The position numbers and the translations under genes are program-made. 64,000 bases of DNA from an uncultured Acidobacteriota bacterium (GTDB lineage: Bacteria; Acidobacteriota; Vicinamibacteria; Vicinamibacterales; CAVVIG01), in the NCBI GenBank assembly GCA_963761615.1, contig CAVXGU010000003.1, forward strand, positions 2,657,336 to 2,721,335, in the 5' to 3' direction. This document shows, in pieces, positions 1-64,000 of this stretch (its first letter is position 1; every line of letters starts with the position of its first letter). Under the pieces are notes generated by a model. It ran no database searches and was not told the origin of the DNA. It saw only the letters and a list, made by a program, of their open reading frames with translations.

Positions 1-169
1 AGGCCCCCGGGACGCGCACGAGCGTCACGTCGGCCTCCGCCACGCCCGCCGCCGCGAGGGCGGCGCGCGCACCGGTCGCCAGCCGGTCGGTGACGAACTC
101 GTGGTACCGCGACACCACGATCGCGACCCGCAGCCCCGAACCCGATTGTGAACCTTCAATCGTTGGCAT
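1..169 (-). CDS. ribH: 6,7-dimethyl-8-ribityllumazine synthase, N-terminal part (gene continues past the left edge)
   Basis: The reverse-strand ATG at 169..167 opens MPTIEGSQSGSGLRVAIVVSRYHEFVTDRLATGARAALAAAGVAEADVTLVRVPGA. This matches the RibH N-terminal pattern (hydrophobic strand, RxxxxIT, VPGA). Confidence 0.8.
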   Translation of the reverse strand, partial: MPTIEGSQSGSGLRVAIVVSRYHEFVTDRLATGARAALAAAGVAEADVTLVRVPGA

Positions 170-177
170 GAATCACT

Positions 178-219
178 GGCGGCGGGGGCCGACCCTCACC
201 GCGAACTGACGCCGATGCC
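178..219. repeat. 42-nt direct repeat, copy A (intergenic, upstream of ribH)
   Basis: ggcggcgggggccgaccctcaccgcgaactgacgccgatgcc recurs 102 nt later at 280..321 with 39/42 identity. Confidence 0.85.
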
Positions 220-279
220 TCGCCTCGGATCTCCATGTCCTCGACTCGGCATGGCCGCAGGCGCCCCGCGCTCCTCATG

Positions 280-321
280 GGCGGCGGGGGCCGACCCTCA
301 CCGCGAACTCGTGCCGATGCC
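280..321. repeat. 42-nt direct repeat, copy B
   Basis: ggcggcgggggccgaccctcaccgcgaactcgtgccgatgcc has 3 mismatches to copy A. It lies 9 nt after the crotonase stop codon. Confidence 0.85.
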
Positions 322-329
322 CGCCTGGC

Positions 330-1112
330 CTACCTGCCCTCGAACCTCGGCTTTCGCTTCTCGACAAACGCGCGCATGCCTTCCCGGCTGTCCTCGGTCG
401 CCATTGCCAGACCGAACAGCGACGCCTCGAGGGCGCAGGCCTCCGCGAGCGGCAGGTCGAGGCCACGTCCGACCGCCTCCAGGATGTACCCGACGGCAAC
501 GGGCGCCTGCGCAGCCAGCTTCTCCGCCAGCGCGCGGGCCTCCGCCAGCAGCCGATCGGCAGGCACGACGTGATTGACGAGCCCGAGGCGCTCGGCGTCG
601 GGCGCGAGGATCGGCGCGCCCGTCAGGAGCAGCTCGAGCGCGCGCGTCCGTCCGACGAGCCGCGTGAGGCGCTGTGTCCCGCCGTAACCGGGGATGATGC
701 CGAGCGTGATCTCGGGCTGGCCCAGCCGGGCCGTATCCGCGGCCACGCGCAGCGTGCAGGCCATCGCCAGCTCGCATCCGCCGCCCAGGGCATAGCCGTT
801 GATCGCTGCAATGACCGGCTTACCCAGGCGCTCGATCCGCTCGAACAGCGCCTGGCCGGCCAGGGCGACCTCTCGCGCCGCGGCCGGACCGAGCGCCGCC
901 AGTTCCTTGATGTCGGCGCCGGCCACGAACGACTGGGGCCCGGCGCCGGTGACGATCGCCGCACGGACCTCGGCATCGGCGGCAATCGCCGCGAACGCCT
1001 CGCCGAGCTCGGCAATGGTCCGCGCGTTGAGCGCGTTCAGCACGGTCGGACGGTTGATCGTGACCGTCACGACGGCCCCCGCGCGTTCGACGATGAGGGT
1101 CTCGAAGGCCAT
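330..1112 (-). CDS. enoyl-CoA hydratase/isomerase (crotonase family)
   Basis: 260-aa ORF. It has VVTVTINRP..LNAL, FVAGADIKEL and PVIAAINGYALGGGCELAMACTLRVA, which are the crotonase-fold oxyanion-hole motifs. Confidence 0.9.
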   Translation of the reverse strand: MAFETLIVERAGAVVTVTINRPTVLNALNARTIAELGEAFAAIAADAEVRAAIVTGAGPQSFVAGADIKELAALGPAAAREVALAGQALFERIERLGKPVIAAINGYALGGGCELAMACTLRVAADTARLGQPEITLGIIPGYGGTQRLTRLVGRTRALELLLTGAPILAPDAERLGLVNHVVPADRLLAEARALAEKLAAQAPVAVGYILEAVGRGLDLPLAEACALEASLFGLAMATEDSREGMRAFVEKRKPRFEGR

Positions 1113-1117
1113 GGGCG

Positions 1118-1294
1118 TCAGAGCGGGAACGGGTACATGAGCCAGCCGAGCACGATGGCGGTCAGCAGGAAGGCCCCGAAGATGATCCCGCCCAGGCGCA
1201 GCTGCTCGCGCGGGGTGTCGTGAGCCAGCACGGAGAAGACGAGCGACACGAAGAACGCAAAGACGACGAGGAGCGTGAAGTGGCTGTGTATCAC
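1118..1294 (-). CDS. small two-helix membrane protein (hypothetical)
   Basis: A GTG at 1294 overlaps the upstream stop (GTGA). The 58-aa product VIHSHFTLLVVFAFFVSLVFSVL...GGIIFGAFLLTAIVLGWLMYPFPL has two hydrophobic helices. Confidence 0.5.
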   Translation of the reverse strand: MIHSHFTLLVVFAFFVSLVFSVLAHDTPREQLRLGGIIFGAFLLTAIVLGWLMYPFPL

Positions 1295-1659
1295 TTCCGC
1301 CCCATCGCGATGTCGAACGCGTCGATGACCACCAGCACGTTCAGCAGGCCGGCGACGATCAGGAACGCGTTTCCATATTCGTACGTGACGGCGCGCACCT
1401 GGCCGGCGCCCCAGCCGAAGGCGCGCGCGAGGAAGTAGGCCACGCCGATGCCCATGTTGGCGAACGCCTCGAGCGCCACCAGCGGATCGGACGGCATCAC
1501 GGGAAAGAGGCGCCCTTCGATGGCGAGGCCGAAGGCGAACATGACCAGGAGCGCGACGAGGAAGATCAGACCCTTCGACCGGCGCCCGAGCCACAGGTGG
1601 CCGGCGCCGGGAACGGCCCAGGCCGCCGCGCACAGGAGCACGAGGCCGCTGGTGTCCAT
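1291..1659 (-). CDS. integral membrane protein (hypothetical)
   Basis: An internal ATG at 1659 gives 122 aa: MDTSGLVLLCAAAWAVPGAGHLWLGRRSKGLIFLVALLVMFAFGLAIEG.... There are 3-4 predicted TM helices. The upstream part of the 424-aa ORF is Arg-rich noise. Confidence 0.6.
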   Translation of the reverse strand: MDTSGLVLLCAAAWAVPGAGHLWLGRRSKGLIFLVALLVMFAFGLAIEGRLFPVMPSDPLVALEAFANMGIGVAYFLARAFGWGAGQVRAVTYEYGNAFLIVAGLLNVLVVIDAFDIAMGRK

Positions 1660-1748
1660 CCGCTTGACGACAGGAGCGCGCACGCCCCGGTAGTTTACCT
1701 TAGACAAATTGCGCCACGCAGGATCCGCACCGAACCGCCGGCCCGCGC

Positions 1749-2708
1749 CTAGCCGGCGTGCGCATCCTCGGCCGCCTCGGCGATCGGACCGAAGTGCGCT
1801 TCGTAGCGCTGCTGGAACTCGCGCCACGTGTACGCGTGGCTCTGGCCGCCGAGGTGCTCGAGGGCGTAGGTCGCCGCCACGCTGCCGATCTGGGCACAGC
1901 GGTCGTAGGGCAGCCCCATCGCCAGGCCCTTCATCAGGCCGCCGCGGTACGCGTCGCCCACGCCGGTGGGGTCCACCACCCTCGTGGCCTGCACGGCCGG
2001 GACATCCTGGCGCCCTCCGCGCGTGAACACGGTCGATCCGTGCTCGCCGCGGGTGACGATCAGCGCGGAGGCGGACTCGACCAGGTCGGACTCGGCGAGG
2101 CCGGTCTTCTGGCGCAGGAGCTCGAGCTCGTAGTCGTTGCAGATCACCATCGTCGCGCCGATGGCGCCGGCCCTCAGCTCCTCCCCCGACATCCGCGCGC
2201 ACTGCTGGCCGGGGTCGAAGATGTACGGAATCCCCATCGTGCGGCACTCCTCGGCGTACTGGACCATCGCCCCGGGATCGTTGGGCGACACGATCGCCAG
2301 CCCGCAGTCCGCGATCGTGCGGAACGAGAGCATGCCGGCGTCCGCCATCGCCCCGGTGTAGAAGGACGCAATCTGGTTGTTCGCCTCGTCGGTGCTGCAG
2401 AAGAACGAGGCGCAGAACTTCCCGTCGATCACCCGCACCTGCGACGTATCGACGCCGGCGGCTTCGAGCCAGCTCGCGTACTCGCCGAAGTCCTCGCCGG
2501 CAGTCGCCATGATGATCGGCCGCTCGCCGAGCAGCGCCAGCGTGTAGGCGATGTTCGGGGCGCACCCTCCGCGCCGCTTGTCCATCGAGTCGACCAGGAA
2601 GCTGAGACTCACACGGTTCAGGTGGTCCGGCAGGAAGTGCTCGGTGAACTTCCCCGGAAACGACATCAAGTAGTCGAAGGCGATCGAACCGGTCACGACA
2701 ATGTTCAT
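1749..2708 (-). CDS. PfkB-family carbohydrate/nucleoside kinase (adenosine kinase-like)
   Basis: The start is MNIVVTGSIAFDYL. The C-terminal motif DPTGVGDAYRGG is typical of the PfkB/ribokinase family. It is adjacent to mtnP. Confidence 0.8.
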   Translation of the reverse strand: MNIVVTGSIAFDYLMSFPGKFTEHFLPDHLNRVSLSFLVDSMDKRRGGCAPNIAYTLALLGERPIIMATAGEDFGEYASWLEAAGVDTSQVRVIDGKFCASFFCSTDEANNQIASFYTGAMADAGMLSFRTIADCGLAIVSPNDPGAMVQYAEECRTMGIPYIFDPGQQCARMSGEELRAGAIGATMVICNDYELELLRQKTGLAESDLVESASALIVTRGEHGSTVFTRGGRQDVPAVQATRVVDPTGVGDAYRGGLMKGLAMGLPYDRCAQIGSVAATYALEHLGGQSHAYTWREFQQRYEAHFGPIAEAAEDAHAG

Positions 2709-2745
2709 GGAATCCCCAAATTGTGCAGCGTCCGTCCCCGGCACC

Positions 2746-3618
2746 CTACGGCATGTACTTCCCGATGATTGGCTGCAGCGCCTTCTTCGTCGCCTCGGGG
2801 ACCGCTTCCGGCCGCGTGATGATGGCCTGCGCCAGCGCGTCCTTGCAGGGGCACGTGCGCGGTCCCGAGAGGCGTCCCACGGCTTCGGCAATCGCCTTCT
2901 GGGCCGTCGAGGCGTTCTGCAGCAGGTTCGCCACGATCAGGTCGACGGTCACCGCGTCGTGATCGGGATGCCAGCAGTCGTAGTCGGTCACGAGCGCCAG
3001 CGTCGCGTAGCAGATCTCGGCCTCGCGGGCGAGCTTGGCTTCCTGCAGGTTCGTCATCCCGATGACGTCCATGCCCCACGAGCGATACAGCCGCGACTCG
3101 GCGAGGGTCGAGAACTGGGGCCCCTCCATGTTCACGTAGGTCCCGCCGCGGTGCACGGTCGCGCCGACGGCCTCGACCGCATCCGCCGCGATGTCCGACA
3201 GCACGGCGCAGACCGGGTGCGCGAACGCGATGTGCGCCACCAGGCCGCGGCCGAAGAAGGTGCTCACGCGCCCCTTGGTGCGATCGAAGAACTGGTCGGG
3301 CACGACGATGTCGAGCGGCTTGAGATCCTCCTTGAGGCTGCCGACCGCGCTCGCCGACAGGATCCGCTCGACGCCGAGCGTCTTGAAGCCGTAGATGTTG
3401 GCGCGGAAGTTGAGCTCCGACGGCGAGATGCGGTGGCCCTTGCCGTGGCGCGCCAGAAAGGCGACGCGCTTGCCGCGCAGGGTCCCCGTCAGGTAGGGGC
3501 CCGACGGATCGCCGAACGGCGTCGTGACGGTCTCCTCCTTGCGATCCGTCAGCTCCGCCATGTCGTACAGCCCGCTTCCTCCGATGATTCCGATCTCGAT
3601 GTTCACGGCGGTCCTCAT
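2746..3618 (-). CDS. mtnP: S-methyl-5'-thioadenosine phosphorylase
   Basis: 290 aa with [30 protein letters not shown] and [30 protein letters not shown], typical of the MTAP/PNP family. Confidence 0.9.
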
Positions 3619-3627
3619 TTCTCACTG

Positions 3628-3651
3628 GCGCCGGGGCCTCACCCCCGGCGC
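3628..3651 (-). terminator. GC hairpin between the epimerase-fusion gene and mtnP
   Basis: gcgccgggg (3628..3636) pairs perfectly with ccccggcgc (3643..3651) across a 6-nt loop. There is no clear U-tract. Confidence 0.4.
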
Positions 3652-3670
3652 GGACTGACTCATACGCGAT

Positions 3671-4945
3671 CTATTTGGCCGGCTCGGCCTCCACCCGAGG
3701 CGTCCCGCCGTCGTCCACGATCCGCCCGGCGGCGACGTCGGGATCGTGATCGAAGAGCACGAGCAGCCGGCGGTCGATGGCCTCGCGCACGAACGCCTTC
3801 TTGGCGGCCAGCGTCTCGACGGGATACAGGTCGTAGCCCATGATCCACGCCGCCGCCAGGTGCGCACGCGTCGGCGCGAGATCCGCCATGTAGACCGCGC
3901 GAACGCCCTGCGACTCGATCATCACCATCTGGTGATCGCGCGTGTGCCCCCCGGTGCGGCGGACCCGCACGCCCGGCATGATCATGGCGTCGTCATCGAC
4001 CAGCTGGAGCACGCCCGCCTCGGCGAGCGGCGCGAAGTTGTCGGCGCGGTAGCTCGCCTGGTTCCGCTCGTGCGGGTGTGTCGCGTCCTCCCACTCGCCC
4101 CGCCGCACGATGTACTGGGCCCGCGGGAACCTCGGCCGCAGGCGTCCGGAGGCATCCCGCCGCGTGAAGCCGCCCGAGTGGTCGAAGTGCAGGTGGGTGG
4201 CGAGCACGATGTCGATGTCCTCCGGCGCGAGGCCCGCCTCCTCGAGCGCGTGGTCGAGGTGGCGCGCGCGGTCCACGGCGTAGATGTCCTGGAACTTCGC
4301 CGTCTCCTTGTCGCCCAGGCCCGCGTCGACGATCATCGTCCTCGCCCCGCGGATGACGAGCGGGCGCATCGCCAGACGAATCCGGTTGCGGGCGTCTGGC
4401 GGCGCCGGCTTCTCCCAGAACGTCTTCGGGATCACGCCGAACATCGCCCCGCCGTCGAGGCCGAAGAAGCCGTCGTACAGCGAGAGGAGCTCGAGGTCGC
4501 CCACGGCGTAGCGGCTGACCCGCAGGGGCTCGCGGACCGGCGCGGCCCTCGGCTGCTTCAGCTCGACCAGGACGCCGTTGGCACTGGCCGGATGGATGAA
4601 CGCGACGAGCGCGCCCTCGGCGCCCTGGCGCGGCTCGTCGTCCACCAGCCGGAGCCCGCGCGCGCGAACTGCGGCGAGTGCGGCCCGGATGTCCTCGACC
4701 CGCAAGGTGACGTGGTGCAGCCCCGGCCCACGCCTCGCAACGAACCTCGCGATCGGCGAGTCGGGCGTCGTCGCCTCGAGCAGTTCCAGGCTCGACCGTC
4801 CGACGGGGACGAAGTGGGCGCGCACGCCCTGGGACGCCACTTCCTCGGGCGGCTCGACGTCCAGCCCGAGCGCGTCGCGAAAGAAGGCCAGGGATGCGGC
4901 GAGGTCGGACACCGCGATGCCGATGTGATCGAGAGTCGCCTTCAC
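3671..4945 (-). CDS. fusion protein: methylmalonyl-CoA epimerase-like VOC domain plus MBL-fold metallo-hydrolase domain
   Basis: Single 424-aa ORF with a GTG start. The N-terminal roughly 130 aa (LDHIGIAVSDL...GPGLHHVTLRVEDI...GVLVELKQ) are VOC/epimerase-like. The C-terminal part carries LATHLHFDHSGG (the HxHxDH metallo-beta-lactamase motif). Confidence 0.8.
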   Translation of the reverse strand: MKATLDHIGIAVSDLAASLAFFRDALGLDVEPPEEVASQGVRAHFVPVGRSSLELLEATTPDSPIARFVARRGPGLHHVTLRVEDIRAALAAVRARGLRLVDDEPRQGAEGALVAFIHPASANGVLVELKQPRAAPVREPLRVSRYAVGDLELLSLYDGFFGLDGGAMFGVIPKTFWEKPAPPDARNRIRLAMRPLVIRGARTMIVDAGLGDKETAKFQDIYAVDRARHLDHALEEAGLAPEDIDIVLATHLHFDHSGGFTRRDASGRLRPRFPRAQYIVRRGEWEDATHPHERNQASYRADNFAPLAEAGVLQLVDDDAMIMPGVRVRRTGGHTRDHQMVMIESQGVRAVYMADLAPTRAHLAAAWIMGYDLYPVETLAAKKAFVREAIDRRLLVLFDHDPDVAAGRIVDDGGTPRVEAEPAK

Positions 4946-5061
4946 GTCAACCTGCTGCCATCACGAAGCCACCGAGCCCGCGAAGAAGCACGGAGACATA
5001 ACGTACAGGATTTTGATTCGGGTGTCTTCGGCGATGTCGTGCCGACGTCGGCCGGCCACGA

Positions 5062-6003
5062 TCAGCGGGGGCACGCGCGGCCCAGGAGGTCGTCGGCCGC
5101 CGTGTAGGGATCGATCTCGCGCGCGGCCACGCGCTCGACGATCGCGTCGAGCTCGCCGGGGCGGAGAACGCTCGTCGTCAGGTGCTCCATGAACCGCCGC
5201 GACACGAGGTCCTGCAGACGGTGCTCCGCGCGCACGCGCCGCCGCGTGTGGTCGAGCTCCGCGTGGCGGTCGCGGAACGCCTCGATCGCCGCGACGAGGT
5301 CGGCCACTCCGGCGCCGGTCGTCGCGACCGTCTTCACGATCGGCGGCCGCCACGCCGATGCCCCGAACGCGACGAGCGCCAGATTGGCTTCGACGGCGGT
5401 CACCAGCGCGTCGGCGCCGTCGCGGTCGGCCTTGTTGACGACGAAGACGTCGGCGATCTCCATGATCCCGGCCTTGAGCGCCTGCACCTCGTCCCCCGTG
5501 CCCGGCACGAGCGTGACGACGGACACGTCGGCGGTCCGGACGATCTCGATCTCGTCCTGACCCACGCCCACCGTCTCGATGAGGATCGTCCGGGCGCCCC
5601 ACGCGTCCAGTACGAGGGCCGCGTCCGCCGTGGTGCGCGCGAGGCCGCCCAGGTGTCCTCGCGTGGCCATGCTGCGGATGAACACGCCCTCGTCCTGCGT
5701 ATGGGTCTGCATCCGCAGGCGGTCGCCCAGGATCGCGCCACCCGAGAACGGGCTGGAGGGATCGACCGCGAGCACGCCCACCTTGCCGCGCCGGCGGAAC
5801 TCGACGGCCAGGCGATCGACGAGCGTGCTCTTGCCCGCGCCGGGCGGACCGGTGATCCCGACGAGGTACGCCGTGCCGGTGTCGGCGAAGATGCGCCGCA
5901 GGAGCGCCACCGCCCCGGGGCCCTCGTCCTCGACAATCGAGAGGGCGCGCGCCACGGCCCTCACGTCGCCCGCGCGCACGCGGTCCGCCAGCGCCGCCGT
6001 CAC
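5062..6003 (-). CDS. meaB: methylmalonyl-CoA mutase-associated GTPase MeaB/ArgK
   Basis: A GTG at 6003 overlaps the upstream stop (GTGA). It has [13 protein letters not shown] (P-loop), [12 protein letters not shown] and [10 protein letters not shown], which are the G3E GTPase motifs. Confidence 0.9.
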
Positions 6004-7151
6004 GCGAGCAGCTGCCTGGCGATCACCAGACGCTGGATCTCGCTGGTGCCTTCGCCGATCGTGGTGAGCTTGACGTCGCGGAAGAACTTCTCCGCGGGAT
6101 AGTCCTTCACGAAGCCGTAGCCGCCGTGGATCTGGACGCAGTCGTCCGCCGCCCGGACCGCGATCTCGCTCGCATAGAGCTTCGCCATCGCCGACTCGCG
6201 CGTCGTCTTGACGCCGCGGTCCTTCATGTCGGCGGCCCGGTAGGTCAGGAGGCGCGCCGCCTCGATGCGGGTCGCATGGTCGGCCAACTTCCACTGGATC
6301 GCCTGAAAGCGGCTGATGCTCTGGCCGAAGGCGTGGCGATCGATCGCGTAGCGTCGGGCCGCCTCGAAGGCGCCCTGCGCGAGGCCGACCGACAGGGCCG
6401 CGATGCCGATGCGCCCCGCGTCGAGCACCCGCATCGCCTGCGAGAATCCCTGCCCCGCCTCGCCGATCAGCTGGCTGGACGGGATCCGGCAGTCCTCGAA
6501 GAGCACCTCGCTCGTGTCGCTGGCGCGCATGCCGAGCTTGTCTTCCTTCTTGCCGGCGGTGAAGCCCGGCGTGCCGCGCTCGACCACGAAGGCCGAGATG
6601 CCTCGCGAGCCGGCCGCGGGATCGGTGACGGCCATCACGACGAGCACGTGGCCGGCGCGGCCATGCGTGGTGAACGTCTTGGCGCCGTTCAGGAGCCATC
6701 CATCCCCGTCGCGCACGGCGGTCGTACGCATGCCGGCCGCGTCGCTGCCCGAGGTCGACTCGGTGAGCGCCCAGGCACCCACCTTCTCGCCTCGCGCGAG
6801 CGGCACGACGTGGGCGCGGCGCTGATCGTCGGAACCGAACGCCAGCAGGTGGGCGGTGCAAAGACCGTTGTGGGCGGCGACCGACAGCGCGACAGCAGGA
6901 TCGACCCGCGCCAGCTCTTCGATGCAGAGGCAGTAGTCGACGGCGGACATCCCGGCGCCACCCCAGGTCTCGGGCACCTGGATGCCCATCAGCCCGAGGG
7001 CGCCGAGCTTCGGCACGAGCTCGGACGGGAAATGCTGGGCGGCGTCCCACTCGCGGACGTGCGGCCCAATCTCGGCCTCGGCGAACTCGCGGACGCTCTG
7101 CCGGAGCAGGTCCTGTTCCGGCGTGAGGCGGAAGTCCATGTTCCGCTTCAC
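6000..7151 (-). CDS. acyl-CoA dehydrogenase
   Basis: 383 aa with [26 protein letters not shown] and QIHGGYGF...[25 protein letters not shown], typical of the short/branched-chain ACAD family. Confidence 0.9.
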
Positions 7152-7199
7152 TTTACCACTAGTGGTGCAGCCGGACGGGATGCGCCGCCCGCCGCGGGG

Positions 7200-7826
7200 C
7201 TAGCAGTACACCGTTACGCGGAAGCTGCCCCGGTTCTCCGGCCAGCGGTCGTCGTTGATCCCGAGATAGAGCCGGCCCGTCGCGCGGATCCGAATCGGTC
7301 CCTGGTCATCGCCGATGAAGAACGGATCGCTGCCGGCCCCGACCCGCCCGATGAGGGACCCGGCCGGGCGTGTCGGGATGGGACGCGCGGGGTTGTCGGG
7401 CGAGTTCTTCTCGCCGGCGGGACCGTCGTTGCGCCCGTCGCGCCAGCGCACCTTGCCGGTCGCCGTGAAGTAGACGACCTGCCCGGCGCGCACGTCGAGA
7501 CTGCTGTCGTTCCACGGCCGACGGCTGTCGACGTCCACGACGCGCTCGCGCAGGCCGCGCGGCCGCGCCGCCGGGGCGTCGCGGGCGTCGCGATCGTCGC
7601 GCGCGCCGTCGAGATCGATCGACCGCACCGCGTCGCGATCGACGTGAATCCGGTCCCGTCCGCCGAAGGGCCCGTTGCGCACGACCTCGAACTCGACATC
7701 GTCGTCGCGCACGGCAATCAGGCGGCCGTCGAGCCGGCGGCCGTCGCGCAGATAGAGGGTGTCCGCCGAGAGTACCCCCGTGCACAGCAGAGCGAGCACG
7801 GTGCCGGTCAACAGTCGAGCCTTCAT
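7200..7826 (-). CDS. exported hypothetical protein (C-terminal lectin-like beta-sandwich suspected)
   Basis: The signal peptide is MKARLLTGTVLALLCTGVLSA. An Asp/Arg-rich linker follows. The C-terminal VYFTATGKVRW...GRLYLGINDDRWPENRGSFRVTVYC resembles PA-IL/LecA-like domains; this is my recollection only. Confidence 0.55.
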   Translation of the reverse strand: MKARLLTGTVLALLCTGVLSADTLYLRDGRRLDGRLIAVRDDDVEFEVVRNGPFGGRDRIHVDRDAVRSIDLDGARDDRDARDAPAARPRGLRERVVDVDSRRPWNDSSLDVRAGQVVYFTATGKVRWRDGRNDGPAGEKNSPDNPARPIPTRPAGSLIGRVGAGSDPFFIGDDQGPIRIRATGRLYLGINDDRWPENRGSFRVTVYC

Positions 7827-7873
7827 CCTGGCGCTCCTGATGTGAAGGGACGTGCGTCAGCCCGAGTCATTCT

Positions 7874-8377
7874 ATGATGGGGCGGGGACAATCGATGACA
7901 CGGATACAGCGAATGGGACTCTGCGTCCTGGCGTGCACGCTGGCGGCCGCCCCGGCGCACGCGGACATCACGGGATTCATCGGGGCCAACACGACGCCGG
8001 CGAACCGCAGCGTCAGGGGCGTCGCCGTCGGCGGCGGTCTGCTGGTGGTGGGCTTCGAGTTCGAATACTCGACGACCACGGAGGACGCGGCGGCCAGCGC
8101 ACCGTCCCTCCGGACAGGGATGGGGAACGTCCTGCTGCAGACGCCGGTGGCGATCTTCGGCATCCAGCCGTACTTCACCATCGGCGCGGGGCTCTATCAC
8201 GAACGGCTGGGCAGTCAGTCCGACACCGGCTTCGGCACGAACACCGGCGGCGGCGCGAAGATCACCCTCGTCGGCCCGCTGAGGCTGCGCGTCGACTATC
8301 GCGTCTTCGTGCTGGGCAGCGGGGCGCAGGCCTCGCCTGCGCATCGGATCTACGTCGGCCTGAATCTGGGACTCTAG
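7874..8377 (+). CDS. outer-membrane beta-barrel protein (small porin/OmpW-like family)
   Basis: The signal peptide is ...MGLCVLACTLAAAPAHA. The product has alternating hydrophobic beta-strand periodicity and a C-terminal YVGLNLGL. The true start may be an internal ATG (7895 or later). Confidence 0.6.
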   Translation: MMGRGQSMTRIQRMGLCVLACTLAAAPAHADITGFIGANTTPANRSVRGVAVGGGLLVVGFEFEYSTTTEDAAASAPSLRTGMGNVLLQTPVAIFGIQPYFTIGAGLYHERLGSQSDTGFGTNTGGGAKITLVGPLRLRVDYRVFVLGSGAQASPAHRIYVGLNLGL

Positions 8378-8387
8378 GAGGTCGAGC

Positions 8388-8412
8388 GGGCAGGGCGCCC
8401 GCCCGACTGCCC
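8388..8412. terminator. bidirectional hairpin between convergent genes
   Basis: gggcag (8388..8393) pairs with ctgccc (8407..8412) with inner GGC/GCC pairs, followed by ttctgt. An outer 7-bp repeat gtcgagc/gctcgac lies at 8381 and 8429. Confidence 0.5.
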
Positions 8413-8434
8413 TTCTGTCGAAGATCGGGCTCGA

Positions 8435-8914
8435 CTACTTCGACAGGTCCGCGACCAGCTTCAGATTGACGAAGTTCTGCCCGGAAGCGTACGCGTCCGC
8501 GTACTGCTGGTACAGCTGCTGGACCTGATCCGGGAATCCCTCGGCCAGAATCGTCGACACCGTGTAGTCGGCGTTCGGCACGGCCGGGTCGATGATGAAC
8601 ACGTAGAGCACCGTGTTGTTGGCGGCCGGATCCGGGGACTTGAACACCTTCCAGCTCGCCGCCTGCTGCCGGCGTTCCGGCTTGTCGCTCTTCTGCAGGG
8701 CTTCCTTGAGCTTCTGAATCACCGCTTCGAAGTCGGCGGTCTTGTCGGGCTTGATGAAGTTGAGCACCATGCCGGCGTCCGACCCGAAGACACGCTTGGT
8801 CGCAGCGGCATCCTGTGCACGCGCGGGCAGGGCCGAGAGCACACAGGCGACAATCACGGCGGCAATCCATCCGCACCGGCCCGCGCCGGCGGGGACGATT
8901 GGGGTTCGAAACAT
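8435..8914 (-). CDS. exported hypothetical protein
   Basis: The ATG at 8914 is preceded by AAGGAGG at a 5-nt spacing. The product starts MFRTPIVPAGAGRCGWIAAVIVACVLSALPARAQD (signal peptide). I recognise no family. Confidence 0.6.
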   Translation of the reverse strand: MFRTPIVPAGAGRCGWIAAVIVACVLSALPARAQDAAATKRVFGSDAGMVLNFIKPDKTADFEAVIQKLKEALQKSDKPERRQQAASWKVFKSPDPAANNTVLYVFIIDPAVPNADYTVSTILAEGFPDQVQQLYQQYADAYASGQNFVNLKLVADLSK

Positions 8915-8959
8915 TGAGGCCTCCTTCGCCAAAGGGTGGTTACTTTAACGTACTCGGGG

Positions 8960-10114
8960 CTACACGAAAACCATCATGACTTCGTTCGCGACCAGCATGC
9001 CCCGCCGGGTGAGGCGCAGCCGGTCATCGCCGTGCACCAGCCATCCCCCCTCCACAAACGGTTGCAGGTCCGCACCGTGCCGGCGCCACACGTCCACGCC
9101 GTAGCGGTCCCGCAACCCGGCCAGGTCCACGCCGTCGGTCAGGCGGAGCCCCGTGAAGAGGGCCTCCCCCAGGCGCTCGTCGGCCCCCAGAGGCCGCACG
9201 TCGATGCCGACCGCCTCGCCGCGCCCCACGCGGGCGATGTACTCGTCGGTGGCGGCCACGTTCTTCCATCTGACACCGTCCAGCGTCGAATGGGCTCCGC
9301 ATCCCAGGCCGATCCACTCCCCGTCCTCCCAGTACTTCAGATTGTGCCGGGACCGGCGGCCCGGACGCGCGACGTTGGAGATCTCGTACTGCGCGTAGCC
9401 CGCCCGGTCCAGCCGGTCCAGGGCGCGAAGGTACATTTCCGTCGCCTCCTCGTCCGGCGCCTGTGCCCACGCCGCCCGCGCCATCTCCTCCCGAAGCGGC
9501 GCGTTCGGGTACAGCTCCAGGAGGTAGAGCGACAGGTGTTCAGGGGCGAGATCGATGGCCGTCTCCACCGACTCGAGCCACTGATCGGCACGCTGTCCCG
9601 GCAACCACATCATCAGGTCGAGACTGAGGTTGTCGAACCCCGCCTCGCGCGCCTCGACGACCGCCGCCCGGGCCCGCCCGGCGCTGTGGAGCCGCGACAG
9701 CCGCCTCAGCTCCTCGTCCCGGAAGGACTGGACGCCGAAGCTCAGACGGGTGACGCCGGCCGCACGGTACGCCGCCAAGCGTTCGGACGTCACGGTCTCC
9801 GGATTGGCCTCCATCGTGACTTCGGCGTCGGCCGACACGGCGAAGTGCGCGCGGCAGGCGCCGATCAACCCGGCGATCTCCGAGGGCTCGAGCAGGGACG
9901 GCGTGCCTCCGCCGAAGTAGATCGTGTCGGCGGCGCGCCCCCGGGCGGCGTGCCCGGCGATCTCCCGCTCGAGCGCGGCGACGTACCGGACCTTGAGCCC
10001 GTCATCCATGAGGCCGCGGTTGAAGTTGCAGTAATTGCAGATGGCCGAACAGAAGGGCACGTGCAGGTACAGGCCGGGCACGGGGTGGGGGGGGATTGAG
10101 GGTTCGGGGGGCAT
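8960..10114 (-). CDS. hemW: radical SAM family heme chaperone HemW (HemN-like, oxygen-independent coproporphyrinogen oxidase family)
   Basis: LYLHVPFCSAICNYCNFN carries the CxxxCxxC radical-SAM cluster motif. IYFGGGTPS is present, and the C-terminal part is HemN_C-like. Confidence 0.9.
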   Translation of the reverse strand: MPPEPSIPPHPVPGLYLHVPFCSAICNYCNFNRGLMDDGLKVRYVAALEREIAGHAARGRAADTIYFGGGTPSLLEPSEIAGLIGACRAHFAVSADAEVTMEANPETVTSERLAAYRAAGVTRLSFGVQSFRDEELRRLSRLHSAGRARAAVVEAREAGFDNLSLDLMMWLPGQRADQWLESVETAIDLAPEHLSLYLLELYPNAPLREEMARAAWAQAPDEEATEMYLRALDRLDRAGYAQYEISNVARPGRRSRHNLKYWEDGEWIGLGCGAHSTLDGVRWKNVAATDEYIARVGRGEAVGIDVRPLGADERLGEALFTGLRLTDGVDLAGLRDRYGVDVWRRHGADLQPFVEGGWLVHGDDRLRLTRRGMLVANEVMMVFV

Positions 10115-10148
10115 GGGGACGGGTGGAGTGGTGTGGTGCAGTGGGGGT

Positions 10149-10223
10149 GATGTGGTGATGCGGTAATGGGGCGAGGGATGGGCGCCGTCAGGGCATGACG
10201 CTCCACCGCCCCGTCACCACATC
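10149..10223 (-). other. long-range hairpin immediately after the DnaC-like stop, in the hemW leader
   Basis: The 10-nt arms gatgtggtga (10149..10158) and tcaccacatc (10214..10223) are perfect reverse complements. Inner pairs include CGTCA/TGACG and GGGGCG/CGCCCC. Confidence 0.5.
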
Positions 10224-11072
10224 CTAGGACCCCGCCCTGCCTCCCGGCCACTTCAGGTCGGCCTTCCCGTCGCGCATTTCGGCCTTGGCCTGGCGCGTCG
10301 TCCGGCCCGGCAGCGTCTTGTCGCGGGGCTTCAGCTTCCAGAGGCGCCACAGGTCTTCGTCGGTCGCGTTGGCCGGCTTGTCGGTGTCGCGGAAATCGGC
10401 GGCGTCGACCTCGACAATGGCGCACATCTCGTGCAGGCGGGACCGCATGCGGAAGCCGATGCGGCCCAGGAGCGAATTCGGATCCGTCTGATCCGGGACG
10501 TCCGAGTAGTTCGACGTGAAGAGCGTGAGTCGCCGCTGGTTGTACCGCGTGTTCACGATCAGGTTCATCGTCTCTTCGACCCAGTCGGTCGGCCGCTCGG
10601 CGCCAAGGTCGTCGAGGACGAGGAGCTCCGCCTCCATCACGGGCCGGATCACGCTCACCTCGCTGGTCCGGACGACGGGGTCGTAGGTGCTGCGGATCGT
10701 CCGCAGCAGGTCCCGGGTGTCGCAGAAGAGGCCGGTGGCGCCGGTGCGGGCGATCGCCTCGCGGAGGATGCCCACCGCGATGTGCGTCTTCCCGACACCG
10801 GCCGGGCCGAGGAGCAGGAGCCCTCGCTCGGACGAAGGAAACGCGTCGAGAAACCGGCGGCCGGCGGCGACGGCCGCGACGAGCGACGGATTGTAGACCT
10901 GGAAATTGTCGAGCGTGCAGTGCCGGTAGCGGGCCGGGATCGACGCGCCCGCCAGGTGCTCCGACGCGACGCGCGCGCGCCAGCAGTCGCAGCGCGCCAC
11001 CCGGCGCGGGCCGGAGCCGGATGGATCGTCGACCGGCTTCCAGCCGGTGTCATCGCAGTACGGGCATGCCAT
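10224..11072 (-). CDS. DnaC/DnaI/IstB-like AAA+ ATPase with N-terminal zinc-ribbon
   Basis: The start is MACPYCDDTGW...CDCW (Cys4 cluster). It has a Walker A motif LLLLGPAGVGKTHIA and a Walker B motif LLVLDDLG. The ATG at 11072 is preferred to the TTG at 11102. Confidence 0.75.
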   Translation of the reverse strand: MACPYCDDTGWKPVDDPSGSGPRRVARCDCWRARVASEHLAGASIPARYRHCTLDNFQVYNPSLVAAVAAGRRFLDAFPSSERGLLLLGPAGVGKTHIAVGILREAIARTGATGLFCDTRDLLRTIRSTYDPVVRTSEVSVIRPVMEAELLVLDDLGAERPTDWVEETMNLIVNTRYNQRRLTLFTSNYSDVPDQTDPNSLLGRIGFRMRSRLHEMCAIVEVDAADFRDTDKPANATDEDLWRLWKLKPRDKTLPGRTTRQAKAEMRDGKADLKWPGGRAGS

Positions 11073-11171
11073 GTTCAGTGGAGGTGCACGAAGAGAATAC
11101 AACGAACGACGAGGCGGCGGAACGGCGGCACGCAGGAATCGGGGCGCGCAGACAACGACCGAGAGGCCGCG

Positions 11172-11612
<441 letters not shown>

Positions 11613-11618
11613 CGCGTC

Positions 11619-12744
11619 CTAGCCGGTCGGTCCGGTCTTCCCCGCCGCCCCGGCGTCCAGCAGGTTACGGCGCACGTCCTCGTGGTTGATGCGGCCGAAT
11701 TCGCGCAGCAGTTCCTTTGAGCGCTCGTCGAGAAGCCGCGGCAGCACGAGCCGGACCTCGACGACCAGGTCGCCACGGCGGCCGTCGCGCGGCGACGGCA
11801 GGCCCCGTTCGCGGATCCGGAACCGCTGGCCCGACTGCGTGCCGGGCGGCACGCGCAGGCGGGCCGTGCCGTCCGGCGCCGGCACCTCGACCTTCGCCCC
11901 GAGCGCCGCCTCGTGCACCGCGACCGGCACGACGATCCGAAGATCGTCGCCGTCCCGCTGGAAGACGGGATGCGCCGCCACGTGGATCGTGATGTAGAGG
12001 TCGCCGGGCTCACCGCCGTTGCGGCCCGCGTGGCCCTTGCCCGGCACGCGGACGCGGGCGCCGTCGGCGAGGCCGGGAGGCACGTTCACCGAGAGGTTCT
12101 CCACCCGCGTCTCGACCTGCTGGCCGCCGCACTGGATGCACGGCTTCTGGCGCTCGGCGCCCGTGCCGCCGCAGTGCGGGCACGGCTTGGAGAACACCAT
12201 GTGCCCCCGCGCCGACCGGAGGGTGCCCGTGCCGTGGCAGCGCGGACAGACCGCCTCGGCAACCGGAAGCGCGCCAGAGCCACCGCAGACGCGGCAGCGC
12301 TCCTGGCGCGTCACGGTCAGCATCCACTGCCCCCCGCGAATCGACTCGTCGAAGCGGATCGTCAGCGCCTGGTGCAGGTCGGCGCCCCGGACCGGCTCGG
12401 AGACCGGCGCCCCGGCGTGGCGCTCGCGGAGGACGTCGGCGAACAGGTCGCCGAACGTCGAGGCCGCCGCCCCGCTCGCGCTCGCCGAGAAGTCGAAGCC
12501 CTCGAAGCCGAACGCCGTCGGCCCCGGCGCGTCCCGCCGCGAGCCCGCGTCGTACCGCTTGCGGCGATCGGGATCGCTCAGCGTCTCGTAGGCCTCGGCG
12601 ATCTGGCGGAACTGCGCCGCCGCGCGCCGGTCTCCCGGGTTGATGTCGGGATGACACTGACGCGCGAGACGGCGGTACGCCCGCTTGATCTCCTCCGCGG
12701 TCGCCCGCTCGATCCACGCCGAGGATGATGTACAGGTCGATCAT
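11619..12744 (-). pseudogene. dnaJ: molecular chaperone DnaJ, interrupted by an apparent +1 frameshift in the J-domain
   Basis: MIDLYIILGVDRA is in one frame. TAEEIKRAYRRLARQCHPDINPGD (HPD motif), four CxxCxG zinc-finger repeats and the C-terminal domains are in the next frame. The switch is at the CCC run 12704..12706, and the second frame has TGA TGA upstream. Confidence 0.8.
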
Positions 12745-12756
12745 CACACCGGCGAG

Positions 12757-14685
12757 CTAGTTGCCCTTCCCCTCGTCGACGACTTCGGCGTCGATGACGT
12801 CGCCCTTCGGCGTCTCGCCACCGCCGGTCGAGGCGGCTCCGGGCCCGGAGGACGCGCCGCCGCCCGGCTCCGACGGCCCGGCGCTGGCGCTCTGTCGATA
12901 GAGCGCCTCGGCGGCCTTGTGCTGGGCCTGAGTGAGCTCGTCGAGCGCCCGCTGCACGGCGGCCGAGTCGCCGCCCTCGTTGGCGGTCTTGGCGCGCTCG
13001 ATGGCCGACTCCACCGCCTGCCGCTCGGCGGCGGGCAGCTTGTCGCCGGCATCCTGGATCATCCGCTCGGCGGCGTAGACGGCCTGGTCGGCGCGGTTCC
13101 GCGCCTCGATCTCCTCGCGCCGCTTGCGATCCTCGTCGGCGTGCGACTCGGCCTCCTTCATCATCCGATCGACTTCGTCCTTGCTGAGGCCGCTCGAGGA
13201 CGTGATCGTGATCTTCTGCTCCTTGCCGGTGCCGAGGTCCTTGGCCGACACGTTCACGATGCCGTTGGCGTCGATGTCGAACGTGACTTCGATCTGCGGC
13301 ACGCCGCGCGGGGCCGGCGGGAGACCCACCAGGTGGAACTTGCCGAGCGTGCGGTTGTCGCGCGCCAGGGAGCGCTCGCCCTGGAGCACGTGCACCTCGA
13401 CGCTCGTCTGGCTGTCGGAGGCCGTCGAGAAGATCTCGCTCTTGCGCGTCGGGATGGTCGTGTTGCGCGAGATGAGCGTCGTCATCACGCCGCCCATCGT
13501 CTCGATGCCCAGCGACAGCGGCGTCACGTCGAGGAGCAGGAGGTCCTTGACGTCGCCCGCGAGCACGCCGGCCTGGACCGCCGCGCCGACGGCGACCACC
13601 TCGTCCGGATTCACGCCCTTGTGGGGTTCGCGCCCGAACAGCTCCTTGACAATCGCCTGCACCTTCGGGATGCGCGTCGAGCCGCCGACCAGGACGACCT
13701 CGTCGATCTTGGACAGGTCGACGCCGGCGTCGCTCAGCGCCTGCTTGGTCGGCGCGACGGTCCGTTGCAGCAGGTCGTCGACGAGCTGCTCGAACTTCGC
13801 GCGCGTGAGCTTCATCTGCAGGTGCTTGGGCCCGGTCTGGTCGGCGGTGATGAACGGCAGGCTGATGTCGGTCTCGAGCACGGTCGAGAGCTCCATCTTC
13901 GCCTTCTCCGCCGCCTCCTTCAGGCGCTGCAGCGCCATCCGGTCCTTGCCGAGATCGATGCCGTCGGTCTTCTTGAACTCCGCGATGATCCAGTCGATGA
14001 TGCGCTGGTCGAGGTTGTCGCCGCCGAGGTGGGTGTCCCCGTTGGTCGCCTTCACCTCGACGACGCCCTCGCCCACCTCCAGGATCGAGATGTCGAAGGT
14101 GCCGCCGCCGAAGTCGTAGACGGCGATCGTCTCGTCCTTCTTCTTGTCGAGGCCGTACGCCAGGGCGGCCGCCGTCGGCTCGTTGACGATGCGCATCACC
14201 TCGAGGCCGGCGATCTGGCCGGCGTCCTTGGTCGCCTGGCGCTGGGCGTCGTTGAAGTAGGCCGGCACGGTGATGACCGCCTTGGTGACGGGCTGGCCCA
14301 GATACTCCTCCGCGGCCTGCTTCAGCTTCTGCAGCACCATCGCCGAGATCTCCGGCGGCGAGAGCTGCTTGTCCTGGGCCTGCACGCGCACGTCGCCGTT
14401 GCTGGCGCGGAGCACGCGATAGGGCACCATCTTCATCTCCTCGCTGACCTCGTCGTACTTGCGGCCCATGAACCGCTTGATCGAGAAGATGGTGTTCTCG
14501 GGATTGGTCACCGCCTGGCGCTTCGCCACCTGGCCGACGAGTCGCTCGCCCGTCTTGGCAAAGGCCACGACCGACGGCGTCAGTCGGCTCCCTTCCGGGT
14601 TGGTGATGACGACGGGCTCGCCGCCTTCCATGACGGCCACAACAGAATTGGTGGTGCCCAGGTCGATGCCGATGATTTTGCTCAT
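12757..14685 (-). CDS. dnaK: molecular chaperone DnaK (Hsp70)
   Basis: 642 aa with [20 protein letters not shown] and [13 protein letters not shown], the canonical Hsp70 signatures. Confidence 0.98.
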
Positions 14686-14744
14686 TGGAGTCCTCGTGAG
14701 CGCGTCTCGAGCGCCCGTCCCCGTTCAGGATTGATATCAGATGA

Positions 14745-14773
14745 AGTATAAAAGTTGAGTATGCTCAACGCAA
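14745..14773 (-). promoter_or_regulatory. putative sigma70-type dnaK promoter
   Basis: The reverse strand reads TTGCGT (14773..14768), a 17-nt spacer, then TATACT (14750..14745). It lies about 60 nt upstream of the dnaK ATG, which has a GAGGA SD. Confidence 0.55.
14754..14769. promoter_or_regulatory. perfect inverted repeat GTTGAG-N4-CTCAAC in the dnaK promoter spacer (candidate HspR operator)
   Basis: The sequence is gttgagtatgctcaac. The half-sites resemble the HAIR half-site TTGAGT/ACTCAA, but the spacing differs from CTTGAGT-N7-ACTCAAG. Confidence 0.45.
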
Positions 14774-14854
14774 GTGCGACCGTAAGTCGTTGTAAAATCG
14801 GCGTGCTATACTCGAATTGTCAGTCACGCCTGTCTGAAGCTCTTGGGTGACGCC

Positions 14855-16450
14855 ATGGTTCGCCGCGTTCGGCTCACGGGACGGGTACTGGTCCTGTCGG
14901 CCTCGGTCGCGCTGCTCCCGACGGCCGCCCGTGCCCAGGACGTTCCCCCGCCGTATGTCGCGGTGCTCGACGGCCAGGCGTCGCTCATCCACGGCGACCA
15001 GTCCGACAACATCTTCGTCAACGCACCGCTCGTCGCCGGCGACCGGCTGGAGACGGCGAGCGGCCGCGTCGACATCCTGTTTCCCGACGGCACCACGCTG
15101 GACCTCGACGAATCATCCCGACTCGATATCGAGTCGCCGACGCTCTTCCGCCTGATGGCCGGACAGCTGCTCCTGACCGTGGGCGGCGTCCCGGGCGCGG
15201 CGCGCGGCGTGCCCTACCAGGTCGACACGCCGCAGGCGAGCATCGCCACCGCGGGTCCCGGGGCGTACCGGGTCTCCGCGATGCCGTATGCCGACGGTCC
15301 GCTCACCCAGCTCGCGGTCCTGCGGGGCACGGCGACACTCGCCACAGACCGCGGCAGCGTGCGCGTCGACGCCGGCCGCCTCAGCCTGGCGGGCGACCAT
15401 GATCAGCCGTCGATGCCGCAGCCGTTCAACACCGCACGCGTCGACGCCTTCGACCGCTGGACGGCCTCGATTCGCGACAGCCGCGTCGCGACGGCGAGCG
15501 CGCGACGGTACCTGCCTCCGGAGCTCCAGATCTACGGGAGCGTCCTCGACCGCAACGGCGACTGGCGGTACCTCTCGCCGTACGGCTACGTCTGGTACCC
15601 GCGCGTCGTGTCGACGTGGCGGCCGTACTACTTCGGCCGCTGGGCGCCCTATCCGGGATACGGCTGGACGTGGATCGGCACGACGATCTGGAGCTGGCCG
15701 ACACACCACTACGGCCGCTGGGGCTTCACGGCCGGCTCGTGGTTCTGGATTCCCGATCGCCGCTGGGGGCCGGGCTGGGTGTCCTGGGCATCCGCGCCCG
15801 GCTACGTCGGCTGGTCGCCGCTCGGGTTCGACGGCTCGCCGGTCTTCGCGCTGACGGCCAGCCTCGCCATCGTCCAGCCCGATACGGGCTGGGTGTTCGT
15901 CGCGTCGGACCACTTCGGCCGGGCGTGGTACGCGGACCGGTTCGCCGTCGCGCCGCGCTCCCTGCCGCGCGGTGCCCGCTTCGTCGCGCGGAACGACGCG
16001 CCCGTGCGACTGCCCTCGCGACCGGAGCCACCGTCGCGCGTCGGCATCCACGCCGGGCCGCCGACGGGCCTCCGATCGCCGGGTGGCGTGCACGCCATCG
16101 AGCGCGGTCCGGTCGGCGGGGCGCCGGGAGGCGCGCCGCCAGGCGACGGCTCACGGCGCCAGCGCCAGCTCGCGCCCGCCCCAGGCTTCCGCGGACCGCA
16201 GACGGCCCAGCCGCGATTCGAGGTCGGAGGCCCCGACGGGCGGCGTGGGTCTGCCGACGAGAACCGACAGCCCGGCATCGGGAGCCCGGCACCGCCGCGC
16301 CGCGAGCCAGGGGCCCGGCCCGACCGCGCCGCGCCGCGCGCGACGCCGCACGACGATGCCGCTCCGCCGTCGTCGCACGAGGAACGGGCCGCTCCCAAGC
16401 GCGGCGGGTCCGACCGCGGCAACGGGAAAGCCCGGCCGCGGCCTCAGTAA
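14855..16450 (+). CDS. exported FecR-like domain protein with Trp/Tyr/Gly-rich repeat region and Arg/Pro-rich tail
   Basis: The ATG at 14855 gives MVRRVRLTGRVLVLSASVALLPTAARAQD (signal peptide). GDRLETASGRVDILFPDGTTLDLDESS is FecR-like. YGYVWYP...GYGWTWIG...WFWIPDRRWGPGWVSW is an aromatic repeat region. Confidence 0.7.
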   Translation: MVRRVRLTGRVLVLSASVALLPTAARAQDVPPPYVAVLDGQASLIHGDQSDNIFVNAPLVAGDRLETASGRVDILFPDGTTLDLDESSRLDIESPTLFRLMAGQLLLTVGGVPGAARGVPYQVDTPQASIATAGPGAYRVSAMPYADGPLTQLAVLRGTATLATDRGSVRVDAGRLSLAGDHDQPSMPQPFNTARVDAFDRWTASIRDSRVATASARRYLPPELQIYGSVLDRNGDWRYLSPYGYVWYPRVVSTWRPYYFGRWAPYPGYGWTWIGTTIWSWPTHHYGRWGFTAGSWFWIPDRRWGPGWVSWASAPGYVGWSPLGFDGSPVFALTASLAIVQPDTGWVFVASDHFGRAWYADRFAVAPRSLPRGARFVARNDAPVRLPSRPEPPSRVGIHAGPPTGLRSPGGVHAIERGPVGGAPGGAPPGDGSRRQRQLAPAPGFRGPQTAQPRFEVGGPDGRRGSADENRQPGIGSPAPPRREPGARPDRAAPRATPHDDAAPPSSHEERAAPKRGGSDRGNGKARPRPQ

Positions 16451-16555
16451 ACGGACGGGCTCGCTCGGGCTCCGGACTCGTCGCGGCCGCACCGGGATGG
16501 CGGACTCGCCGGAAGCCTCGCGCCCGAAGGCCGGAGCCTTTGGTACACTACCGGC

Positions 16556-18898
16556 GTGGCGCGCTACGTGGTCAGGTTCGCCCGCACGGCGGTCATCGTC
16601 GCCTTGTTCGTCGTGGCGGCGCTGCTCGGCATCGCGAGCGGCGTGCTCTTCGCGTACGCGGGCGACGTCCCGGAGATCGCGACCCTCGACAACTACGCGC
16701 CCAACACGATCACCCGGGTCCTCGGGGCCGACGGGCAGCCGATCGGCGAGTTCTCGGTGGAACGCCGGCTCGTCGTGGGCTATGACGACATCTCTCCGTG
16801 GCTTCGCGAAGCGCTGATCGCCGCCGAGGACAAGGGCTTCAACTCGCACTTCGGCGTCAGCGTGACCAGCATCGCCGCCCGGGCGGTGCGCGACGTGCTC
16901 GAGGAGCTCGAGGACATCGTGACGGGCCGGAAGACGCGGCCGTACGGCGGCAGCACCATCACCCAGCAGCTGGCGCGGGCGGTGTTCGCGAAGGACATCG
17001 GCTTCCGGCTCGGCGACACCAGCATCGAACGCAAGATCAAGGAAGCGATCGTCGCGATCGAGATCGAGAAGCGCTACACGAAGCCGGAGATTCTGACCTT
17101 CTACGCCAACCAGGTGCCCTTCGGCCACGGCGCCTACGGGGTGGAGTCGGCGGCCCGGATGTACTTCGGCAAGCACGCGAAGGATCTCGACCTGGAGGAG
17201 GCCGCGCTGCTCGCCGGCATCATCCAGGGACCGGCGCGCCTGAGCCCGTTCGTCAACATGGACGCCGCGTTGAACCGCCGCGCGTACGTGCTGCAGAACA
17301 TGGTCGAGACGGGCTACATCACGCAGGCCCAGGCCGACGCGGCCAAGAAGCGCCCGGTCCAACTCAACGCGGCACCGCACCCCGATCAGGGCAGCGACAT
17401 CGCGCCGTTCTTCGTCGAGGAGGTCCGCCAGCACCTCGAGGAGAAGTACGGTGCCAAGGCCCTTTACGAGAACGGCCTGGTCGTCACGACCACCCTGGAC
17501 GCCAATCTGCAGAAGGCGGCCAACGAGGCGGTCGATGCCGGCCTCCGCCGGATCGACAAGCGCCGGGGGTGGCGTCACCCCGCGGAGAACGTCCTTGCGG
17601 GCGGCAAGTCGATCGACGCGTACCACGACGATCGCTGGGACCTGCCGATCAACAAGGGCGACATCGTGCCCGCGGTGGTCGAGGCGATCGGCACGCCGGC
17701 GTCCCCGAGCGGGGCGCGGCTGCGCATCGGCCAGTACTACGCCGATCTGGAGCGGCCCGGGTTCGCCTGGACGGGGCGGACGATGGCCTCGAGGCTCTTC
17801 AAGGTCGGCGATCTGATCCAGGTCGCCATCACCGACATCGATCCGGCGACGGGCAAGGCGTCGGTCACCCTCGAGCAGACGCCCCAGGTCGAAGGCGCCC
17901 TGCTCGCCATCGACAACCGGACCGGACAGATCCGCGCGATGGTGGGCGGCTACAGCTTCGACCGCAGCAAGTTCAACCGCGCGGTGCAGGCCTACCGCCA
18001 GATCGGGTCCACCTTCAAGCCGATCATCTACACGGCGGCGATCGATCGCGGCTACACGCCGGTCTCGATCATCGTGGACGAGCCGACGCAGTGGACGCTG
18101 CCGAACGGCGACGTCTACGCCCCGCAGAACTACGAGCTGGACTTTCTGGGGCCCATCACGCTGCGCTTCGCGCTGGAGCACTCCCGGAACGTCGCCGCCG
18201 TGAAGATGATGGACACGCTCGGCCCGGAGACGGTGCTCGGCTACGCGAAGCGATTCGGGCTCACGGAGAACTTCCCGCCGTACCTGTCGATCGCGCTCGG
18301 CGCGGGCGACGCCACGCTGCTCGAGATGACCAGCGCCTACACCACCTTCCCGAACGGCGGCGTCCGCATGACGCCGACCTCCATCCTCTCGGTGCGCGAT
18401 CGCGACGGGAACCTGCTGGAGCAGGCCCGCTCCGAGGCCCACGACGTGATTCCGGCCGACACCGCCTACGTGATGACGAGCCTGCTCGAAGGCGTCGTGC
18501 AGCGGGGTACGGGCGCCGCGGCGGCGAGCCTCGGCTGGCCGCTGGCCGGGAAGACGGGCACGGTCAACGACAACACGGACGCCTGGTTCATCGGGTTCGA
18601 TCCGAACATCACCGTCGGCGTGTGGGTGGGGCTCGACGAGAAGAAGCCGATCGGCGTCGGCGAAACGGGCGCCGTCGCCGCGCTCCCGATCTGGATGGAC
18701 TTCATCAAGGCGTACATCCAGAGCCAGCCCGATCCGAGCGATCCGCCCAAGTTCAACGTCCCGGGCAACATCGTCTTCGTACCCGTCGACGAGCAGACGG
18801 GCGCCCTCCGCCCGGAGGGCATGCCGGGTTCGATCGTCGAGACGTTCATCTCGGGCACCCAGCCGGGCGCCGGCATCGCCGCCGGCCTGCTGCACTAG
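16556..18898 (+). CDS. mrcA: penicillin-binding protein 1A (bifunctional glycosyltransferase/transpeptidase)
   Basis: It has the GT51 motifs EDKGFNSHFG and GGSTITQQLAR, and the transpeptidase motifs IGSTFKP, SRN and KTGT. Confidence 0.93.
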   Translation: MARYVVRFARTAVIVALFVVAALLGIASGVLFAYAGDVPEIATLDNYAPNTITRVLGADGQPIGEFSVERRLVVGYDDISPWLREALIAAEDKGFNSHFGVSVTSIAARAVRDVLEELEDIVTGRKTRPYGGSTITQQLARAVFAKDIGFRLGDTSIERKIKEAIVAIEIEKRYTKPEILTFYANQVPFGHGAYGVESAARMYFGKHAKDLDLEEAALLAGIIQGPARLSPFVNMDAALNRRAYVLQNMVETGYITQAQADAAKKRPVQLNAAPHPDQGSDIAPFFVEEVRQHLEEKYGAKALYENGLVVTTTLDANLQKAANEAVDAGLRRIDKRRGWRHPAENVLAGGKSIDAYHDDRWDLPINKGDIVPAVVEAIGTPASPSGARLRIGQYYADLERPGFAWTGRTMASRLFKVGDLIQVAITDIDPATGKASVTLEQTPQVEGALLAIDNRTGQIRAMVGGYSFDRSKFNRAVQAYRQIGSTFKPIIYTAAIDRGYTPVSIIVDEPTQWTLPNGDVYAPQNYELDFLGPITLRFALEHSRNVAAVKMMDTLGPETVLGYAKRFGLTENFPPYLSIALGAGDATLLEMTSAYTTFPNGGVRMTPTSILSVRDRDGNLLEQARSEAHDVIPADTAYVMTSLLEGVVQRGTGAAAASLGWPLAGKTGTVNDNTDAWFIGFDPNITVGVWVGLDEKKPIGVGETGAVAALPIWMDFIKAYIQSQPDPSDPPKFNVPGNIVFVPVDEQTGALRPEGMPGSIVETFISGTQPGAGIAAGLLH

Positions 18899-18906
18899 AG
18901 CGTTTT

Positions 18907-18956
18907 CGAGATCGACGTCGCCCCGAGATCGGTGCCGCCCGAGATCGGTGTACCCG
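18907..18956. repeat. three tandem 16-17-nt repeats (cgagatcgGTGccgcc-like)
   Basis: The units are cgagatcgacgtcgccc / cgagatcggtgccgcc / cgagatcggtgtacccg. They lie directly after the PBP1A stop. Confidence 0.7.
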
Positions 18957-18958
18957 CG

Positions 18959-18997
18959 GACCTTCAGGTCCGCCAACGCGACGCCGACCTGAAGGTC
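18959..18997. terminator. 12-bp inverted repeat between convergent PBP1A and murJ
   Basis: gaccttcaggtc (18959..18970) and gacctgaaggtc (18986..18997) are exact reverse complements separated by 15 nt. Confidence 0.5.
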
Positions 18998-19024
18998 GGC
19001 CGCCACCGCGAAACGAAAACCACT

Positions 19025-20623
19025 TTAGCGGGCCGCCGAGACCCGCAGCCGCCGCAGGACGCGGTCCACGGCCTGCCGCGCTTCCGGGAGCCCGAAGGCC
19101 AGCGTCAATCCCAGGAACACGAGGCCGTAAGGTCCGAGCACGAGCACCGCGATGATCACCGGATGCCAGGCGGGCAGCGAGAGCTTCGCGGCCCACGCCA
19201 CCCCCACCGCGACCAGGGCCGCCAGCCACAGCTGCGAGGTGTACCGCAGGGGCAGCCCCGTCCGTCCGATGCGCCGGTTAAGCGCGCGGCGGAGCAGGTA
19301 GAACTCGATCCAGCCGGACAGCCCGGCCGACCCTGTCAACCCGACGGCGCCCCAGACCGCCGGAATTCCGAGCGCCCGGGGCAGAGGAAAGGCGCACAGG
19401 TATCCCAGGACGGTCGTGCAGGAGACCCGCACGATGGCGAACGCGAGCGGCGTACGCGTGTCGCGGAGCGCGTAATAAGTCGACTGATAGAGGCGGCCCA
19501 GCGTCGAGGCGAGGAGCCCGACGGACGCGCCCGCCAGAATGCCCCAGACGTAGACGGCATCGGCGTGCCGGAAGCGTCCCGTCTGGAGCAGCGCGGCCGC
19601 GATGACGTCGCCGAGTCCGAGAAACGCGACGGCCGAGGGCACGACGAAGAGCGCGATCTGTCGCAGGCCGGCGTCCAGCCGGGCCCGCAGCGGCTCGGTG
19701 GCCTGCTCACCCACCGCCACACCGGACATCGCGGGCAGCTCGGCCGCCGCCACCGACATCCCGAACAGACTGATCGGCAGCGTGTAGAGGAGCTGGGCGT
19801 TCGAGAGACCGGTCACCGCCCCGGTCGGCAGCAGGCTCCCCAGCAGGGCGTCGACGTACGCGCTCACCTGCACAACGCCGCGGCTGATGAACACCGGCAC
19901 GAAGTTGCGGGCGACCTCGCGGACGTGCTCCGACACCACGTCGAGCGCCAGGCGCAGCTCCGGGGCGACACGAACGACGACCGGCAGCTGCACGGCAAAC
20001 TGCAGCACGCTTCCGCCGACCGAGCCCCACGCGAGGATCACGGCCAGCCTCGGCAGCGGGGTGCCGGGTCCGAACATCACGAGCGTCGTGATCATCGCGA
20101 GGTTCCAGACCACCGGCGCCGCGTAGGAGAGCAGGAAGCGATGATGACTGTTGAGAACGCCGAGGCACCAGGCCGACAGCACGAGCGTCCCCGCGCCTGG
20201 AAAGAGGATCCGGACGATGATGATCGTGAGCGCGCGCTTGTCGCCGGTGAAGCCCGGCGCGATGGCCCTGATGAGCAGCGGCGTGGCCACCACGCCCACC
20301 AGGACGATGAGGCTCACCGAGAGCGCGAGCAGCGACGCGACGGCGCCGGCCACGCGGTCGGCCTCGCGATTCTCGCCGCGCGCCACCAGACCGGCGTAGA
20401 CGGGAATGAAGGACGCCGACAGGGCGCCTTCGCCGAAGAGGTTCTGCAGGAAGTTCGGAATCCGGAACGCGGCGTTGAAGGCGTCGGCGGCATCGGACCG
20501 CAGGCCGAAGTCGTACGCGAACACGCGCAGCCGCACCAGGCCCGCCAGCCGGCTGCCGAAGATCCCGGCCGCCACGAGCACCGCCGCCGCCCGTCCGGTG
20601 CGCCTCGTCCCGGGCTTATTCAA
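19025..20623 (-). CDS. murJ: lipid II flippase MurJ (MviN)
   Basis: 532 aa, polytopic. SRLAGLVRLRVFAYDFG...AFRIPNFLQNLFGEGALSASFIPVY matches the MurJ N-terminal signature. Confidence 0.9.
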   Translation of the reverse strand: MNKPGTRRTGRAAAVLVAAGIFGSRLAGLVRLRVFAYDFGLRSDAADAFNAAFRIPNFLQNLFGEGALSASFIPVYAGLVARGENREADRVAGAVASLLALSVSLIVLVGVVATPLLIRAIAPGFTGDKRALTIIIVRILFPGAGTLVLSAWCLGVLNSHHRFLLSYAAPVVWNLAMITTLVMFGPGTPLPRLAVILAWGSVGGSVLQFAVQLPVVVRVAPELRLALDVVSEHVREVARNFVPVFISRGVVQVSAYVDALLGSLLPTGAVTGLSNAQLLYTLPISLFGMSVAAAELPAMSGVAVGEQATEPLRARLDAGLRQIALFVVPSAVAFLGLGDVIAAALLQTGRFRHADAVYVWGILAGASVGLLASTLGRLYQSTYYALRDTRTPLAFAIVRVSCTTVLGYLCAFPLPRALGIPAVWGAVGLTGSAGLSGWIEFYLLRRALNRRIGRTGLPLRYTSQLWLAALVAVGVAWAAKLSLPAWHPVIIAVLVLGPYGLVFLGLTLAFGLPEARQAVDRVLRRLRVSAAR

Positions 20624-21750
20624 GGTCGTCCGGAGTCGCCTCGCCCAGGGTGCCGCTGGCCCGCTGCATGAGGTAGGCCTTGATGAACTGGTCGATGTCG
20701 CCGTCGAGCACGCGCGTGACGTTCCCCACCGACTCCTTCGTCCGGTGGTCCTTCACCAGCTGGTACGGGTGGAGCACGTAGGACCGGATCTGGCTGCCGA
20801 ACGCGATGTCCTTCTTGGTGCCGCCGATCTGATCGAGCTTCGCCTGCTGTTCCTTCGACCGCAGGTCGTAGAGGCGCGCCTTGAGCACCTTCATCGCGGA
20901 GTCGCGGTTGCGATGCTGCGATCGCTCGTTCTGGCACGACACCACGATGCCCGTCGGCAGGTGGGTGATGCGCACCGCGGAGTCCGTGACGTTCACGTGC
21001 TGGCCGCCGGCACCGCTCGACCGGTACGTGTCGATGCGAATGTCCTTGTCCTCGACCTCCACGTCGACGTCCTCGGGCAGCTCGGGCCAGACGAACACCG
21101 ACGCGAACGACGTGTGCCGGCGCGCCGCCTGGTCGAACGGAGAGATACGCACCAGCCGGTGCACGCCCGCCTCGGCCGACAGCAGGCCGTACGCGTACTC
21201 GCCCGTCACCGTGAAGGTGGCGCTCTTCAGGCCGGCTTCGTCGCCCGGCTGGTAGTCGATCAGCTCGCGCTTGAAGCCCCGGCGCTCGGCCCACCGCATG
21301 TACATGCGGAGCAGCATCTCGGCCCAGTCCTGCGACTCGGTCCCGCCGGCGCCGGGATGGATGGTCACGATCGCGTTCATGCGATCGTGCTCGCCCCCGA
21401 GCATCTTCCGGATCTCTCCGGACGTCACTTCCTGCTCGAACGCGTCCAGCGCCTGCGCGAGCTCGCCCTCCACGGGCTCCCCGCCCTGCGCCCACTCCAC
21501 GAGCACCGACACGTCGTCGGTCCGCCGCCCGAGCGACGTGATGAGGTCGCGGTCCTGTTCCAGGCGGCGCCGGCGCTGCAGGATCTTCTGCGCCTCCGCC
21601 TGGTCCTTCCAGAAATCGGGCGCGCTCAGGCGCGCCTCGAGCCGGTTCAGTTCGTCCTGCGGGCGAGCGGCCTCAAAGATAGCTCCGCAGATCGGCGGCG
21701 CGCTTGCTGAGGTCTTCGTAGCGGCGGGTCAGTTCGTCGACAGTCGACAT
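20616..21750 (-). CDS. prfB: peptide chain release factor 2, requires programmed +1 frameshift
   Basis: ORF0 is MSTVDELTRRYEDLSKRAADLRSYL followed by TGA (21750..21673). The +1 frame continues EAARPQDELNRLEARLSAPDFWKD... through SPF and GGQHVN to 20616. Confidence 0.93.
21672..21686 (-). promoter_or_regulatory. prfB +1 frameshift site (internal SD GGAG, slippery CUU, UGA)
   Basis: The reverse strand reads GGAG C TAT CTT TGA G. This is the CUU UGA arrangement known from E. coli prfB, with an SD-like GGAG 4 nt upstream of CTT. Confidence 0.85.
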
Positions 21751-21757
21751 TGCTCTC

Positions 21758-21798
21758 CTCTAGGTTCTCGGGGTTCTCAGGGTTCGGGCGTTCCGGGG
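21758..21798 (-). repeat. tandem 9-nt repeats upstream of the prfB SD and start (GAGAACCNN units)
   Basis: The reverse strand reads CCGGAACGC CCGAACCCT GAGAACCCC GAGAACCTA GAG, followed by GAGAGCA ATG. The 19-mer GAACCCCGAGAACCTAGAG is identical to 32618..32636. Confidence 0.75.
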
Positions 21799-21811
21799 TG
21801 CGGAGTGCATT

Positions 21812-23371
21812 CTAACGTTGACGGGCGGGCTTTCGTACGGCGACGAGCAGCAGGGCCAGCGTCAGCGCGACGGACGCGTACGCGAAGACGTCGCCGTGGC
21901 GCACGTAGAAGGTCGCGTCGGTCAGGAACCGGACGTCGCCGGTCACCACCGCCGGCTCGAACAGACGGCTTTCCGCGAGCACCCGCCCGTAGGGATCGAC
22001 GATGCCCGACAGGCCGGTGTTGGCCGCTCGGATGAGGTAGCGGCCGTCCTCGATGGCGCGCATCGAGGCCTGCTCGAAGTGCTGGTACGGCGCCGACGTG
22101 CGGCCGAACCAGGCGTCGTTGGTGATCGTCGTCAGCAGCTCGCTGCCTTCCGCGACGAACCGGCGCACCAATGCCGGGTAGACGATCTCGTAGCAGATCG
22201 CGGTGCTGAACAGGTGGCCGTCGGCCTTCAGCAGGACGGCCTTCTCGCCGGGCGAGAAATCGGAGACGGCCTGGACGAGCGGGGCGGCGAAGAAGAGCAG
22301 GTGCTTGAGCGGCACGTACTCGCCGAACGGCACGAGGTGCATCTTCTCGTAGATGCCGCCCACGCGGCCGTCCGACTGGACCAGGTACGCCGCGTTGTAG
22401 TACCTGGTCTGATCGTCGCGGCGCACGACCTCGTTGCTGCCGACGAGAATCGCGGTCCCCGACTCGCGCGCGATCCGGCGGATGCGGCTGGCGTCGATCG
22501 GGTCCTCGTCGAAGCTGAACGGCGTCGACGACTCGGGCCAGAGCACCACGCGGGCTCCGGCGCCGATCGCCTGCCGGGTGAGCTGCAGGTACTCGTCGAA
22601 GATCGACGCCGCACGGGCAGGATCCCACTTCTCCGCCTGATCGACGTTGCCCTGGACGAGCCCGATCCGCACGCTCGTGCCCTCCCGCGTCAGATCGCTC
22701 CGCGCGACGCGGGCCCGCCCCCAGAGCGCGGCCCCGGCCAGCACGACCGCGACCGCCACCGGGGCCGCGAGGCGCCATCGCCCGCACCGGGGCAGCACGG
22801 CCACGACTCCTGCCGCGCTGACGGCGGCCACCAGCCCCGAGAGCCCGAACACGCCGAAGAGGCTGGCGACCTGCGCCACCGGCGTCACCGTGGTCTGGCT
22901 GTAGCCGAGGAGCACCCAGGGAAACCCGCCGAAGAGATGCGTGCGTCCGAGCTCGGTGGCCACCCACACGAACGGCGAGGCCACCAGCGCCGCGGGCCCG
23001 TAGGCCTGCACGAGCCTCCGTGTCACGACGGCGAAGAGAGCTGGGTACAAGGCCATGTACGCGACGAGCGCGGCGGCCACGGGCCACGCCGCCCACGGCG
23101 ACACGCCCCCGTACAGGGTCATGACCCCGCCGACCCAGTAGATGGTGCCGGCGAAGTACAGGCCTCCCGTCATCAGACCGAGAACGAGCGCGTGCCCCAG
23201 GCCGCGCGCCGCCGTGGGCGGCGCCGGAGAGAGTCCCGGTCGCGCCAGCGCCGCGAGCAGCGGTGCGAGGGCGACCCACGCGAGAACGGGGGTACCGAAA
23301 CGGGGAAAGCTGAGCGCGAGCAGGACGCCGGATGCGGCCGCGAGCGCGTAGTCGACCTGGCGTGCCCGCAA
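21812..23371 (-). CDS. lnt: apolipoprotein N-acyltransferase
   Basis: 519 aa with an N-terminal polytopic membrane domain and a CN-hydrolase domain (VVLWPESS, ICYEIVYP). The start is a TTG. Confidence 0.88.
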   Translation of the reverse strand: MRARQVDYALAAASGVLLALSFPRFGTPVLAWVALAPLLAALARPGLSPAPPTAARGLGHALVLGLMTGGLYFAGTIYWVGGVMTLYGGVSPWAAWPVAAALVAYMALYPALFAVVTRRLVQAYGPAALVASPFVWVATELGRTHLFGGFPWVLLGYSQTTVTPVAQVASLFGVFGLSGLVAAVSAAGVVAVLPRCGRWRLAAPVAVAVVLAGAALWGRARVARSDLTREGTSVRIGLVQGNVDQAEKWDPARAASIFDEYLQLTRQAIGAGARVVLWPESSTPFSFDEDPIDASRIRRIARESGTAILVGSNEVVRRDDQTRYYNAAYLVQSDGRVGGIYEKMHLVPFGEYVPLKHLLFFAAPLVQAVSDFSPGEKAVLLKADGHLFSTAICYEIVYPALVRRFVAEGSELLTTITNDAWFGRTSAPYQHFEQASMRAIEDGRYLIRAANTGLSGIVDPYGRVLAESRLFEPAVVTGDVRFLTDATFYVRHGDVFAYASVALTLALLLVAVRKPARQR

Positions 23372-23413
23372 GTCAGTGAGAGCGGCGTGCAGCCCGGCGC
23401 CGGGCCGGCGGCC

Positions 23414-24125
23414 TCACCGCGTGACCCAGGGCGTGAACCGTTCTTCCTTCTTGAGCTTCGCCGCCACGGTCTCGGCCTGGCGGCGGGTGGCGTACTTGCC
23501 GACGCGCACGCGATACACCGACGGCGCGCCGGCGGCCGGCATCACCACGTAGGCCTGATAGCCCTTGGCGGACAGCCGTTTCGCCATCGCGTCGGCCTCG
23601 GCCCGATCGCGCAGCGCGGCGAGCTGCAGCGTGAACCCGCTCCCGGCGGGCTCCGTAGCGGCTGCGGGCACGGGAGCCGGGGCCGGCAGTGCGGAGTGCG
23701 AGGTGGCATGCGCCGGCGGCGGAGGCGCGGTCTTGGCGGCGACCGCAGCAGCCGGCTTGGGCGCGGGCGGTGCGACCTGCGGCTTCAGCTGCTCCTTGGG
23801 GGGCTCGGGTCCTGTCGAGCCGGTTCGGATAGCTCAGCTCGTCGACCGGCGGCGGCGGCGCGGCCTTGGTGGGATCGCCGGCTGACGGCGCCGGCGTGTC
23901 GACGGCGGATGCCGCGACCGTGTCGGCGTGGACGTCGGCGACCGGCCCAGCCTCGGCCACGCCCGCAGCGACGATGCCGCGTTCGGCGCGGACGCCACGG
24001 CCGACCAGCACGCCGCAGAGGAAGATGACGACCGACACCACGGTCGCCGCCATGAAGAGAAACACCAGCTGCTTGCCGTTCAGCTGGATCTCATGGAAAC
24101 CATCGTCGTGTGTGTGTGAAGCCAC
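23414..24125 (-). pseudogene. SPOR-domain membrane protein, split by an apparent +1 frameshift
   Basis: The N-terminal TM part (HEIQLNGKQLVFLFMAATVVSVVIFLCGVLVG...ELSYPNRL) is in the frame starting at 24125. The Pro/Ala linker and SPOR domain (GFTLQLAALRDRAEADAMAKRLSAKGYQAYVV...YRVRVGKY) are in the next frame. The switch lies near the G6 run 23798..23803. Confidence 0.7.
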
Positions 24126-24192
24126 CGTGCCGGGAATTGTACCACGCCGTCTTCGCGCGTACCAGAGGGTACCGAGAGGGGCGCGCGCGAGG

Positions 24193-25812
24193 CTACGGCG
24201 ACTCGGAGGCGGCCGCCGCGAGGCGCCTCGCCTCGGCCGAGGCCGGGTCGAGCGCGAGCGCGCGCTGGGCCTCCGCTTTGGCCGACTCGGGATCCTTGAC
24301 GTCCAGGTACGCCTGCGCGAGCGCGACGTGGGCGTCGGCCGTCTCGTGGCTCCAGATCGAGATCTTCAGCTCGGCAATCGCGTCACGGGCCCGGCCGTTC
24401 CGGAGGTCGATGCGGCCCAGCAGCCGGTGCGCCTCGGCATCGTAGGGCGAGATGAACAGGACGCGATTCAGCTGGGCCGTGGCCTCGCGGTCGTTCTCCT
24501 GATCGAACAGCTGCCGGCCGCGCGCGAGATAGCCCGCCGCCAGCTCGCGCTGGTCGCGCGCGTCGCTCGACTCGAGGGTCGATTCGAGGCGCTCGGCATG
24601 CGGCAGCTCGACGTCGCCGCGCACGCGCTCGAGTCCGGACGGGACCGGATCCCCGGAGGGCGGACCGGTGAACTTCTCGTAGTCGGATGACAGCCGCCGC
24701 GCCAGCTCCAACTCGCGCGAGGCTTCCCCGGGGTCGCCCGACGCCGCGAGCGCAGCGCTGAGCACGAAGTGGGCGTCGGCGTCGGCCGCGTTGCGTCGCA
24801 CGGCCTCGCGCAGCCAGTAGACGGCCGCCTTGGCGTCGTGATTCCGCCAGTACGCATACCCCGCGTTGAATCGATAGTCGGGATCGTCCGGGTCGGCGTC
24901 GGCGGCGCGCGTGAAGAAGTACGTCGGCAGCCCCAGCTCGGGATTCGAACCCCGACGCAGCTGCACGACGCCGAGGTCGTTCAGGACCGCCGCGGTGGGC
25001 TGCTCGTCGGCCAGGGTCTTGAACGTTCGATACGCATCGTCGTACCGCTCGAGCCCGAGCTGCGAGAGACCCGCCGCAAAGCGCGCCTGGCGCGCCCAGG
25101 CCGAGCCGGCCGCGACGGGCGCGACCGTCGCCAGCGCCTGTTCGTGATCGCCCAGGTCGTCGAAGACCGACCACAGCGCGAGGCGGGCGCGGTCGAAGTC
25201 GGGGGCGAGCTTCAGCGCGTTGCTCAGGTAGTTGGCGGCGTTGACGGGCGCCTCGGCCAGCAGGCCCTTGATGTACAGCTCGAACGCGGCCACCGGCGGA
25301 TACGAGCGATGCAGAGGCGCCGTCGCCGCGACGTCGGGCGACGCGGCGACCGCCCGCGTCAGCCGCTCGGCCACGGCGAAGAGGTCGGTCAGCGCGCCTT
25401 TCTCGGTGGCCGTCCCCACCACGCGCGCCGTGTCGAGGTCGATCGTCCGCGCGTGGAGCACGAGCGTGTCGCCGTCGAGCTCGAGCGTGCCCATGACGAC
25501 CTGGCTGGCACCGACGAGCTCGCCGATGCGAATCACGGTCGCGTCGGTCAGCGACGCCGACTGCGGCACCTGCAGGCGGTCGAACGCCGCCTGCCGTTCG
25601 TCACGCGTGATCGCCCCGCCCCCCATCGCGCGGAGGTCCTCGGCCACGAGGACGGCCGCGCCCTCTCCCAGCCAGACCGCGCGCGGATCGCGCTGGACGT
25701 TGTCGAACGGCATGACCAGGATCCGCGGCACGCCGTCGGGCGCCTGGGCCGCGGCCGGGCCGGCGACGCCGACCGCCAGGGCCGCCACGAGCGTCGCCAC
25801 CGCGGTCTTCAC
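24193..25812 (-). CDS. exported tetratricopeptide (TPR) repeat protein
   Basis: A GTG at 25812 overlaps the upstream stop (GTGA) and gives the signal peptide VKTAVATLVAALAVGVAGPAAAQA. The C-terminal half has multiple TPR-like A..Y...G....A repeats. Confidence 0.8.
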   Translation of the reverse strand: MKTAVATLVAALAVGVAGPAAAQAPDGVPRILVMPFDNVQRDPRAVWLGEGAAVLVAEDLRAMGGGAITRDERQAAFDRLQVPQSASLTDATVIRIGELVGASQVVMGTLELDGDTLVLHARTIDLDTARVVGTATEKGALTDLFAVAERLTRAVAASPDVAATAPLHRSYPPVAAFELYIKGLLAEAPVNAANYLSNALKLAPDFDRARLALWSVFDDLGDHEQALATVAPVAAGSAWARQARFAAGLSQLGLERYDDAYRTFKTLADEQPTAAVLNDLGVVQLRRGSNPELGLPTYFFTRAADADPDDPDYRFNAGYAYWRNHDAKAAVYWLREAVRRNAADADAHFVLSAALAASGDPGEASRELELARRLSSDYEKFTGPPSGDPVPSGLERVRGDVELPHAERLESTLESSDARDQRELAAGYLARGRQLFDQENDREATAQLNRVLFISPYDAEAHRLLGRIDLRNGRARDAIAELKISIWSHETADAHVALAQAYLDVKDPESAKAEAQRALALDPASAEARRLAAAASESP

Positions 25813-26411
25813 GGCGCGTGCTCCACGGCCGTCGGGGCCATCGTCAGGGTGCACACCTCACTGCCGCTCCCGCGGCACGCGACGACTTCCGCATGGGCGG
25901 GCAGGCCGAACAGGTCGAGGAGCCGGGCGAACGCCGCGGCGTAGAAGCCGCACAGCGGGTGGCCGACCGGCTCGCGCACCGTGCAGAAGATCGAGGCGCG
26001 GACGTTCACCGTGGCGGTTCCGCGCCGGAGCCGCCAGGCCGCCGAGTTCCCGCGGTAGCTCTGGCGCACCAGCTGGCGCGCGAGTCCGAGCACGAGGCGG
26101 CGCCGCAGCCACGCCGGCGTGTTCAAGACGAACGACCGGCGGACAGGAGCCATCGACTCGACCGTCCACTCCGCGGCGTACTCGCCGGCCCGGGTCATCG
26201 TGGCATCGTAGGCGGCACCCTCCTGGCGCAGGAAGCTGAGGACGGCCGACACCGGCGCGACCCCGATCTTCCCGCCGCGGAGGCCCTCCGCGTTCAACCA
26301 GCTCTCGTAGAAGCCCAGGCGCGCGGGCAACACGTCGGCGATGCCCTGGTGCAGGCTCGCAACGAGCACGCGTCCGACGCCCGAGTCACGCATACGCCCA
26401 GAGCCGTCCAT
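25809..26411 (-). CDS. hypothetical protein, possibly V4R/hydrocarbon-binding-like domain
   Basis: The ORF is translationally coupled to the TPR gene. The C-terminal IFCTVREPVGHPLCGFYAAAFARLL...VACRGSGSEVCTLTM is reminiscent of V4R domains (weak recollection). The start is ambiguous (26411, 26393 or 26450). Confidence 0.45.
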   Translation of the reverse strand: MDGSGRMRDSGVGRVLVASLHQGIADVLPARLGFYESWLNAEGLRGGKIGVAPVSAVLSFLRQEGAAYDATMTRAGEYAAEWTVESMAPVRRSFVLNTPAWLRRRLVLGLARQLVRQSYRGNSAAWRLRRGTATVNVRASIFCTVREPVGHPLCGFYAAAFARLLDLFGLPAHAEVVACRGSGSEVCTLTMAPTAVEHAP

Positions 26412-26448
26412 CTGGTCCCGGGTGTTGGACGCACGGTAAGATCGTCCC

Positions 26449-27039
26449 ATGGTCAGCGCGGCGATCCTCGCCGGGGGCTCGGCCCGCCGGTTCGGCGGAC
26501 GCGAGAAGGGCCGGCTGCTCGTCGACGGCCGGCCCCTCGTCGAGTGGCAGCTGGCGGCCCTGGCGCCGCTGACCGACGATGTGCTGGTGATCGGACGGCC
26601 GGGCGCGGCGGAGCCGCCGTCCGGCGCGCGAGCGGTCGTCGATCGCGTCGCCGACCGCGGTCCGCTGGGCGGCCTCTACACCGCGCTGCTCGAAGCCGCC
26701 GGCGACCCGGTGCTGATCCTGGCCTGCGACATGCCGTTCGTCACCACGGCGCTGCTCGGCCGACTGCTCGAGCTCGCTCGAAACGCCGACGCCGCCGTGC
26801 CGCGCACCGATCGCGGGTATCATCCCCTGTGCGCCGCCTACGCACGCAGCGCGCTGCCGCCGATCGCGCGGCGACTGGCAGACGGCCGATTGAAGATGAT
26901 GGACCTGCTCGACGACCTCCGGGTACGCCCCCTCGACGCCGAGGCGCTCGCGCTGCTCGGGAGCCCTCGCCTCCTCGCCAACATCAACACGCCGGCGGAG
27001 TATCGCGAGGTCGAGTCGCTCCAAGTTCACGAACCGTAA
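26449..27039 (+). CDS. mobA: molybdenum cofactor guanylyltransferase
   Basis: AAILAGGSARRFGG.EKG and LILACDMPFVT are MobA signatures. Confidence 0.85.
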   Translation: MVSAAILAGGSARRFGGREKGRLLVDGRPLVEWQLAALAPLTDDVLVIGRPGAAEPPSGARAVVDRVADRGPLGGLYTALLEAAGDPVLILACDMPFVTTALLGRLLELARNADAAVPRTDRGYHPLCAAYARSALPPIARRLADGRLKMMDLLDDLRVRPLDAEALALLGSPRLLANINTPAEYREVESLQVHEP

Positions 27040-27098
27040 TCGTAGCACGAGCTTACCGGCATCGAAGGGCGTCCGCCGCGGGCGCCGGACGCGCACTC

Positions 27099-29096
27099 AT
27101 GATTCTCACCGTTCAACGTTCCGTTCACGATCAGATCGCCGCCGTCGCCCGGCGCCTCTACGGTCTGGCCGAGGTACCGGCGTTCGCCGTGGAAGTCCCG
27201 CCCAACCGCGCGCTCGGCGATCTGGGCGTCACCCTCGCCTTCCAGCTGGCGCGGACGCTCCGCAAGGCGCCGCGCGCCATCGCGCAGGAAGTCGCGGCGG
27301 CGGCCGGCGCGCTCGAGGGCGTCTCGCGCGTCGAGGCCGCGCCCAACGGCTACCTGAACCTGTTCCTCGACCGCCGCGCCTTCGCCCTGGCCCGCCTGCG
27401 TGGGGAAGTCCCTCTCCCGGCGCTGGACGCGGACGCCGCCGGCAAGACGGTCGTCGAGCACACGGCCATCAATCCGAACAAGGCGGCGCACGTCGGCCAT
27501 CTGCGCAATGCGACCCTGGGCGACACGCTCGTCCGCGTCCTGCGGTTTCGCGGCACACCCGTCGAAGTCCAGAACTACATCGACGACACCGGCGTCCAGG
27601 TGGCCGACGTCATCGTCGGGTTCAGCCAGCTGGAGCGCCAGTCGCTCGACGCGGTCCGCCGGATCGCGGACCAGACGCGCTTCGACTATTACTGCTGGGA
27701 CCTGTACTCCCGCGTGACGGACTGGTACGACGGCGACCAGGCGCGGCTCGCGATTCGCGCCGACACCCTCCACGCGCTCGAGCACGGCGGCAACGACACC
27801 GCCGCGCTCGGAACCTTCATCGTCGATCGCATCGTGCGGGCGCACTTGCGCACGATGGCGCGGCTGAACATCGGCTACGACCTGCTGACGTACGAGGGCG
27901 ACATCCTGCGCCTGCACTTCTGGGCCCGCGCCTTCGAGATTCTGAAGGCCCAGGGCGCGGTGTTCCTCCAGACCGAGGGCCGGCTGGCCGGCTGCTGGGT
28001 GATGCGGATCGACGAGCCCGGCGGCCAGGACGCCGCCGCCGACGACGAGTCCGCGGCCGAGGAGTCGCGCGAAAAGGTGATCGTCCGCTCGAACGGCGTC
28101 GTGACGTACGTCGGCAAGGACATCGCGAACCAGTTCTGGAAGTTCGGGTTGCTCGGGCGCGACTTCCACTACCTCCGATTCGAGGAGCCGGCACACGCCG
28201 GCACACTCTGGGCCACGACCTCGGGTCCCGGCGAGACGCCGGCACCGGACTTCGGCCGGGCGGCGCGCATCTTCAACGTCATCGACTCGCGCCAGATGTA
28301 CCTGCAGGCGCTGCTCGTCCAGGCGCTCCGCGCCCTCGGTCACGCCCGGGAGGCCGAGCGCTCGATCCACTTCTCCTACGAGATGGTGGCGCTGTCGCAC
28401 GCCACGGCGCGCGAGCTCGGACACGGGCCCGACGAGGGCGCCGACGCCCGGAAGCCGTTCGTGGAGGTCTCGGGCCGCAAGGGCCTGGGGGTGAAGATCG
28501 ACGACCTGCTGGATCTCCTCACCGCCAAGGCGGCCTCGGAGGTCGAGACCCGCAACCCCGATCTGGCGGAAACCGAACGCCGGCGGGTCGCCGCCCAGAT
28601 CGCGGTGGGCGCCATCCGCTACTTCATGCTGAAATACTCGCGGGGCAAGATCATCGTGTTCGACATCGAGGAAGCGCTCGCATTCGAGGGCGAAACCGGT
28701 CCATATCTGCAGTATGCTGTCGTACGGGCGAACAACATCTTCGCCAAGCTGCGCGAACGGGAAGGCACGACCGAAGCCGACGTCCTGGCGGCCGTGGCCG
28801 ACGCCCCCACGGGCGAGCTGGACGGCGGCGATGGGACGCTCTGGACGCTGATGTTCGAGGCCGCACGGCTCGACGAAGTGGTCGAGCAGGTCGTGCGGAC
28901 GCTCGAGTTCTCCGTGCTCGCCAAGTACGCGTTCGGGCTGGCGCAGATGTTCAATGCCTTCTATCACCGGTCGTCGATCCTCAACGAGGAACAGGCGGAC
29001 CGGAAACTCTGGCGCGCCGCCGGCGCGGCCTACGCCAGGGCGCAGCTCGCCCGCGCACTCGACCTGATGGGCATCGAGGTGCCGTCGCGCATGTAG
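27099..29096 (+). CDS. argS: arginine--tRNA ligase
   Basis: The internal ATG at 27099 starts MILTVQRSVHDQIA. It has VEHTAINPNKAAHVGHLRN (HIGH region) and a C-terminal DALR anticodon-binding region ending ...MGIEVPSRM. The upstream 427 codons of the ORF are noise. Confidence 0.9.
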   Translation: MILTVQRSVHDQIAAVARRLYGLAEVPAFAVEVPPNRALGDLGVTLAFQLARTLRKAPRAIAQEVAAAAGALEGVSRVEAAPNGYLNLFLDRRAFALARLRGEVPLPALDADAAGKTVVEHTAINPNKAAHVGHLRNATLGDTLVRVLRFRGTPVEVQNYIDDTGVQVADVIVGFSQLERQSLDAVRRIADQTRFDYYCWDLYSRVTDWYDGDQARLAIRADTLHALEHGGNDTAALGTFIVDRIVRAHLRTMARLNIGYDLLTYEGDILRLHFWARAFEILKAQGAVFLQTEGRLAGCWVMRIDEPGGQDAAADDESAAEESREKVIVRSNGVVTYVGKDIANQFWKFGLLGRDFHYLRFEEPAHAGTLWATTSGPGETPAPDFGRAARIFNVIDSRQMYLQALLVQALRALGHAREAERSIHFSYEMVALSHATARELGHGPDEGADARKPFVEVSGRKGLGVKIDDLLDLLTAKAASEVETRNPDLAETERRRVAAQIAVGAIRYFMLKYSRGKIIVFDIEEALAFEGETGPYLQYAVVRANNIFAKLREREGTTEADVLAAVADAPTGELDGGDGTLWTLMFEAARLDEVVEQVVRTLEFSVLAKYAFGLAQMFNAFYHRSSILNEEQADRKLWRAAGAAYARAQLARALDLMGIEVPSRM

Positions 29097-29125
29097 CGCG
29101 GGCCGCACCCCTTCACGGACATCCT

Positions 29126-29824
29126 ATGGCTCTCATCGCGATCACCGCGAGTCGCAAGCTCGAGGACTACCGGCAGGCCGTCCAGCACGTGGGCGGCACC
29201 GTGCAGATCGTCGACCACACCGCGAGCGTCGACGCCGCGCTCGACGCGGCGGAGGGCCTGATCCTGAGCGGCGGGTCGGACGTGGAACCGACGCGATACG
29301 GCGCGGCGCGCCATCCCTCCGTCGTCGACGTCGACGCGGCGCGAGATGCCTTCGAAATCGCGCTCACGGTCGCGGCCCGCGCCAGGGCGCTGCCGATCTT
29401 CGCGATCTGCCGCGGCATCCAGGTGCTCAACGTCGCGTGCGGCGGAACGCTCGTGCAGGACATCCCCAGCGAGATCCCGGGCGCCTCGAACCACCGGCTC
29501 GCCGTACCGCCGAACCAGTCCTCCACCCTGGCGCACGAAGTCTGGATTGAGAAGGACTCGCTGCTCGGACGCCTGATGCGGGAACGCCTGAACGACTCGG
29601 ATACGTGCGAAGTGAACAGCCGGCACCATCAGGCGGTCAAGGACGTGGCCCCGGGCTTCCAGGTCTCGGCCACCGCGCCCGACGGCGTCATCGAGGCCAT
29701 CGAGGATCCGTCCCTCCCCTTCTGCCTCGGCGTCCAGTGGCACCCGGAGAACTTCTGGCGCACCGGAGAGTTCCGTCCGCTGTTCGAAGGGCTCGTCGGG
29801 GCCGCGGAAAAACTCAGGCGCTGA
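29126..29824 (+). CDS. gamma-glutamyl-GABA hydrolase-like class I glutamine amidotransferase (peptidase C26)
   Basis: It has LPIFAICRGIQVLNVACGGTL (nucleophile Cys), NSRHHQAV and LGVQWHPE. Confidence 0.85.
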   Translation: MALIAITASRKLEDYRQAVQHVGGTVQIVDHTASVDAALDAAEGLILSGGSDVEPTRYGAARHPSVVDVDAARDAFEIALTVAARARALPIFAICRGIQVLNVACGGTLVQDIPSEIPGASNHRLAVPPNQSSTLAHEVWIEKDSLLGRLMRERLNDSDTCEVNSRHHQAVKDVAPGFQVSATAPDGVIEAIEDPSLPFCLGVQWHPENFWRTGEFRPLFEGLVGAAEKLRR

Positions 29825-29830
29825 CGAGCC

Positions 29831-31105
29831 TCAGTTCCTCCCGAACACCACGACTGTCTCCACGTGCGGCGTGTTCGGAAAGAGGTCGAAGGCATCGGCC
29901 CGGTCGAGCCCGTAGCCCGCGTCGACGAGCCGACGGGCATCGCGCGCGAGCGTCGCCACGTCGCAGGACACGTACACAATCCGCGGCGCGCCGAGACGGA
30001 CCGCGCCGGCCAGGGCTTCACGCGACATCCCCGTCCGCGGCGGATCGACGATCACGACGTCCGGCCGCGGGCCGCCTCGGGCCGTGAAGCGCTCCACCGG
30101 TGAGGCCACCGCCTGGACCCGTCCCTCCGCCTGCACGGCATTGGCGGACAGATCGGCGGCAGCCGTCGGATCGCCCTCCACCGCCGTCACCTGCGCCTCC
30201 TTCACGAGCGCGGCCGTCAGCGCGAATGCGCCGCCGCCCGCGTACAAATCCACGACGCGTGCGCGCGCGGGGACGCATCCGGCGACGTGTTCGAGCAGAC
30301 GCGCGAAGAGATACCGGTTTCCCTGGAAGAACGCCCGCACGTGGCGCCGCAGCACGAGCGCGCGCCGACGCCAGGCCAGACGATCGACCACGTACGGCGA
30401 GCCCGCGAGAACGACCGTTCGCGGCGACGCTTCCGTGGACACCGTGAGACCGGTCAGGCCATCGGTACCGCCCAGCGCCGCCAGTCCTCCTGGCGCCTGC
30501 CCCCGGGCGTGCAGGTGAACGGCCCGCTCGGACGCGTCGAGATTCTCGCTCACGTCAATCTCGTGCACGCCCTCGGCCGCGAGCGATCGCAGCCCGGCCG
30601 CCAGCCGATCCAGGCAGGCCACGGTTTCCGGCAGGAGCTGGCCCGTCGGCCCGGCATCGCAGAGCTCGTGCGTGGCCTCGCGGAAGAAGCCGAGGCGCCC
30701 GCCCCACGCATGCAGCCGGGCGCGCATCCGGTACCCATCCTCCCTCGACGCGGCGACGTCGACCGCCGCGGGCAGCGTCAGGTGCCCGAGGCGTGCGAAG
30801 GCGTCGGCAATCACGAGGCTCTTGAGCTCGCGCTGGCGCGGGTAGGTGATGTGCGCATACAGGCAGCCGCCGCAGGCGGGATCGAAGGGCGACGGCCGCC
30901 GATCCGGGGACGGGGTGCCGACGTCGACGACGTCGGCGTAGGCGACCCCTCGTGTGATCCTCTCGACCCGGGCCGAGACCCGTTCGCCCGGGATCGCGCC
31001 GGCCACCAGGACGACCTGGCCGCCGACCCGGCCGATCATCCGCCCGCCGGCGGCCGGCTTGTCGATGTCGAGCTCGACGCGCTCTCCTACGGAGGTCATG
31101 GGCAA
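29831..31105 (-). CDS. TRAM-domain class I SAM-dependent RNA (uracil-5-) methyltransferase, RumA/TrmA family
   Basis: It has an N-terminal TRAM domain (GRMIGRVGGQVVLVAGAIPGERV), a CGGC cluster, VVDLYAGGGAF and DPPRTG, and a C-terminal VSCDVATLARD. Confidence 0.85.
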   Translation of the reverse strand: MPMTSVGERVELDIDKPAAGGRMIGRVGGQVVLVAGAIPGERVSARVERITRGVAYADVVDVGTPSPDRRPSPFDPACGGCLYAHITYPRQRELKSLVIADAFARLGHLTLPAAVDVAASREDGYRMRARLHAWGGRLGFFREATHELCDAGPTGQLLPETVACLDRLAAGLRSLAAEGVHEIDVSENLDASERAVHLHARGQAPGGLAALGGTDGLTGLTVSTEASPRTVVLAGSPYVVDRLAWRRRALVLRRHVRAFFQGNRYLFARLLEHVAGCVPARARVVDLYAGGGAFALTAALVKEAQVTAVEGDPTAAADLSANAVQAEGRVQAVASPVERFTARGGPRPDVVIVDPPRTGMSREALAGAVRLGAPRIVYVSCDVATLARDARRLVDAGYGLDRADAFDLFPNTPHVETVVVFGRN

Positions 31106-31130
31106 GTCTCGAGTGTCGGGCCCCCGGCCC

Positions 31131-31847
31131 CTACGGCTCCAGGCGAAGCTGCGGGAGATCGAGGCGCGCGCGAAGCAGGCGCCCGGCCGCCGCGTCCCTC
31201 GCGCGGGCGAACGCCTCGGGGCCCATGCGCCCGCGGTACGCGGACAGCTCGGCGTCCGCCTCCGCCTCGATGCGGCGCCGCGCCTCCGGTGTCAGCCCGG
31301 CGCGGGCTTCCCGCAGCAGCTCCTCGTCGAGCGCCGCCAGCCGATCGACGACGGCCTGTCTGGCTTCTCCGCGGAGTCCCCGGGGCGCGGAGCGGGCCAG
31401 GTCGAAGTCGCGCACCAGTCGGTCGATCAAATCGTCGGCCGACGACCCGAGCGCACCCGAGATGCGCGCCTGCGTGAGGCGGGCCACCACGCGTTCGAGG
31501 TGGGACACGAGCGACACGGCCCGCCGCTCGGGTGCCCCTTCCGCTTCCGACGTCGCTCCGCCGGAACCGGCCGGCAGCCCGACGGCGCGGCGCCACTCAT
31601 CGAAGACGTCGAGCACGTCCGCCTCGCAGAAGTCGATCTTCACCGGACGCCGGCGGCCGCCCTTGCGCGCGATCCGCTCGAGCGTGCGGTCGATGCCCTC
31701 GAACACCACCTTGAGGGGAATCCCGCGCTCGGCCCACGCCGAGACGAGATCGAACGACGGCCCGACGATCCGGATCAGGTGGCCGCCGTTGCTGCGGCAG
31801 AGATGGCTCTCGACCTCGCGGCAGTAGTCTACTGGTGGCGCGTCCAC
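31131..31847 (-). CDS. hypothetical protein
   Basis: 238-aa ORF overlapping the coaX stop by 19 nt. It has a compact N-terminal domain (DYCREVESHLCRSNGGHLIRIVGPSFDLVSAWAERGIPL) and an Arg/Ala-rich helical C-terminus. I recognise no family. Confidence 0.55.
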   Translation of the reverse strand: MDAPPVDYCREVESHLCRSNGGHLIRIVGPSFDLVSAWAERGIPLKVVFEGIDRTLERIARKGGRRRPVKIDFCEADVLDVFDEWRRAVGLPAGSGGATSEAEGAPERRAVSLVSHLERVVARLTQARISGALGSSADDLIDRLVRDFDLARSAPRGLRGEARQAVVDRLAALDEELLREARAGLTPEARRRIEAEADAELSAYRGRMGPEAFARARDAAAGRLLRARLDLPQLRLEP

Positions 31848-32605
31848 ACGACTTTCAGCCCGTGAAGGGTCAGGTCGGGATCGACGTGGTGGATGAGCGG
31901 CGTCTCGGGGGCGATGAGCGCCGCGAGCCCGCCGGTGGCGACGCAGATGGCGTCGCCGCCCAGCTCGTCGGTCATGCGGCGCACGAGGCCCTCGACCATC
32001 GCGACGTATCCCCAGAAGAGCCCGGCCTGCATCGCCGCGACGGTCGTCTGGCCGATCACGCGCGACGGCTTGCGCACGTCGATCCGCGGCAGGCGCGCCG
32101 CACGCTGGAAGAGCGCGTCGGCCGAGATCCGCACGCCTGGACAGATCGCACCACCCAGATATTCGCCGCGCGCCGAGACGGCATCCAGGGTCGTCGCCGT
32201 CCCGAAGTCGACGACGACCAGCGGGCGTCCCGTGCCGCGCCCGAACTGCTCGAAGGCCGCGATGCCGTTCATCAGGCGATCGGCTCCGACCTCCGACGGG
32301 TTCTCGTAGAGGATCGGCATCCCCGTCTCGAGCCCCGGCTCGACGTTGAGCGCGGTCAGGCCGAAGGAGCGGGCGATCATCTCCTGGGTCGGTCGCGTCA
32401 GGGGCGGCACGACGGAGGCGACGATCACGCCGGAGACCGCGGAGCGCTCGAGCCCCGCGTTCGCGAACAGGCCCTCCACCAGCAGTCCCAGCTCGTCGCT
32501 GGTGTGCTCGCGCACCGTCATGAGCCGCCAGCTCCGGACGAGGTCGTCGCCGTCGTAGACGCCGAGCACGATGTTGGTGTTGCCGATGTCGATGGCCAGG
32601 AGCAT
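31829..32605 (-). CDS. coaX: type III pantothenate kinase
   Basis: It has MLLAIDIGNTN and VVVDFGTATT, the CoaX/ASKHA signatures. Confidence 0.92.
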   Translation of the reverse strand: MLLAIDIGNTNIVLGVYDGDDLVRSWRLMTVREHTSDELGLLVEGLFANAGLERSAVSGVIVASVVPPLTRPTQEMIARSFGLTALNVEPGLETGMPILYENPSEVGADRLMNGIAAFEQFGRGTGRPLVVVDFGTATTLDAVSARGEYLGGAICPGVRISADALFQRAARLPRIDVRKPSRVIGQTTVAAMQAGLFWGYVAMVEGLVRRMTDELGGDAICVATGGLAALIAPETPLIHHVDPDLTLHGLKVVWTRHQ

Positions 32606-32639
32606 GGTTCTCGGGGTTCTCTAGGTTCTCGGGGTTCGC
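32606..32639 (-). repeat. tandem 9-nt repeats ending at the coaX start codon
   Basis: The reverse strand reads GCGAACCCC GAGAACCTA GAGAACCCC GAGAACC ATG. It shares a 19-mer with the prfB upstream region. Confidence 0.8.
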
Positions 32640-32688
32640 CCATCCCCGGCCGTTTGCCGGGAGCCGGGAGACCGCAGCCGAGGGCCTG

Positions 32689-33519
32689 TCAGTGCCACGT
32701 CAGCTCCCCCGCGACGACCCGTTCCGGACCTCGATCGGTCCGCAGGATCAGCGCGCCCTCGTCGTCGATGCCGGCCGTGACGCCGGTGCGCGGACCTTCC
32801 GGCGCCGCCCAGGAAACGGTCGCGCCCTGGCTCGACGGCGCCTTCGCGCGCCAGGCGTCGAGAATAGCATCGAAGCGTCCGGCCAGAAGATCCTCGTAGC
32901 GGCGTGCCAGCGCCGCGAGCAGTTCCGTCAGCAGCAGGCCCCGGTCGACCGGGCGCCCGAGCTCCACTTCGAGTGACGTCGCGCGATCCGAGAGCTCGCG
33001 CGGATAGGCCATCGGACCGACGTTGATGCCGAAGCCGGTGACGACGACCGACACGTGCCCGCCGGTCGCGGAACCGGCGCCCGCCACACCCTCGGTCAGA
33101 ATGCCGCCGAGCTTCCGGCGCCCGACCGTGAGATCGTTCGGCCACTTGATGTCCGGAGCCAGTGCGGTCGCGGCCTCGACGCCCTCGGCGAGCGCGACGC
33201 CGACGGTCAGCGTGACCAGGCTCGTCGCGCGCGCGCCCGATCCGGCGGCGCCGGGCGTGAGCACCACGGACACGTACAGCCCGCTGCCCGGCGGCGAGAA
33301 CCACGCCCGCCCCCGCCGCCCGCGCCCGGAGGTCTGCTCGTCGGCGATCACCACCGCGCCTTCGGCCCCGCCCGCGGCCGCGAGCGACATGGCCACGTCG
33401 TTGGTGGATCCGATGACGGGGAAGTGGCGGACGCTCGTCGCCAGCCGGCCCAGCCGCCCGCGCGACCCGTCGATGGCGGCCGCGAGATCGTCGGGCAGAT
33501 CAGAGCGGTTCGATTTCAA
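32689..33519 (-). CDS. birA: biotin--[acetyl-CoA-carboxylase] ligase (no N-terminal HTH)
   Basis: It has QTSGRGRRGRAWFSPPGSGLY and DIKWPNDL. Confidence 0.88.
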   Translation of the reverse strand: MKSNRSDLPDDLAAAIDGSRGRLGRLATSVRHFPVIGSTNDVAMSLAAAGGAEGAVVIADEQTSGRGRRGRAWFSPPGSGLYVSVVLTPGAAGSGARATSLVTLTVGVALAEGVEAATALAPDIKWPNDLTVGRRKLGGILTEGVAGAGSATGGHVSVVVTGFGINVGPMAYPRELSDRATSLEVELGRPVDRGLLLTELLAALARRYEDLLAGRFDAILDAWRAKAPSSQGATVSWAAPEGPRTGVTAGIDDEGALILRTDRGPERVVAGELTWH

Positions 33520-34342
33520 AGCTGATGTCCACGGCCGGCGCGGAGTGGGTCAGCGCCCCGACCGACACGTAATCGGCGCCCGTCGCGGCGATTTCCGCCA
33601 TGCGCGCCAGCGACACGCCCCCGGACACTTCGATCCGCGCACGGCCGCCGGCCATCGCAACCGCCATCCTGGTGTCGGCGTCGGCGAGATTGTCGACCAG
33701 CACGGTGTCGGCCGCGGCGCTCAGCGCGTCGGCGACCTCGGCGAGGCTCTGGGCCTCGACTTCGACCGGCAAATCCGGGCGCGCCGCGCGCGCGCGCGCG
33801 ACGGCCGCGGCGATGCCGCCCGCAAGGCGCGCGTGGTTCTCCTTGACGAGTATCGCGTCGTACAGACCCGCGCGGTGGTTCGTGGCGCCGCCCGCACGCA
33901 CCGCGTACTTCTCCAGGACGCGCAGCGTCGGCGTCGTCTTGCGGGTGTCCAGCACGACGATCCGCCCCCCGGCCGCGTCGACGAAGCGGCGCGCGAGCGT
34001 CGCGATGCCGGACAGCCGCTGGAGAAAATTGAGCGCGGTGCGCTCCCCGGTCAGCAGCGTCCGGGCGCGCCCGGCGACCTCGGCCACGACGTCTCCGACC
34101 GCCGCGTGGTCCCCGTCGTGACGCCGCATCACGACGTCCACGCCGGGCTCGATGAGGCGGAAGGCCTCGACCGCCACACCGAGCCCGGCCAGGACGCACG
34201 CCTCCTTCACCAGGAAGACCCCGCGGGCGCGCCGATCGGCCTCCACGACGGCCTCGGTCGTCACGTCTCCCGCCCCGGCGTCCTCGGCGAGCGCGCGGCG
34301 GACGATGTCGCGATACCGCAGCGGGTCGAGCGGCTCGCTCAC
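33500..34342 (-). CDS. nadC: nicotinate-nucleotide diphosphorylase (carboxylating)
   Basis: A GTG at 34342 overlaps the valS stop (GTGA). It has LLTGERTALNFLQRLSGIAT, DTRKTTPTLR, KENH and VDNL.... Confidence 0.88.
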   Translation of the reverse strand: MSEPLDPLRYRDIVRRALAEDAGAGDVTTEAVVEADRRARGVFLVKEACVLAGLGVAVEAFRLIEPGVDVVMRRHDGDHAAVGDVVAEVAGRARTLLTGERTALNFLQRLSGIATLARRFVDAAGGRIVVLDTRKTTPTLRVLEKYAVRAGGATNHRAGLYDAILVKENHARLAGGIAAAVARARAARPDLPVEVEAQSLAEVADALSAAADTVLVDNLADADTRMAVAMAGGRARIEVSGGVSLARMAEIAATGADYVSVGALTHSAPAVDISFEIEPL

Positions 34343-36948
34343 GGCGTGGTCGCTTCGTAGCCGGCCACGAGGACCGACCGAGGCTCGCCGACGCGCACGT
34401 CGAACGCCTGCACGCGGAGGGCCGAGCGCAGGTCGGCCTCGACGAGGGGCATCAGCTCGACGGCTTCCCGGCCGGCCGTGATGGTCACGACCGTGATTGG
34501 CACCTTCAGCGGCTGCTTGGCTTCGGAGCGCTGCTTGCGCACCTCGAACAGCACCTCGGTCGCCCACGTGTACACCCGCTGGTCCGCGTCACGCGTCGCC
34601 TCGCCGGACTCCCCCACGAGCGACAGGAGCTCGGCCGGCACCGGCCACGGAGCATGATGAATCGAGCCGTCGCGCCACCACGACCAGACTTCTTCGGTGA
34701 CGAACGGGAGAAACGGCGCAAGCAGCCGGAGCAGGACGGACAGCGCGGCGACCAGGGCGCGGTTGGCCGACGCGGCGCCGTCGCGATCCTGTTCGCCGTA
34801 GCGGCGCCCCTTCACGAGCTCCAGGTAGTCGTCGCAGAAGCGCCAGAAGAACTCCTCGACGCGCTGCAGGGCGCGCGCGTAGTCGTAGCCCTCGAGATCG
34901 CGGCTCGCCTGCTCCACCAGGCCGGCGAGGCGCCGGAGCAGGGCGCGATCGACGGCCTTCACGATCGGCCCCTGCGGCTCGGCCGCCGCCAGGGCGAACC
35001 GCGACGCGTTCAACACCTTGATCGCCAGCCGGCGGCCGACGCGCATCTGGTTGGGGTCGACCGCCGTGTCGGTGCCGGGACGGCCGCTCGCCGCCCAGTA
35101 GCGCACGCCGTCCGACCCATGTTCCTCGAGCAGCGCCATCGGCGTCACGACGTTGCCTTTCGACTTCGACATCTTCTTGCGATCGGGATCGAGGACCCAG
35201 CCCGAAATCGCCGCGTCGGACCAGGGCAGCGAGTCGTGCTCGAGGTGCGCGCGCACGACGGTGGAGAACAGCCACGTCCGGATGATGTCGTGCGCCTGCG
35301 GCCGCAGATCCATCGGGAACGTCTTCGCGAAGAGATCCGGGTCCTCGCCCCAGCCGCACGCGATCTGAGGCGTCAGCGACGAGGTGGCCCACGTGTCCAT
35401 CACGTCCGGATCGCCCGTGAACCCGCCGGGGCGGCCTCGCTGCGCGGCCTCGTACCCCGGAGGGACGTCCGTGGACGGGTCCACGGGCAGGCGATCCTCC
35501 GATGCCGCGATCGGTCTGTCGTACCGGACGCGCCCCTCATCGTCGATGGGGTACCACAGCGGAAACGGCACGCCGAAGAACCGCTGGCGGCTGACGCACC
35601 AGTCGCCGTTCAGGCCGTTGGTCCAGTTCTCGAACCGCGCCTGCATGTACGGCGGGTGCCACCGCAGCTCGCGCCCCCGCTCGAGCAGGGCGTCGCGAAG
35701 CTCCACGGTCCTGATGAACCACTGCCGGCTCGTGACGATCTCGAGCGGACGGTCGCCCTTCTCGTAGAACTTCACCGCATGGGTCACCGGGCGCGGATCG
35801 CCCACCAGGTCGCCGGCCTCGCGGAGCTGCTCGACGATCCGCACACGCGCCTTGGACGCGGACAGGCCCGCCAGCTCGGCGGAATGCCGCGCCGCGTTCG
35901 CGGGGTCCACGCTCTCCCACCCGTCGGTTCCCCAGGGCACGTCGCGCAGCGTGCCGTCCGGCTGGATGACGGCCCGAACCGGCAGGTTCAGCTCGCGCCA
36001 CCACGTCACGTCGGTCACGTCGCCGAAGGTGCAGATCATGGCGATCCCGCTGCCCTTGGCCGGATCGGCCAGCGCGTGGGCCCGCACCGGCACGCGGACG
36101 CCGAAGAGCGGCGTCAGCACGTCGCGTCCGAAGAGCGGGCGGTAGCGCTCGTCGTCGGGATGCGCGACGAGGGCCACGCACGCCGGAATGAGCTCGGGGC
36201 GTGTCGTCTCGATTTCGACGGCGCCGCCTTCGGGGATCGCAAAGCGGATCCGGTGGTAGGCGCCTGGAAGCTCGCGGTCCTCGAGCTCCGCTTGCGCCAC
36301 GGCCGTGCGAAAGTCCACGTCCCAGAGCGTCGGCGCCTCGACCTGGCACGCGAATCCCCGCGCCAGCAGGTGCAGGAAGCCCCGCTGCGAAACACGCTGC
36401 GCCCGCTTGCCGATGGTCGCATAGGTCATCGACCAGTCGACCGACAGGCCCAGGTGGCGCCAGAGGCGCTCGAACGCCTTCTCGTCTTCGGCCGTCAGGC
36501 GCGCGCACAGCTCGATGAAGTTCGGCCGGGAGATCGCAATGGGATGCTTGCTCGGCTTGTCGGGCGGCACGAACGCGGCGTCATAGGGCAGCGTCGGATC
36601 GCAGCGCACGCCGTAGTAGTTCTGCACACGGCGCTCGGTCGGCAGCCCGTTGTCATCCCAGCCCATCGGGTAGAACACGGACCGGCCGCGCATCCGGTGG
36701 AAGCGGGCGACGACGTCGGTGTGGGTGTAGGAGAAGACGTGGCCGACGTGCAGCGAGCCGCTCACGGTGGGGGGCGGCGTGTCGATGGCAAAGACGTCTC
36801 CACGCGGGCGCGACCGGTCGAAGCGATAGGTGCCTTCCTCTTCCCACCGCGGCGTCCACTTCGCTTCGAGACCTTCCAGGGCTGGCTTGTCGGGCAGTCG
36901 CAGACGGGCGGCGTCGAGGCCCGTCAGCGGCACGGACGGATCGGTCAT
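34339..36948 (-). CDS. valS: valine--tRNA ligase
   Basis: 869 aa with PPPTVSGSLHVGHVFSYT (HIGH) and KMSKSKGNVV (KMSKS). The editing-domain insert is present. Confidence 0.95.
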   Translation of the reverse strand: MTDPSVPLTGLDAARLRLPDKPALEGLEAKWTPRWEEEGTYRFDRSRPRGDVFAIDTPPPTVSGSLHVGHVFSYTHTDVVARFHRMRGRSVFYPMGWDDNGLPTERRVQNYYGVRCDPTLPYDAAFVPPDKPSKHPIAISRPNFIELCARLTAEDEKAFERLWRHLGLSVDWSMTYATIGKRAQRVSQRGFLHLLARGFACQVEAPTLWDVDFRTAVAQAELEDRELPGAYHRIRFAIPEGGAVEIETTRPELIPACVALVAHPDDERYRPLFGRDVLTPLFGVRVPVRAHALADPAKGSGIAMICTFGDVTDVTWWRELNLPVRAVIQPDGTLRDVPWGTDGWESVDPANAARHSAELAGLSASKARVRIVEQLREAGDLVGDPRPVTHAVKFYEKGDRPLEIVTSRQWFIRTVELRDALLERGRELRWHPPYMQARFENWTNGLNGDWCVSRQRFFGVPFPLWYPIDDEGRVRYDRPIAASEDRLPVDPSTDVPPGYEAAQRGRPGGFTGDPDVMDTWATSSLTPQIACGWGEDPDLFAKTFPMDLRPQAHDIIRTWLFSTVVRAHLEHDSLPWSDAAISGWVLDPDRKKMSKSKGNVVTPMALLEEHGSDGVRYWAASGRPGTDTAVDPNQMRVGRRLAIKVLNASRFALAAAEPQGPIVKAVDRALLRRLAGLVEQASRDLEGYDYARALQRVEEFFWRFCDDYLELVKGRRYGEQDRDGAASANRALVAALSVLLRLLAPFLPFVTEEVWSWWRDGSIHHAPWPVPAELLSLVGESGEATRDADQRVYTWATEVLFEVRKQRSEAKQPLKVPITVVTITAGREAVELMPLVEADLRSALRVQAFDVRVGEPRSVLVAGYEATTP

Positions 36949-36980
36949 GGAGGAAATGGTATCAGAGCGCTTCGAATGCC

Positions 36981-37021
36981 GGGCGCCAGGCGTCGGGTGC
37001 CGCGCGCCCGGGCTGGCGCCC
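36981..37021 (-). terminator. 9-bp GC stem directly after the response-regulator stop
   Basis: gggcgccag (36981..36989) pairs with ctggcgccc (37013..37021). There is no U-tract. Confidence 0.4.
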
Positions 37022-37948
37022 TCACTCCACCTGGTCTTTGATCTTCTGAATCTCCTCTTTGATCAGCCGCTCGGTCACGTCCGACACCAGCTGCGTCACC
37101 GTCTCGCGGACGACGCGGTCGGACATGCGCGCGAGCACGCGCTCCGTGATGCGCTGGATCTCCTGGTCCGAGAGCTCCGCGGGGGCGCGAACGGGCCACG
37201 ACAGGCGAGCATCCGTCGTCCCGTCCTGCTCGGCCTGCAGCAGCGTCGAGAACGCCTCGGGCAGCGGCGGGAGATCGATCGCGGGCGGCGCCGCCGCGGG
37301 TGCGGGCGCCGGAGCCACCGCCGGCTCGGGCTGCGGGCGCGGCCACGCCCGAGCCGGGGCCTCGGGCGACCCCTTGTCGTTCAGGCTGGCGAACGCGGCG
37401 TCGAGCCGATCGAAGTAGTCGTCGACGGTCGCGCCGCCAGGAGCACCCGGCGCGAGGGCCGGCGTCGAGGCCACGGGCACCTCGGAGGCCGCGGGCGCAC
37501 CAGCCACGGCAACGGACGGTCCGGCCCCTTCCGCGGGCGCCGGCGCGGCGGCGGACGCCTCGCCGGGAAGCCGGGCCGCCGACCTCGTGAGCAGCTCACG
37601 GACGCGGCCGATCACCATCTGCGGTTCGAACGGCTTGGCGAGCACGCCGTCGCACCCGGCGGCCGCCGCGCGGCGCTCGTCAATCGGCTCGAACGCGCCG
37701 GTGAGGAGGAGCACGGGGATGTGGGCGAGCGAGGGCGACCCCTTGATGAACTCGGCCACTTCGTAACCGTTGCGCCCGGGCATCCCGACGTCGGCGAGCA
37801 CGACGTCTGGCGGATCCGTGTTCAGCCGGGCGATCGCCTGGTCGCCGTCGCTCACGGCGACCACGCGCACGTCCTCGTCCGCAAAGGTCAACTCGATGAC
37901 GCGCTGAATCGTGACGCTGTCGTCGGCGAGGAGCAGAGTCTGAGGCAC
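37022..37948 (-). CDS. response regulator: receiver domain, Pro/Ala-rich linker, unknown helical C-terminal domain
   Basis: It has LLLADDSVTIQRV...DVVLADVGMPGRNGYEV...VLAKPF (REC with a phospho-acceptor Asp). A roughly 90-aa A/P linker follows. The C-terminal ELSDQEIQRITERVLARMSDRVVRETVTQLVSDVTERLIKEEIQKIK has no DNA-binding motif that I recognise. Confidence 0.8.
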   Translation of the reverse strand: MPQTLLLADDSVTIQRVIELTFADEDVRVVAVSDGDQAIARLNTDPPDVVLADVGMPGRNGYEVAEFIKGSPSLAHIPVLLLTGAFEPIDERRAAAAGCDGVLAKPFEPQMVIGRVRELLTRSAARLPGEASAAAPAPAEGAGPSVAVAGAPAASEVPVASTPALAPGAPGGATVDDYFDRLDAAFASLNDKGSPEAPARAWPRPQPEPAVAPAPAPAAAPPAIDLPPLPEAFSTLLQAEQDGTTDARLSWPVRAPAELSDQEIQRITERVLARMSDRVVRETVTQLVSDVTERLIKEEIQKIKDQVE

Positions 37949-37979
37949 CTTGGTACCTTTCGGCTGCGAGGCCGTTGAC

Positions 37980-38378
37980 CTACACCCGGGTCCGGACGTT
38001 GGCGGTGATGAACTCCGCGATCTCCTGCATGGGCGTTCCGGGAAGGAACACGCCCTTGACGCCGAGGGCCTTCAGCGTGGGTACGTCGACGTCCGGGATG
38101 ATCCCGCCGACCAGCACGAGGACGTCGTCCAGCCCGCGCTCCCGGAGGAGGCTCATCAGCCGCGGCACGATGTGATTGTGCGCGCCCGACAGAATCGACA
38201 GCCCGATCACGTCGGCGTCTTCCTGCAGGGCCGCGGCGACGATCTGTTCGGGGGTCTGGCGCAGCCCCGTGTAGATCACCTCCATGCCGGCATCCCTCAG
38301 GGCACGGGCGATGACCTTGGCGCCGCGGTCGTGCCCGTCGAGCCCCGGCTTGGCGATGATCACGCGCACGTTTCGCAT
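37980..38378 (-). CDS. methylmalonyl-CoA mutase, cobalamin-binding subunit
   Basis: 132 aa with [28 protein letters not shown], which contains the DxHxxG B12-binding motif. Confidence 0.9.
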
Positions 38379-38401
38379 CGCGACATCCTACCGCGCCCGG
38401 C

Positions 38402-40066
38402 TCACAGGACCGGGACTTCTTCGTATTCGCCCCACACCTCGCGCAGGGCGTCGCACATCTCGCCCACGGTCGCGTAGGCCCGCACGGCGTCCAGGATCGG
38501 CGGCATCAGGTTGGTCCGGCCGCCGGCGGCGGCGCGCAGCGCGTCGAGCGACTGCGCGACGACCGCCGCGTCCCGCGTGCCCTTCAGCCGATCCAGCCGC
38601 TCCAGCTGGCGCTCGCCCGCGGCTTCGTCGATGTACAGGATCGGCACGGGCGGCTCGTCGGGCTCGACGAAGTCGTTGACGCCGACGATCACCTGCTCGC
38701 GCCGCTCGACCGCCTGCTGGAACCGGTACGACGACTCGGCGATCTCCCGCTGCGGGAACCCCTGCTCGACCGCGCTCACCATGCCGCCCATCGCGTCGAT
38801 CCTGGCGAAATAGCCGCGGGCGCCGTCCACGAGGTCACGCGTGAGCGACTCGACGAAGTAGGAGCCCCCGAGCGGATCGACGTGCTCGGCGACGCCGCTC
38901 TCGTGGGCGATGATCTGCTGCGTCCGCAGGGCGAGCCTGGCAGCCTGTTCGGTCGGGAGGGCCAGGGCCTCGTCCAGCGAGTTCGCGTGCAGCGAATTGG
39001 CCCCGCCCAGCACGGCCGCCAGCGCCTGCAGCGCCGTCCGCACGACGTTGTTGTACGGCTGCTGGGCGGTCAGGGAGACGCCCGCCGTCTGCGCGTGGAA
39101 TCGCAGCTTCCACGAGCGCTCGTCCCTGGCGCCGAAACGCTCGCGCATCGCCTCGGCCCAGAGGCGGCGGGCGGCGCGGTACTTCGCGATCTCCTCGAAG
39201 AAGTCGCTGTGGGCGTTGAAGAAGAACGAGATGCGCGGCGCGAAGGCGTCCACGTCCAGGCCGGCGTCGACGCCCCACTGCACGTACTCCAGGCCGTCGG
39301 CGAGCGTGAACGCCAGCTCCTGGAGCGCCGTGGCCCCGGCCTCGCGGATGTGGTACCCGCTCACCGAGATCGTGTTCCAGCGCGGCACCTCGCGCGAGGC
39401 GAACGCGAAGATGTCGGTGATGATCCGCATCGACGGCCGCGGCGGGAAGATGTACTCCTTCTGGGCGATGAACTCCTTCAGGATGTCGTTCTGGATCGTC
39501 CCCGACAGCCGGTCCCAGTCCACGCCCTGCCGCTCGGCCACGACGAGGTACATCGCAAACAGAATCGCCGCGGGCGAGTTGATCGTCATCGACGTCGTGA
39601 TCCGGTCGAGGGCGATGCCGTCGAACAGCTCTTCCATGTCGGCCAGCGAGGCCACGTTCACACCGCACTTGCCGACCTCGCCGAGCGACAGCGGGTGGTC
39701 CGGATCGCGGCCCATGAGGGTCGGCAGGTCGAAGGCGACGCTCAGGCCGGTGCCGCCGGCCGCGAGCAGGGCCTTGTAGCGCGCGTTCGTCTCGGCCGGC
39801 GTGCCGTAGCCGGCGAACTGCCGCATCGTCCAGAGTTTGCCGCCGTATCCGGTCCGGTGAATCCCGCGGGTGTAGGGAAAGACCCCGGGATCGGCGATGT
39901 CACGGCCGTAGTCCAGGCCGGCCAGGTCCTCGGCGCCATAGAGACGTTCGACCGGCCGGCCCGAGATGGTCCGGAAGACCGTCGCGCGTTCCGGCGCCCT
40001 GGACAGGGCGGGCTGCAGCGTGTCCCGCTCCCACCGACGCCGGGCCGTGTCCAGCTCGGTCTTCAT
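38402..40066 (-). CDS. methylmalonyl-CoA mutase, catalytic (large) subunit
   Basis: 554 aa with [26 protein letters not shown] and [10 protein letters not shown], the MCM N-terminal TIM-barrel signatures. Confidence 0.92.
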
Positions 40067-40074
40067 GATGGTTC

Positions 40075-40080
40075 ATTATA
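40075..40080 (-). promoter_or_regulatory. perfect TATAAT box 8 nt upstream of the mutase ATG (possible leaderless transcript)
   Basis: The reverse strand reads GATATAATGAACCATC ATG. The whole divergent intergenic gap is only 28 nt. Confidence 0.35.
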
Positions 40081-40094
40081 TCGGCCGTTGTACT

Positions 40095-41357
40095 ATGGAC
40101 AGACGCATGCCGACCAAGCCCTCCATCTTCGCGGAGATGCTCGAAGAGTTCGACATCGCCGCCCGCATCCTGCAACTCGATCCCGGCATCTGGAAAATCC
40201 TCACGCACCCGAAACGCCAGATCACCGTGTCCTGCCCGGTGCAGATGGACAACGGGACGATCGAGGTCTTCACCGGCTATCGGGTGCAGTACAGCGTCAC
40301 GCTGGGTCCCGCCAAGGGCGGTATCCGGTACCACCAGGACGTCACCCTCGACGAGGTCACGGCCCTGTCGGCCTGGATGACCTGGAAATGCGCCGTGGCC
40401 CACATCCCGTTCGGCGGAGCGAAGGGCGGCGTCATCTGCGATCCGACGCGCATGTCGAGCCGCGAGATCGAAGCCCTCACCCGCCGGTACATCTCCGAGA
40501 TCATCGACGCCATCGGCCCCGAGAAGGACGTCCCCGCGCCCGACGTCAACACGGACGAACAGGTGATGGCGTGGATCATGGACACCTACAGCATGCACGT
40601 CGGCCAGACGACGACGTCGGTCGTCACCGGCAAGCCGCTGGAGCTCGGGGGGTCCCTGGGCCGACGTGAAGCGACCGGACGCGGCGTGATGATCGTCGCC
40701 AGCGAGGCCGCACAACACGTCGGCATCGACATCGCCCGGGCGAGGATCGCGGTCCAGGGCTTCGGCAACGTGGGCTCGGTCTCCGCCGAGCTGCTCGCGC
40801 GGCTCGGTGCCAAGGTGGTGGGCATCACCGACTGGCAGGGCGGCGCCTACAACCCGAACGGCCTCGACATCCCCGCGCTGCTGGCGCACAAGCGGGCGCA
40901 CAAGACGGTCCACGGCTTCCCCGCCGCCGAGCCGCTGTCGAACGAGCAGCTGTTCTCCCTCGACGTCGACGTCCTCATCCCCGCGGCCCTCGAGAACCAG
41001 ATCACGATCGAGAACGCCCCGCGGATCCGCGCGAAGGTGATCGTCGAGGGCGCCAACGGTCCCACAGCGCCCGAGGCGCACCGCCACCTGCACGAGCGCG
41101 GCGTCTTCGTCGTGCCGGACATCCTGGCCAACTCGGGCGGCGTCACCGCCTCCTACTTCGAGTGGGTTCAGGATCGGTACGGCTACTTCTGGACCGAGGC
41201 CGAAGTGAACCAGCGCCTGGAAGACAAGATGCGGCTCGCGTTCAAGGCCGTGCTCGACACCGCCCTGCACTACGACGTGGACATGCGGACCGCCGCGTAC
41301 ATGCTCGCCATCAACCGGGTGGCGACGGTCACGAAGCTGCGCGGGATGTACGCGTAG
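40095..41357 (+). CDS. gdhA: Glu/Leu/Phe/Val-family glutamate dehydrogenase
   Basis: It has GPAKGGIRYH, PFGGAKGG and VQGFGNVGS. The start is the ATG at 40095 or 40107. Confidence 0.9.
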   Translation: MDRRMPTKPSIFAEMLEEFDIAARILQLDPGIWKILTHPKRQITVSCPVQMDNGTIEVFTGYRVQYSVTLGPAKGGIRYHQDVTLDEVTALSAWMTWKCAVAHIPFGGAKGGVICDPTRMSSREIEALTRRYISEIIDAIGPEKDVPAPDVNTDEQVMAWIMDTYSMHVGQTTTSVVTGKPLELGGSLGRREATGRGVMIVASEAAQHVGIDIARARIAVQGFGNVGSVSAELLARLGAKVVGITDWQGGAYNPNGLDIPALLAHKRAHKTVHGFPAAEPLSNEQLFSLDVDVLIPAALENQITIENAPRIRAKVIVEGANGPTAPEAHRHLHERGVFVVPDILANSGGVTASYFEWVQDRYGYFWTEAEVNQRLEDKMRLAFKAVLDTALHYDVDMRTAAYMLAINRVATVTKLRGMYA

Positions 41358-41358
41358 G

Positions 41359-41375
41359 GGCCGCGGGCCGCGGCC
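41359..41375. terminator. GC palindrome between convergent gdh and VWFA genes
   Basis: The sequence is ggccgcgg g ccgcggcc. Confidence 0.4.
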
Positions 41376-41380
41376 GCGCG

Positions 41381-43105
41381 TCACTCGGTGACGCGGAAGG
41401 AGACGAGATCCTTGGCCTGGCCGTTCGGCGCGCTCACGGCAATCTCGATCGAGTACGGTCCGTGCGCCAGGTTCGCGAGCGACACGTCGGTCTCGAACCA
41501 GTTCGGAGCATTCGGCATCGCCCGCACCTGGAGCCGGCGCAGGGCGTTGCCGTCGGGCCCCTGCAGCACCGCCGTGCGCTGCAGCGTTCCGTCGGCATAG
41601 GCCGCGAAGCGGACCAGGAGGCGCTCCGCGCGGCTGAACTCGCGAGACGCCACCGGCGCCGCCGTCGGATCCGATTCGAGGAGCCGCCAGTCGCGCGCCG
41701 TGCGGGCACGGAAGACTTCCGGCGAGCCCAGCACCACCGCGCCGTCCATCTTGCGAATGCCGAGCGACCGGGTGTCGTGATCGAGCTCCTGCCCGCCGTT
41801 CTCCACCGACATCTGCAGGCGCAGGCGGCCGGGCGGCACGTCGAAAACCGCGCGCGCCGGCGGCGCCGTCTCCTCCTCACCCGCTGCGCCGCTCGGCGGC
41901 ACCACGGCGTGGAAAACGGACGTCCCGTCGGGTTCGAGCGCGTCGAGCACGACCTGTGACGGCTCCGGTTGACGCGATCGACTGCCCGGGACCCTCGGCA
42001 CCGGCTCCCACACGAAGGTCACGCGCGTCTTCCCGTCGTCGCCGCGCGTGAAGCCGAACCACGGACGGATCAACTGGCTCGCGTGCGTCATCTCGATGGC
42101 GGGCACGGCCGGCGGCGGCACCGCCGCCGCCGCGATGAGGCGAGCGGCCGCCTCCGAGGGCGCCCAGTAGCCCGGACGCGCGCGCACCGACACGTTCGGC
42201 TGCGACGCAGTCACCGTGACCGCATGGAAGCGGCCGTCGCCATCGTCCGCCGACGGCAGCTGCAGCCAGTAGTACGCGCCGGCATCCGCGACCATTCGCC
42301 GCAGGCCGGGGTCGAGATCCGGCCCCGCGATCATCCGCCCGCCGGTGTCGTCGGCGAGCGTCGACAGCGACGAAGAGGCCTCCGACGCCGACTCCGGATC
42401 GACGGCATACACCGCGACGTTGCCGCCGTTGGCGAGCCGCGCGACCGTGTCGGGTCCGGCGCCCGCGGCTTCGCCCCGCCGCCGCCCGGCGACCGGGGTG
42501 ATCCCGTCGCTCACGACCACCAGGGTCTTGCGGCCGGCGCCGGCGCCCGCGAGGTACCGCGCCAGCGCGGCCGCCGCGGACCACGACATCTGGGCGCGGG
42601 TCGCGTCGGCGGCTGCCGGCGATCGCGCGACGAGCTGCTGTTCGAACGGCGTGCGGGGCGTGTAGTCGCCCAGGCGGCCGGCAAAGGAGCCGATCGCCCG
42701 CGCGAGCGCCTCGCGGTTGTCGGTGAGCGTGATCGAGACGAGCGAATCGAGGGGCTTCAGCACGACGGCCCGATCGCCGGCGCGCATGTCCTGCTCCACG
42801 AAGCGCGTCAGCGCGTCGCGCACGCGCGGCACGTCGGAGGAGGCGACGTGGTACTCGTCGAGAAAGATGCCGTAGACGCGGGGACCCCGGTCCGCCGCCG
42901 GTTCCACGCCGCCCACCGTCACCGGCACTCCGTCGACCCGCACGCTCACGCCGGACGAGTCGAGGCGCGGGAGGCTCCGCCCGCTTCGGTCCGTCACGAG
43001 CACGTCGATCCCGACGCCGCTCTCCGCCGCGCGCAGCCGCACCGGAACCACCCACGTCCCGAACAGGACGAGGAGCGCAAGGACCTTCCTCACATTCCCC
43101 CTCAC
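41381..43105 (-). CDS. VWFA-related acidobacterial domain protein (exported)
   Basis: GTG start. It has a signal peptide, VGIDVLVTDRSGRSLPRLDSSGVSVRVDGVPV and a VWA-like core (YGIFLDEYH...TLVVVSDG). It is a paralogue of the next gene. Confidence 0.8.
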   Translation of the reverse strand: MRGNVRKVLALLVLFGTWVVPVRLRAAESGVGIDVLVTDRSGRSLPRLDSSGVSVRVDGVPVTVGGVEPAADRGPRVYGIFLDEYHVASSDVPRVRDALTRFVEQDMRAGDRAVVLKPLDSLVSITLTDNREALARAIGSFAGRLGDYTPRTPFEQQLVARSPAAADATRAQMSWSAAAALARYLAGAGAGRKTLVVVSDGITPVAGRRRGEAAGAGPDTVARLANGGNVAVYAVDPESASEASSSLSTLADDTGGRMIAGPDLDPGLRRMVADAGAYYWLQLPSADDGDGRFHAVTVTASQPNVSVRARPGYWAPSEAAARLIAAAAVPPPAVPAIEMTHASQLIRPWFGFTRGDDGKTRVTFVWEPVPRVPGSRSRQPEPSQVVLDALEPDGTSVFHAVVPPSGAAGEEETAPPARAVFDVPPGRLRLQMSVENGGQELDHDTRSLGIRKMDGAVVLGSPEVFRARTARDWRLLESDPTAAPVASREFSRAERLLVRFAAYADGTLQRTAVLQGPDGNALRRLQVRAMPNAPNWFETDVSLANLAHGPYSIEIAVSAPNGQAKDLVSFRVTE

Positions 43106-43110
43106 GTCGT

Positions 43111-43136
43111 CAGTTCCTCGGTTCCTCAGTTCGTGA
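43111..43136 (-). repeat. tandem 8-9-nt GAGGAACN repeats preceding the downstream VWFA start
   Basis: The reverse strand reads CACGAACT GAGGAACC GAGGAACT GACGAC GTG. The repeats overlap the stop codon of the upstream VWFA gene. Confidence 0.6.
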
Positions 43137-45219
43137 CGCGGAAGCCCACGAATTCCGACACCGGCTTGGTCCCGCCAGCCGATGCGGACACTTCCATCAC
43201 GTAGTCACCCGGCGCGAGGCTCGCCAGGGGCACTTCGATCTGCGATGGCGCGTCCGGTGCAGGGCCGGGTTCGACCTTGAGGTCTTCCATCGGCTCGCCG
43301 TCCCGGTTGAGCAGGCGCGCCGTGAGCGCTGGCGAAGCCTCGGCGTACACCGGCACCCGCACCAGCAGCGACTCCGTCCGGCTGAACGCCCGCGCCACTG
43401 CCGGCACCGCCTGCGGGTCGTCTTTGATCTTCTGCAGTTCCAGGAACGTCCGGGCACGGAAGACGGCGGGCGTGCCGAAGACCGTGTCGGGCGCCGTCAG
43501 ATCCGGCACGGTCACGTCGCGGACCTCGGTGTCCAGCACGGACTGATCCGGGCTGTCGACCTCGAGACGCATGTGCATCGTGCCGGGCGGCACGTCGAAG
43601 CTGACGCGCGAGCCCGCCGGCGCGGGGGTGCCCGCCTTCGGGAGTTGCTCGGGCACCCGTCCCCGGTAGTAGGGGGTGCCGTCGTCGCCGACGGCCATGA
43701 TCGAGACCTGCGCCGGCGCGTCATCCGCATCGGGCGTCCGGCCGGGCACACCCGGCCGGGGCGTCGGCTGCCAGACGAAGGTCACCTTCGTCTTGCCGTC
43801 GGCGCCACGGGACGTGCCCAGCCAGGACTCGATGAGGTGCGCCCGGACCGGGACGTCGACCGCGGCGAGCGCCTGCGTGACGCCGGGCGGAGGCCCGGGC
43901 CTGGCGGGCGCCTTGAGGCGCGCGGCGTTCCCCGGCGTGATCGCCCAGTAGCCCCGCCGCGCCCGCACCTGGACGTCCGGCCGTTTCACGCGAACGGAGA
44001 TCTGGTGGAACTTGCCGTCGGTGGGCGCGTTCGACGAGTCGTACCCGATGAGGTAATAGGCGCTCTCGTCGCTCACGATCTGCTTGAGGCCCGGCGCGAT
44101 GTCGTTGCGGTTCACGATCGCGCGGCCTTCGGTCTGCTCCGAGAGCGACCGCAGCGTGTCCTGCGTCTGCTGCAGGTACTGGCCGCCGATCTGGCTGCTG
44201 ATGTTGTCCGCAATGTCGAAATCCGAGCCGGCCAGCCCGCGCGGGTCGATCGCGTAGATCGCGACGTTGTTCCGGTTCGCCGTGTCGTAGATGTCGCGGA
44301 GGTCGTCGTCCAGCTGCGATCCGGCCAGAAACCCGGCCAGCTGCTCGTTCGGATCGTTCACGCCCAGCAGGGGACTCGAGTGGCTCTCGATGCCGGGCAC
44401 CTGCGCGTTGTCGCTGCGCATCTGCGGCGGGACCATGTAGGTGTAGCCCTCGCTGACCAGCAGCAGGGCCTTGCGCGCTTCCTTGAGACCGCCCAGGTGG
44501 ATGATGAAGGCCTTGAGCGCAGAGAGGGCCACCTGCACCCGGATCCGCTCGACGGTTTCCGTCGGGTAGTCGGCGTACTTCTCCTCGAACGCGTTCTTCG
44601 GCTCGTAGTCGTACTTCCGGCCGGTGAACTGCTCGAGTGCCTTCTCGATGGCCGCATGGTCGCGGGTCATCCGGACCGAGTCCAGGGACTCGAGCGGATA
44701 CATGATCCCGACCATATCCGACGGCCCGAGCTGCTTCTGGACGAACTGGGCGAGCTCGTCGCGCACCCGCATGCTCGACTCCCGCCGGACGTGATAGTCG
44801 TCCAGGAAGATGCCGAAGAGCCGCACGTCGTCTCGCGCGGCCTCGGCCTGCTCGTCCTCGTCGGTGCGGATCGGGCGCGGGGGCTCGCCCGACGGCTCCG
44901 ACGCGCCGCCGTCGAGGTGAATCAGCTTGAAGGTCTGGATGGTCTGCGGCTTGCCGTCCTCCAGGACCTGGAAGTCGTTCTGGGTGAGGTTGGTGATCGG
45001 CGCGCCGTTGTGCGACGAGACGATCACGTCGACCCGGACGAAGTTGATGCCCGCGCGGAAGACCGGCTGCTGCGCGTTCGGCCCGGCGGAAGGCGCCTGC
45101 TGGTCGGCCGGCGCGGGCGGGCCCGGCGGCGGCGCGGGCTGCTGCGCGTCGCCGCGCGCGCCGAGCGCCACCACCGCGAGGGCTACCGCGCCGATCGTGC
45201 CGCGGAGCTTCCAAGCCAC
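43126..45219 (-). CDS. VWFA-related acidobacterial domain protein (exported)
   Basis: It has a signal peptide, FRAGINFVRVDVIVSSHNGAPITNLTQNDFQVLEDGKPQTIQTF, FGIFLDDYH and LLLVSEG. The C-terminus ends ...FRVTN, compared with ...FRVTE in the paralogue. Confidence 0.85.
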   Translation of the reverse strand: MAWKLRGTIGAVALAVVALGARGDAQQPAPPPGPPAPADQQAPSAGPNAQQPVFRAGINFVRVDVIVSSHNGAPITNLTQNDFQVLEDGKPQTIQTFKLIHLDGGASEPSGEPPRPIRTDEDEQAEAARDDVRLFGIFLDDYHVRRESSMRVRDELAQFVQKQLGPSDMVGIMYPLESLDSVRMTRDHAAIEKALEQFTGRKYDYEPKNAFEEKYADYPTETVERIRVQVALSALKAFIIHLGGLKEARKALLLVSEGYTYMVPPQMRSDNAQVPGIESHSSPLLGVNDPNEQLAGFLAGSQLDDDLRDIYDTANRNNVAIYAIDPRGLAGSDFDIADNISSQIGGQYLQQTQDTLRSLSEQTEGRAIVNRNDIAPGLKQIVSDESAYYLIGYDSSNAPTDGKFHQISVRVKRPDVQVRARRGYWAITPGNAARLKAPARPGPPPGVTQALAAVDVPVRAHLIESWLGTSRGADGKTKVTFVWQPTPRPGVPGRTPDADDAPAQVSIMAVGDDGTPYYRGRVPEQLPKAGTPAPAGSRVSFDVPPGTMHMRLEVDSPDQSVLDTEVRDVTVPDLTAPDTVFGTPAVFRARTFLELQKIKDDPQAVPAVARAFSRTESLLVRVPVYAEASPALTARLLNRDGEPMEDLKVEPGPAPDAPSQIEVPLASLAPGDYVMEVSASAGGTKPVSEFVGFRVTN

Positions 45220-45248
45220 CGTCCCATCTTAAACCAACCCACCCGCCC

Positions 45249-46385
45249 TCATCGCAGCAGCTGCGCCGCGATGATCATCCGCTGGGCTTCCGACGTGCCC
45301 TGGTAGATTTCCGTGGCGCGCACGTCGCGGAACAGGCGTTCGACCACCGATCCCTGGCGGTAGCCCGCCGACGCCAGGATCTGCATCGCCCGATCGGCGG
45401 CCTTGTGCGCGGCCTCGGACGCCGCGAGCTTGGCCATGGACGACTCGAGCGGGCCGTCGCCGCGCGGATCGCGGGCCGCGGCGGCCTTCCACGTCAGCAG
45501 ACGCGCCGCGTCCAGCTCGGTGGCGACATCCGCCAGCATCCACTGAATGGCCTCGAACTGGCCGATCGGTCGGCCGAAGGCGTACCGCGTCTTCGCATGG
45601 GCCACTGCTTCGGCGAGCGCCGCGTCGCCGAGGCCGAGCGCCTGCGCGGCGATGGCGATGCGGCCGCCGCGGAGCGTCCAGGTCGCCAGCGGGAACCCGC
45701 GATCGACCTCGCCGAGCACGTCGGCGTCGCCGACGGCCACGTCGAGCTCGAGGTCCATGCAGCCGAGACCGCGGACGCCGAGCGATCGATCGCACCGCGT
45801 GCGGACGATGCCTCGCGTGTCCATCGGCACCAGGAAGGCGGTGATGCCCCGTCCCCGCTCGCCCGGCCGCGTCGCCGCGAAGACGATGGCGACCGACGCG
45901 GCGTCCGCGTTGGCCACCCAGACCTTCCGCCCCTGCAGGCGATAGCCGCCGCTCGTCTTCACGGCGCGCGTCGTCTGATTGGCGGCGTCGGTCCCGGCAC
46001 CGTCCTCGGACAGCGCGAACGACCCGATGGCTTCCCCGGTCGCCAGCGCCCGCAACCACCGCGCCTGCTGCGCCGCGGTTCCCGCGTACGCGACGGCTTC
46101 GGCCACGAGCGAGGTCGTGACCGAGAGGGACACGGCGACGGTCGCGCTCGCGCGGGCCACGGCCTCGATCGCCAGGACGTAGCTCAGGTAGTCGAGGCCG
46201 CGGCCGCCCCAGTCGGCGGCGATCGGGATGCCGCAGAGGCCCCGCGCCGCGGCGTCGCGCATCACGTCGGCGGGGAACTCGTTGGTGCGGTCGATCTCCG
46301 CCGCGCGCGGCGCCACGACCTCGCGCGCGAACGCCGCCGCGTCGCGCGCGAACGCTTCCTGCTCCGGGGTCAGCGCGATCCGCAT
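45249..46385 (-). CDS. acyl-CoA dehydrogenase
   Basis: The internal ATG at 46385 starts MRIALTPEQEAF. It has ALSEDGAGTDAANQTT and RDVRATEIYQGTSEAQRMIIAAQLL. Confidence 0.88.
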   Translation of the reverse strand: MRIALTPEQEAFARDAAAFAREVVAPRAAEIDRTNEFPADVMRDAAARGLCGIPIAADWGGRGLDYLSYVLAIEAVARASATVAVSLSVTTSLVAEAVAYAGTAAQQARWLRALATGEAIGSFALSEDGAGTDAANQTTRAVKTSGGYRLQGRKVWVANADAASVAIVFAATRPGERGRGITAFLVPMDTRGIVRTRCDRSLGVRGLGCMDLELDVAVGDADVLGEVDRGFPLATWTLRGGRIAIAAQALGLGDAALAEAVAHAKTRYAFGRPIGQFEAIQWMLADVATELDAARLLTWKAAAARDPRGDGPLESSMAKLAASEAAHKAADRAMQILASAGYRQGSVVERLFRDVRATEIYQGTSEAQRMIIAAQLLR

Positions 46386-46432
46386 GCGTCTCCCTTGCCA
46401 CAGCGGGACGCCGAGGGCGTCCCCGCGCGCGG

Positions 46433-46933
46433 CTACCCGTCCGTCAGGCGCTCGAAGATGGGCTTCAGGCGGCTGGCGGTCGCGTCGAGCTGCTCGGGCA
46501 GCACGCGGACGTTGCCCACGACGGTCATGAAGTTCGTGTCGCCGTTCCAGCGCGGCACGAGGTGAACGTGCAGGTGGTCGAGAATGCCGGCGCCGGCGGG
46601 ACGCCCGAGGTTCATCCCCACGTTGATGCCGTGCGGCTGGTACGCCTCGGTGAGCGCCATCTCCGCCAGGCGCGCGAGCCGCATCAGCTCGGTCTGCTCG
46701 TCGGCCGTGAGGGCCTGGAGCGTGGCCACGTGCCGGTTGGGCACGACCATGAGGTGGCCGTTGTTGTAGGGATATCGGTTGAGGATGATGTAGGCGACGC
46801 GCCCGCGCTGCACGACGAGCGCATCGTCGGGCGACGGGGCCGCGTCCGCCGCGGCGCAGAAGATACAGCGTTCGGAGGCCTGCCCGGTTCCCGTCACGTA
46901 CGCCAGCCTCCAGGGAGACCATAACCGCTCCAT
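46433..46933 (-). CDS. HIT-family nucleotide hydrolase/transferase (Ap4A phosphorylase-like)
   Basis: It has NRYPYNNGHLMVVP and DHLHVHLVPRWNGD (histidine triad). Confidence 0.85.
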   Translation of the reverse strand: MERLWSPWRLAYVTGTGQASERCIFCAAADAAPSPDDALVVQRGRVAYIILNRYPYNNGHLMVVPNRHVATLQALTADEQTELMRLARLAEMALTEAYQPHGINVGMNLGRPAGAGILDHLHVHLVPRWNGDTNFMTVVGNVRVLPEQLDATASRLKPIFERLTDG

Positions 46934-46963
46934 GCCGCGCGTCCGGGCTTCGGGACGCGCCGG

Positions 46964-47308
46964 CTACAGGGCGACCGCGTCGGGCGGCGCGGTCTCCCCT
47001 GCGGCGTCGGAGCCGGGGTCGCGGTTGATCAGCTCCTTCAACTCCTTCCCCGGCTTGAAATACGGCACCTTCTTGGGCGGCACGTCCACCTTGTCACCGG
47101 TCTTGGGATTGCGCCCTTTCCGGGGCTCGCGCTTCCGGAGGCGGAAGCTGCCGAACCCGCGGAGCTCGATCTTCTCGCCCCGGTGCAGGGCGTCGATGAT
47201 GCTGCGGAACACCGTGTCGACGATGACTTCCGAGTGCTTCTTGGTGAGGTCCGACACCCGCGAGACTTCCTCGACCAGCTCCGCCTTGGTCATGCTGCCG
47301 CCAGTCAT
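46964..47308 (-). CDS. ihfB: integration host factor / HU-family DNA-binding protein
   Basis: It has MTKAELVEEV, IELRGFGSFRLRKREPRKGRNPKTGDKVDVPPKKVPYFKPGKELK. It lies downstream of rpsA, as in the enterobacterial cmk-rpsA-ihfB arrangement. The ATG at 47308 has a GGGAG SD. Confidence 0.85.
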   Translation of the reverse strand: MTGGSMTKAELVEEVSRVSDLTKKHSEVIVDTVFRSIIDALHRGEKIELRGFGSFRLRKREPRKGRNPKTGDKVDVPPKKVPYFKPGKELKELINRDPGSDAAGETAPPDAVAL

Positions 47309-47331
47309 GTGCACTCCCGTGGCCTGCCTCC

Positions 47332-49095
<1,764 letters not shown>

Positions 49096-49276
49096 GCCGT
49101 ACGCGTCCTCCTCTGTCGTCCGCCGATCGACTCGAGGCGCCCTCGAGCGGTCTCGCCGGACTGATCGATTGCCGGTATTGGGTGCGGAAGCCGGCGCCCC
49201 GCCTGTTCAGCGCCGAAGCCCTGCCCGGGCCGGGCGGCCCGTAGGCAGGTGTTCGCTGAATTCCGATAAGCAATAG

Positions 49277-49306
49277 AGAGTACGACACTTATCGTCAAAC
49301 TGTCAA
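49277..49306 (-). promoter_or_regulatory. putative rpsA promoter
   Basis: The reverse strand reads TTGACA (49306..49301), an 18-nt spacer, then TACTCT (49282..49277). An overlapping alternative is TTGACG-17-TATTGC. It lies about 180 nt upstream of the rpsA ATG. Confidence 0.5.
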
Positions 49307-49325
49307 GGCTGGAAAGGACGCCGAC

Positions 49326-49955
49326 ATGGCCAAGCGTAAGGCGCCGCGCCGCGCGAAATCTCTGCGATCGAAGCTACAGGCGAAGCGGCGCTCGGTCAAA
49401 CGCCAGATCCGGAAACGCAAGCCCGCCCGCGCGGCCAAACGCCCCACCCGCCGCCCGGCGGCGGCCATCACGCGCGCCCGGAAGGCGGCACCGGCCGCCA
49501 AGGCGGGCGCCAAGGCGGCCCGCCCGGCCCCGCGCGCGAAGAAGTGCGCGGCCCGCCCGAGCCGGACGAAGCGTCCGCGCCTCGACCGCGAGCGGCGCGT
49601 GCTGAACGAGCCGTCGCCACCTTCGTCGCTCGACATGAACCGCCACGGGTCGGCTGCCAGCACCGGACGCCACGAGCTGCAGCAGAGCCTGCTCGAGCAC
49701 CCCGGGATGACGCCGGCGCTCACCGGCGGCGATGTCGACGCCGACTGGGAAAACGCCTACTTCAGCGGCGACGAAGCGCCAGGCGGCGACAACCCGACTC
49801 CGGATCAGGACCGCGTGGACGACATCGGCCGGTCCATCGGTCTGCAGTACGACGACAACGAGGAGCTCAAGGGAGACGAGAAGGTCGTCGAACGCGACAA
49901 GCACCGCTGGGAGCTGGACCCGGCCTCGTCGGAGGACTACCGGGACAGGAAGTGA
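49326..49955 (+). CDS. hypothetical protein with histone-H1-like Lys/Arg/Ala/Pro N-terminus and acidic conserved C-terminal domain
   Basis: It starts MAKRKAPRRAKSLRSKLQAKRRSVKRQIRKRKPARAAKRPTRRPAAA... and continues LTGGDVDADWENAYFSGDEAPGGDNPTPDQDRVDDIGRSIGLQYDDNEEL...RWELDPASSEDYRDR. Confidence 0.65.
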   Translation: MAKRKAPRRAKSLRSKLQAKRRSVKRQIRKRKPARAAKRPTRRPAAAITRARKAAPAAKAGAKAARPAPRAKKCAARPSRTKRPRLDRERRVLNEPSPPSSLDMNRHGSAASTGRHELQQSLLEHPGMTPALTGGDVDADWENAYFSGDEAPGGDNPTPDQDRVDDIGRSIGLQYDDNEELKGDEKVVERDKHRWELDPASSEDYRDRK

Positions 49956-49982
49956 GTGCCGGGCGCCGGCGTGGGAGCACGC

Positions 49983-50636
49983 TCAGAGCTTCTGCTTCAC
50001 GATCTCCATCACCTCGTCCACGACCTGATCCACCGACTTCCCCGTGGTGTCGATGACCGTGGCGTCGGGGGCGGCGTAGAGGGGTGACACGGCGCGCGTG
50101 CGGTCGGCCTCGTCCCGGGCGGTGAGCGCCGTCGCGACGGCCTCGACGGCGGTCGGTCCCGAGTGGGCCGGGTCCGCGGCGCGCCGACGCGCCCGCTCCT
50201 CCGGCGACGCGTCGAGATACAGCTTGACGTCGGCGTTCGGGAAGACCACGGTCCCGATGTCGCGGCCCTCCATGACGATTCCACCGCCCGCGCCGATGCG
50301 CTGCTGGCGGTCGACGAGCAGCGCCCGCACCTTGCCCAGCCGCGCCACCGCGGCGGCGGCTCTGTCGATCTCGGGCGTCCGGATGGCGCGGGTGACGTCC
50401 GTCCCGTCGATCACCGCGGCGCCGGCCGAGACGTCGATGCGCGCGCGGGCGGCCAGCTGAGCGATCGCGGCTTCGTCGGCCAGGTCGATGCCGCGCTGGA
50501 GCACCTGCCACGCCACCGCGCGGTACATCGCGCCGCTGTCCACGTGCCGGTACCCCAGGGCGCTCGCGACGGCGCGGGCGACCGTGCCCTTCCCCGCACC
50601 GGACGGACCGTCGATGGCAATCACGAGAGGCTTCAT
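49983..50636 (-). CDS. cmk: (d)CMP kinase
   Basis: The ATG at 50636 starts MKPLVIAIDGPSGAGKGTVARAVA. It has HVDSGAMYRA. Confidence 0.92.
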   Translation of the reverse strand: MKPLVIAIDGPSGAGKGTVARAVASALGYRHVDSGAMYRAVAWQVLQRGIDLADEAAIAQLAARARIDVSAGAAVIDGTDVTRAIRTPEIDRAAAAVARLGKVRALLVDRQQRIGAGGGIVMEGRDIGTVVFPNADVKLYLDASPEERARRRAADPAHSGPTAVEAVATALTARDEADRTRAVSPLYAAPDATVIDTTGKSVDQVVDEVMEIVKQKL

Positions 50637-50681
50637 GTCGGGCCGGGAGTGTAGCACGCGATTTCGGCTACGCTGTCGGGG

Positions 50682-51467
50682 ATGGAACGACTGCAGAAGA
50701 TCCTGTCGCAGGCCGGCGTCGCCTCACGCCGCGCCTCGGAGCAGCTGATGCTCGACGGCCGCGTCGCCGTGAACGGCATCGTCGTCCGCGAGCTGGGGAC
50801 GAAGGCCGATCCGGGCGCGGACGACATCCGCGTGGACGGCCGCCGCGTGCGCGTGGCCGCGGTGCACCGGTACCTGCTCCTGAACAAGCCGCGCGGCTAC
50901 GTCACGACGCGGTCCGATCCCGAGCGCCGCCCGACGGTCATCGACCTGCTGAAGGGCGTCCGCGAGTACGTGTATCCGGTCGGCCGGCTCGACTACGACT
51001 CCGAAGGCCTGCTGCTGCTCACCAACGACGGCGACCTCGCGGCGCGGCTGACGCATCCGCGGCATGGCGTGCCGCGCATCTACGAAGCCGACGTCCTCGG
51101 CGTGCCCGACGCCCACGACGTCGACCGTCTGCGCCGCGGTCTGGTGGTCGACGGCCGGCGCACGGCACCGGCCCAGGTCAGCGTCAAGCCGAGGAGCGCC
51201 CGCAGCGGGGGCGCCACGCTGGTCATCAGCGTGCGCGAAGGGCGGAACCGCCAGGTGCGGAAGATGTGCGAGTCCATCGGCCATCCGGTCGATCGCCTGC
51301 GGCGGGTCGCGATTGGACCCATCCGCGACGACCGCCTCAAGCCGGGACAGTGGCGGGACTTGACGGCGGATGAAGTGAAACGACTCGGCCGGTCCCGGGA
51401 AACCACGGAGGAGACGAAGAGCGCCAGGAAGCCGCGGCCCCCGGCCCGGCGCTCCGGATCTGCGTGA
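50682..51467 (+). CDS. rluB: pseudouridine synthase, RsuA/RluB family (S4 domain plus catalytic domain)
   Basis: It has MERLQKILSQAGVASRRASEQLMLDGRVAVNG (S4) and YPVGRLDYDSEGLLLLTNDGDLA (catalytic Asp). Confidence 0.9.
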   Translation: MERLQKILSQAGVASRRASEQLMLDGRVAVNGIVVRELGTKADPGADDIRVDGRRVRVAAVHRYLLLNKPRGYVTTRSDPERRPTVIDLLKGVREYVYPVGRLDYDSEGLLLLTNDGDLAARLTHPRHGVPRIYEADVLGVPDAHDVDRLRRGLVVDGRRTAPAQVSVKPRSARSGGATLVISVREGRNRQVRKMCESIGHPVDRLRRVAIGPIRDDRLKPGQWRDLTADEVKRLGRSRETTEETKSARKPRPPARRSGSA

Positions 51468-51503
51468 TCCGTCGCGGCCGGCGTGCGATCGTGACGTCGC
51501 CCG

Positions 51504-52169
51504 TCAGTGGATCGACTGCGGCGGGTCCTCGTCCTCGAATTCCTCGTCGTCTTCCTCGTCGGGCTCGACGAGCGGCAGCTGGTCTTCGCTGGGCGTGCGC
51601 TCGACCAGGATGGGCGCGTCGAGGCCCAGGGCCTCGGCCATGTCCTCCACCTTCGGAAGGTCGCCCAGGTCGTTCAGCCCGAAGCGGATGAGAAACTCGC
51701 GGGTGGTCCCGTACAGGAACGGCCGGCCGACGACGGCCTTGCGGCCGACGATCTTGACCAGGTGGCGCTCGAGCAGCGTGTTCAGCACGCCCGAGGTGTT
51801 GACCCCTCTGATCTCGCCGACTTCCAGGGCGGTGATCGGCTGCTTGTAGGCGATGACGGCGAGCGTCTCGAGGGCCTGGACGGTGAGCTTCTGGGTGCTC
51901 CGCTCGTGGAACAGCCGGCGCACCCATTCGTGCAGGTCGGGGCGGGTCATGATCTGATAGCCGCCGGCCACGTCGACCAGCTGCAGCCCGCCGGGCCGTT
52001 CGTAGTCGCGCTTCAGCTCGGCGAGCGCCTCCTCGATCGCGTCCTTCGGCTCGTCCTCGACGAGCTTGCAGATCGCCTTCAGCGTCAGCGGCTCGGGCGA
52101 GGCGAAGATCAGGGCCTCGAGAATCGCCTTCAGGGACGTGTCAGCCACGATGGGTCTCCGGATCGCCAA
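51504..52169 (-). CDS. scpB: segregation and condensation protein B
   Basis: It has LEALIFASPEPLTLKAI, IAYKQPITALEVGEIRGV and an acidic tail. Confidence 0.88.
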   Translation of the reverse strand: MAIRRPIVADTSLKAILEALIFASPEPLTLKAICKLVEDEPKDAIEEALAELKRDYERPGGLQLVDVAGGYQIMTRPDLHEWVRRLFHERSTQKLTVQALETLAVIAYKQPITALEVGEIRGVNTSGVLNTLLERHLVKIVGRKAVVGRPFLYGTTREFLIRFGLNDLGDLPKVEDMAEALGLDAPILVERTPSEDQLPLVEPDEEDDEEFEDEDPPQSIH

Positions 52170-52950
52170 TGGGATGCGGCGCGTCGGACGGGCGGGGCCG
52201 CTTGTAGACGCGGATCGGCCCGAACGGACTCGACTGGTACACGCGCACCAGCTTGAGACGGATCATCTCGAGCAGCGCCAGGAAGGTCACGACGAGCGCG
52301 CCGCGGTCGGCGGCGTCCTCGAACAGGTCCTCGAATCCGCAGGCCTCGCTCTCCGAGAGCCGCACGAGGAGCTGCTCGATCCGCGCCTCGACCGACATCT
52401 GCTCGGGCGGCAGCAGCACGCGCGGCCGCTGCTTCGCGCGCTCGACGACGGCCTGGAACGCCGACAGGAGGCTGAAGAGATCGACCTCGAGCTCGGGTTC
52501 GTACTCCTCGCCGGCGATCTCGGCCACCCGCTCGTCCGGGCGCAGCCACTGCGCCGACCGAAGCTGCTCGCGCTCGTGCAGCAGACCCGCCGCCGCCTTG
52601 TACTTCTGATGCTCGAGGAGGCGCCGGACGAGGGCGTCGCGCGGATCCTCCGACTCCTCCCCCTCGGTTCCCGCAGCCGTCTCCGGCCGCGGCAGGAGCA
52701 TCTTCGACTTGATGTGAATCAGCGTCGCCGCCATCACCAGGTACTCCCCCGCCACGTCGAGGTTCAGCTCCTGCATCAGCTGCAGCGCATCCAGGTACTG
52801 CCGGGTGATGAGCGCGATGGGGATGTCGTGGACGCTCACCTCGTTCCTGCGGATGAGGTGCAGCAGCAGGTCGAGCGGCCCCTCGAAGTTCTCGAGCTTG
52901 ACCGGGAAGGCGTCGACCGCCGATTCGAAGTCCGGCACGCGGTCGGCCAT
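52141..52950 (-). CDS. scpA: segregation and condensation protein A
   Basis: It has FEGPLDLLLHLIRRNEV.VHDIPIA.IT.QYL and ...VTFLALLEMIRLK. Confidence 0.88.
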   Translation of the reverse strand: MADRVPDFESAVDAFPVKLENFEGPLDLLLHLIRRNEVSVHDIPIALITRQYLDALQLMQELNLDVAGEYLVMAATLIHIKSKMLLPRPETAAGTEGEESEDPRDALVRRLLEHQKYKAAAGLLHEREQLRSAQWLRPDERVAEIAGEEYEPELEVDLFSLLSAFQAVVERAKQRPRVLLPPEQMSVEARIEQLLVRLSESEACGFEDLFEDAADRGALVVTFLALLEMIRLKLVRVYQSSPFGPIRVYKRPRPSDAPHPIGDPETHRG

Positions 52951-53954
52951 CAGTAGGCGATCTTCATCGCGCCGCGGACGCGCGCCATGGTCTCCCGGGC
53001 CACCGCGCGCGCCCGGCGCGAGCCCTCCACGAGCACCTCGCGCAGGTAGCCCGGCCGGGCGAGCGCGGCGGCCCGGCGTTCGCGGATCGGATCCAGGTGG
53101 GCGTTGAGCGCCCTGGCCAGCTTCGTCTTCACCTCGACGTCGCCGACCTTGCCGGCGCGGTAGCGCGTCTTGAGATCCTCGACCTCCGCCGTGTCGGGAT
53201 TGAACGCGTCGTGATAGGTGAAGACCGGGTTGCCCTCGACGGTGCCGGGGATGTCGGCGCGGACCCGCTTCGGGTCCGTGTACATCCGCATGACCTTCTT
53301 CTTGACCTCGTCGGCCGAATCGGAGAGGTGAATCGTGTTGCCGAGGCTCTTGCTCATCTTCTTGTCGCCGTCCAGGCCCGGCAGCCGGGCGAACGTCGTG
53401 AGCAGCGGCCGCGGCTCGGTGAGGACGTCGCCATAGAAGTTGTTGAACCGCCTGACGACTTCGCGCGCGAGCTCGAGGTGCGCCACCTGATCCTCGCCGA
53501 CCGGCACGAAGGTCGCGTCGTAGATCGCGACGTCGGCGGTCTGGAGGAGCGGGTAGCCGAGGAAGCCGATCGACGACAGGTCCCGGTCCGACAGGTTCTC
53601 CTGCTGCTCCTTGTAGGTGGGCACGCGCTCGAGCCAGGGCACGGGCACGACCATCGAGAGCAGCAGGTACAGCTCGGCGTGCTCGGGCACGAGCGACTGG
53701 ACGAAGAACGTGGAGCGCTCGGGATCGAGACCGGCGCCGATCCAGTCGGCGACGTTCTCGTAGGCGTAGCCGACGAGCGGCGCCGTGTTGGCGTAGTCGC
53801 TCGTCAGCGCGTGCCAGTCGGCCACGAAGTAGAAGCAGTCGTACTGCGCCTGGAGCGGCACCCAGTTGTTCAGGGCGCCGATCAGGTGGCCGAGGTGGAG
53901 CTGTCCGGTCGGCCGCATGCCGGACACGACGCGCGCCTTCGTCACTGGAGCCAA
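52950..53954 (-). CDS. trpS: tryptophan--tRNA ligase
   Basis: It has SGMRPTGQLHLGHLIG (HIGH) and KMSKSLGN (KMSKS). Confidence 0.95.
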   Translation of the reverse strand: MAPVTKARVVSGMRPTGQLHLGHLIGALNNWVPLQAQYDCFYFVADWHALTSDYANTAPLVGYAYENVADWIGAGLDPERSTFFVQSLVPEHAELYLLLSMVVPVPWLERVPTYKEQQENLSDRDLSSIGFLGYPLLQTADVAIYDATFVPVGEDQVAHLELAREVVRRFNNFYGDVLTEPRPLLTTFARLPGLDGDKKMSKSLGNTIHLSDSADEVKKKVMRMYTDPKRVRADIPGTVEGNPVFTYHDAFNPDTAEVEDLKTRYRAGKVGDVEVKTKLARALNAHLDPIRERRAAALARPGYLREVLVEGSRRARAVARETMARVRGAMKIAY

Positions 53955-54583
53955 GCGAGCAGGTGGTAGTACGGCGGGGCCATCACGTACTCGAGGCCGC
54001 CGGTCAGCATGAGGGCATAGAGCAGCATGAAGCCGTAGGGACGGAGCTTGTCGAACCGCTGCGCCGCCATGACCGGCAGCAGCCCGCCGACGACGTTGCC
54101 GCCGTCGAGCGGCGGAATGGGAATCATGTTGAACACGGCCAGCAGGACGTTGATCTGCAGGGCGCCGCTCAGCAGCGTCATGAGGGGCACCGAGACGTTG
54201 GGTTCGCCCAGCCGGACCGGCGACACCGGCAGCAGGTGCATCAACAGCGCCGCCACGACGGCCAGGATCAGGTTGCTCACGGGCCCCGCCGCCGCGACGA
54301 GCACGTAGTCGCGCCGATGGTGGCGGAGCCGCGACACCGTGACGGGGACGGGTTTCGCCCAGCCGATGAGAGGGAAGCCGCTGAACATCGCCACCAGCGG
54401 AAAGATCACGGTACCCACGAGGTCGGCGTGCACGATCGGATTGAGCGACACGCGGCCGAGCTGCCTCGCCGTGGGATCGCCGAGACGATCGGCCGCGAAC
54501 GCGTGGGCCGACTCGTGGACGGTGAGCGAGAACAGCAGCACGACGAAGGAGATGAAGATCGTCGCGAAGTTGATGTCGGACAA
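53942..54583 (-). CDS. site-2 protease family (peptidase M50) membrane protein
   Basis: It has HESAHAFAA (HExxH in a TM helix), is polytopic, and has NMIPIPPLDGG. Confidence 0.85.
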   Translation of the reverse strand: MSDINFATIFISFVVLLFSLTVHESAHAFAADRLGDPTARQLGRVSLNPIVHADLVGTVIFPLVAMFSGFPLIGWAKPVPVTVSRLRHHRRDYVLVAAAGPVSNLILAVVAALLMHLLPVSPVRLGEPNVSVPLMTLLSGALQINVLLAVFNMIPIPPLDGGNVVGGLLPVMAAQRFDKLRPYGFMLLYALMLTGGLEYVMAPPYYHLLAWLQ

Positions 54584-54595
54584 GGAGTAATCAGG

Positions 54596-56518
54596 TTAAG
54601 GCCGGCCCGCGAAAAACGCAAGGACCCGATCCGCGACTCTCGCGCCGACCGCCGCCGACAACTCCTCGCGCGTCGCACGACGCACGCCCGCGAGGCTCCC
54701 GAAGCGCGTCAGCAGCGTGCGGCGCCGGCGGGGTCCGACGCCGGGGATCCCGTCGAGCGCCGACTGCAGATCGCGCATCGTCCGCGCGCGGCGATGAAAG
54801 GTGACGGCGAAGCGGTGGGCCTCGTCACGGATGCGCTGGAGCAGCAGCAGCGCCGGATGATTCGTCGCGAGCGCGATCGGATCCCGGCGATCGCGCGTGC
54901 AGACGAGCTCTTCCTTCTTGGCGAGGCCGATCGCGACCAGGTTCGCCAGGCCCAGCGACTCCAGCGCGCCGTACGCCGCCGCGAGCTGCCCGGCGCCTCC
55001 GTCGATGAGGATCAAGTCGGGAAACGGACCGCCGGCCTCGAGCAGCCGGCGATAGCGCCGCTGGACGACTTCGCGCATGGCGGCGAAGTCGTCATTCAAT
55101 GGCGCGGCGGCCCTCTCCCCGGCGCGACCTGACGCCGACGCCTCGCCTCGGACCTCCCCGTCCCCGCCTCGGTGTGGCCGCGGGCGCGACTGGCCACCGT
55201 CCGGCGCCGCCCCTGCCCGGCCCTTGATCCGGAACTTGCGGTAGTCGGAACGGCGCATCCGCCCGTCCTCGGCCACCACCATCGACGCGACGGTCTCGCG
55301 CCCCTGGATCGTGGAGATGTCGAAGCACTCGATCCGCCGCGGCAGGTGCGGCAGCGCGAGCACGGCCTGCAACGCCTCGAGCGCGTCGTACTGCGAGGCG
55401 GTCGCGTGGTTCACGCGCGCGTCGTAGGCGAGGGCCGCGTTCCGCGCGGCCAGCTCCACCAGCCCCCGCTTCCCGCCGCGCCTGGGCGCCACGATCCGCA
55501 CGCGGCGGCCCGCCCGCGCCGACAGCCATGCCTCGAGCGCCTCGGGTTCCGGCGGCAGGACCGGCACGTGGACTTCGGGCGGCACGTCCCGGATCTCGTA
55601 GAACTGCTGCAGCGCGGCCTCGACCACGTCGGCCTCGGTCGCGCCGGCAATCGGCTCGTCGGTCCCGAGCTCGACGCGCTCGACGACGCGCCCGCGGCGG
55701 ACCTCGAAGGCCTGCACGACGGCGCCGGCCGCCCCGAGCTTGACGCCGAACACGTCGCGATGCCCCAGCTCGACGCCCGCCATCTTCTGCTGGCGCTCGT
55801 CGAGCGTCTGCACGGTGCGGATGGCGTCGCGCAGGTGCGCCGCCTCCTCGTAGCGCTCGGCGTCGGCGGCGGCGCCCATCCGCTCGCGGAGCGAGCCCAC
55901 GAGCTCGTCGTTCTTGCCCTCGAGAAAGAGCTGGGTCAGGGCGACCGCGCGGCCGTACTCGTCCCTCGTGCAGATCGACTCGACGCAGGGCGCGATGCAG
56001 CGCTTGATGTCGTATTCGAGGCACGGCCGGCCCCGCTGCCCCGTGATGACCTCGTTGCAGGACCGGATCCCGAACAGCCGGTGCGTCAGCGCCATGGTGC
56101 GGCGGGCGAAGGTCGCCGGCAGGAACGGCCCGGCGTAGAAGCTGTCGTCGCGCTCGACGCGCCGCGCCACGAGCACTCGCGGAAACGCCTCCCCCGTCGT
56201 CAGCTGCAGGTACGGGTAGTTCTTGTCGTCGCGGAGGAGGATGTTGTACTTGGGCGACCGCTGCTTGATCAGGTTGTTCTCGAGCGCCAGCGCCTCCACG
56301 ACCGAGTCGGTGACGATCACCTCGAGGCGCGCCACCTCGTCCAGCAGCGCGTCGGTCTTCGGCGAGGATCCGTACGCGCCCAGGTAGGTGCGCACGCGGT
56401 CGCGCAGGGCGCGCGCCTTGCCCACGTAGATCGTCTCGCCCGCCGCGTTCAGGTACAGGTACACCCCGGGCTGCTCCGGCAGCCGCGCGATCTGCGCCTT
56501 GAGTTCATGGATGGGCAT
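54596..56518 (-). CDS. uvrC: excinuclease ABC subunit C, carrying an extra low-complexity insert
   Basis: It has a GIY-YIG N-terminus (GVYLYLNAAGETIYVGKA), a UVR domain, an endonuclease V-like domain and (HhH)2. It also has an extra segment, RAGAAPDGGQSRPRPHRGGDGEVRGEASASGRAGERAAAPL, before NDDFAAMREVV. Confidence 0.93.
   Translation of the reverse strand: MPIHELKAQIARLPEQPGVYLYLNAAGETIYVGKARALRDRVRTYLGAYGSSPKTDALLDEVARLEVIVTDSVVEALALENNLIKQRSPKYNILLRDDKNYPYLQLTTGEAFPRVLVARRVERDDSFYAGPFLPATFARRTMALTHRLFGIRSCNEVITGQRGRPCLEYDIKRCIAPCVESICTRDEYGRAVALTQLFLEGKNDELVGSLRERMGAAADAERYEEAAHLRDAIRTVQTLDERQQKMAGVELGHRDVFGVKLGAAGAVVQAFEVRRGRVVERVELGTDEPIAGATEADVVEAALQQFYEIRDVPPEVHVPVLPPEPEALEAWLSARAGRRVRIVAPRRGGKRGLVELAARNAALAYDARVNHATASQYDALEALQAVLALPHLPRRIECFDISTIQGRETVASMVVAEDGRMRRSDYRKFRIKGRAGAAPDGGQSRPRPHRGGDGEVRGEASASGRAGERAAAPLNDDFAAMREVVQRRYRRLLEAGGPFPDLILIDGGAGQLAAAYGALESLGLANLVAIGLAKKEELVCTRDRRDPIALATNHPALLLLQRIRDEAHRFAVTFHRRARTMRDLQSALDGIPGVGPRRRRTLLTRFGSLAGVRRATREELSAAVGARVADRVLAFFAGRP
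55101..55200. repeat. copy of the ribH-upstream GC-rich repeat embedded in frame in uvrC
   Basis: 55129..55181 matches 206..258 at 45/53 positions without gaps (ctgacgccgaYgcctcgcctcggaYctcc...ctcgg..tggccgc). The flanks are more weakly similar. Confidence 0.75.
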
Positions 56519-56536
56519 ACGCTACTATGGCGCGGC

Positions 56537-57361
56537 GTGGGAGCCGCCTCCGAACACTCCAGTATACGTCCGCGGCCACGCCTGACCTTCACCGGCCTCA
56601 TCGGCACGATCTGCATGTTCCCGCTGCGCGCCATCATCGGCGCGTGCGTCGGGCTGCGCATCCACCCGAACGTCCTCACGTTCGTCGGCGTGCTGGTCAA
56701 CGTCCTCGCGGGCTGGTCGCTCGCCGTCGGCCACTTCGTGACGGCCGGCGTGATCATGATCGTCGCCAACATCTTCGACTTCATCGACGGGAAGGTGGCG
56801 TTCCAGCTCCAGCTCCAGTCGGCCTTCGGCGCCTTCTGGGACTCGACGCTCGATCGTTTCTCGGACCTCGCCCTGCTCGTCGGGCTGATCTACCTGTACG
56901 CCTCGCGGGGACGCAGCGACTACGTGCTCATCGCCGCGCTGACGCTGATCTTCTCGATCATGACGAGCTACGCGCGGGCGCGCGCCGAGTCGCTCGTCGA
57001 GAAGTGCAAGGTCGGCTTCATGGAGCGCCCCGAGCGGATCGTCCTCTTCATGATCGGCGCCTTCACGAACCGGATGGCGGGCGTCCTCTGGGTGATCCTG
57101 GTGCTGTCGGTCCTGACGGTCGCGAACCGGATCTACTACACGTACCTGGCGCTCAACCACCTGCCGATGCCGCGGCGCGACGGCCTGGCCGGCCTGCTCT
57201 GGCGCGCGTTCTTCTGGACCGACGAGCGCACGACGATTCCCTACGACATGTGGGTGATCGCGATCCTGGCCTTCGTCTGGCTCGTCCCGCCCGGCTGGCT
57301 CGGCGACCCCATGGCGCATGGCCCGGGCCTCATCGGCCTCCTGCGACGCCTCGCGGGGTGA
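56537..57361 (+). CDS. CDP-alcohol phosphatidyltransferase family protein
   Basis: Polytopic. DFIDGKVAFQLQLQSAFGAFWDSTLDRFSD fits D-G-x2-A-R-x8-G-x3-D-x3-D except that Phe replaces Arg. The start is uncertain (GTG 56537 or ATG 56615). Confidence 0.75.
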   Translation: MGAASEHSSIRPRPRLTFTGLIGTICMFPLRAIIGACVGLRIHPNVLTFVGVLVNVLAGWSLAVGHFVTAGVIMIVANIFDFIDGKVAFQLQLQSAFGAFWDSTLDRFSDLALLVGLIYLYASRGRSDYVLIAALTLIFSIMTSYARARAESLVEKCKVGFMERPERIVLFMIGAFTNRMAGVLWVILVLSVLTVANRIYYTYLALNHLPMPRRDGLAGLLWRAFFWTDERTTIPYDMWVIAILAFVWLVPPGWLGDPMAHGPGLIGLLRRLAG

Positions 57362-57379
57362 GACGCGCCGCGACGGCGG

Positions 57380-58213
57380 CTAGGCTCGCTTGCGCTTCTT
57401 CGCCGCGGGAGCGGCGGTCGCCTTGGCGGGCGTCTTCTTCTCGCGGCTGACGCGGTCGAGGCTCTTGCGCAGGGCGTCCATGAGGTTGACGACCGGCGCC
57501 GGAGCCGCGGCCTCGGGCGCGGTCGCCGCCTCGCCGGCGATCTTCGCGTCGATGATCCGGCGCAGGCCCGCCTGGTACTCGTCGGTGTAGTCGCGCAGGT
57601 TCAGCGGCCCCTCGAACGTCCCGATCACCTGGCGCGCCAGCTTCAGCTCCTCCGGCTTCACCGCGGCCGGTACCGACCCGAGATCCTCGACGTCGTCGAG
57701 GCTCCGGATCTCCGCGGCCTGGTGCAGCGTGTGCATCACGATCCCGCGGCCCGACGCCTTGACCGCGACCAGGTACTCCCGGCCGTAGAGCGCCAGTTTG
57801 CCGATCCCGACCTTCCCCTTCAGGCCCTCGCGCATCACGGCGTAGGCGCTCGCCGCCATCGCACCGTCGGGCGCGAGGTAGTACGAACGGTCCACGTAGA
57901 TCGGATCGACGGCGCCCTCGTCGGCGAACTGCACCAGGTCGATGACCCGGGTGGAGGCGGGTTTGACCTGCTCGAAGTCCTCCTCGGACAGGACCACCCA
58001 CCGGCCCTTCTCGAACTCGTAGCCCTTGACGATCTCCGAGCTCGGGACCTCGGCCTGATGGAACGGGCACCACTTCTTCTGCTGGATCCGCGTCCCGCAC
58101 GTCGCGTGCAGCTGGTTGAAGGAGATCGTCGCACTCGACTCGGTCGCCGGGAACACCTTGATCGGGATGTTCACCAGGCTGATCTTGAGATAGCCCTTCC
58201 AGGTCGGTCGCAT
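57380..58213 (-). CDS. ku: Ku protein (non-homologous end joining)
   Basis: It starts MRPTWKGYLKISLVNIPIKVFPATES, has a Ku core, and has a basic tail KKTPAKATAAPAAKKRKRA. Confidence 0.9.
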   Translation of the reverse strand: MRPTWKGYLKISLVNIPIKVFPATESSATISFNQLHATCGTRIQQKKWCPFHQAEVPSSEIVKGYEFEKGRWVVLSEEDFEQVKPASTRVIDLVQFADEGAVDPIYVDRSYYLAPDGAMAASAYAVMREGLKGKVGIGKLALYGREYLVAVKASGRGIVMHTLHQAAEIRSLDDVEDLGSVPAAVKPEELKLARQVIGTFEGPLNLRDYTDEYQAGLRRIIDAKIAGEAATAPEAAAPAPVVNLMDALRKSLDRVSREKKTPAKATAAPAAKKRKRA

Positions 58214-58246
58214 ACAGTCCTTCCTATCGGCGCGACGCGGGAGGCG

Positions 58247-58807
58247 CTACACGTCCTCGCGCTCGTCGTGCTCCAGCAGGTCGAGCCCCGTCCCGGAGAA
58301 CTGGATGGCGTGCGTCGAGATCTTGTCGCGCAGGACGCGCCGGGCGGCGCCGTACTTGTCGCCGGGCACGACCAGCCGGCGCGCCAGGTGGCGCAGGCGC
58401 GAGATCACGATCAGCGTGGCCTGGTGCTCGCCCTCACGCCACGTCACGCCGCCGACTTCCTCGTAGGGAATGAACGCCTGGTCCGCCCAGATGCCGTCCT
58501 CGTAGAAGCCCCGGCCGATCCGCCGGCCGAGCGGCATCACGTAGGCGTAGTAGAGGAACATCATCGTCTCGCCGAAGACCTGCTCGTGGAGGAAGGCGAG
58601 CTTGTAGAAGGCGAGCAGGCCGAGGGCGATCCCGATGGCCGTCTGCAGGGCGAAGTACGGCGGACGGGGGCCCGGCCAGGTGAGCACCGCGTGCGTGCGC
58701 CGGCGGCGATATCGCTGATACTCGAGCAACAGCCGCGCGTTGACGACGAGGAAGCCCAGACCCAGCAGGAGAAGCGTCGTGGTGATGACGGGCTCCAGCT
58801 CGGACAC
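58247..58807 (-). CDS. membrane protein with cytoplasmic PH-like domain (hypothetical)
   Basis: It has three TM helices followed by GFYEDGIWADQAFIPYEEVGGVTWREGEHQATLIVISR. It lies between efp and ku with 33-nt gaps on each side. Confidence 0.6.
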   Translation of the reverse strand: MSELEPVITTTLLLLGLGFLVVNARLLLEYQRYRRRRTHAVLTWPGPRPPYFALQTAIGIALGLLAFYKLAFLHEQVFGETMMFLYYAYVMPLGRRIGRGFYEDGIWADQAFIPYEEVGGVTWREGEHQATLIVISRLRHLARRLVVPGDKYGAARRVLRDKISTHAIQFSGTGLDLLEHDEREDV

Positions 58808-58840
58808 GGCTCGATTGTAACCGCCGGCCGGCGGGTGGGG

Positions 58841-59395
58841 CTAGGCTCGCGACTGGTACTCGCCGGTGTCCGTGCTGATGCGCACCTTGTCGCCCTCGTT
58901 GACGAACGGCGGCACCTGGACGACGAGCCCGGTCTCGAGGGTCGCGGGCTTGACCTGCGCGCTGGCGGTGGCGCCCTTGATGCCGGGCACGGTCTCCTTG
59001 ACGACCAGATCCACCGTCGCCGGCAGCTCGATCCCGACCGGCTCGGTGCCGTAGAACTCCACCCGAATGACCGCGTCCGGCACGAGATAGTTGACCGACT
59101 CCCCGAGCGCCTCGCTGGAGATGTGCACCTGCTCGAACGTCGTGGTGTCCATGAAGTAGTACAGGTCGCCGTCGTTGTACAGGTACTGCATCTCGTGCTC
59201 GTCGAGGATGGCCCGCTCCACGTCGTCCTCGGCGCGGAACTTCTGATCGGCGAGCGCCGCACTGCGGATGTTCCGCATGCGCGCCTGGATGAATCCCCGC
59301 TTGTTGCCCGGCGTCAGGTGGTTGACCTCGAGCACGCGGAACAGGTCGTCGCCGAGCTTGATGAGATTGCCCTTGCGCAGTCGCGTCGCTTGCAT
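58841..59395 (-). CDS. efp: elongation factor P
   Basis: The ATG at 59395 starts MQATRLRKGNLIKLGDDLFRVLEVNHLTPGNKRGFIQARMRNI. The C-terminal OB domains are present. Confidence 0.92.
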   Translation of the reverse strand: MQATRLRKGNLIKLGDDLFRVLEVNHLTPGNKRGFIQARMRNIRSAALADQKFRAEDDVERAILDEHEMQYLYNDGDLYYFMDTTTFEQVHISSEALGESVNYLVPDAVIRVEFYGTEPVGIELPATVDLVVKETVPGIKGATASAQVKPATLETGLVVQVPPFVNEGDKVRISTDTGEYQSRA

Positions 59396-59498
59396 GGAAG
59401 ACTCGATCCTCGGGAGGTGGAAGCGACAAATCGTAGCACGCCTCATCGACCCCGGCCAATCATGCTACGATCCGCTCGTACCTCTCCCCGAGCGCCGC

Positions 59499-60737
59499 AT
59501 GCGAATTCGCAAGGCCCTCTTCGTCATCGTCATCGCCTTCGTCAGCTTCATGGCGGGTCTCATCGTCACCGGGCGTGTGCGCCTGGCGTCGATGCCGTCC
59601 GCCGGCCCGCCGGCCCCGGCCGAGGCGGCCGCCGCGCCCGCCACGGCCGCACCCGTCGTCGCGGAGACATCCACCGACGCCGCCCCCGCCGCGGAGCCCG
59701 CGACCGCCGTCGGCGGCGGACCCGACTTCACGCACATCGCGGCGCAGGCCGTGCGCGGCGTCGTCAACATCTCGTCGCTCCAGGTCGTCCGCACACAGAA
59801 CACGCCGTTCTCGAACGACCCGTTCTTCAACTACTTCTTCGGCGGCGATCAGTTCTTCGGCGGACGCGACCAGCGCTCGCTGAGCCTCGGCTCCGGCGTC
59901 CTCATCTCGCCCGACGGCTACATCGTCACCAACAACCACGTGGTCGGCGAGAACGAGCAGAAGATCACGGTGACGCTGGGCGACAAGCGGGAGATGGAGG
60001 GCCTCGTCGTCGGCACGGATCCGGCCACGGACATCGCGCTCCTGAAGATCGAGATGAACGGTCTGCCGGTGATCCCCTGGGGCGACTCGAACCAGCTCAA
60101 GATCGGGGAGTGGGTGCTCGCGATCGGGAGCCCCTTCCAGCTGAGCCAGACGGTGACCGCGGGCATCGTGAGCGCCGTCGGACGCAGCAACGTCGGCCTG
60201 GCCAACTACGAGGACTTCATCCAGACCGACGCGGCAATCAACCCCGGCAACTCGGGCGGCGCGCTGATCAACCCGGCCGGCCAGCTGGTCGGCATCAACA
60301 CGGGCATCTTCAGCGAGAGCGGCGGCTATCAGGGCATCGGCTTCGCCGTGCCGAGCAACCTGGCGCGCAAAGTGGTCGACGATCTGCGGCAGTACGGGGA
60401 GGTCCACCGCGGCGCGATCGCGGGCATCGCCTCGATCGACAAACTCACGCCGCAGTGGGCGAGCGAGCTGAACGCCCCGGACACCAGCGGCGCGCTGATC
60501 GTGCGGATGATGCGCAACTCGGACGCCTACAACGCCGGGCTGCGCCCGGGCGACGTGATCGTCGGCTTCAACGGCACCGCGATCGACGACCCGTCACAGT
60601 TCTACCGGTTGATGGCGGACGCGAAGATCGGATCCACGGCGAGGCTGCGCGTCCTGCGCCAGGGACGCCCGCTGGAGGTCACCGTGACGATCGTCTCGAG
60701 CAGCCGGTCGATGTCGACGACGTCGGCGGGGCGCTAG
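59499..60737 (+). CDS. HtrA/DegP-family serine protease with one PDZ domain
   Basis: It has a signal anchor, the catalytic motifs TNNHVV, DIALLK and GNSGGAL, and a PDZ region (GLRPGDVIVGFNG). Confidence 0.9.
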   Translation: MRIRKALFVIVIAFVSFMAGLIVTGRVRLASMPSAGPPAPAEAAAAPATAAPVVAETSTDAAPAAEPATAVGGGPDFTHIAAQAVRGVVNISSLQVVRTQNTPFSNDPFFNYFFGGDQFFGGRDQRSLSLGSGVLISPDGYIVTNNHVVGENEQKITVTLGDKREMEGLVVGTDPATDIALLKIEMNGLPVIPWGDSNQLKIGEWVLAIGSPFQLSQTVTAGIVSAVGRSNVGLANYEDFIQTDAAINPGNSGGALINPAGQLVGINTGIFSESGGYQGIGFAVPSNLARKVVDDLRQYGEVHRGAIAGIASIDKLTPQWASELNAPDTSGALIVRMMRNSDAYNAGLRPGDVIVGFNGTAIDDPSQFYRLMADAKIGSTARLRVLRQGRPLEVTVTIVSSSRSMSTTSAGR

Positions 60738-61975
60738 GCGAGGGCCTGCGCCTTCCGCGACTCCCACCAGGACTCGAATTCCTTGAACGCCCGCCCCAGG
60801 TGGACCGGCGGCGTCACGCGGCCGGTCACGGCCTCCGTCGTCTTGTAGCCGTTCCCCGTCACGCAGACGACGACCGACTCGTCGCGCGGAATCACGCCGC
60901 GCTCGATCAGATCGATCGTGCCGGCGAGCGTCGTCCCACCCGCGGGCTCCGTGAAGATGCCCTCGGTCTCGGCCAGGATCTGAATCGCGTCGACGATCTT
61001 CTCGTCCGGCACGGCCACGCCCGTCCCGCCCGTGGACCGGACGCCCGCCACGGCCTGGTAGCCGTCGGCGGGGTTGCCGATCGCGATCGACTTGGCGATC
61101 GTGTCGGGCCTGACCGGCTCGGGATAGTCCTCGCCCGCGAGGAGCGCGTTGACGACCGGCGCGCAGCCGGCGGCCTGGGCGGCGTGCACCCGCGGCAACT
61201 CGCCATCGACGAGCCCGATCTCGCGCAGCTCGCGGAAGCCCTTGAGGATGCGCGGCAGCAGCGTCCCGCCGGCCACCGGCGAGACGACGTGCTGCGGAAA
61301 CCGCCAGCCGAGCTGCTCGACGATCTCGAAGCCCATCGTCTTGGCCCCTTCGGCGTAGTACGAACGCAGGTTGATGTTGGCGAAGCCCCAGCCGTAGCGG
61401 TCCGCCACCTGCGAGCACAGGCGGTTGACGTCGTCGTAGTTGCCGGAGATGGCCAGGATCGTGGGACGGTAAATCGCCGACCCGAGGAGCTTGCCGGCCT
61501 CGAGGTTGTCGGGGATGAAGACGCAGCAGTCGAGTCCGAGGCGCGCGGCGTGAGCCGACACGCTGTTGGCCAGGTTGCCGGTCGACGCGCACGCGAGCAC
61601 CTCGAACCCGAGCTCGACCGCGCGCGTCGCCGCCACCGACACGACGCGGTCCTTGTAGGACAGCGTCGGATGGTTCACGGAGTCGTCCTTGATGTACAGC
61701 TCTTGGACGCCGAGGCGCGCGGCGAGGCGGGTCGCGCGCACGAGCGGCGTGAAGCCCGAGTGGAAGCCGGTGCGGGGCTCACCGGCGATCGGCAGGAGTT
61801 CCCGGTACCGCCAGAGATTCTCGGGCCGTGCTGCGATGATTTCGCGGGTCAGGTGAATCGCCGAGAAGTCGTAGACCGGCTCGAGCGGACCGAGGCACTT
61901 GTCGCAGACGTACAGCGCCTCCGGCGGGAACCGGGCCTTGCACAGATGACATTCGAGTCCGATGAGCGCGCTCAA
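60734..61975 (-). CDS. threonine synthase family (ThrC-like) PLP enzyme with N-terminal zinc ribbon, SAM-riboswitch controlled
   Basis: A TTG at 61975 with a GGGAGG SD 4 nt upstream is preferred to the GTG at 62026, which lies inside the aptamer. It has ECHLCK...VCDKC (zinc ribbon), HPTLSYKDR (PLP lysine) and ASTGN. Confidence 0.85.
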   Translation of the reverse strand: MSALIGLECHLCKARFPPEALYVCDKCLGPLEPVYDFSAIHLTREIIAARPENLWRYRELLPIAGEPRTGFHSGFTPLVRATRLAARLGVQELYIKDDSVNHPTLSYKDRVVSVAATRAVELGFEVLACASTGNLANSVSAHAARLGLDCCVFIPDNLEAGKLLGSAIYRPTILAISGNYDDVNRLCSQVADRYGWGFANINLRSYYAEGAKTMGFEIVEQLGWRFPQHVVSPVAGGTLLPRILKGFRELREIGLVDGELPRVHAAQAAGCAPVVNALLAGEDYPEPVRPDTIAKSIAIGNPADGYQAVAGVRSTGGTGVAVPDEKIVDAIQILAETEGIFTEPAGGTTLAGTIDLIERGVIPRDESVVVCVTGNGYKTTEAVTGRVTPPVHLGRAFKEFESWWESRKAQALA

Positions 61976-61982
61976 GACGCCT

Positions 61983-62105
61983 CCCTCATCTCTCCTCCGC
62001 TTCAGCGCGAGGGCAGGAATTGGCACCTAACCGCGCTCGAGGATGGGGCTCGCGTGGTTGCCGTGGCGTCGTCGGGCCTGTTCCCTCAGCCACTCTGGAT
62101 AAGAG
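61983..62105 (-). promoter_or_regulatory. SAM-I (S-box) riboswitch aptamer
   Basis: The reverse strand reads CTCTTATCCAGAGTGGCTGAGGGAACAGGCCCGACGACGCCACGGCAACC...GGTGCCAATTCCTGC...GAGAGATGAGGG. This matches the SAM-I core (CUUAUCaAGAG.GG.GAGGGA..GGCCCGA.GA..CC.GGCAACC...GGUGCcAAUUCCUGC...AGAUGAG). Confidence 0.88.
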
Positions 62106-62124
62106 CTATGCAGTTGTCCGCACG

Positions 62125-62153
62125 ACTATATCAAAGCGCCGCCGCCGTCACAA
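62125..62153 (-). promoter_or_regulatory. putative promoter of the riboswitch-ThrC-like transcript
   Basis: The reverse strand reads TTGTGA (62153..62148), a 17-nt spacer, then TATAGT (62130..62125). It lies about 20 nt upstream of P1. Confidence 0.5.
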
Positions 62154-62167
62154 CGCCTCGTATCGAC

Positions 62168-62187
62168 ATATCCACCTGCGTGGATAT
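62168..62187 (-). terminator. 8-bp perfect hairpin abutting the mpg stop codon
   Basis: The sequence is atatccac ctgc gtggatat. There is no U-tract. It could equally be a protein-binding palindrome upstream of the riboswitch promoter. Confidence 0.35.
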
Positions 62188-62798
62188 CATCTGGGCCTGG
62201 AGACGCAGGGATTCCCCGCCACGTACGCGCGCCACGGGTGCTCGGTGCCGACGCGAATCCCGATCCGCGGGCCCCAGGCGATCGACGCCGGCGCGGCGCG
62301 CCGACCCTCGACGAACAGACGGGGGCCCCGCAGATCCAGCCGGTTCTCGGCGAGCGTGATGCCCAGCGCCCTGGTCACGTTGCCCGGGCCGCGACAGAGA
62401 TTGACGTCCTCGATCGGACCGACCGACGCCCGCCTGCCTCGCGCCGGCCGCCTCCGGCGGCGCCGCATGAGGTCCAGGCCCTCGACCGGCTCGAGCGCGC
62501 GGATGAGGACCGCGGCCGGCGAGCCCTCGGGCTCCGTCACGACGTTCACGAGGTAGTGAATCCCGTAATTGAGGTAGACGTACGCCCGACCCGGCGGTCC
62601 GTACAGCGGCGCGTTCCGCGGCGTGGGACCGGGAGCGGCGTGACACGCGGGGTCGCCCTCGCCGATGTACGCCTCCACCTCGACGATCCGCCCGCTGCAC
62701 CGCAGGCATCGGCGCTCGTGAACGAGAAGGGCGCCGAGCAGGTCGGCGGCGACCTCCAGGGTCGGCCGGGCGTAGAAGGCGCGCGGGAGCCGGCTCAT
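62187..62798 (-). CDS. mpg: DNA-3-methyladenine glycosylase (AAG/Mpg family)
   Basis: It has FYARPTLEVAADLLG..L, GRIVEVEAY and GRAYVYLNYGIHYLVNVV. Confidence 0.9.
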   Translation of the reverse strand: MSRLPRAFYARPTLEVAADLLGALLVHERRCLRCSGRIVEVEAYIGEGDPACHAAPGPTPRNAPLYGPPGRAYVYLNYGIHYLVNVVTEPEGSPAAVLIRALEPVEGLDLMRRRRRRPARGRRASVGPIEDVNLCRGPGNVTRALGITLAENRLDLRGPRLFVEGRRAAPASIAWGPRIGIRVGTEHPWRAYVAGNPCVSRPR

Positions 62799-62807
62799 CG
62801 TGTCGGG

Positions 62808-64000
62808 TCAGTGCCCCGACGCGTAGGCGTGTGTGCGCCCTTCCGCGAGCGCCGCCTGCAGGCAGCGGCCGGTGTGCGAGGACTCGACCCGCGCCACCTG
62901 TTCGGGCGTCCCGACGGCGACGATGCGCCCCCCGTCCTCGCCGCCCTCGGGGCCGAGATCGATCACCCGATCCGCGGTCTTGATCACATCGAGGTTGTGC
63001 TCGATGACGAGGAGCGAGTGGCCCGCCTCGAGCAGCTTCCGGAACGCCGTCAGGAGCTTCGCGATGTCGTCGAAGTGCAGTCCGGTCGTCGGCTCGTCGA
63101 GGATGTAGAGCAGTCGCTCGCCGGTGTGCGACGCGAGGTGCGCTGCGATCTTGATCCGCTGGGCTTCCCCGCCCGACAGGGTCGTCGCCGGCTGGCCCAG
63201 CCGCAGGTAGCCGAGGCCAATCTCGTCGAGCACCTGCAGGCGGCGGAGCACCTTCGGCGAGCTGCTGAAGAACGCCAGGGCCTCGCGGACCGTGAGGTCG
63301 AGCACCTGGTGGATCGAGCGGCCGCGGTACCGGACGTCGAGGACCTGCGGCTTGAACCGCTTGCCGTCGCACTGATCGCAGGGCACGAACACGTCCGCGA
63401 GGAACTGCATCTCGACGCGGACCTCCCCCTCCCCCTGGCAGGCCTCGCACCGGCCGCCGGGCACGTTGAACGAGAAGTGGCTCGCCGTCAGACCGCGCGA
63501 CCGTGCGTCCTTGGTCGCGGCGAACAGCTCGCGAATCGGATCGAATGCCTTCAGATAGGTGACCGGATTGGACCGCGGCGTCCGGCCGATGGGCGCCTGA
63601 TCGACGAGCACGGCGTCGGTGATGAGCTCGATGCCCTGCAGGGTGCGGAACGCGCCGACCTTCCGGTCCCATCCCCCCTTGGCCCGCTTCACCGCGGCGT
63701 ACAGGACGTCGTGCACGAGCGTCGACTTGCCCGAGCCGCTCACGCCGGTCACGCACGTGAGGGTGTTGAGGGGAATCTCGACGTCCACGTCCTTGAGGTT
63801 GTGTTCGGACGCCCCGAGGAGGCGCAGGGTCTGTCCCGTGCCGCGACGCCGCGCCGTCGGGATCGGAATCGCGAGCTCCTGGCGCAGGTACTTCGACGTG
63901 AGCGACCGCGTCTCGTGGAGCAGTCCCTCGAGAGGCCCCGCGAATACGACGCGTCCGCCCTGCTCGCCGGCCCCCAGCCCCAGGTCCACGACGTAGTCGG
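62808..64000 (-). CDS. uvrA: excinuclease ABC subunit A, C-terminal part (gene continues past the right edge)
   Basis: It has VTGVSGSGKSTLV (Walker A), a CEACQGEG...CDQCDGKR zinc finger, LSGGEAQR and LYILDEPTTGLH. Confidence 0.93.
   Translation of the reverse strand, partial: DYVVDLGLGAGEQGGRVVFAGPLEGLLHETRSLTSKYLRQELAIPIPTARRRGTGQTLRLLGASEHNLKDVDVEIPLNTLTCVTGVSGSGKSTLVHDVLYAAVKRAKGGWDRKVGAFRTLQGIELITDAVLVDQAPIGRTPRSNPVTYLKAFDPIRELFAATKDARSRGLTASHFSFNVPGGRCEACQGEGEVRVEMQFLADVFVPCDQCDGKRFKPQVLDVRYRGRSIHQVLDLTVREALAFFSSSPKVLRRLQVLDEIGLGYLRLGQPATTLSGGEAQRIKIAAHLASHTGERLLYILDEPTTGLHFDDIAKLLTAFRKLLEAGHSLLVIEHNLDVIKTADRVIDLGPEGGEDGGRIVAVGTPEQVARVESSHTGRCLQAALAEGRTHAYASGH

Follow-up and report, generated by a model that had tools for sequence, protein, structure and literature searches.

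RPEs of Rickettsia are, in the summary of Ogata et al. 2000 provided by PMC3733652, palindromic repeats located in frame within protein-coding genes. In several bacteria, REPs, a group that includes the CGTC-tagged superfamily, have likewise been recorded within coding regions (Di Nocera et al. 2013, PMC3733652). A CGTC-tagged REP has this tetranucleotide immediately at one of its ends and a stem of 8-9 bp, the first two positions of which are A/T, with a loop of 4-5 nt and a tail reading CCA (PMC3733652). Rickettsia, together with scattered REP cases, has so far supplied most known examples of palindromic repeats that colonise genes in frame, and the uvrC gene described here adds a further one. 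This gene belongs to the window, i.e. the whole stretch of 64,000 nucleotides that was analysed, which comes from a Vicinamibacterales (Acidobacteriota) genome. It carries a repeat of a dispersed family, designated T1, which very probably entered a permissive loop in frame and is tolerated and decaying there, the loop being a hotspot of repeat gain and replacement under selection for the reading frame. An earlier note on this DNA had proposed a tolerated in-frame insertion; tolerance was supported, but the proposal understated the case, the loop being a hypervariable hotspot that houses many unrelated hairpin repeats. Feature coordinates are compiled in Table 1.

Table 1. Position of uvrC, of its insert and of the T1 copies in the window, with the supporting evidence
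Feature	Coordinates	Strand	Evidence
uvrC CDS, 640 aa	54596..56518	(-)	ORF, Pfam domains and homologues
Variable loop segment, codons 433-475	55094..55222	(-)	Protein alignments, Pfam split, pLDDT
Degenerate T1 copy, element frame b (RPRPHRGGDGEVRGEASASGRAGERAAAPL)	55096..55187	(-)	Alignment and independent profile
Hairpin 1 module of the uvrC copy, weakened	55134..55178	(-)	-18.8 vs -26.1 kcal/mol in a consensus-like copy; covariation across the family
Hairpin 2 ('core') module of the uvrC copy, degraded	55102..55125	(-)	-11.3 vs -22.7 kcal/mol in a consensus-like copy
G-rich 35-nt segment encoding GRAGAAPDGGQS, left of the element	55188..55222	(-)	Resembles octamer runs; assignment tentative
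Copy A, full-length, intergenic	173..264	(-)	92% identical to consensus; profile 166-264, E=2e-25
Copy B, partial (3' half, core)	274..322	(-)	Profile E=1e-5
Copy C, solo core	3615..3667	(-)	Profile E=6e-9; fold z=-2.4

The uvrC product successively displayed GIY-YIG, UVR, UvrC RNase H-like and (HhH)2 domains, all above Pfam thresholds, in agreement with its assignment to UvrC. The protein homology search returned more than 7999 UvrC homologues, the best matches being named Vicinamibacterales. The C-terminal half of this protein aligned to structures 2NRT, 3C65 and 8B0Q, and its N-terminus to 1YD6. UvrC had been called an essential repair protein; its role in repair stands, but it is not known to be essential in model bacteria.

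The loop segment encodes 43 residues (433-475, GRAGAAPDGGQSRPRPHRGGDGEVRGEASASGRAGERAAAPLN) between YRKFRIK and DDFAAM. It is located in the RNase H-like endonuclease domain, at the junction of the YRKFRIK strand with the DDFAAM helix, and interrupts the Pfam match to UvrC_RNaseH_dom at about position 53/54 of the profile. The limits first given for the insert (55098-55223) were essentially right, the actual span being 55094-55222, and the ORF was intact through the element. Two of the checks proposed in the note also turned out favourably, the insert being lineage-specific and located in a surface loop. The corresponding loop comprises 4-5 residues in the UvrC structures available for T. maritima, Bacillus and D. 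radiodurans (2NRT, 3C65, 8B0Q), and some Vicinamibacterales (L148, L156, L158 and L194) have four residues only, with examples such as GEQQ, GESR, GAQQ and GVTL. In these solved structures and 'empty' relatives, the base state of the uvrC loop is thus 4-5 codons. In the AlphaFold model, residues 435-471 formed a coil with pLDDT values below 50 (28-34), between a confident strand and a confident helix at 80-92. The 43-residue insert is thus predicted, on the basis of this model, to be a disordered surface loop rich in Gly, Arg, Ala and Pro.

The match of 45 out of 53 positions reported between 55129-55181 and 206-258 was confirmed, and the ungapped alignment extends to 55096-55187 versus 173-264 (92 nt, 77%). 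Within it, the 24-mer CTGACGCCGAYGCCTCGCCTCGGA occurred exactly twice in the window, for 0 expected from 100 dinucleotide shuffles. A profile HMM was built from 108 copies of other genomes, leaving out all window copies and all uvrC copies, and this independent T1 profile matched 55087-55188 on the minus strand over the full model (E=1e-13, 47 bits). The dispersed element of roughly 100 nt that had been postulated is dispersed indeed, but its unit measures 92 nt, the other 35 nt of the insert (55188-55222) being tentatively considered as a separate segment. About 14% of intergenic T1 copies are preceded by runs of octamers of the GGGCAGG type, which this segment resembles. In uvrC, T1 lies in sense orientation and directly precedes DDF, the motif with which helix 1 of the C-terminal RNase H-like domain begins. 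None of its sense frames contains an internal stop, frame c alone closing, at the terminal TGA; since the target is moreover a surface loop of 4-5 residues, uvrC stays intact and gains a disordered loop.

An old, conserved Gly/Arg/Ala-rich linker of UvrC, similar to intergenic DNA by compositional chance, is hardly credible as the origin of this segment. About 35 of the 120 closest orthologues did display a similar peptide (RLRP..EIRGE.SASVRGGGGAPPPV). Yet this peptide corresponds to frame b of a repeat present in at least 113 stretches, nearly all intergenic, and the DNA match to the independent profile was significant (E=1e-13). Proteins bearing T1 were, furthermore, scattered among other insert types in a rough neighbour-joining UvrC tree, and distant as well as some close UvrC proteins have only 4-5 residues at this position, which refutes the linker reading.

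The uvrC copy of the window was 78% identical to the family consensus and ranked second from the bottom of 109 copies. RNA folding of this copy revealed no stability beyond that of shuffles on either strand (z=+0.45 to +0.48; other strand +0.17), and a structural role for it was dropped on these grounds. With both hairpins weakened, it appears to be decaying. In the closest relative, P0002, whose protein is 94% identical, a 12-residue remnant alone is kept (GGTSGGVPPPL), probably 12 codons derived from the core.

Four T1 copies were present in the window, that of uvrC included, and at least 113 stretches of MAG DNA from Acidobacteriota/Vicinamibacterales contained the family, so that the additional copies anticipated at the outset do exist. 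The terminal TGA of copy A is located 3 nt before the ribH ATG at 169. Copy B is in tandem with copy A (102-nt spacing) and directly follows the stop codon of an enoyl-CoA hydratase gene (330-332). Copy C, whose hairpin (3628-3651) is a perfect one of 9 bp, lies in the 52-nt spacer between two minus-strand genes, with its TGA 3 nt upstream of the gene for a PNP/MTAP-family phosphorylase (ATG at 3618). When the entire window was screened for short-range inverted repeats that could denote other in-gene hairpin inserts, only weak GC-rich palindromes emerged; one candidate insert (24199-24250) was rejected as normal coding DNA belonging to the 3' end of a TPR gene.

The T1 consensus (92 nt, GCGCCTGCGGCCATGCCGAGCCGAGGACATGGAAATCCGAGGCGAGGCATCAGCGTCAGTTCGCGGCGGGGGTGGGGCCCCGCCGCCAGTGA) starts with GCGCCTGCGG and ends with ...GCCGCCAGTGA. 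Its organization, recognisable only once 113 copies were considered, is that of two hairpins: the 5' one is variable and has tandem G.A mismatches, and the 3' one, the 'core', is conserved and ends in CAGTGA; the core reads GCGTCAGTTC-GCGGCGGGG-GTGGGG-CCCCGCCGC-CAGTGA. Pairing was observed in 98.4% of cells, versus 35-45% when partners were slid, and changes on both sides of a pair in 131 cells, versus 8-20 in slid controls; these values were reached by 0 out of 500 shuffles. Among the matches listed (at least 113 stretches), the T1 profile gave 176 hits, 133 of them full length, in a copy sample biased by the census pattern, which was the exact core hairpin, and taken from fetched loci other than the source genome. 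Across these stretches there were many copies per MAG, as well as tandem arrays with a period of 96-102 nt.

T1 is normally intergenic and points the same way as the gene that follows it; the tail after the element is A-rich or resembles a Shine-Dalgarno sequence, and the start codon lies mostly 3-25 nt downstream. Relative to the coding-like downstream frame, 90 copies were sense and 9 antisense among the matches listed. Copies were 90% identical to the consensus across species whose uvrC nucleotide identity is about 78%, a conservation that suggests a function in mRNA leaders. At L052, an unrelated protein had a second in-frame copy in its linker; uvrC and the gene of this protein were the only ones with in-frame genic copies among the matches listed (176 copies). 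Two antisense 'in-frame' candidates (L095 and L083) were discarded, their GC1>GC3 signature denoting the wrong strand of a real gene. Rfam returned a SAM riboswitch only, and no T1 match, for the window at the gathering threshold, and no match on the element at E<=1 in three loci with consensus-like T1 copies. Literature searches on T1, Vicinamibacterales repeats and uvrC insertions retrieved general REP and MITE reviews only. T1 is apparently a previously undescribed repeat family of a poorly studied major soil lineage.

An unexpected result was the variability of the uvrC loop. Among ~200 UvrC orthologues it ranged from 4 to 79 residues and hosted many unrelated hairpin repeat families; the 120 closest orthologues alone covered this same range in the protein alignment, with unrelated sequences. 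Most UvrC alignment gaps of at least 3 aa (130/147) fell at residues 430-475. All of the 80 metagenomic uvrC genes read at the DNA level had a loop in frame and free of stops, which argues for translation and against bypass. Half of the loop inserts of at least 45 nt (32/64) folded with z below -2, and many were perfect palindromes.

Almost every relative had a different hairpin repeat in this loop, which differed even between almost identical genes. P0097 and P0014 share 597 residues that are 100% identical, with 11 silent differences in ~1.8 kb of DNA, and their alleles were each assembled on 4 contigs; their inserts are different (153 and 108 nt) but have the same right junction, CAGTAA|ACAACGACTTC. 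Conversely, the uvrC T1 copies of L001 and L002 were identical at 91 out of 92 positions, versus 78% for the surrounding genes and 55% for third codon positions. Such identity needs recent independent insertion, gene conversion, or an in-place constraint at the sequence level.

These alleles could reflect site-preferred integration, the codons before DDF being a preferred landing site that was hit by repeated targeted insertion, as opposed to mere survivorship where the loop is permissive. Different elements joined at one right junction on the near-identical backbones of P0097 and P0014 are consistent with it, as are the common 3' core and the same right boundary displayed by families T1 and T5 in uvrC, the occurrence of consensus-like T1 copies in uvrC genes only 78% identical to each other, and the fact that nearly all in-frame genic T1 copies are in uvrC, among the matches listed. 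Yet left junctions vary per copy (2-12 codons between GGC and the element) and non-T1 inserts flank the native x-x-Q codons on the opposite side, which is at odds with a single insertion point. Neither a recombinase nor a target motif common with intergenic sites was found, and homologous recombination from strain to strain could also put old alleles on near-identical backbones. Integration of this kind is therefore considered unlikely.

Selection could also act at the RNA level, the hairpin being kept to modulate uvrC expression through ribosome slowing, an RNase processing site or internal initiation. The position of T1, always sense, mirrors its usual place just upstream of start codons, and the conserved in-frame ATG of DFAAM occurs ~21 nt after the element, inside the usual range of 3-25 nt; yet a product initiated at this Met would be devoid of the first three strands of the nuclease fold. 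Covariation across the family, with 24 G-U pairs versus 11 A-C mismatches, indicates selection for structure, and half of the inserts fold far better than shuffles, but the window copy (z=+0.45) and about half of the inserts do not. The 99% identity of the L001 and L002 copies, against 78% in their flanks, would fit such a role, whereas the existence of empty 4-residue alleles and of inserts unrelated in sequence, from 12 to 234 nt, speaks against it. On balance, an RNA-level function in uvrC is quite improbable.

Diversifying selection on the protein is very improbable. Variation near the 5'-incision site would in that case be advantageous, e.g. for escape from a UvrC-binding inhibitor, and extreme variability limited to one loop, polymorphic down to the strain level and strictly in frame, could be expected from it. 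The variants can, however, be recognised as translated DNA palindromes and as translated repeats that are dispersed between genes, instead of point-mutational ones, their composition is of low complexity, the loop is predicted to be disordered, and no partner protein is known.

In-frame insertion into a permissive loop thus remains the preferred reading, and the uvrC insertion appears to be tolerated rather than used. Simple tolerance, however, fails to explain the frequent hits on this one loop. Palindromic repeats of many families may be gained there, decay, and be deleted and replaced throughout the lineage, while selection would remove each out-of-frame or stop-containing variant. The hotspot most likely results from a high insertion rate of hairpin repeats, an exceptionally permissive loop and an effect of the resident palindrome, acting jointly. 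A resident palindrome could attract more insertion and deletion, and recombination would then shuffle alleles between strains. Mobility of T1 is deduced from its distribution alone, since no transposase, terminal inverted repeats or target duplication were found in the fetched loci and, by eye, in the flanks of 125 copies. A bolder proposal, which we regard as rather unlikely, is that the loop is an actively targeted 'cassette site', variable at the population level, for a superfamily of modular hairpin elements, which would be functional, structured leader RNAs right in front of hundreds of Vicinamibacterales start codons, with a uvrC copy that serves as an internal regulatory or processing element and is not junk; if true, this would endow a conserved repair gene with an RNA-control module that is translated and can be swapped.

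The locus offers a natural experiment in which a loop beside the nuclease active-site helix absorbs foreign sequence, from 4 to 79 residues, with the frame always kept. Gain, decay, loss and replacement of hairpin repeats are traceable at a single locus and at strain resolution. This makes the mobility mechanism testable, a long-standing question for REP-like elements without known transposase. The loop is also a strain-resolving marker in metagenomes. Annotators should be aware that peptides such as RLRP..SASVRGGGGAPPPV or LVVSLSNHE derive from repeats.

Several known systems share traits with T1. MIRUs, as reportedly described by Supply and colleagues in 1997, are repeats of 40-100 bp, often in tandem, located between genes of same orientation and pointing the same way. 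Their ends carry stop and start codons. Likewise, the TGA that closes T1 is separated by 3 nt from the ATG downstream, at ribH as well as at the phosphorylase gene. T1 differs in that it forms covarying hairpins, and, to our knowledge, MIRUs do not occupy loops of conserved enzymes in frame. Translational bypass elements (T4 gene 60; the mitochondrial 'byps' of Magnusiomyces) are bypassed inserts that need neither frame nor absence of stops. They resemble the uvrC inserts as GC-rich, hairpin-forming mobile inserts within a CDS that still yields a functional protein, but differ from them in that the latter are all in frame and stop-free (80/80).

Integron attC sites, considered on account of a GTT-like tail beside the following gene, were rejected by inspection, the flanking genes being housekeeping ones (ribH, PNP-family phosphorylase) and the tail not matching GTTRRRY in a consistent manner. 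Intrinsic terminators were rejected as well: the core hairpin is followed on the sense strand by an A-run, not a T-run, and nothing suitable occurred on the other strand. As regards MITEs, which are marked by terminal inverted repeats and target-site duplications, the T1 ends are only weakly similar to each other (CTG.CGGC), and inspection of the flanks of 125 copies by eye revealed no consistent duplication. For RAYT, an IS200/IS605-like Y1 transposase, a tblastn search of ~1.5 Mb of fetched loci with an approximate E. coli query yielded no match with an E value below 0.2.

Relationships with REPs are closer at the level of the core, a short GC-rich stem-loop with a 9-bp stem that also occurs solo (3615-3667), with CGTC near its 5' side and a CCAG tail. 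In contrast to CGTC-tagged REPs, T1 has 5 nt separating CGTC from a stem made of G/C only, and a loop of 6 nt. T1 further differs from REPs and REPINs by a consensus that lacks the terminal GTAG of RAYT-mobilised palindromes of 20-40 nt, and by the absence of head-to-head dimers, and from REPs by its ~92-nt composite unit and its strong orientation bias towards the downstream gene.

RPEs also offer a close parallel. As far as the summary cited at the outset describes them, both are dispersed palindromic repeats of ~100 nt, intergenic as well as in frame in a conserved gene, where the added peptide is apparently tolerated. T1 left the ORF intact in uvrC, as RPEs do in their hosts, and L052 provides a second case. 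Unlike RPEs, T1 belongs to free-living, high-GC hosts of another phylum and is mostly intergenic, adjoining start codons. We know of no RPE for which many unrelated repeat families turn over at the loop of one gene, down to the strain level. Given host phylum and base composition, homology is unlikely, and the parallel would be one of 'works like' rather than of membership.

The uvrC gene of the window carried, in its reading frame, one copy of a structured repeat with dispersed occurrence, here called T1, a 92-nt unit made of a 5' hairpin (hairpin 1) and a 3' core hairpin (hairpin 2). The earlier note had matched a uvrC segment to intergenic DNA, and self-comparison of the window confirmed the 45 ungapped identities over 53 positions (55129-55181 versus 206-258), with ungapped similarity reaching 92 nt at 77% (55096-55187 versus 173-264). 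A 24-mer common to both copies occurred exactly twice in the window and in none of 100 dinucleotide shuffles. A profile HMM was built on 108 copies from other genomes, all window copies and all uvrC copies being excluded to avoid circularity, and it independently detected the uvrC copy over the full model together with three further copies, A to C (see the table).

Features of the window and the evidence for each
Feature	Position	Strand	Evidence
T1 copy A	166-264	-	profile HMM match, E=2e-25
T1 copy B (partial)	274-322	-	profile HMM match, E=1e-5
T1 copy C (solo core)	3615-3667	-	profile HMM match, E=6e-9
Direct repeats	47552-48407		period 255-261 nt, 60-87% identity
TrpRS gene	52950-53954	-	
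uvrC	54596-56518	-	ORF, 640 aa
T1 copy in uvrC	55087-55188	-	full-model profile HMM match, E=1e-13
Ku gene	57380-58213	-	
SAM riboswitch (RF00162)	61983-62105	-	76.5 bits vs gathering score 44.4

The riboswitch was the sole Rfam match within the window. The direct repeats presumably correspond to the S1 domain repeats of an rpsA-like gene, in line with the annotation of syntenic loci L001 and L002 in relatives. The Ku gene lay two genes away from uvrC, and the order Ku, CDP-alcohol phosphatidyltransferase, uvrC, M50 peptidase, TrpRS was conserved between the window and syntenic loci L001, L002, L198 and L199.

Scanning one genome per species with the core pattern (AGTTCGCGGNGNGGGTNGGNCCCCGCCGCC) revealed at least 113 stretches carrying it, which, together with the independent profile match, bore out the in-frame insertion of a dispersed repeat proposed in the earlier note. 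Most were in MAGs labelled Acidobacteriota, Acidobacteria or Vicinamibacterales, and a minority of those listed in MAGs labelled Betaproteobacteria or Bifidobacteriaceae; the best homologues of the window UvrC were named Vicinamibacterales, an order of the Acidobacteriota. Stretches were numerous per MAG and included tandem arrays with a 96-102-nt period. Profile search of the listed stretches (at least 113) gave 176 matches, 133 of them full length. The 92-nt unit displayed sharp ends (GCGCCTGCGG...GCCGCCAGTGA), was followed by an A-rich or Shine-Dalgarno-like tail (e.g. AAAAAAGTTGGC or AAGAGGA) and typically ended 3-25 nt before a start codon. In a crude coding-frame test of the listed loci, 90 copies had the orientation of the downstream gene and 9 the opposite one, 56 being unclear. 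The window is typical in placement, since its four copies all shared the strand of the genes around them, and the distance from the element end to the next ATG was 3 nt both for copy A (ribH) and for copy C (a PNP-family phosphorylase gene). Median identity to the consensus was 90%, while uvrC genes of the source species shared just ~78% nucleotide identity. The core also occurred solo (e.g. copy C) or joined to different 5' modules, as in T5, a family that turned up both between genes (L147 and L107) and within uvrC of other strains.

Tandem G-rich octamers (GGGCAGGT / GGGCGGGA) were located at most 70 nt upstream of about 14% of T1 copies (including those of L077, L028, L106, L044 and L021), versus 0.35% of random 70-mers, and may be G-quadruplex formers or one more repeat module. 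Peptides of the QAGQVGQVGQVG type in some UvrC inserts were apparently translations of these octamers. Vicinamibacterales DNA also contained hairpins roughly 90-100 nt long (L046 6415-6512 and L022 2886-2975) that were matched solely by sub-threshold microRNA-precursor models and are probably members of further hairpin repeat families.

The consensus fold from 113 aligned copies comprised a closing stem, a 5' hairpin that tandem G.A/A.G mismatches interrupt, and a 3' core hairpin, whose stem has 9 bp. Paired cells amounted to 98.4% on this structure versus 35-45% when partners were slid, and pair changes on both sides to 131 cells versus 8-20 in the slid controls; none of 500 shuffles attained the observed pairing and covariation. 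Covarying pairs included U-A 77 / C-G 33, G-C 89 / A-U 17 and A-U 91 / C-G 18; the scan pattern prescribed the sequence of hairpin 2, whose variation is therefore under-sampled. The excess of G-U over A-C cells (24 versus 11) mildly favours T1 acting as RNA in the same sense as the genes. In T1 hairpin 1 (e.g. window 211-255), as in the T5 hairpin of the L197 insert, CGAG was present on both arms; stems that otherwise covary thereby have conserved tandem G.A/A.G mismatches, of the kind typically seen in protein-binding RNA motifs. T1 constitutes an apparently undescribed, covarying repeat family adjoining start codons, which adds interest beyond the earlier note.

At the protein level, the insert fell within the RNase H endonuclease domain of UvrC, splitting the Pfam match at profile position ~53/54. 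In the DDY/DDF motif that follows, the second Asp probably corresponds to E. coli D438, among the residues implicated in 5' incision. Compared with UvrC proteins in general, the segment is inserted sequence, as the earlier note had proposed: in solved structures (T. maritima 2NRT, Bacillus 3C65, D. radiodurans 8B0Q) 4-5 residues lie between the DDY helix and the preceding YRK[FY]-type strand, versus 43 before the DDF helix in the window, and the alternative of an ancestral linker was refuted. A full-length AlphaFold2 model from 58 orthologues was of modest overall quality (mean pLDDT 64.4, pTM 0.40; residues 71-183 poorly modelled). It placed the insert in a predicted disordered loop (residues 435-471, coil, pLDDT 28-34) between a confident strand (427-431) and helix (477-495; block pLDDT 80-92), in agreement with the proposed tolerance of a surface loop. 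All three sense frames of T1 were free of internal stops, with frame c closing at the terminal TGA; uvrC reads it in frame b, in which copy A gives RLRPCRVEDMEIRGEASASVRGEGRPPPPV. In a protein unrelated to UvrC, a second in-frame copy (L052 647-737, frame a, APAATPSRGQADPRRGVGVSSRRGWGPAAS) occupied the linker that joins a Trans_reg_C winged-helix domain to a transmembrane segment and PD40 repeats. In-frame tolerance is therefore not confined to uvrC, and recurrence is; a preferred integration site at the uvrC loop is the less probable reading of this recurrence.

The loop was hypervariable across the lineage. Among the 120 best orthologues, this single site ranged from 4 up to 79 residues, with sequences unrelated to one another, including the T1 peptide RLRP..EIRGE.SASVRGGGGAPPPV (about 35 proteins), WDSGFGIRDS..ESQIPNPESRQ, ARPSTGSGRA..LVVSLSNHE, GLGLGARDW..PSPQPP, RSVLDTRE..SASADGGGAP (that is, T5) and nested or doubled forms. 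Likewise, all 80 additional uvrC genes from a metagenome scan, examined with their DNA, were in frame and stop-free across the loop (inserts of 4 to 78 residues, the 4-residue base state in four of them), and the inserts are probably translated and tolerated. Residues 430-475 accounted for 130 of the 147 gaps of at least 3 aa in UvrC alignments, and the adjacent M50 peptidase and TrpRS genes displayed just minor indels. TrpRS had such a gap at a single position (residues ~170-180) in 16 of 53 related loci. At the DNA level most inserts were palindromes starting at the Gly codon after R-I-R, such as (GGGATTC)n...(GAATCCC)n and (GGGGCTC)n...(GAGCCCC)n; the L122 insert formed a perfect 26-bp hairpin and the LVVSLSNHE type a long one. 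When inserts of at least 45 nt (n=64) were folded against dinucleotide shuffles, z was below -2 in 32 and below -3 in 24, and the remainder look decayed. Diversifying selection on the loop at the protein level is considered of lower probability. Several insert types were matched beyond uvrC in the limited set of fetched DNA; L126, L169 and L170 were rejected as dispersed copies, their matches being the uvrC site itself.

Turnover was also apparent within populations, the reading frame always being preserved. T1-bearing proteins were interspersed with other insert types in a rough neighbour-joining tree. Outside the insert, orthologues P0097 and P0014 had the same residue at all 597 positions, and their alleles (L197/L198 versus L199/L200) differed by 11 silent substitutions across about 1.8 kb, one of them 5 nt off the left junction. 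The insert was T1 (108 nt) in one allele and T5 plus a further module (153 nt) in the other, with a common right junction where CAGTAA meets ACAACGACTTC. Each allele was present on four contigs, and its two fetched loci came from different, related soil samples, which argues against an assembly artefact. Similarly, P0095 and P0056 were 98.7% identical outside the insert and wholly different inside. The loop is thus a multi-family hotspot with strain-level polymorphism, more interesting than the earlier note stated, and a possible strain marker. The L001 and L002 uvrC genes were 78% identical (55% at third codon positions) and their T1 copies 91/92 identical; identity fell sharply at the element ends and left junctions differed. 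This may reflect recent independent acquisition or gene conversion, and sequence constraint acting in place could also account for it.

The window copy would be old and decaying. Its identity to the consensus (78%) was the second lowest among 109 copies, versus 91-94% for the uvrC copies of L001, L002 and L088 and 92% for copy A. Both hairpins were weakened, and the whole insert showed no excess folding stability relative to shuffles; a function within the uvrC message is given lower probability. The 35 nt left of the element (55188-55222) were G-rich, resembling the GGGCAGG-type octamer runs preceding about 14% of intergenic copies. In the nearest relative (P0002/L003, protein 94% identical) the loop had just 12 residues (GGTSGGVPPPL plus N), encoded by a short core-like hairpin with a CACTGA tail, which may be either what a deletion left behind or a core inserted on its own. 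In our preferred account, hairpin repeats would insert frequently, the uvrC loop would be unusually permissive, a resident palindrome would promote additional insertion and deletion, and recombination between strains would redistribute the results.

The fetched loci and T1 flanks revealed neither a transposase nor terminal inverted repeats nor a target duplication, and no paper on such Vicinamibacterales repeats or a uvrC insertion hotspot was found in a literature search of incomplete coverage, which does not prove absence. The orientation of T1 and its placement adjoining stop and start codons recall MIRUs. T1 is a member of no family that could be tested: Rfam gave no T1 match in the window at the gathering threshold and none at E<=1 on three consensus-like copies, the GTAG tag of GTAG-tagged REPs is lacking, T1 is not a translational bypass element, and it fits the definition of CGTC-tagged REPs only loosely (PMC3733652). 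The uvrC phenomenon works in the manner of Rickettsia palindromic elements, and of REP copies that have been reported within ORFs (PMC3733652).

Follow-up and report, generated by a model that had tools for sequence, protein, structure and literature searches.

The 64-kb stretch of acidobacterial DNA that we analysed (hereafter the window) contains what is most likely a self-contained, SAM-repressed methionine-branch unit, in which a SAM-I riboswitch precedes a gene annotated as threonine synthase. We put the probability of this reading, in which the gene encodes a homocysteine synthase of the MetM type, at roughly 70%. Its product would replace the phosphate of O-phosphohomoserine with sulfur to yield homocysteine, from which methionine and then SAM are made. 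Both this reaction and the role of the gene in methionine biosynthesis are predicted from sequence. The features of the region are collected in Table 1, and the loci of homologous genes used for comparison are given by L numbers.

Table 1. Features of the SAM-I riboswitch and the ThrC-family gene in the window
Feature	Coordinates	Strand	Basis
Sigma-70-type promoter: TTGTGA, 17-nt spacer, TG-extended TATAGT	62125..62153	-	Consensus scan; conserved -10 box
SAM-I (S-box) riboswitch aptamer, P1-P4 four-way junction	61983..62105	-	RF00162, own covariance model R1, fold, covariation
P1 5' strand CUCUUAUC	62098..62105	-	Rfam alignment
P1 3' strand GAUGAGGG, overlapping the Shine-Dalgarno region	61983..61990	-	Rfam alignment and the sequence itself
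Putative Shine-Dalgarno region GAGGGAGG	61980..61987	-	Sequence; same layout in L001, L006 and L007
TTG start codon	61973..61975	-	GTG at the homologous position in relatives; same N-terminus
413-aa PLP enzyme (ThrC family, fold type II), candidate homocysteine synthase of the MetM type	60734..61975	-	Pfam, NCBIfam, identities, tree
N-terminal zinc ribbon: CxxC, 11 residues, CxxC (C9, C12, C24, C27)	61895..61951	-	Alignments A1-A3
K108 codon, motif S-Y-K-D-R, presumed PLP Schiff-base lysine	61652..61654	-	Alignment; role from family knowledge

A SAM-I riboswitch in the leader of the gene

Scanning the whole window against Rfam 15 with cmscan returned a single match above the gathering score, to RF00162 (SAM) at 62105..61983 on the reverse strand, exactly where the original prediction had placed a SAM-I element. 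The match scored 76.5 bits (E = 3.4e-16), well above the gathering score of 44.4 bits that had been set beforehand as the refutation test, and it spans model positions 1-108 of 108 without truncation. Our own covariance model, R1, scored the same aptamer at 90.8 bits. All of the SAM-I core blocks are present in the Rfam alignment, the five listed in the original prediction falling in the order described, and the minimum free energy (MFE) structure of the aptamer alone is the P1-P4 four-way junction, at -42.4 kcal/mol. Alignment and sequence also bear out the predicted composition of P1, in which CUCUUAUC pairs with GAUGAGGG through six Watson-Crick and two G-U pairs.

Twenty-four SAM-I matches were found in 85 sources, all on the same strand and directly upstream of the homologous gene or operon. 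These 24 elements, the window and 23 other loci with the same position, were aligned for covariation analysis. The proportion of cells that are paired was 97.6%, against 41-50% when the partners were slid, and compensatory (two-sided) changes occur at 13 of the 26 base pairs, which none of 500 shuffles matched; the model itself guided the alignment, and this favours the pairing result. Model, fold and covariation thus confirm the window RNA as a genuine SAM-I riboswitch, which would be expected to bind SAM. Of the 80 genome loci examined for the enzyme family, 20 have SAM-I upstream.

With the promoter (62153-62125) before it and the TTG at 61975 after it, the aptamer occupies the 5' leader of the gene and shares its strand. 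The consensus scan gave two promoter-like sites, where shuffled sequence would be expected to give 0.1, and the -10 box G(A/G/T)TATAGTC is invariant across the window, L001, L002, L006 and L007. Transcription would start near 62118, and the leader, which contains the aptamer, is about 140 nt long. The leaders of Bacillus subtilis yitJ and metI and the metF aptamer of Thermoanaerobacter tengcongensis are textbook examples of SAM-I, or S-box, elements. The element in the window resembles these in its full-length match, its core blocks, its four-way junction and its position in the leader of a gene that probably belongs to the methionine branch.

Ribosome-binding site and direction of the switch

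The TTG at 61975 begins 7 nt past the P1 3' strand. L001 and L002 carry a GTG at the homologous position and share the N-terminus MSALIGL(E/Q)CHLC. A longer reading frame starting at GTG-62026 was rejected, as it would begin inside the aptamer. Within GAGGGAGG, five of the eight bases fall inside P1, with GGAGG ending 4 nt and GAGG 8 nt before the start codon. The P1 3' strand had been predicted to run into the Shine-Dalgarno sequence of this TTG; the overlap is indeed present, and L001, L006 and L007, the closest relatives, have it too. In these three loci the start codon follows P1 by 7-9 nt, as in the window, and no terminator was found after the aptamer in them or in the window. The predicted P1 of L007 reaches across the Shine-Dalgarno bases. 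L002 has a spacer of 162 nt, so the placing of the Shine-Dalgarno sequence in P1 is not universal even within the Vicinamibacteria clade.

We propose that abundant SAM would bind the aptamer (62105-61983) and lock P1. As the 3' strand GAUGAGGG holds most of GAGGGAGG and the TTG lies so close downstream, the ribosome could then not load and translation would be off; at low SAM, P1 would open and the gene would be translated. Textbook SAM-I elements rely on alternative terminator and antiterminator structures to control transcription, whereas the window has no terminator and carries its Shine-Dalgarno sequence inside the P1 3' strand, which points to control at translation initiation. The direction of the switch is taken from relatives in other phyla with the same riboswitch-gene pair. 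Beyond the aptamer, L035, L013, L015-L017, L019-L021, L065, L080 and others have a hairpin rich in G+C and then a U-tract; the P1 3' strand finds its complement in the 5' arm of this hairpin, as in classic S-box OFF switches. By analogy we infer that the window leader binds SAM and acts as a translational OFF switch; this mechanism, put forward in the original prediction, gains support both from the overlap of P1 with the Shine-Dalgarno sequence and from the terminators of the relatives. One aptamer-gene pair would then be served by two platforms, a terminator in low-GC lineages and a Shine-Dalgarno sequence within P1 in a high-GC lineage, providing a clean natural example.

The opposite direction was also considered, in which the aptamer 3' half would hold the ribosome-binding region of the ligand-free leader and let it go once SAM drove the aptamer to fold. 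The MFE structure of the full leader does pair this region with the aptamer 3' half, GGGAGGCGUCUUGAGCGCGCUC with GAGCGCGGUUAGGUGCCAAUUCCU, and lies 5.8-9.8 kcal/mol below the fold in which P1 is enforced, the value varying with the coding sequence included. The ON state of the window leader is therefore not obviously open, and L001 is also predicted to sequester this region, through another pairing of a comparable kind. The full-leader fold is, however, no better than that of shuffled sequence (z = 0.22), and the GGGAGGCGUCUUGAGCGCGCUC/GAGCGCGGUUAGGUGCCAAUUCCU pairing is out of register in L001 and absent from L006 and L007, where the MFE structure is the aptamer with P1. Furthermore, the SAM-bound P1 itself covers five of the eight Shine-Dalgarno bases, so that binding cannot free the site, and every terminator-type relative is a classic OFF switch. 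Activation by SAM is for these reasons highly improbable.

Burying the Shine-Dalgarno sequence in a ligand-bound aptamer is a known strategy, used by the SAM-II, SAM-III (SMK box), SAM-V and preQ1 riboswitches. The principle is the same in the window, with ligand-stabilised pairing of the Shine-Dalgarno sequence predicted to block 30S loading without a separate platform. The folds are unrelated, being pseudoknots or the SMK box in those classes, whereas the sequestering helix in the window is P1 of a canonical SAM-I element.

The protein belongs to a MetO-linked family

The encoded protein matches Pfam PALP (221.7 bits) and TIGR00260 (thrC; 267.5 bits, cut-off 167.1), and scores 285 bits with NF006050, under the 303-bit cut-off of that model. 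Named database matches of the family are all called threonine synthase, and TIGR00260 and NF006050 give the same name. TIGR00260 is also passed by the MetO-linked proteins of L077, L035 and L013, and so does not separate the two functions. The four cysteines of the zinc ribbon (C9, C12, C24 and C27) are invariant or nearly so in alignments A1-A3. The same degree of conservation is seen for K108, D109 and R110, and K108 aligns with the lysine in the SFKDR motif of ThrC proteins of known structure. The nearest matches among solved structures are threonine synthases, at E about 1e-54, and align only from residue ~50-55 onward, without the N-terminal zinc ribbon. The window protein has the PALP fold and the lysine motif S-x-K-D-R in common with canonical ThrC (TIGR00260; PDB 6cgq, 2d1f, 2zsj and 1uim), and its substrate is presumably O-phosphohomoserine as well. 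It differs in the added zinc ribbon and in two segments of its family, where STGN-TS of canonical ThrC is replaced by the signature STGN-LA and N-S-x-N-P-x-R by N-x-N-L-R-x-Y-Y. The window protein carries the STGN-LA signature together with N202.

Sequence identity to MetO-linked homologues from many phyla is 51-59%, against 30-37% to canonical ThrC paralogues from some of the same loci. The value for the Microcystis homologue L077, which has a carrier gene adjoining, is 55%. A phylogeny of the protein had been proposed as a check, and in a neighbour-joining tree it is nested in the MetO-linked family, sister to L013 (which has both MetO and SAM-I) and L016, the family forming a clade separate from the canonical ThrC paralogues. 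Nesting in this family, the difference in identity and the SAM-I element upstream are the basis for the MetM-type reading.

Gene neighbourhoods and alternative functions

The neighbourhoods of the family point in the same direction. An ORF of the ThiS family (MetO-like), ending in ...PA(I/V)AGG, lies directly downstream of the gene in 66 of the 80 genome loci, with a median gap of 114 nt. The cluster at L035 comprises the metM-like gene, a ThiS+NIL ORF, two ORFs resembling PLP cysteine synthases by sequence, a JAB (Mec-like) gene and a ThiF (MoeZ-like) gene, and the order at L019 is riboswitch, ThiF, metM-like gene, ThiS. Riboswitch and conserved ThiS, JAB and ThiF neighbourhoods together argue that this 'threonine synthase' family serves methionine biosynthesis. 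The suggestion that the gene encodes a MetM-like or otherwise sulfur-incorporating enzyme has therefore held up well, supported by the MetO-linked family, by the JAB and ThiF genes of L035 and by ThrC paralogues resident in the same loci.

These paralogues bear directly on the possibility that the protein is in fact a threonine synthase, regulated by SAM so as to keep the branch point at O-phosphohomoserine in balance. Such an enzyme would account for the TIGR00260 score and for the nearest solved structures, and in L008 and L010-L012 the homologue does lie beside thrB, hom or thrA and has no riboswitch. In L010 and L011, however, the order is thrB, window-family gene, thrC2, thrA, so that a different, canonical ThrC paralogue is encoded beside the homologue in the same operon; both genes are also present in L038, L049 and L063, in the order window-family gene, metO, thrC. 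The sequence identities favour the MetO-linked proteins over these paralogues, and TIGR00260 cannot tell the two apart. Plant threonine synthase is activated by SAM, a logic to which SAM-OFF control would run counter, and the family-wide link to ThiS, JAB, ThiF and sulfite reductase has no role in threonine synthesis. We consider a threonine synthase unlikely here, and retain the MetM-type enzyme as the preferred reading.

A second alternative concerns the sulfur donor. The Vicinamibacteria enzyme may do without MetO and be a direct O-phosphohomoserine sulfhydrylase that uses free sulfide under the same riboswitch logic, the sulfide being supplied by the sulfite reductase encoded beside the gene in relatives. 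The original prediction held that no MetO- or ThiS-like ORF adjoins the window gene, and this was confirmed: a MetO HMM run over the 64-kb window found nothing (best E = 5.2), and about 58 window ORFs scanned with Pfam included no ThiS, JAB or real ThiF protein. The only ThiF match (E 5.5e-4, below the Pfam cut-off) was discarded, as it lies in glutamate dehydrogenase. Neither of the partners Mec (JAMM) and MoeZ (ThiF-type) was found in the window. This pattern extends to the whole Vicinamibacteria clade, as none of ten relatives (including L001, L002 and L006-L012) has a MetO-like gene within flanks of 6-10 kb; the 11 clade members without a ThiS-like ORF in their flanks contrast with the 66 of 80 loci overall that have one. 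Of the best 120 matches of a search with the MetO protein, a list that is not exhaustive, none lay on the 3.07, 3.9 or 4.05 Mb contigs. Absence of adjacency is nevertheless not absence from the genome. Genes that could serve sulfide production accompany the gene in several clade members, with siroheme synthase and sulfite reductase directly upstream of SAM-I and the gene in L001, L002, L006 and L007 (at L006 hom intervenes between riboswitch and gene) and cysG downstream in L012, and in L065, outside the clade, a sulfite-reductase-like gene takes the place of metO. No sulfite reductase was found near the window gene, unlike in its close relatives. In the protein, E189Q, K242R and Y307Q are clade-specific changes at otherwise nearly invariant positions, whereas F107Y, S211A, S238T, T344P and L377Y are common to MetO-linked sister clades, and the other MetO-less loci (L045, L062, L065 and L022) show no convergent changes. 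Carrier-independent use of free sulfide is less likely than not, and we only tentatively suggest a carrier-independent, riboswitch-controlled 'orphan' MetM lineage in Vicinamibacteria, which might even provide the sole route to homocysteine in this abundant soil order. For the MetM-type enzyme in the window, the candidate sulfur donors are free sulfide and a thiocarboxylate of the MetO type whose gene would lie in another part of the genome, and the lack of an adjacent carrier gene in the clade makes this a concrete, testable question.

Relation to known systems

The fold-type II PLP enzyme of the family and its usual neighbours follow the logic of the CysM/CysO/Mec+ cysteine pathway of Mycobacterium tuberculosis, in which a ThiS/MoaD-like thiocarboxylate is the donor. 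The two systems would have in common an O-phospho amino acid substrate, the carrier, a JAMM protease and a ThiF-type activator. The mycobacterial pathway differs in making cysteine from O-phosphoserine, in using an enzyme of the CysK/CysM subfamily and in having no riboswitch control.

A closer precedent is the MetM/MetO route of Streptomyces, which the original prediction had named correctly. According to secondary sources on Streptomyces albulus, MetM, MetO, Mec and MoeZ convert O-phosphohomoserine to homocysteine and metM has a SAM riboswitch upstream (Hasebe et al. 2024, Appl Environ Microbiol 90:e01247-24, via PMC12172450 and bioRxiv 10.1101/2024.10.14.618325). The same sources describe MetM as 'often misannotated' as threonine synthase (bioRxiv 10.1101/2024.10.14.618325; PMC12172450). 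The window shares with S. albulus a ThrC-homologous PLP enzyme annotated as threonine synthase and the SAM riboswitch upstream of it, and most members of the wider family also have the ThiS-type carrier next to the gene, some clusters adding JAB (Mec-like) and ThiF (MoeZ-like) genes. In contrast, the window and the Vicinamibacteria clade have no adjoining metO, the neighbours in the relatives being siroheme synthase and sulfite reductase, or thrB and hom; the host belongs to the Acidobacteriota and not to the actinomycetes, and the window system is predicted from sequence. We linked the window protein to S. albulus MetM through the Microcystis homologues rather than by direct sequence comparison. 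For a Microcystis homologue, stated to be 51.6% identical to S. albulus MetM, an experimental study reports weak activity as a threonine synthase and as a threonine deaminase, and in vivo no clear function as MetM (PMC12172450). These activities, together with the local lack of metO, a defining component of the published system, and a TIGR00260 score above the cut-off, which MetO-linked proteins pass equally, count against the MetM reading.

As a Streptomyces metM with a SAM riboswitch had already been published, the window unit is less novel than the original prediction assumed. The pairing of SAM-I with MetM is known from Streptomyces, and the present find is sound and, save for the missing carrier partner, largely ordinary, with nothing categorically new. 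Re-annotation of the family would affect pathway reconstruction and the prediction of auxotrophy in Acidobacteriota, Planctomycetota, Cyanobacteria, Nitrospirota and other phyla. The arrangement of SAM-I followed by metM, with or without metO, which was reported in Streptomyces, was found in at least eight other phylum-level lineages.

Identification of the riboswitch and its leader

Scanning the full window against 4,227 Rfam families returned a sole match above gathering score, the SAM-I riboswitch (RF00162) at 61983..62105 on the minus strand (76.5 bits against a gathering score of 44.4, E = 3.4e-16, model positions 1-108 of 108). These are exactly the coordinates of the original prediction, and both the conserved SAM-I sequence blocks and the proposed closing helix P1, with six Watson-Crick and two G-U pairs, were found in the window sequence. 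The minimum-free-energy fold predicted for the isolated aptamer is the P1-P4 four-way junction. From the position of a predicted sigma-70-like promoter, transcription would begin about 13 nt upstream of P1. We take the TTG at 61975 to be the real start codon, because in close relatives the homologous codon is GTG and the N-terminus is identical; an alternative longer ORF from the GTG at 62026 would start within the aptamer. The interval 60500-62400 yielded no intrinsic terminator, and classic transcriptional attenuation was rejected for the window on this ground. The riboswitch is an ordinary SAM-I element, called with high confidence, and the gene behind it belongs to the MetM family.

Just upstream of the -35 box lies a conserved AT-rich element containing an inverted repeat, in a genome that is otherwise 70% G+C. 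Similar sequence occurs at all five Vicinamibacteria promoters compared, and a plus-strand promoter-like match falls within it. A transcription factor may bind the element, adding a second layer of control to that of the riboswitch.

Coordinates of features in the window and at homologous loci (L numbers)
Locus	Feature	Coordinates	Strand	Remark
Window	P1 5' strand, CUCUUAUC	62105-62098	-	pairs with P1 3' strand
Window	P1 3' strand, GAUGAGGG	61990-61983	-	pairs with P1 5' strand
Window	Sigma-70-like promoter	62153-62125	-	TTGTGA-17-TATAGT, TG extension
Window	Shine-Dalgarno, GAGGGAGG	61987-61980	-	5/8 bases within P1 3' strand
Window	AT-rich element	~62160-62195	-	ATATCCAC-gcag-GTGGATAT, then GATATGTCGATA
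Window	Promoter-like match	62163-62190	+	within AT-rich element
L001; L002	Region aligned to AT-rich element	9790-9830; 9645-9685		
L006; L007	Region aligned to AT-rich element	~3960-4000; ~5740-5780		
L001; L002	Region containing cysG/sir block	6369-9878; 1537-9730		compared with window 62106-62186
L035	NIL domain	7275-7790		fusion, Pfam-confirmed
L017	NIL domain	7744-7998		Pfam-confirmed
L014; L015; L019	NIL domain	3500-3772; 9720-9977; 8602-8859		judged from similar sequence
L015; L017	Long leader hairpin	5905-6000; 5905-6000		
L014; L020	Long leader hairpin	632-804; 5888-6000		
L010; L011	thr operon	4786-11153; 5006-11137		without riboswitch
L035; L013	NF006050 match	6001-7254; 504-1778		315; 304 bits
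L065	Sulfite-reductase-like gene	6228-7208		NIR_SIR + 4Fe-4S ferredoxin
Window	ORFs without Pfam match	41381-43105; 43126-45219; 27027-29108; 58247-58807	-	574; 697; 693; 186 aa
Window	PNP_UDP_1 phosphorylase overlapping PfkB-family kinase ORF	2746-3618; 1749-2891 (together 1749-3618)	-	without riboswitch
Window	IstB-like/AAA ATPase ORF	10224-11102	-	PF01695, E = 2.7e-12

The gene product and its relationship to ThrC and MetM

The gene encodes a 413-aa enzyme of PLP fold-type II (Pfam PALP, 221.7 bits) with an N-terminal zinc ribbon (CxxC, 11 residues, CxxC) and the lysine motif SYKDR. It passes the NCBIfam thrC model TIGR00260 (267.5 bits against a cut-off of 167.1) and scores higher still with NF006050, at 285 bits, yet under the 303-bit cut-off of that model. 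More than 100 proteins are 81-97% identical to it, the named ones being annotated as "threonine synthase" of Vicinamibacterales, which places the window in an acidobacterium of this order. MetO-linked proteins likewise score above the TIGR00260 cut-off; since this model fails to separate the two groups and NF006050 fits the MetO-linked proteins best, the database name carries no weight. The cut-off of NF006050 itself (PRK08197, a "threonine synthase" equivalog) is exceeded by the MetO-linked proteins of two homologous loci, L035 and L013, whereas canonical ThrC paralogues score lower, at 197-212 bits. In all probability this model represents the MetM family under a wrong name. The closest solved structures are threonine synthases (E about 1e-54), which align to the window protein only from residue ~50-55 onward, and no MetM structure was found in the PDB by sequence search.

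The original prediction referred to a MetM/MetO system from Streptomyces, and this agrees with two papers that each cite Hasebe et al. 2024, the GapMind preprint (bioRxiv 10.1101/2024.10.14.618325) and a Microcystis paper (PMC12172450). As described there, MetM is homologous to ThrC, is "often misannotated" as threonine synthase, and converts O-phosphohomoserine to homocysteine with the thiocarboxylate of MetO, helped by Mec and MoeZ. A SAM riboswitch upstream of metM in S. albulus is reported in PMC12172450, so the link between the two is already published. The activities reported for the Microcystis homologue in one experimental study were no more than weak or ambiguous (PMC12172450).

Neighbour-joining groups the window protein with ten Vicinamibacteria relatives in one clade, nested within the MetO-linked family and well apart from the canonical ThrC paralogues; its sister group consists of L013, which has metO and SAM-I, and L016. 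The window protein is 51-59% identical to MetO-linked members and 30-37% identical to co-resident ThrCs. The sequences also differ at several positions: STGN-TS in canonical ThrC is STGN-LA in the MetM-like family, a serine is replaced by N202, and the segment N-S-x-N-P-x-R becomes N-x-N-L-R-x-Y-Y. Where both types occur in one locus the order is thrB, MetM-like gene, thrC2, thrA (L010, L011) or MetM-like gene, metO, thrC (L038, L049, L063). The clade placement, the identities and the gene neighbourhoods thus favour the MetM-like assignment originally proposed, and from context and phylogeny we infer that the gene would encode a MetM-type homocysteine synthase. Its putative orthology to MetM draws on statements in the secondary literature together with gene context.

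The L010 and L011 operons, which end in a bifunctional aspartokinase/homoserine dehydrogenase, place two ThrC-family paralogues side by side; the canonical-type one has 451 aa and its own zinc ribbon, and the C-terminal half of the L010 thrB ORF looks frameshifted. In a search for a second thrC with the canonical L010 paralogue, the 120 matches listed were all soil-metagenome proteins at least 78% identical, none of them from the 3.07 Mb contig from which the window comes or the 4.05 Mb contig of L001.

Distribution of the riboswitch and MetO across phyla

Homologues were sought in one genome per GTDB species with a 7-sequence alignment as query, and the best 80 of at least 600 matching loci were analysed (51-82% identity). 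These cover Acidobacteriota, Planctomycetota, Cyanobacteria, Nitrospirota, Verrucomicrobiota, Chloroflexota, delta-proteobacterial lineages, Actinomycetota and others; Streptomyces is not among the 80. In 66 of them a ~90-aa ORF ending in PA(I/V)AGG lies directly downstream on the same strand, with a median gap of 114 nt between the MetM-like gene and this ThiS-family ORF; this count comes from an HMM for MetO-like proteins built from one such neighbour.

With Rfam and a covariance model built here, 24 SAM-I elements were found in 85 sources. All 24 are directly upstream of the MetM-like gene or its operon, and none occurs at any other position in the ~0.97 Mb scanned. They are 97.6% paired with 13 covarying pairs. 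The close relatives L001 (87% identity) and L002 (83%) carry the element ahead of the gene too, scoring 86 and 94 bits, and 15 loci combine riboswitch and metO. L035 reads SAM-I, metM-like, ThiS+NIL, two ORFs resembling PLP cysteine synthases by sequence, JAB, ThiF; L019 reads SAM-I, ThiF, metM-like, ThiS. Among the 80 loci the riboswitch was not found in Cyanobacteria (39 loci), Nitrospirota and some others. These loci show that the SAM-I and MetM-family unit published for Streptomyces is widespread.

In loci of delta-proteobacterial, Binataceae and Planctomycetota origin, NIL domains (PF09383) are either fused to the MetO-like carrier or encoded immediately behind it; they are a conserved partner of the MetM/MetO pair.

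Expression platform and direction of control

In other phyla a G+C-rich hairpin and U-tract come after the aptamer, and the 5' arm of the hairpin is able to pair with the P1 3' strand, as in a classic S-box OFF attenuator. The window, L001, L006 and L007 lack a terminator, and their start codon comes 7-9 nt past P1; in L007 the predicted P1 reaches over Shine-Dalgarno bases, and L002 has a spacer of 162 nt. The overlap of P1 with the Shine-Dalgarno sequence, the missing terminator and the OFF-type relatives together support the translational SAM-OFF switch first suggested. We infer its direction from the P1/Shine-Dalgarno geometry and the terminator-type relatives, and control at the level of translation would follow from the terminator absence and the 7-nt spacing. 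At high SAM, P1 would be stabilised, occluding the Shine-Dalgarno sequence and blocking translation; at low SAM, P1 would open and the MetM-like enzyme would be made, replenishing homocysteine, methionine and SAM.

A SAM-ON reading arises from the minimum-free-energy fold of the full window leader, in which the ribosome-binding region is predicted to pair with the 3' half of the aptamer (62037-62014 with 61986-61962), setting the Shine-Dalgarno/start region against the conserved aptamer part GGUGCCAAUUCCU. Its stability exceeds that of the P1-enforced fold by 5.8-9.8 kcal/mol, depending on the length of coding sequence included, and it is no better than for shuffled sequence (z = 0.22). The pairing is out of register in L001 and absent in L006 and L007. 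We rejected the SAM-ON reading on these comparative grounds, and give the alternative fold little weight as an argument against the P1 mechanism.

Downstream of the riboswitch terminator and ahead of the start codon, each of four Tepidisphaeraceae/Phycisphaerales leaders carries a very long near-perfect hairpin (~30-70 bp, -54 to -97 kcal/mol). These hairpins are made of short tandem repeats, and their sequences differ between loci.

The missing carrier gene and the sulfur donor

No MetO/ThiS-like ORF occurs in the 64-kb window, in line with the absence of an adjacent one noted before, and Pfam scans of its ~58 ORFs gave housekeeping functions only, with no ThiS, JAB, real ThiF, hom, thrB or other met gene. 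The MetO HMM found no ThiS-like ORF at any of the 11 Vicinamibacteria-clade loci (searched over 64 kb for the window and, for the others, over flanks of 6-10 kb each side or less where contigs are short), in contrast to the Streptomyces system, which uses the MetO carrier. When a remote MetO was sought with L013 MetO, none of the matches listed lay on the 3.07 or 4.05 Mb contigs.

Either a MetO encoded far from the gene or free sulfide could supply the sulfur. Siroheme-synthase and sulfite-reductase genes are directly upstream of the riboswitch in L001, L002, L006 and L007; in L006 the riboswitch is followed by hom and then the MetM-like gene. In L008 and L010-L012 the gene has no riboswitch and adjoins thrB and/or hom, and L012 has cysG downstream. 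Truly clade-specific substitutions are limited to E189Q, K242R and Y307Q. As most candidate residues of the MetO-less clade are common to MetO-linked sister clades, and other MetO-less loci have no convergent changes, the clade residues are a weak mark of a sulfur-donor change. We consider it less likely than not that the Vicinamibacteria lineage has a carrier-independent, sulfide-using MetM.

Gene order in the window matches that in L001 (uvrA, mpg and the MetM-like gene, followed by a convergent HtrA-like protease, efp, Ku and uvrC). The window lacks the block between mpg and the riboswitch with siroheme-synthase (NAD_binding_7 + TP_methylase) and sulfite-reductase (NIR_SIR) genes, which we read as an indel or rearrangement within an otherwise syntenic region. 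In L065, which is MetO-less, a small sulfite-reductase-like gene directly follows the riboswitch-controlled MetM-like gene, in the usual position of metO.

Other features of the window

Four large ORFs have no Pfam match; their codon bias is gene-like, with GC3 above 0.9 as computed for 41381-43105, 43126-45219 and 58247-58807, and the 186-aa ORF is conserved beside Ku in L001, likewise without a Pfam match. The PNP_UDP_1/PfkB pair may serve nucleoside or methylthioadenosine salvage. The IstB-like ORF, whose neighbours are a HemN-type radical-SAM gene on one side and a MerR regulator on the other, upstream of dnaJ-dnaK, may encode a DnaC-like helicase loader or be left over from an IS21 element.
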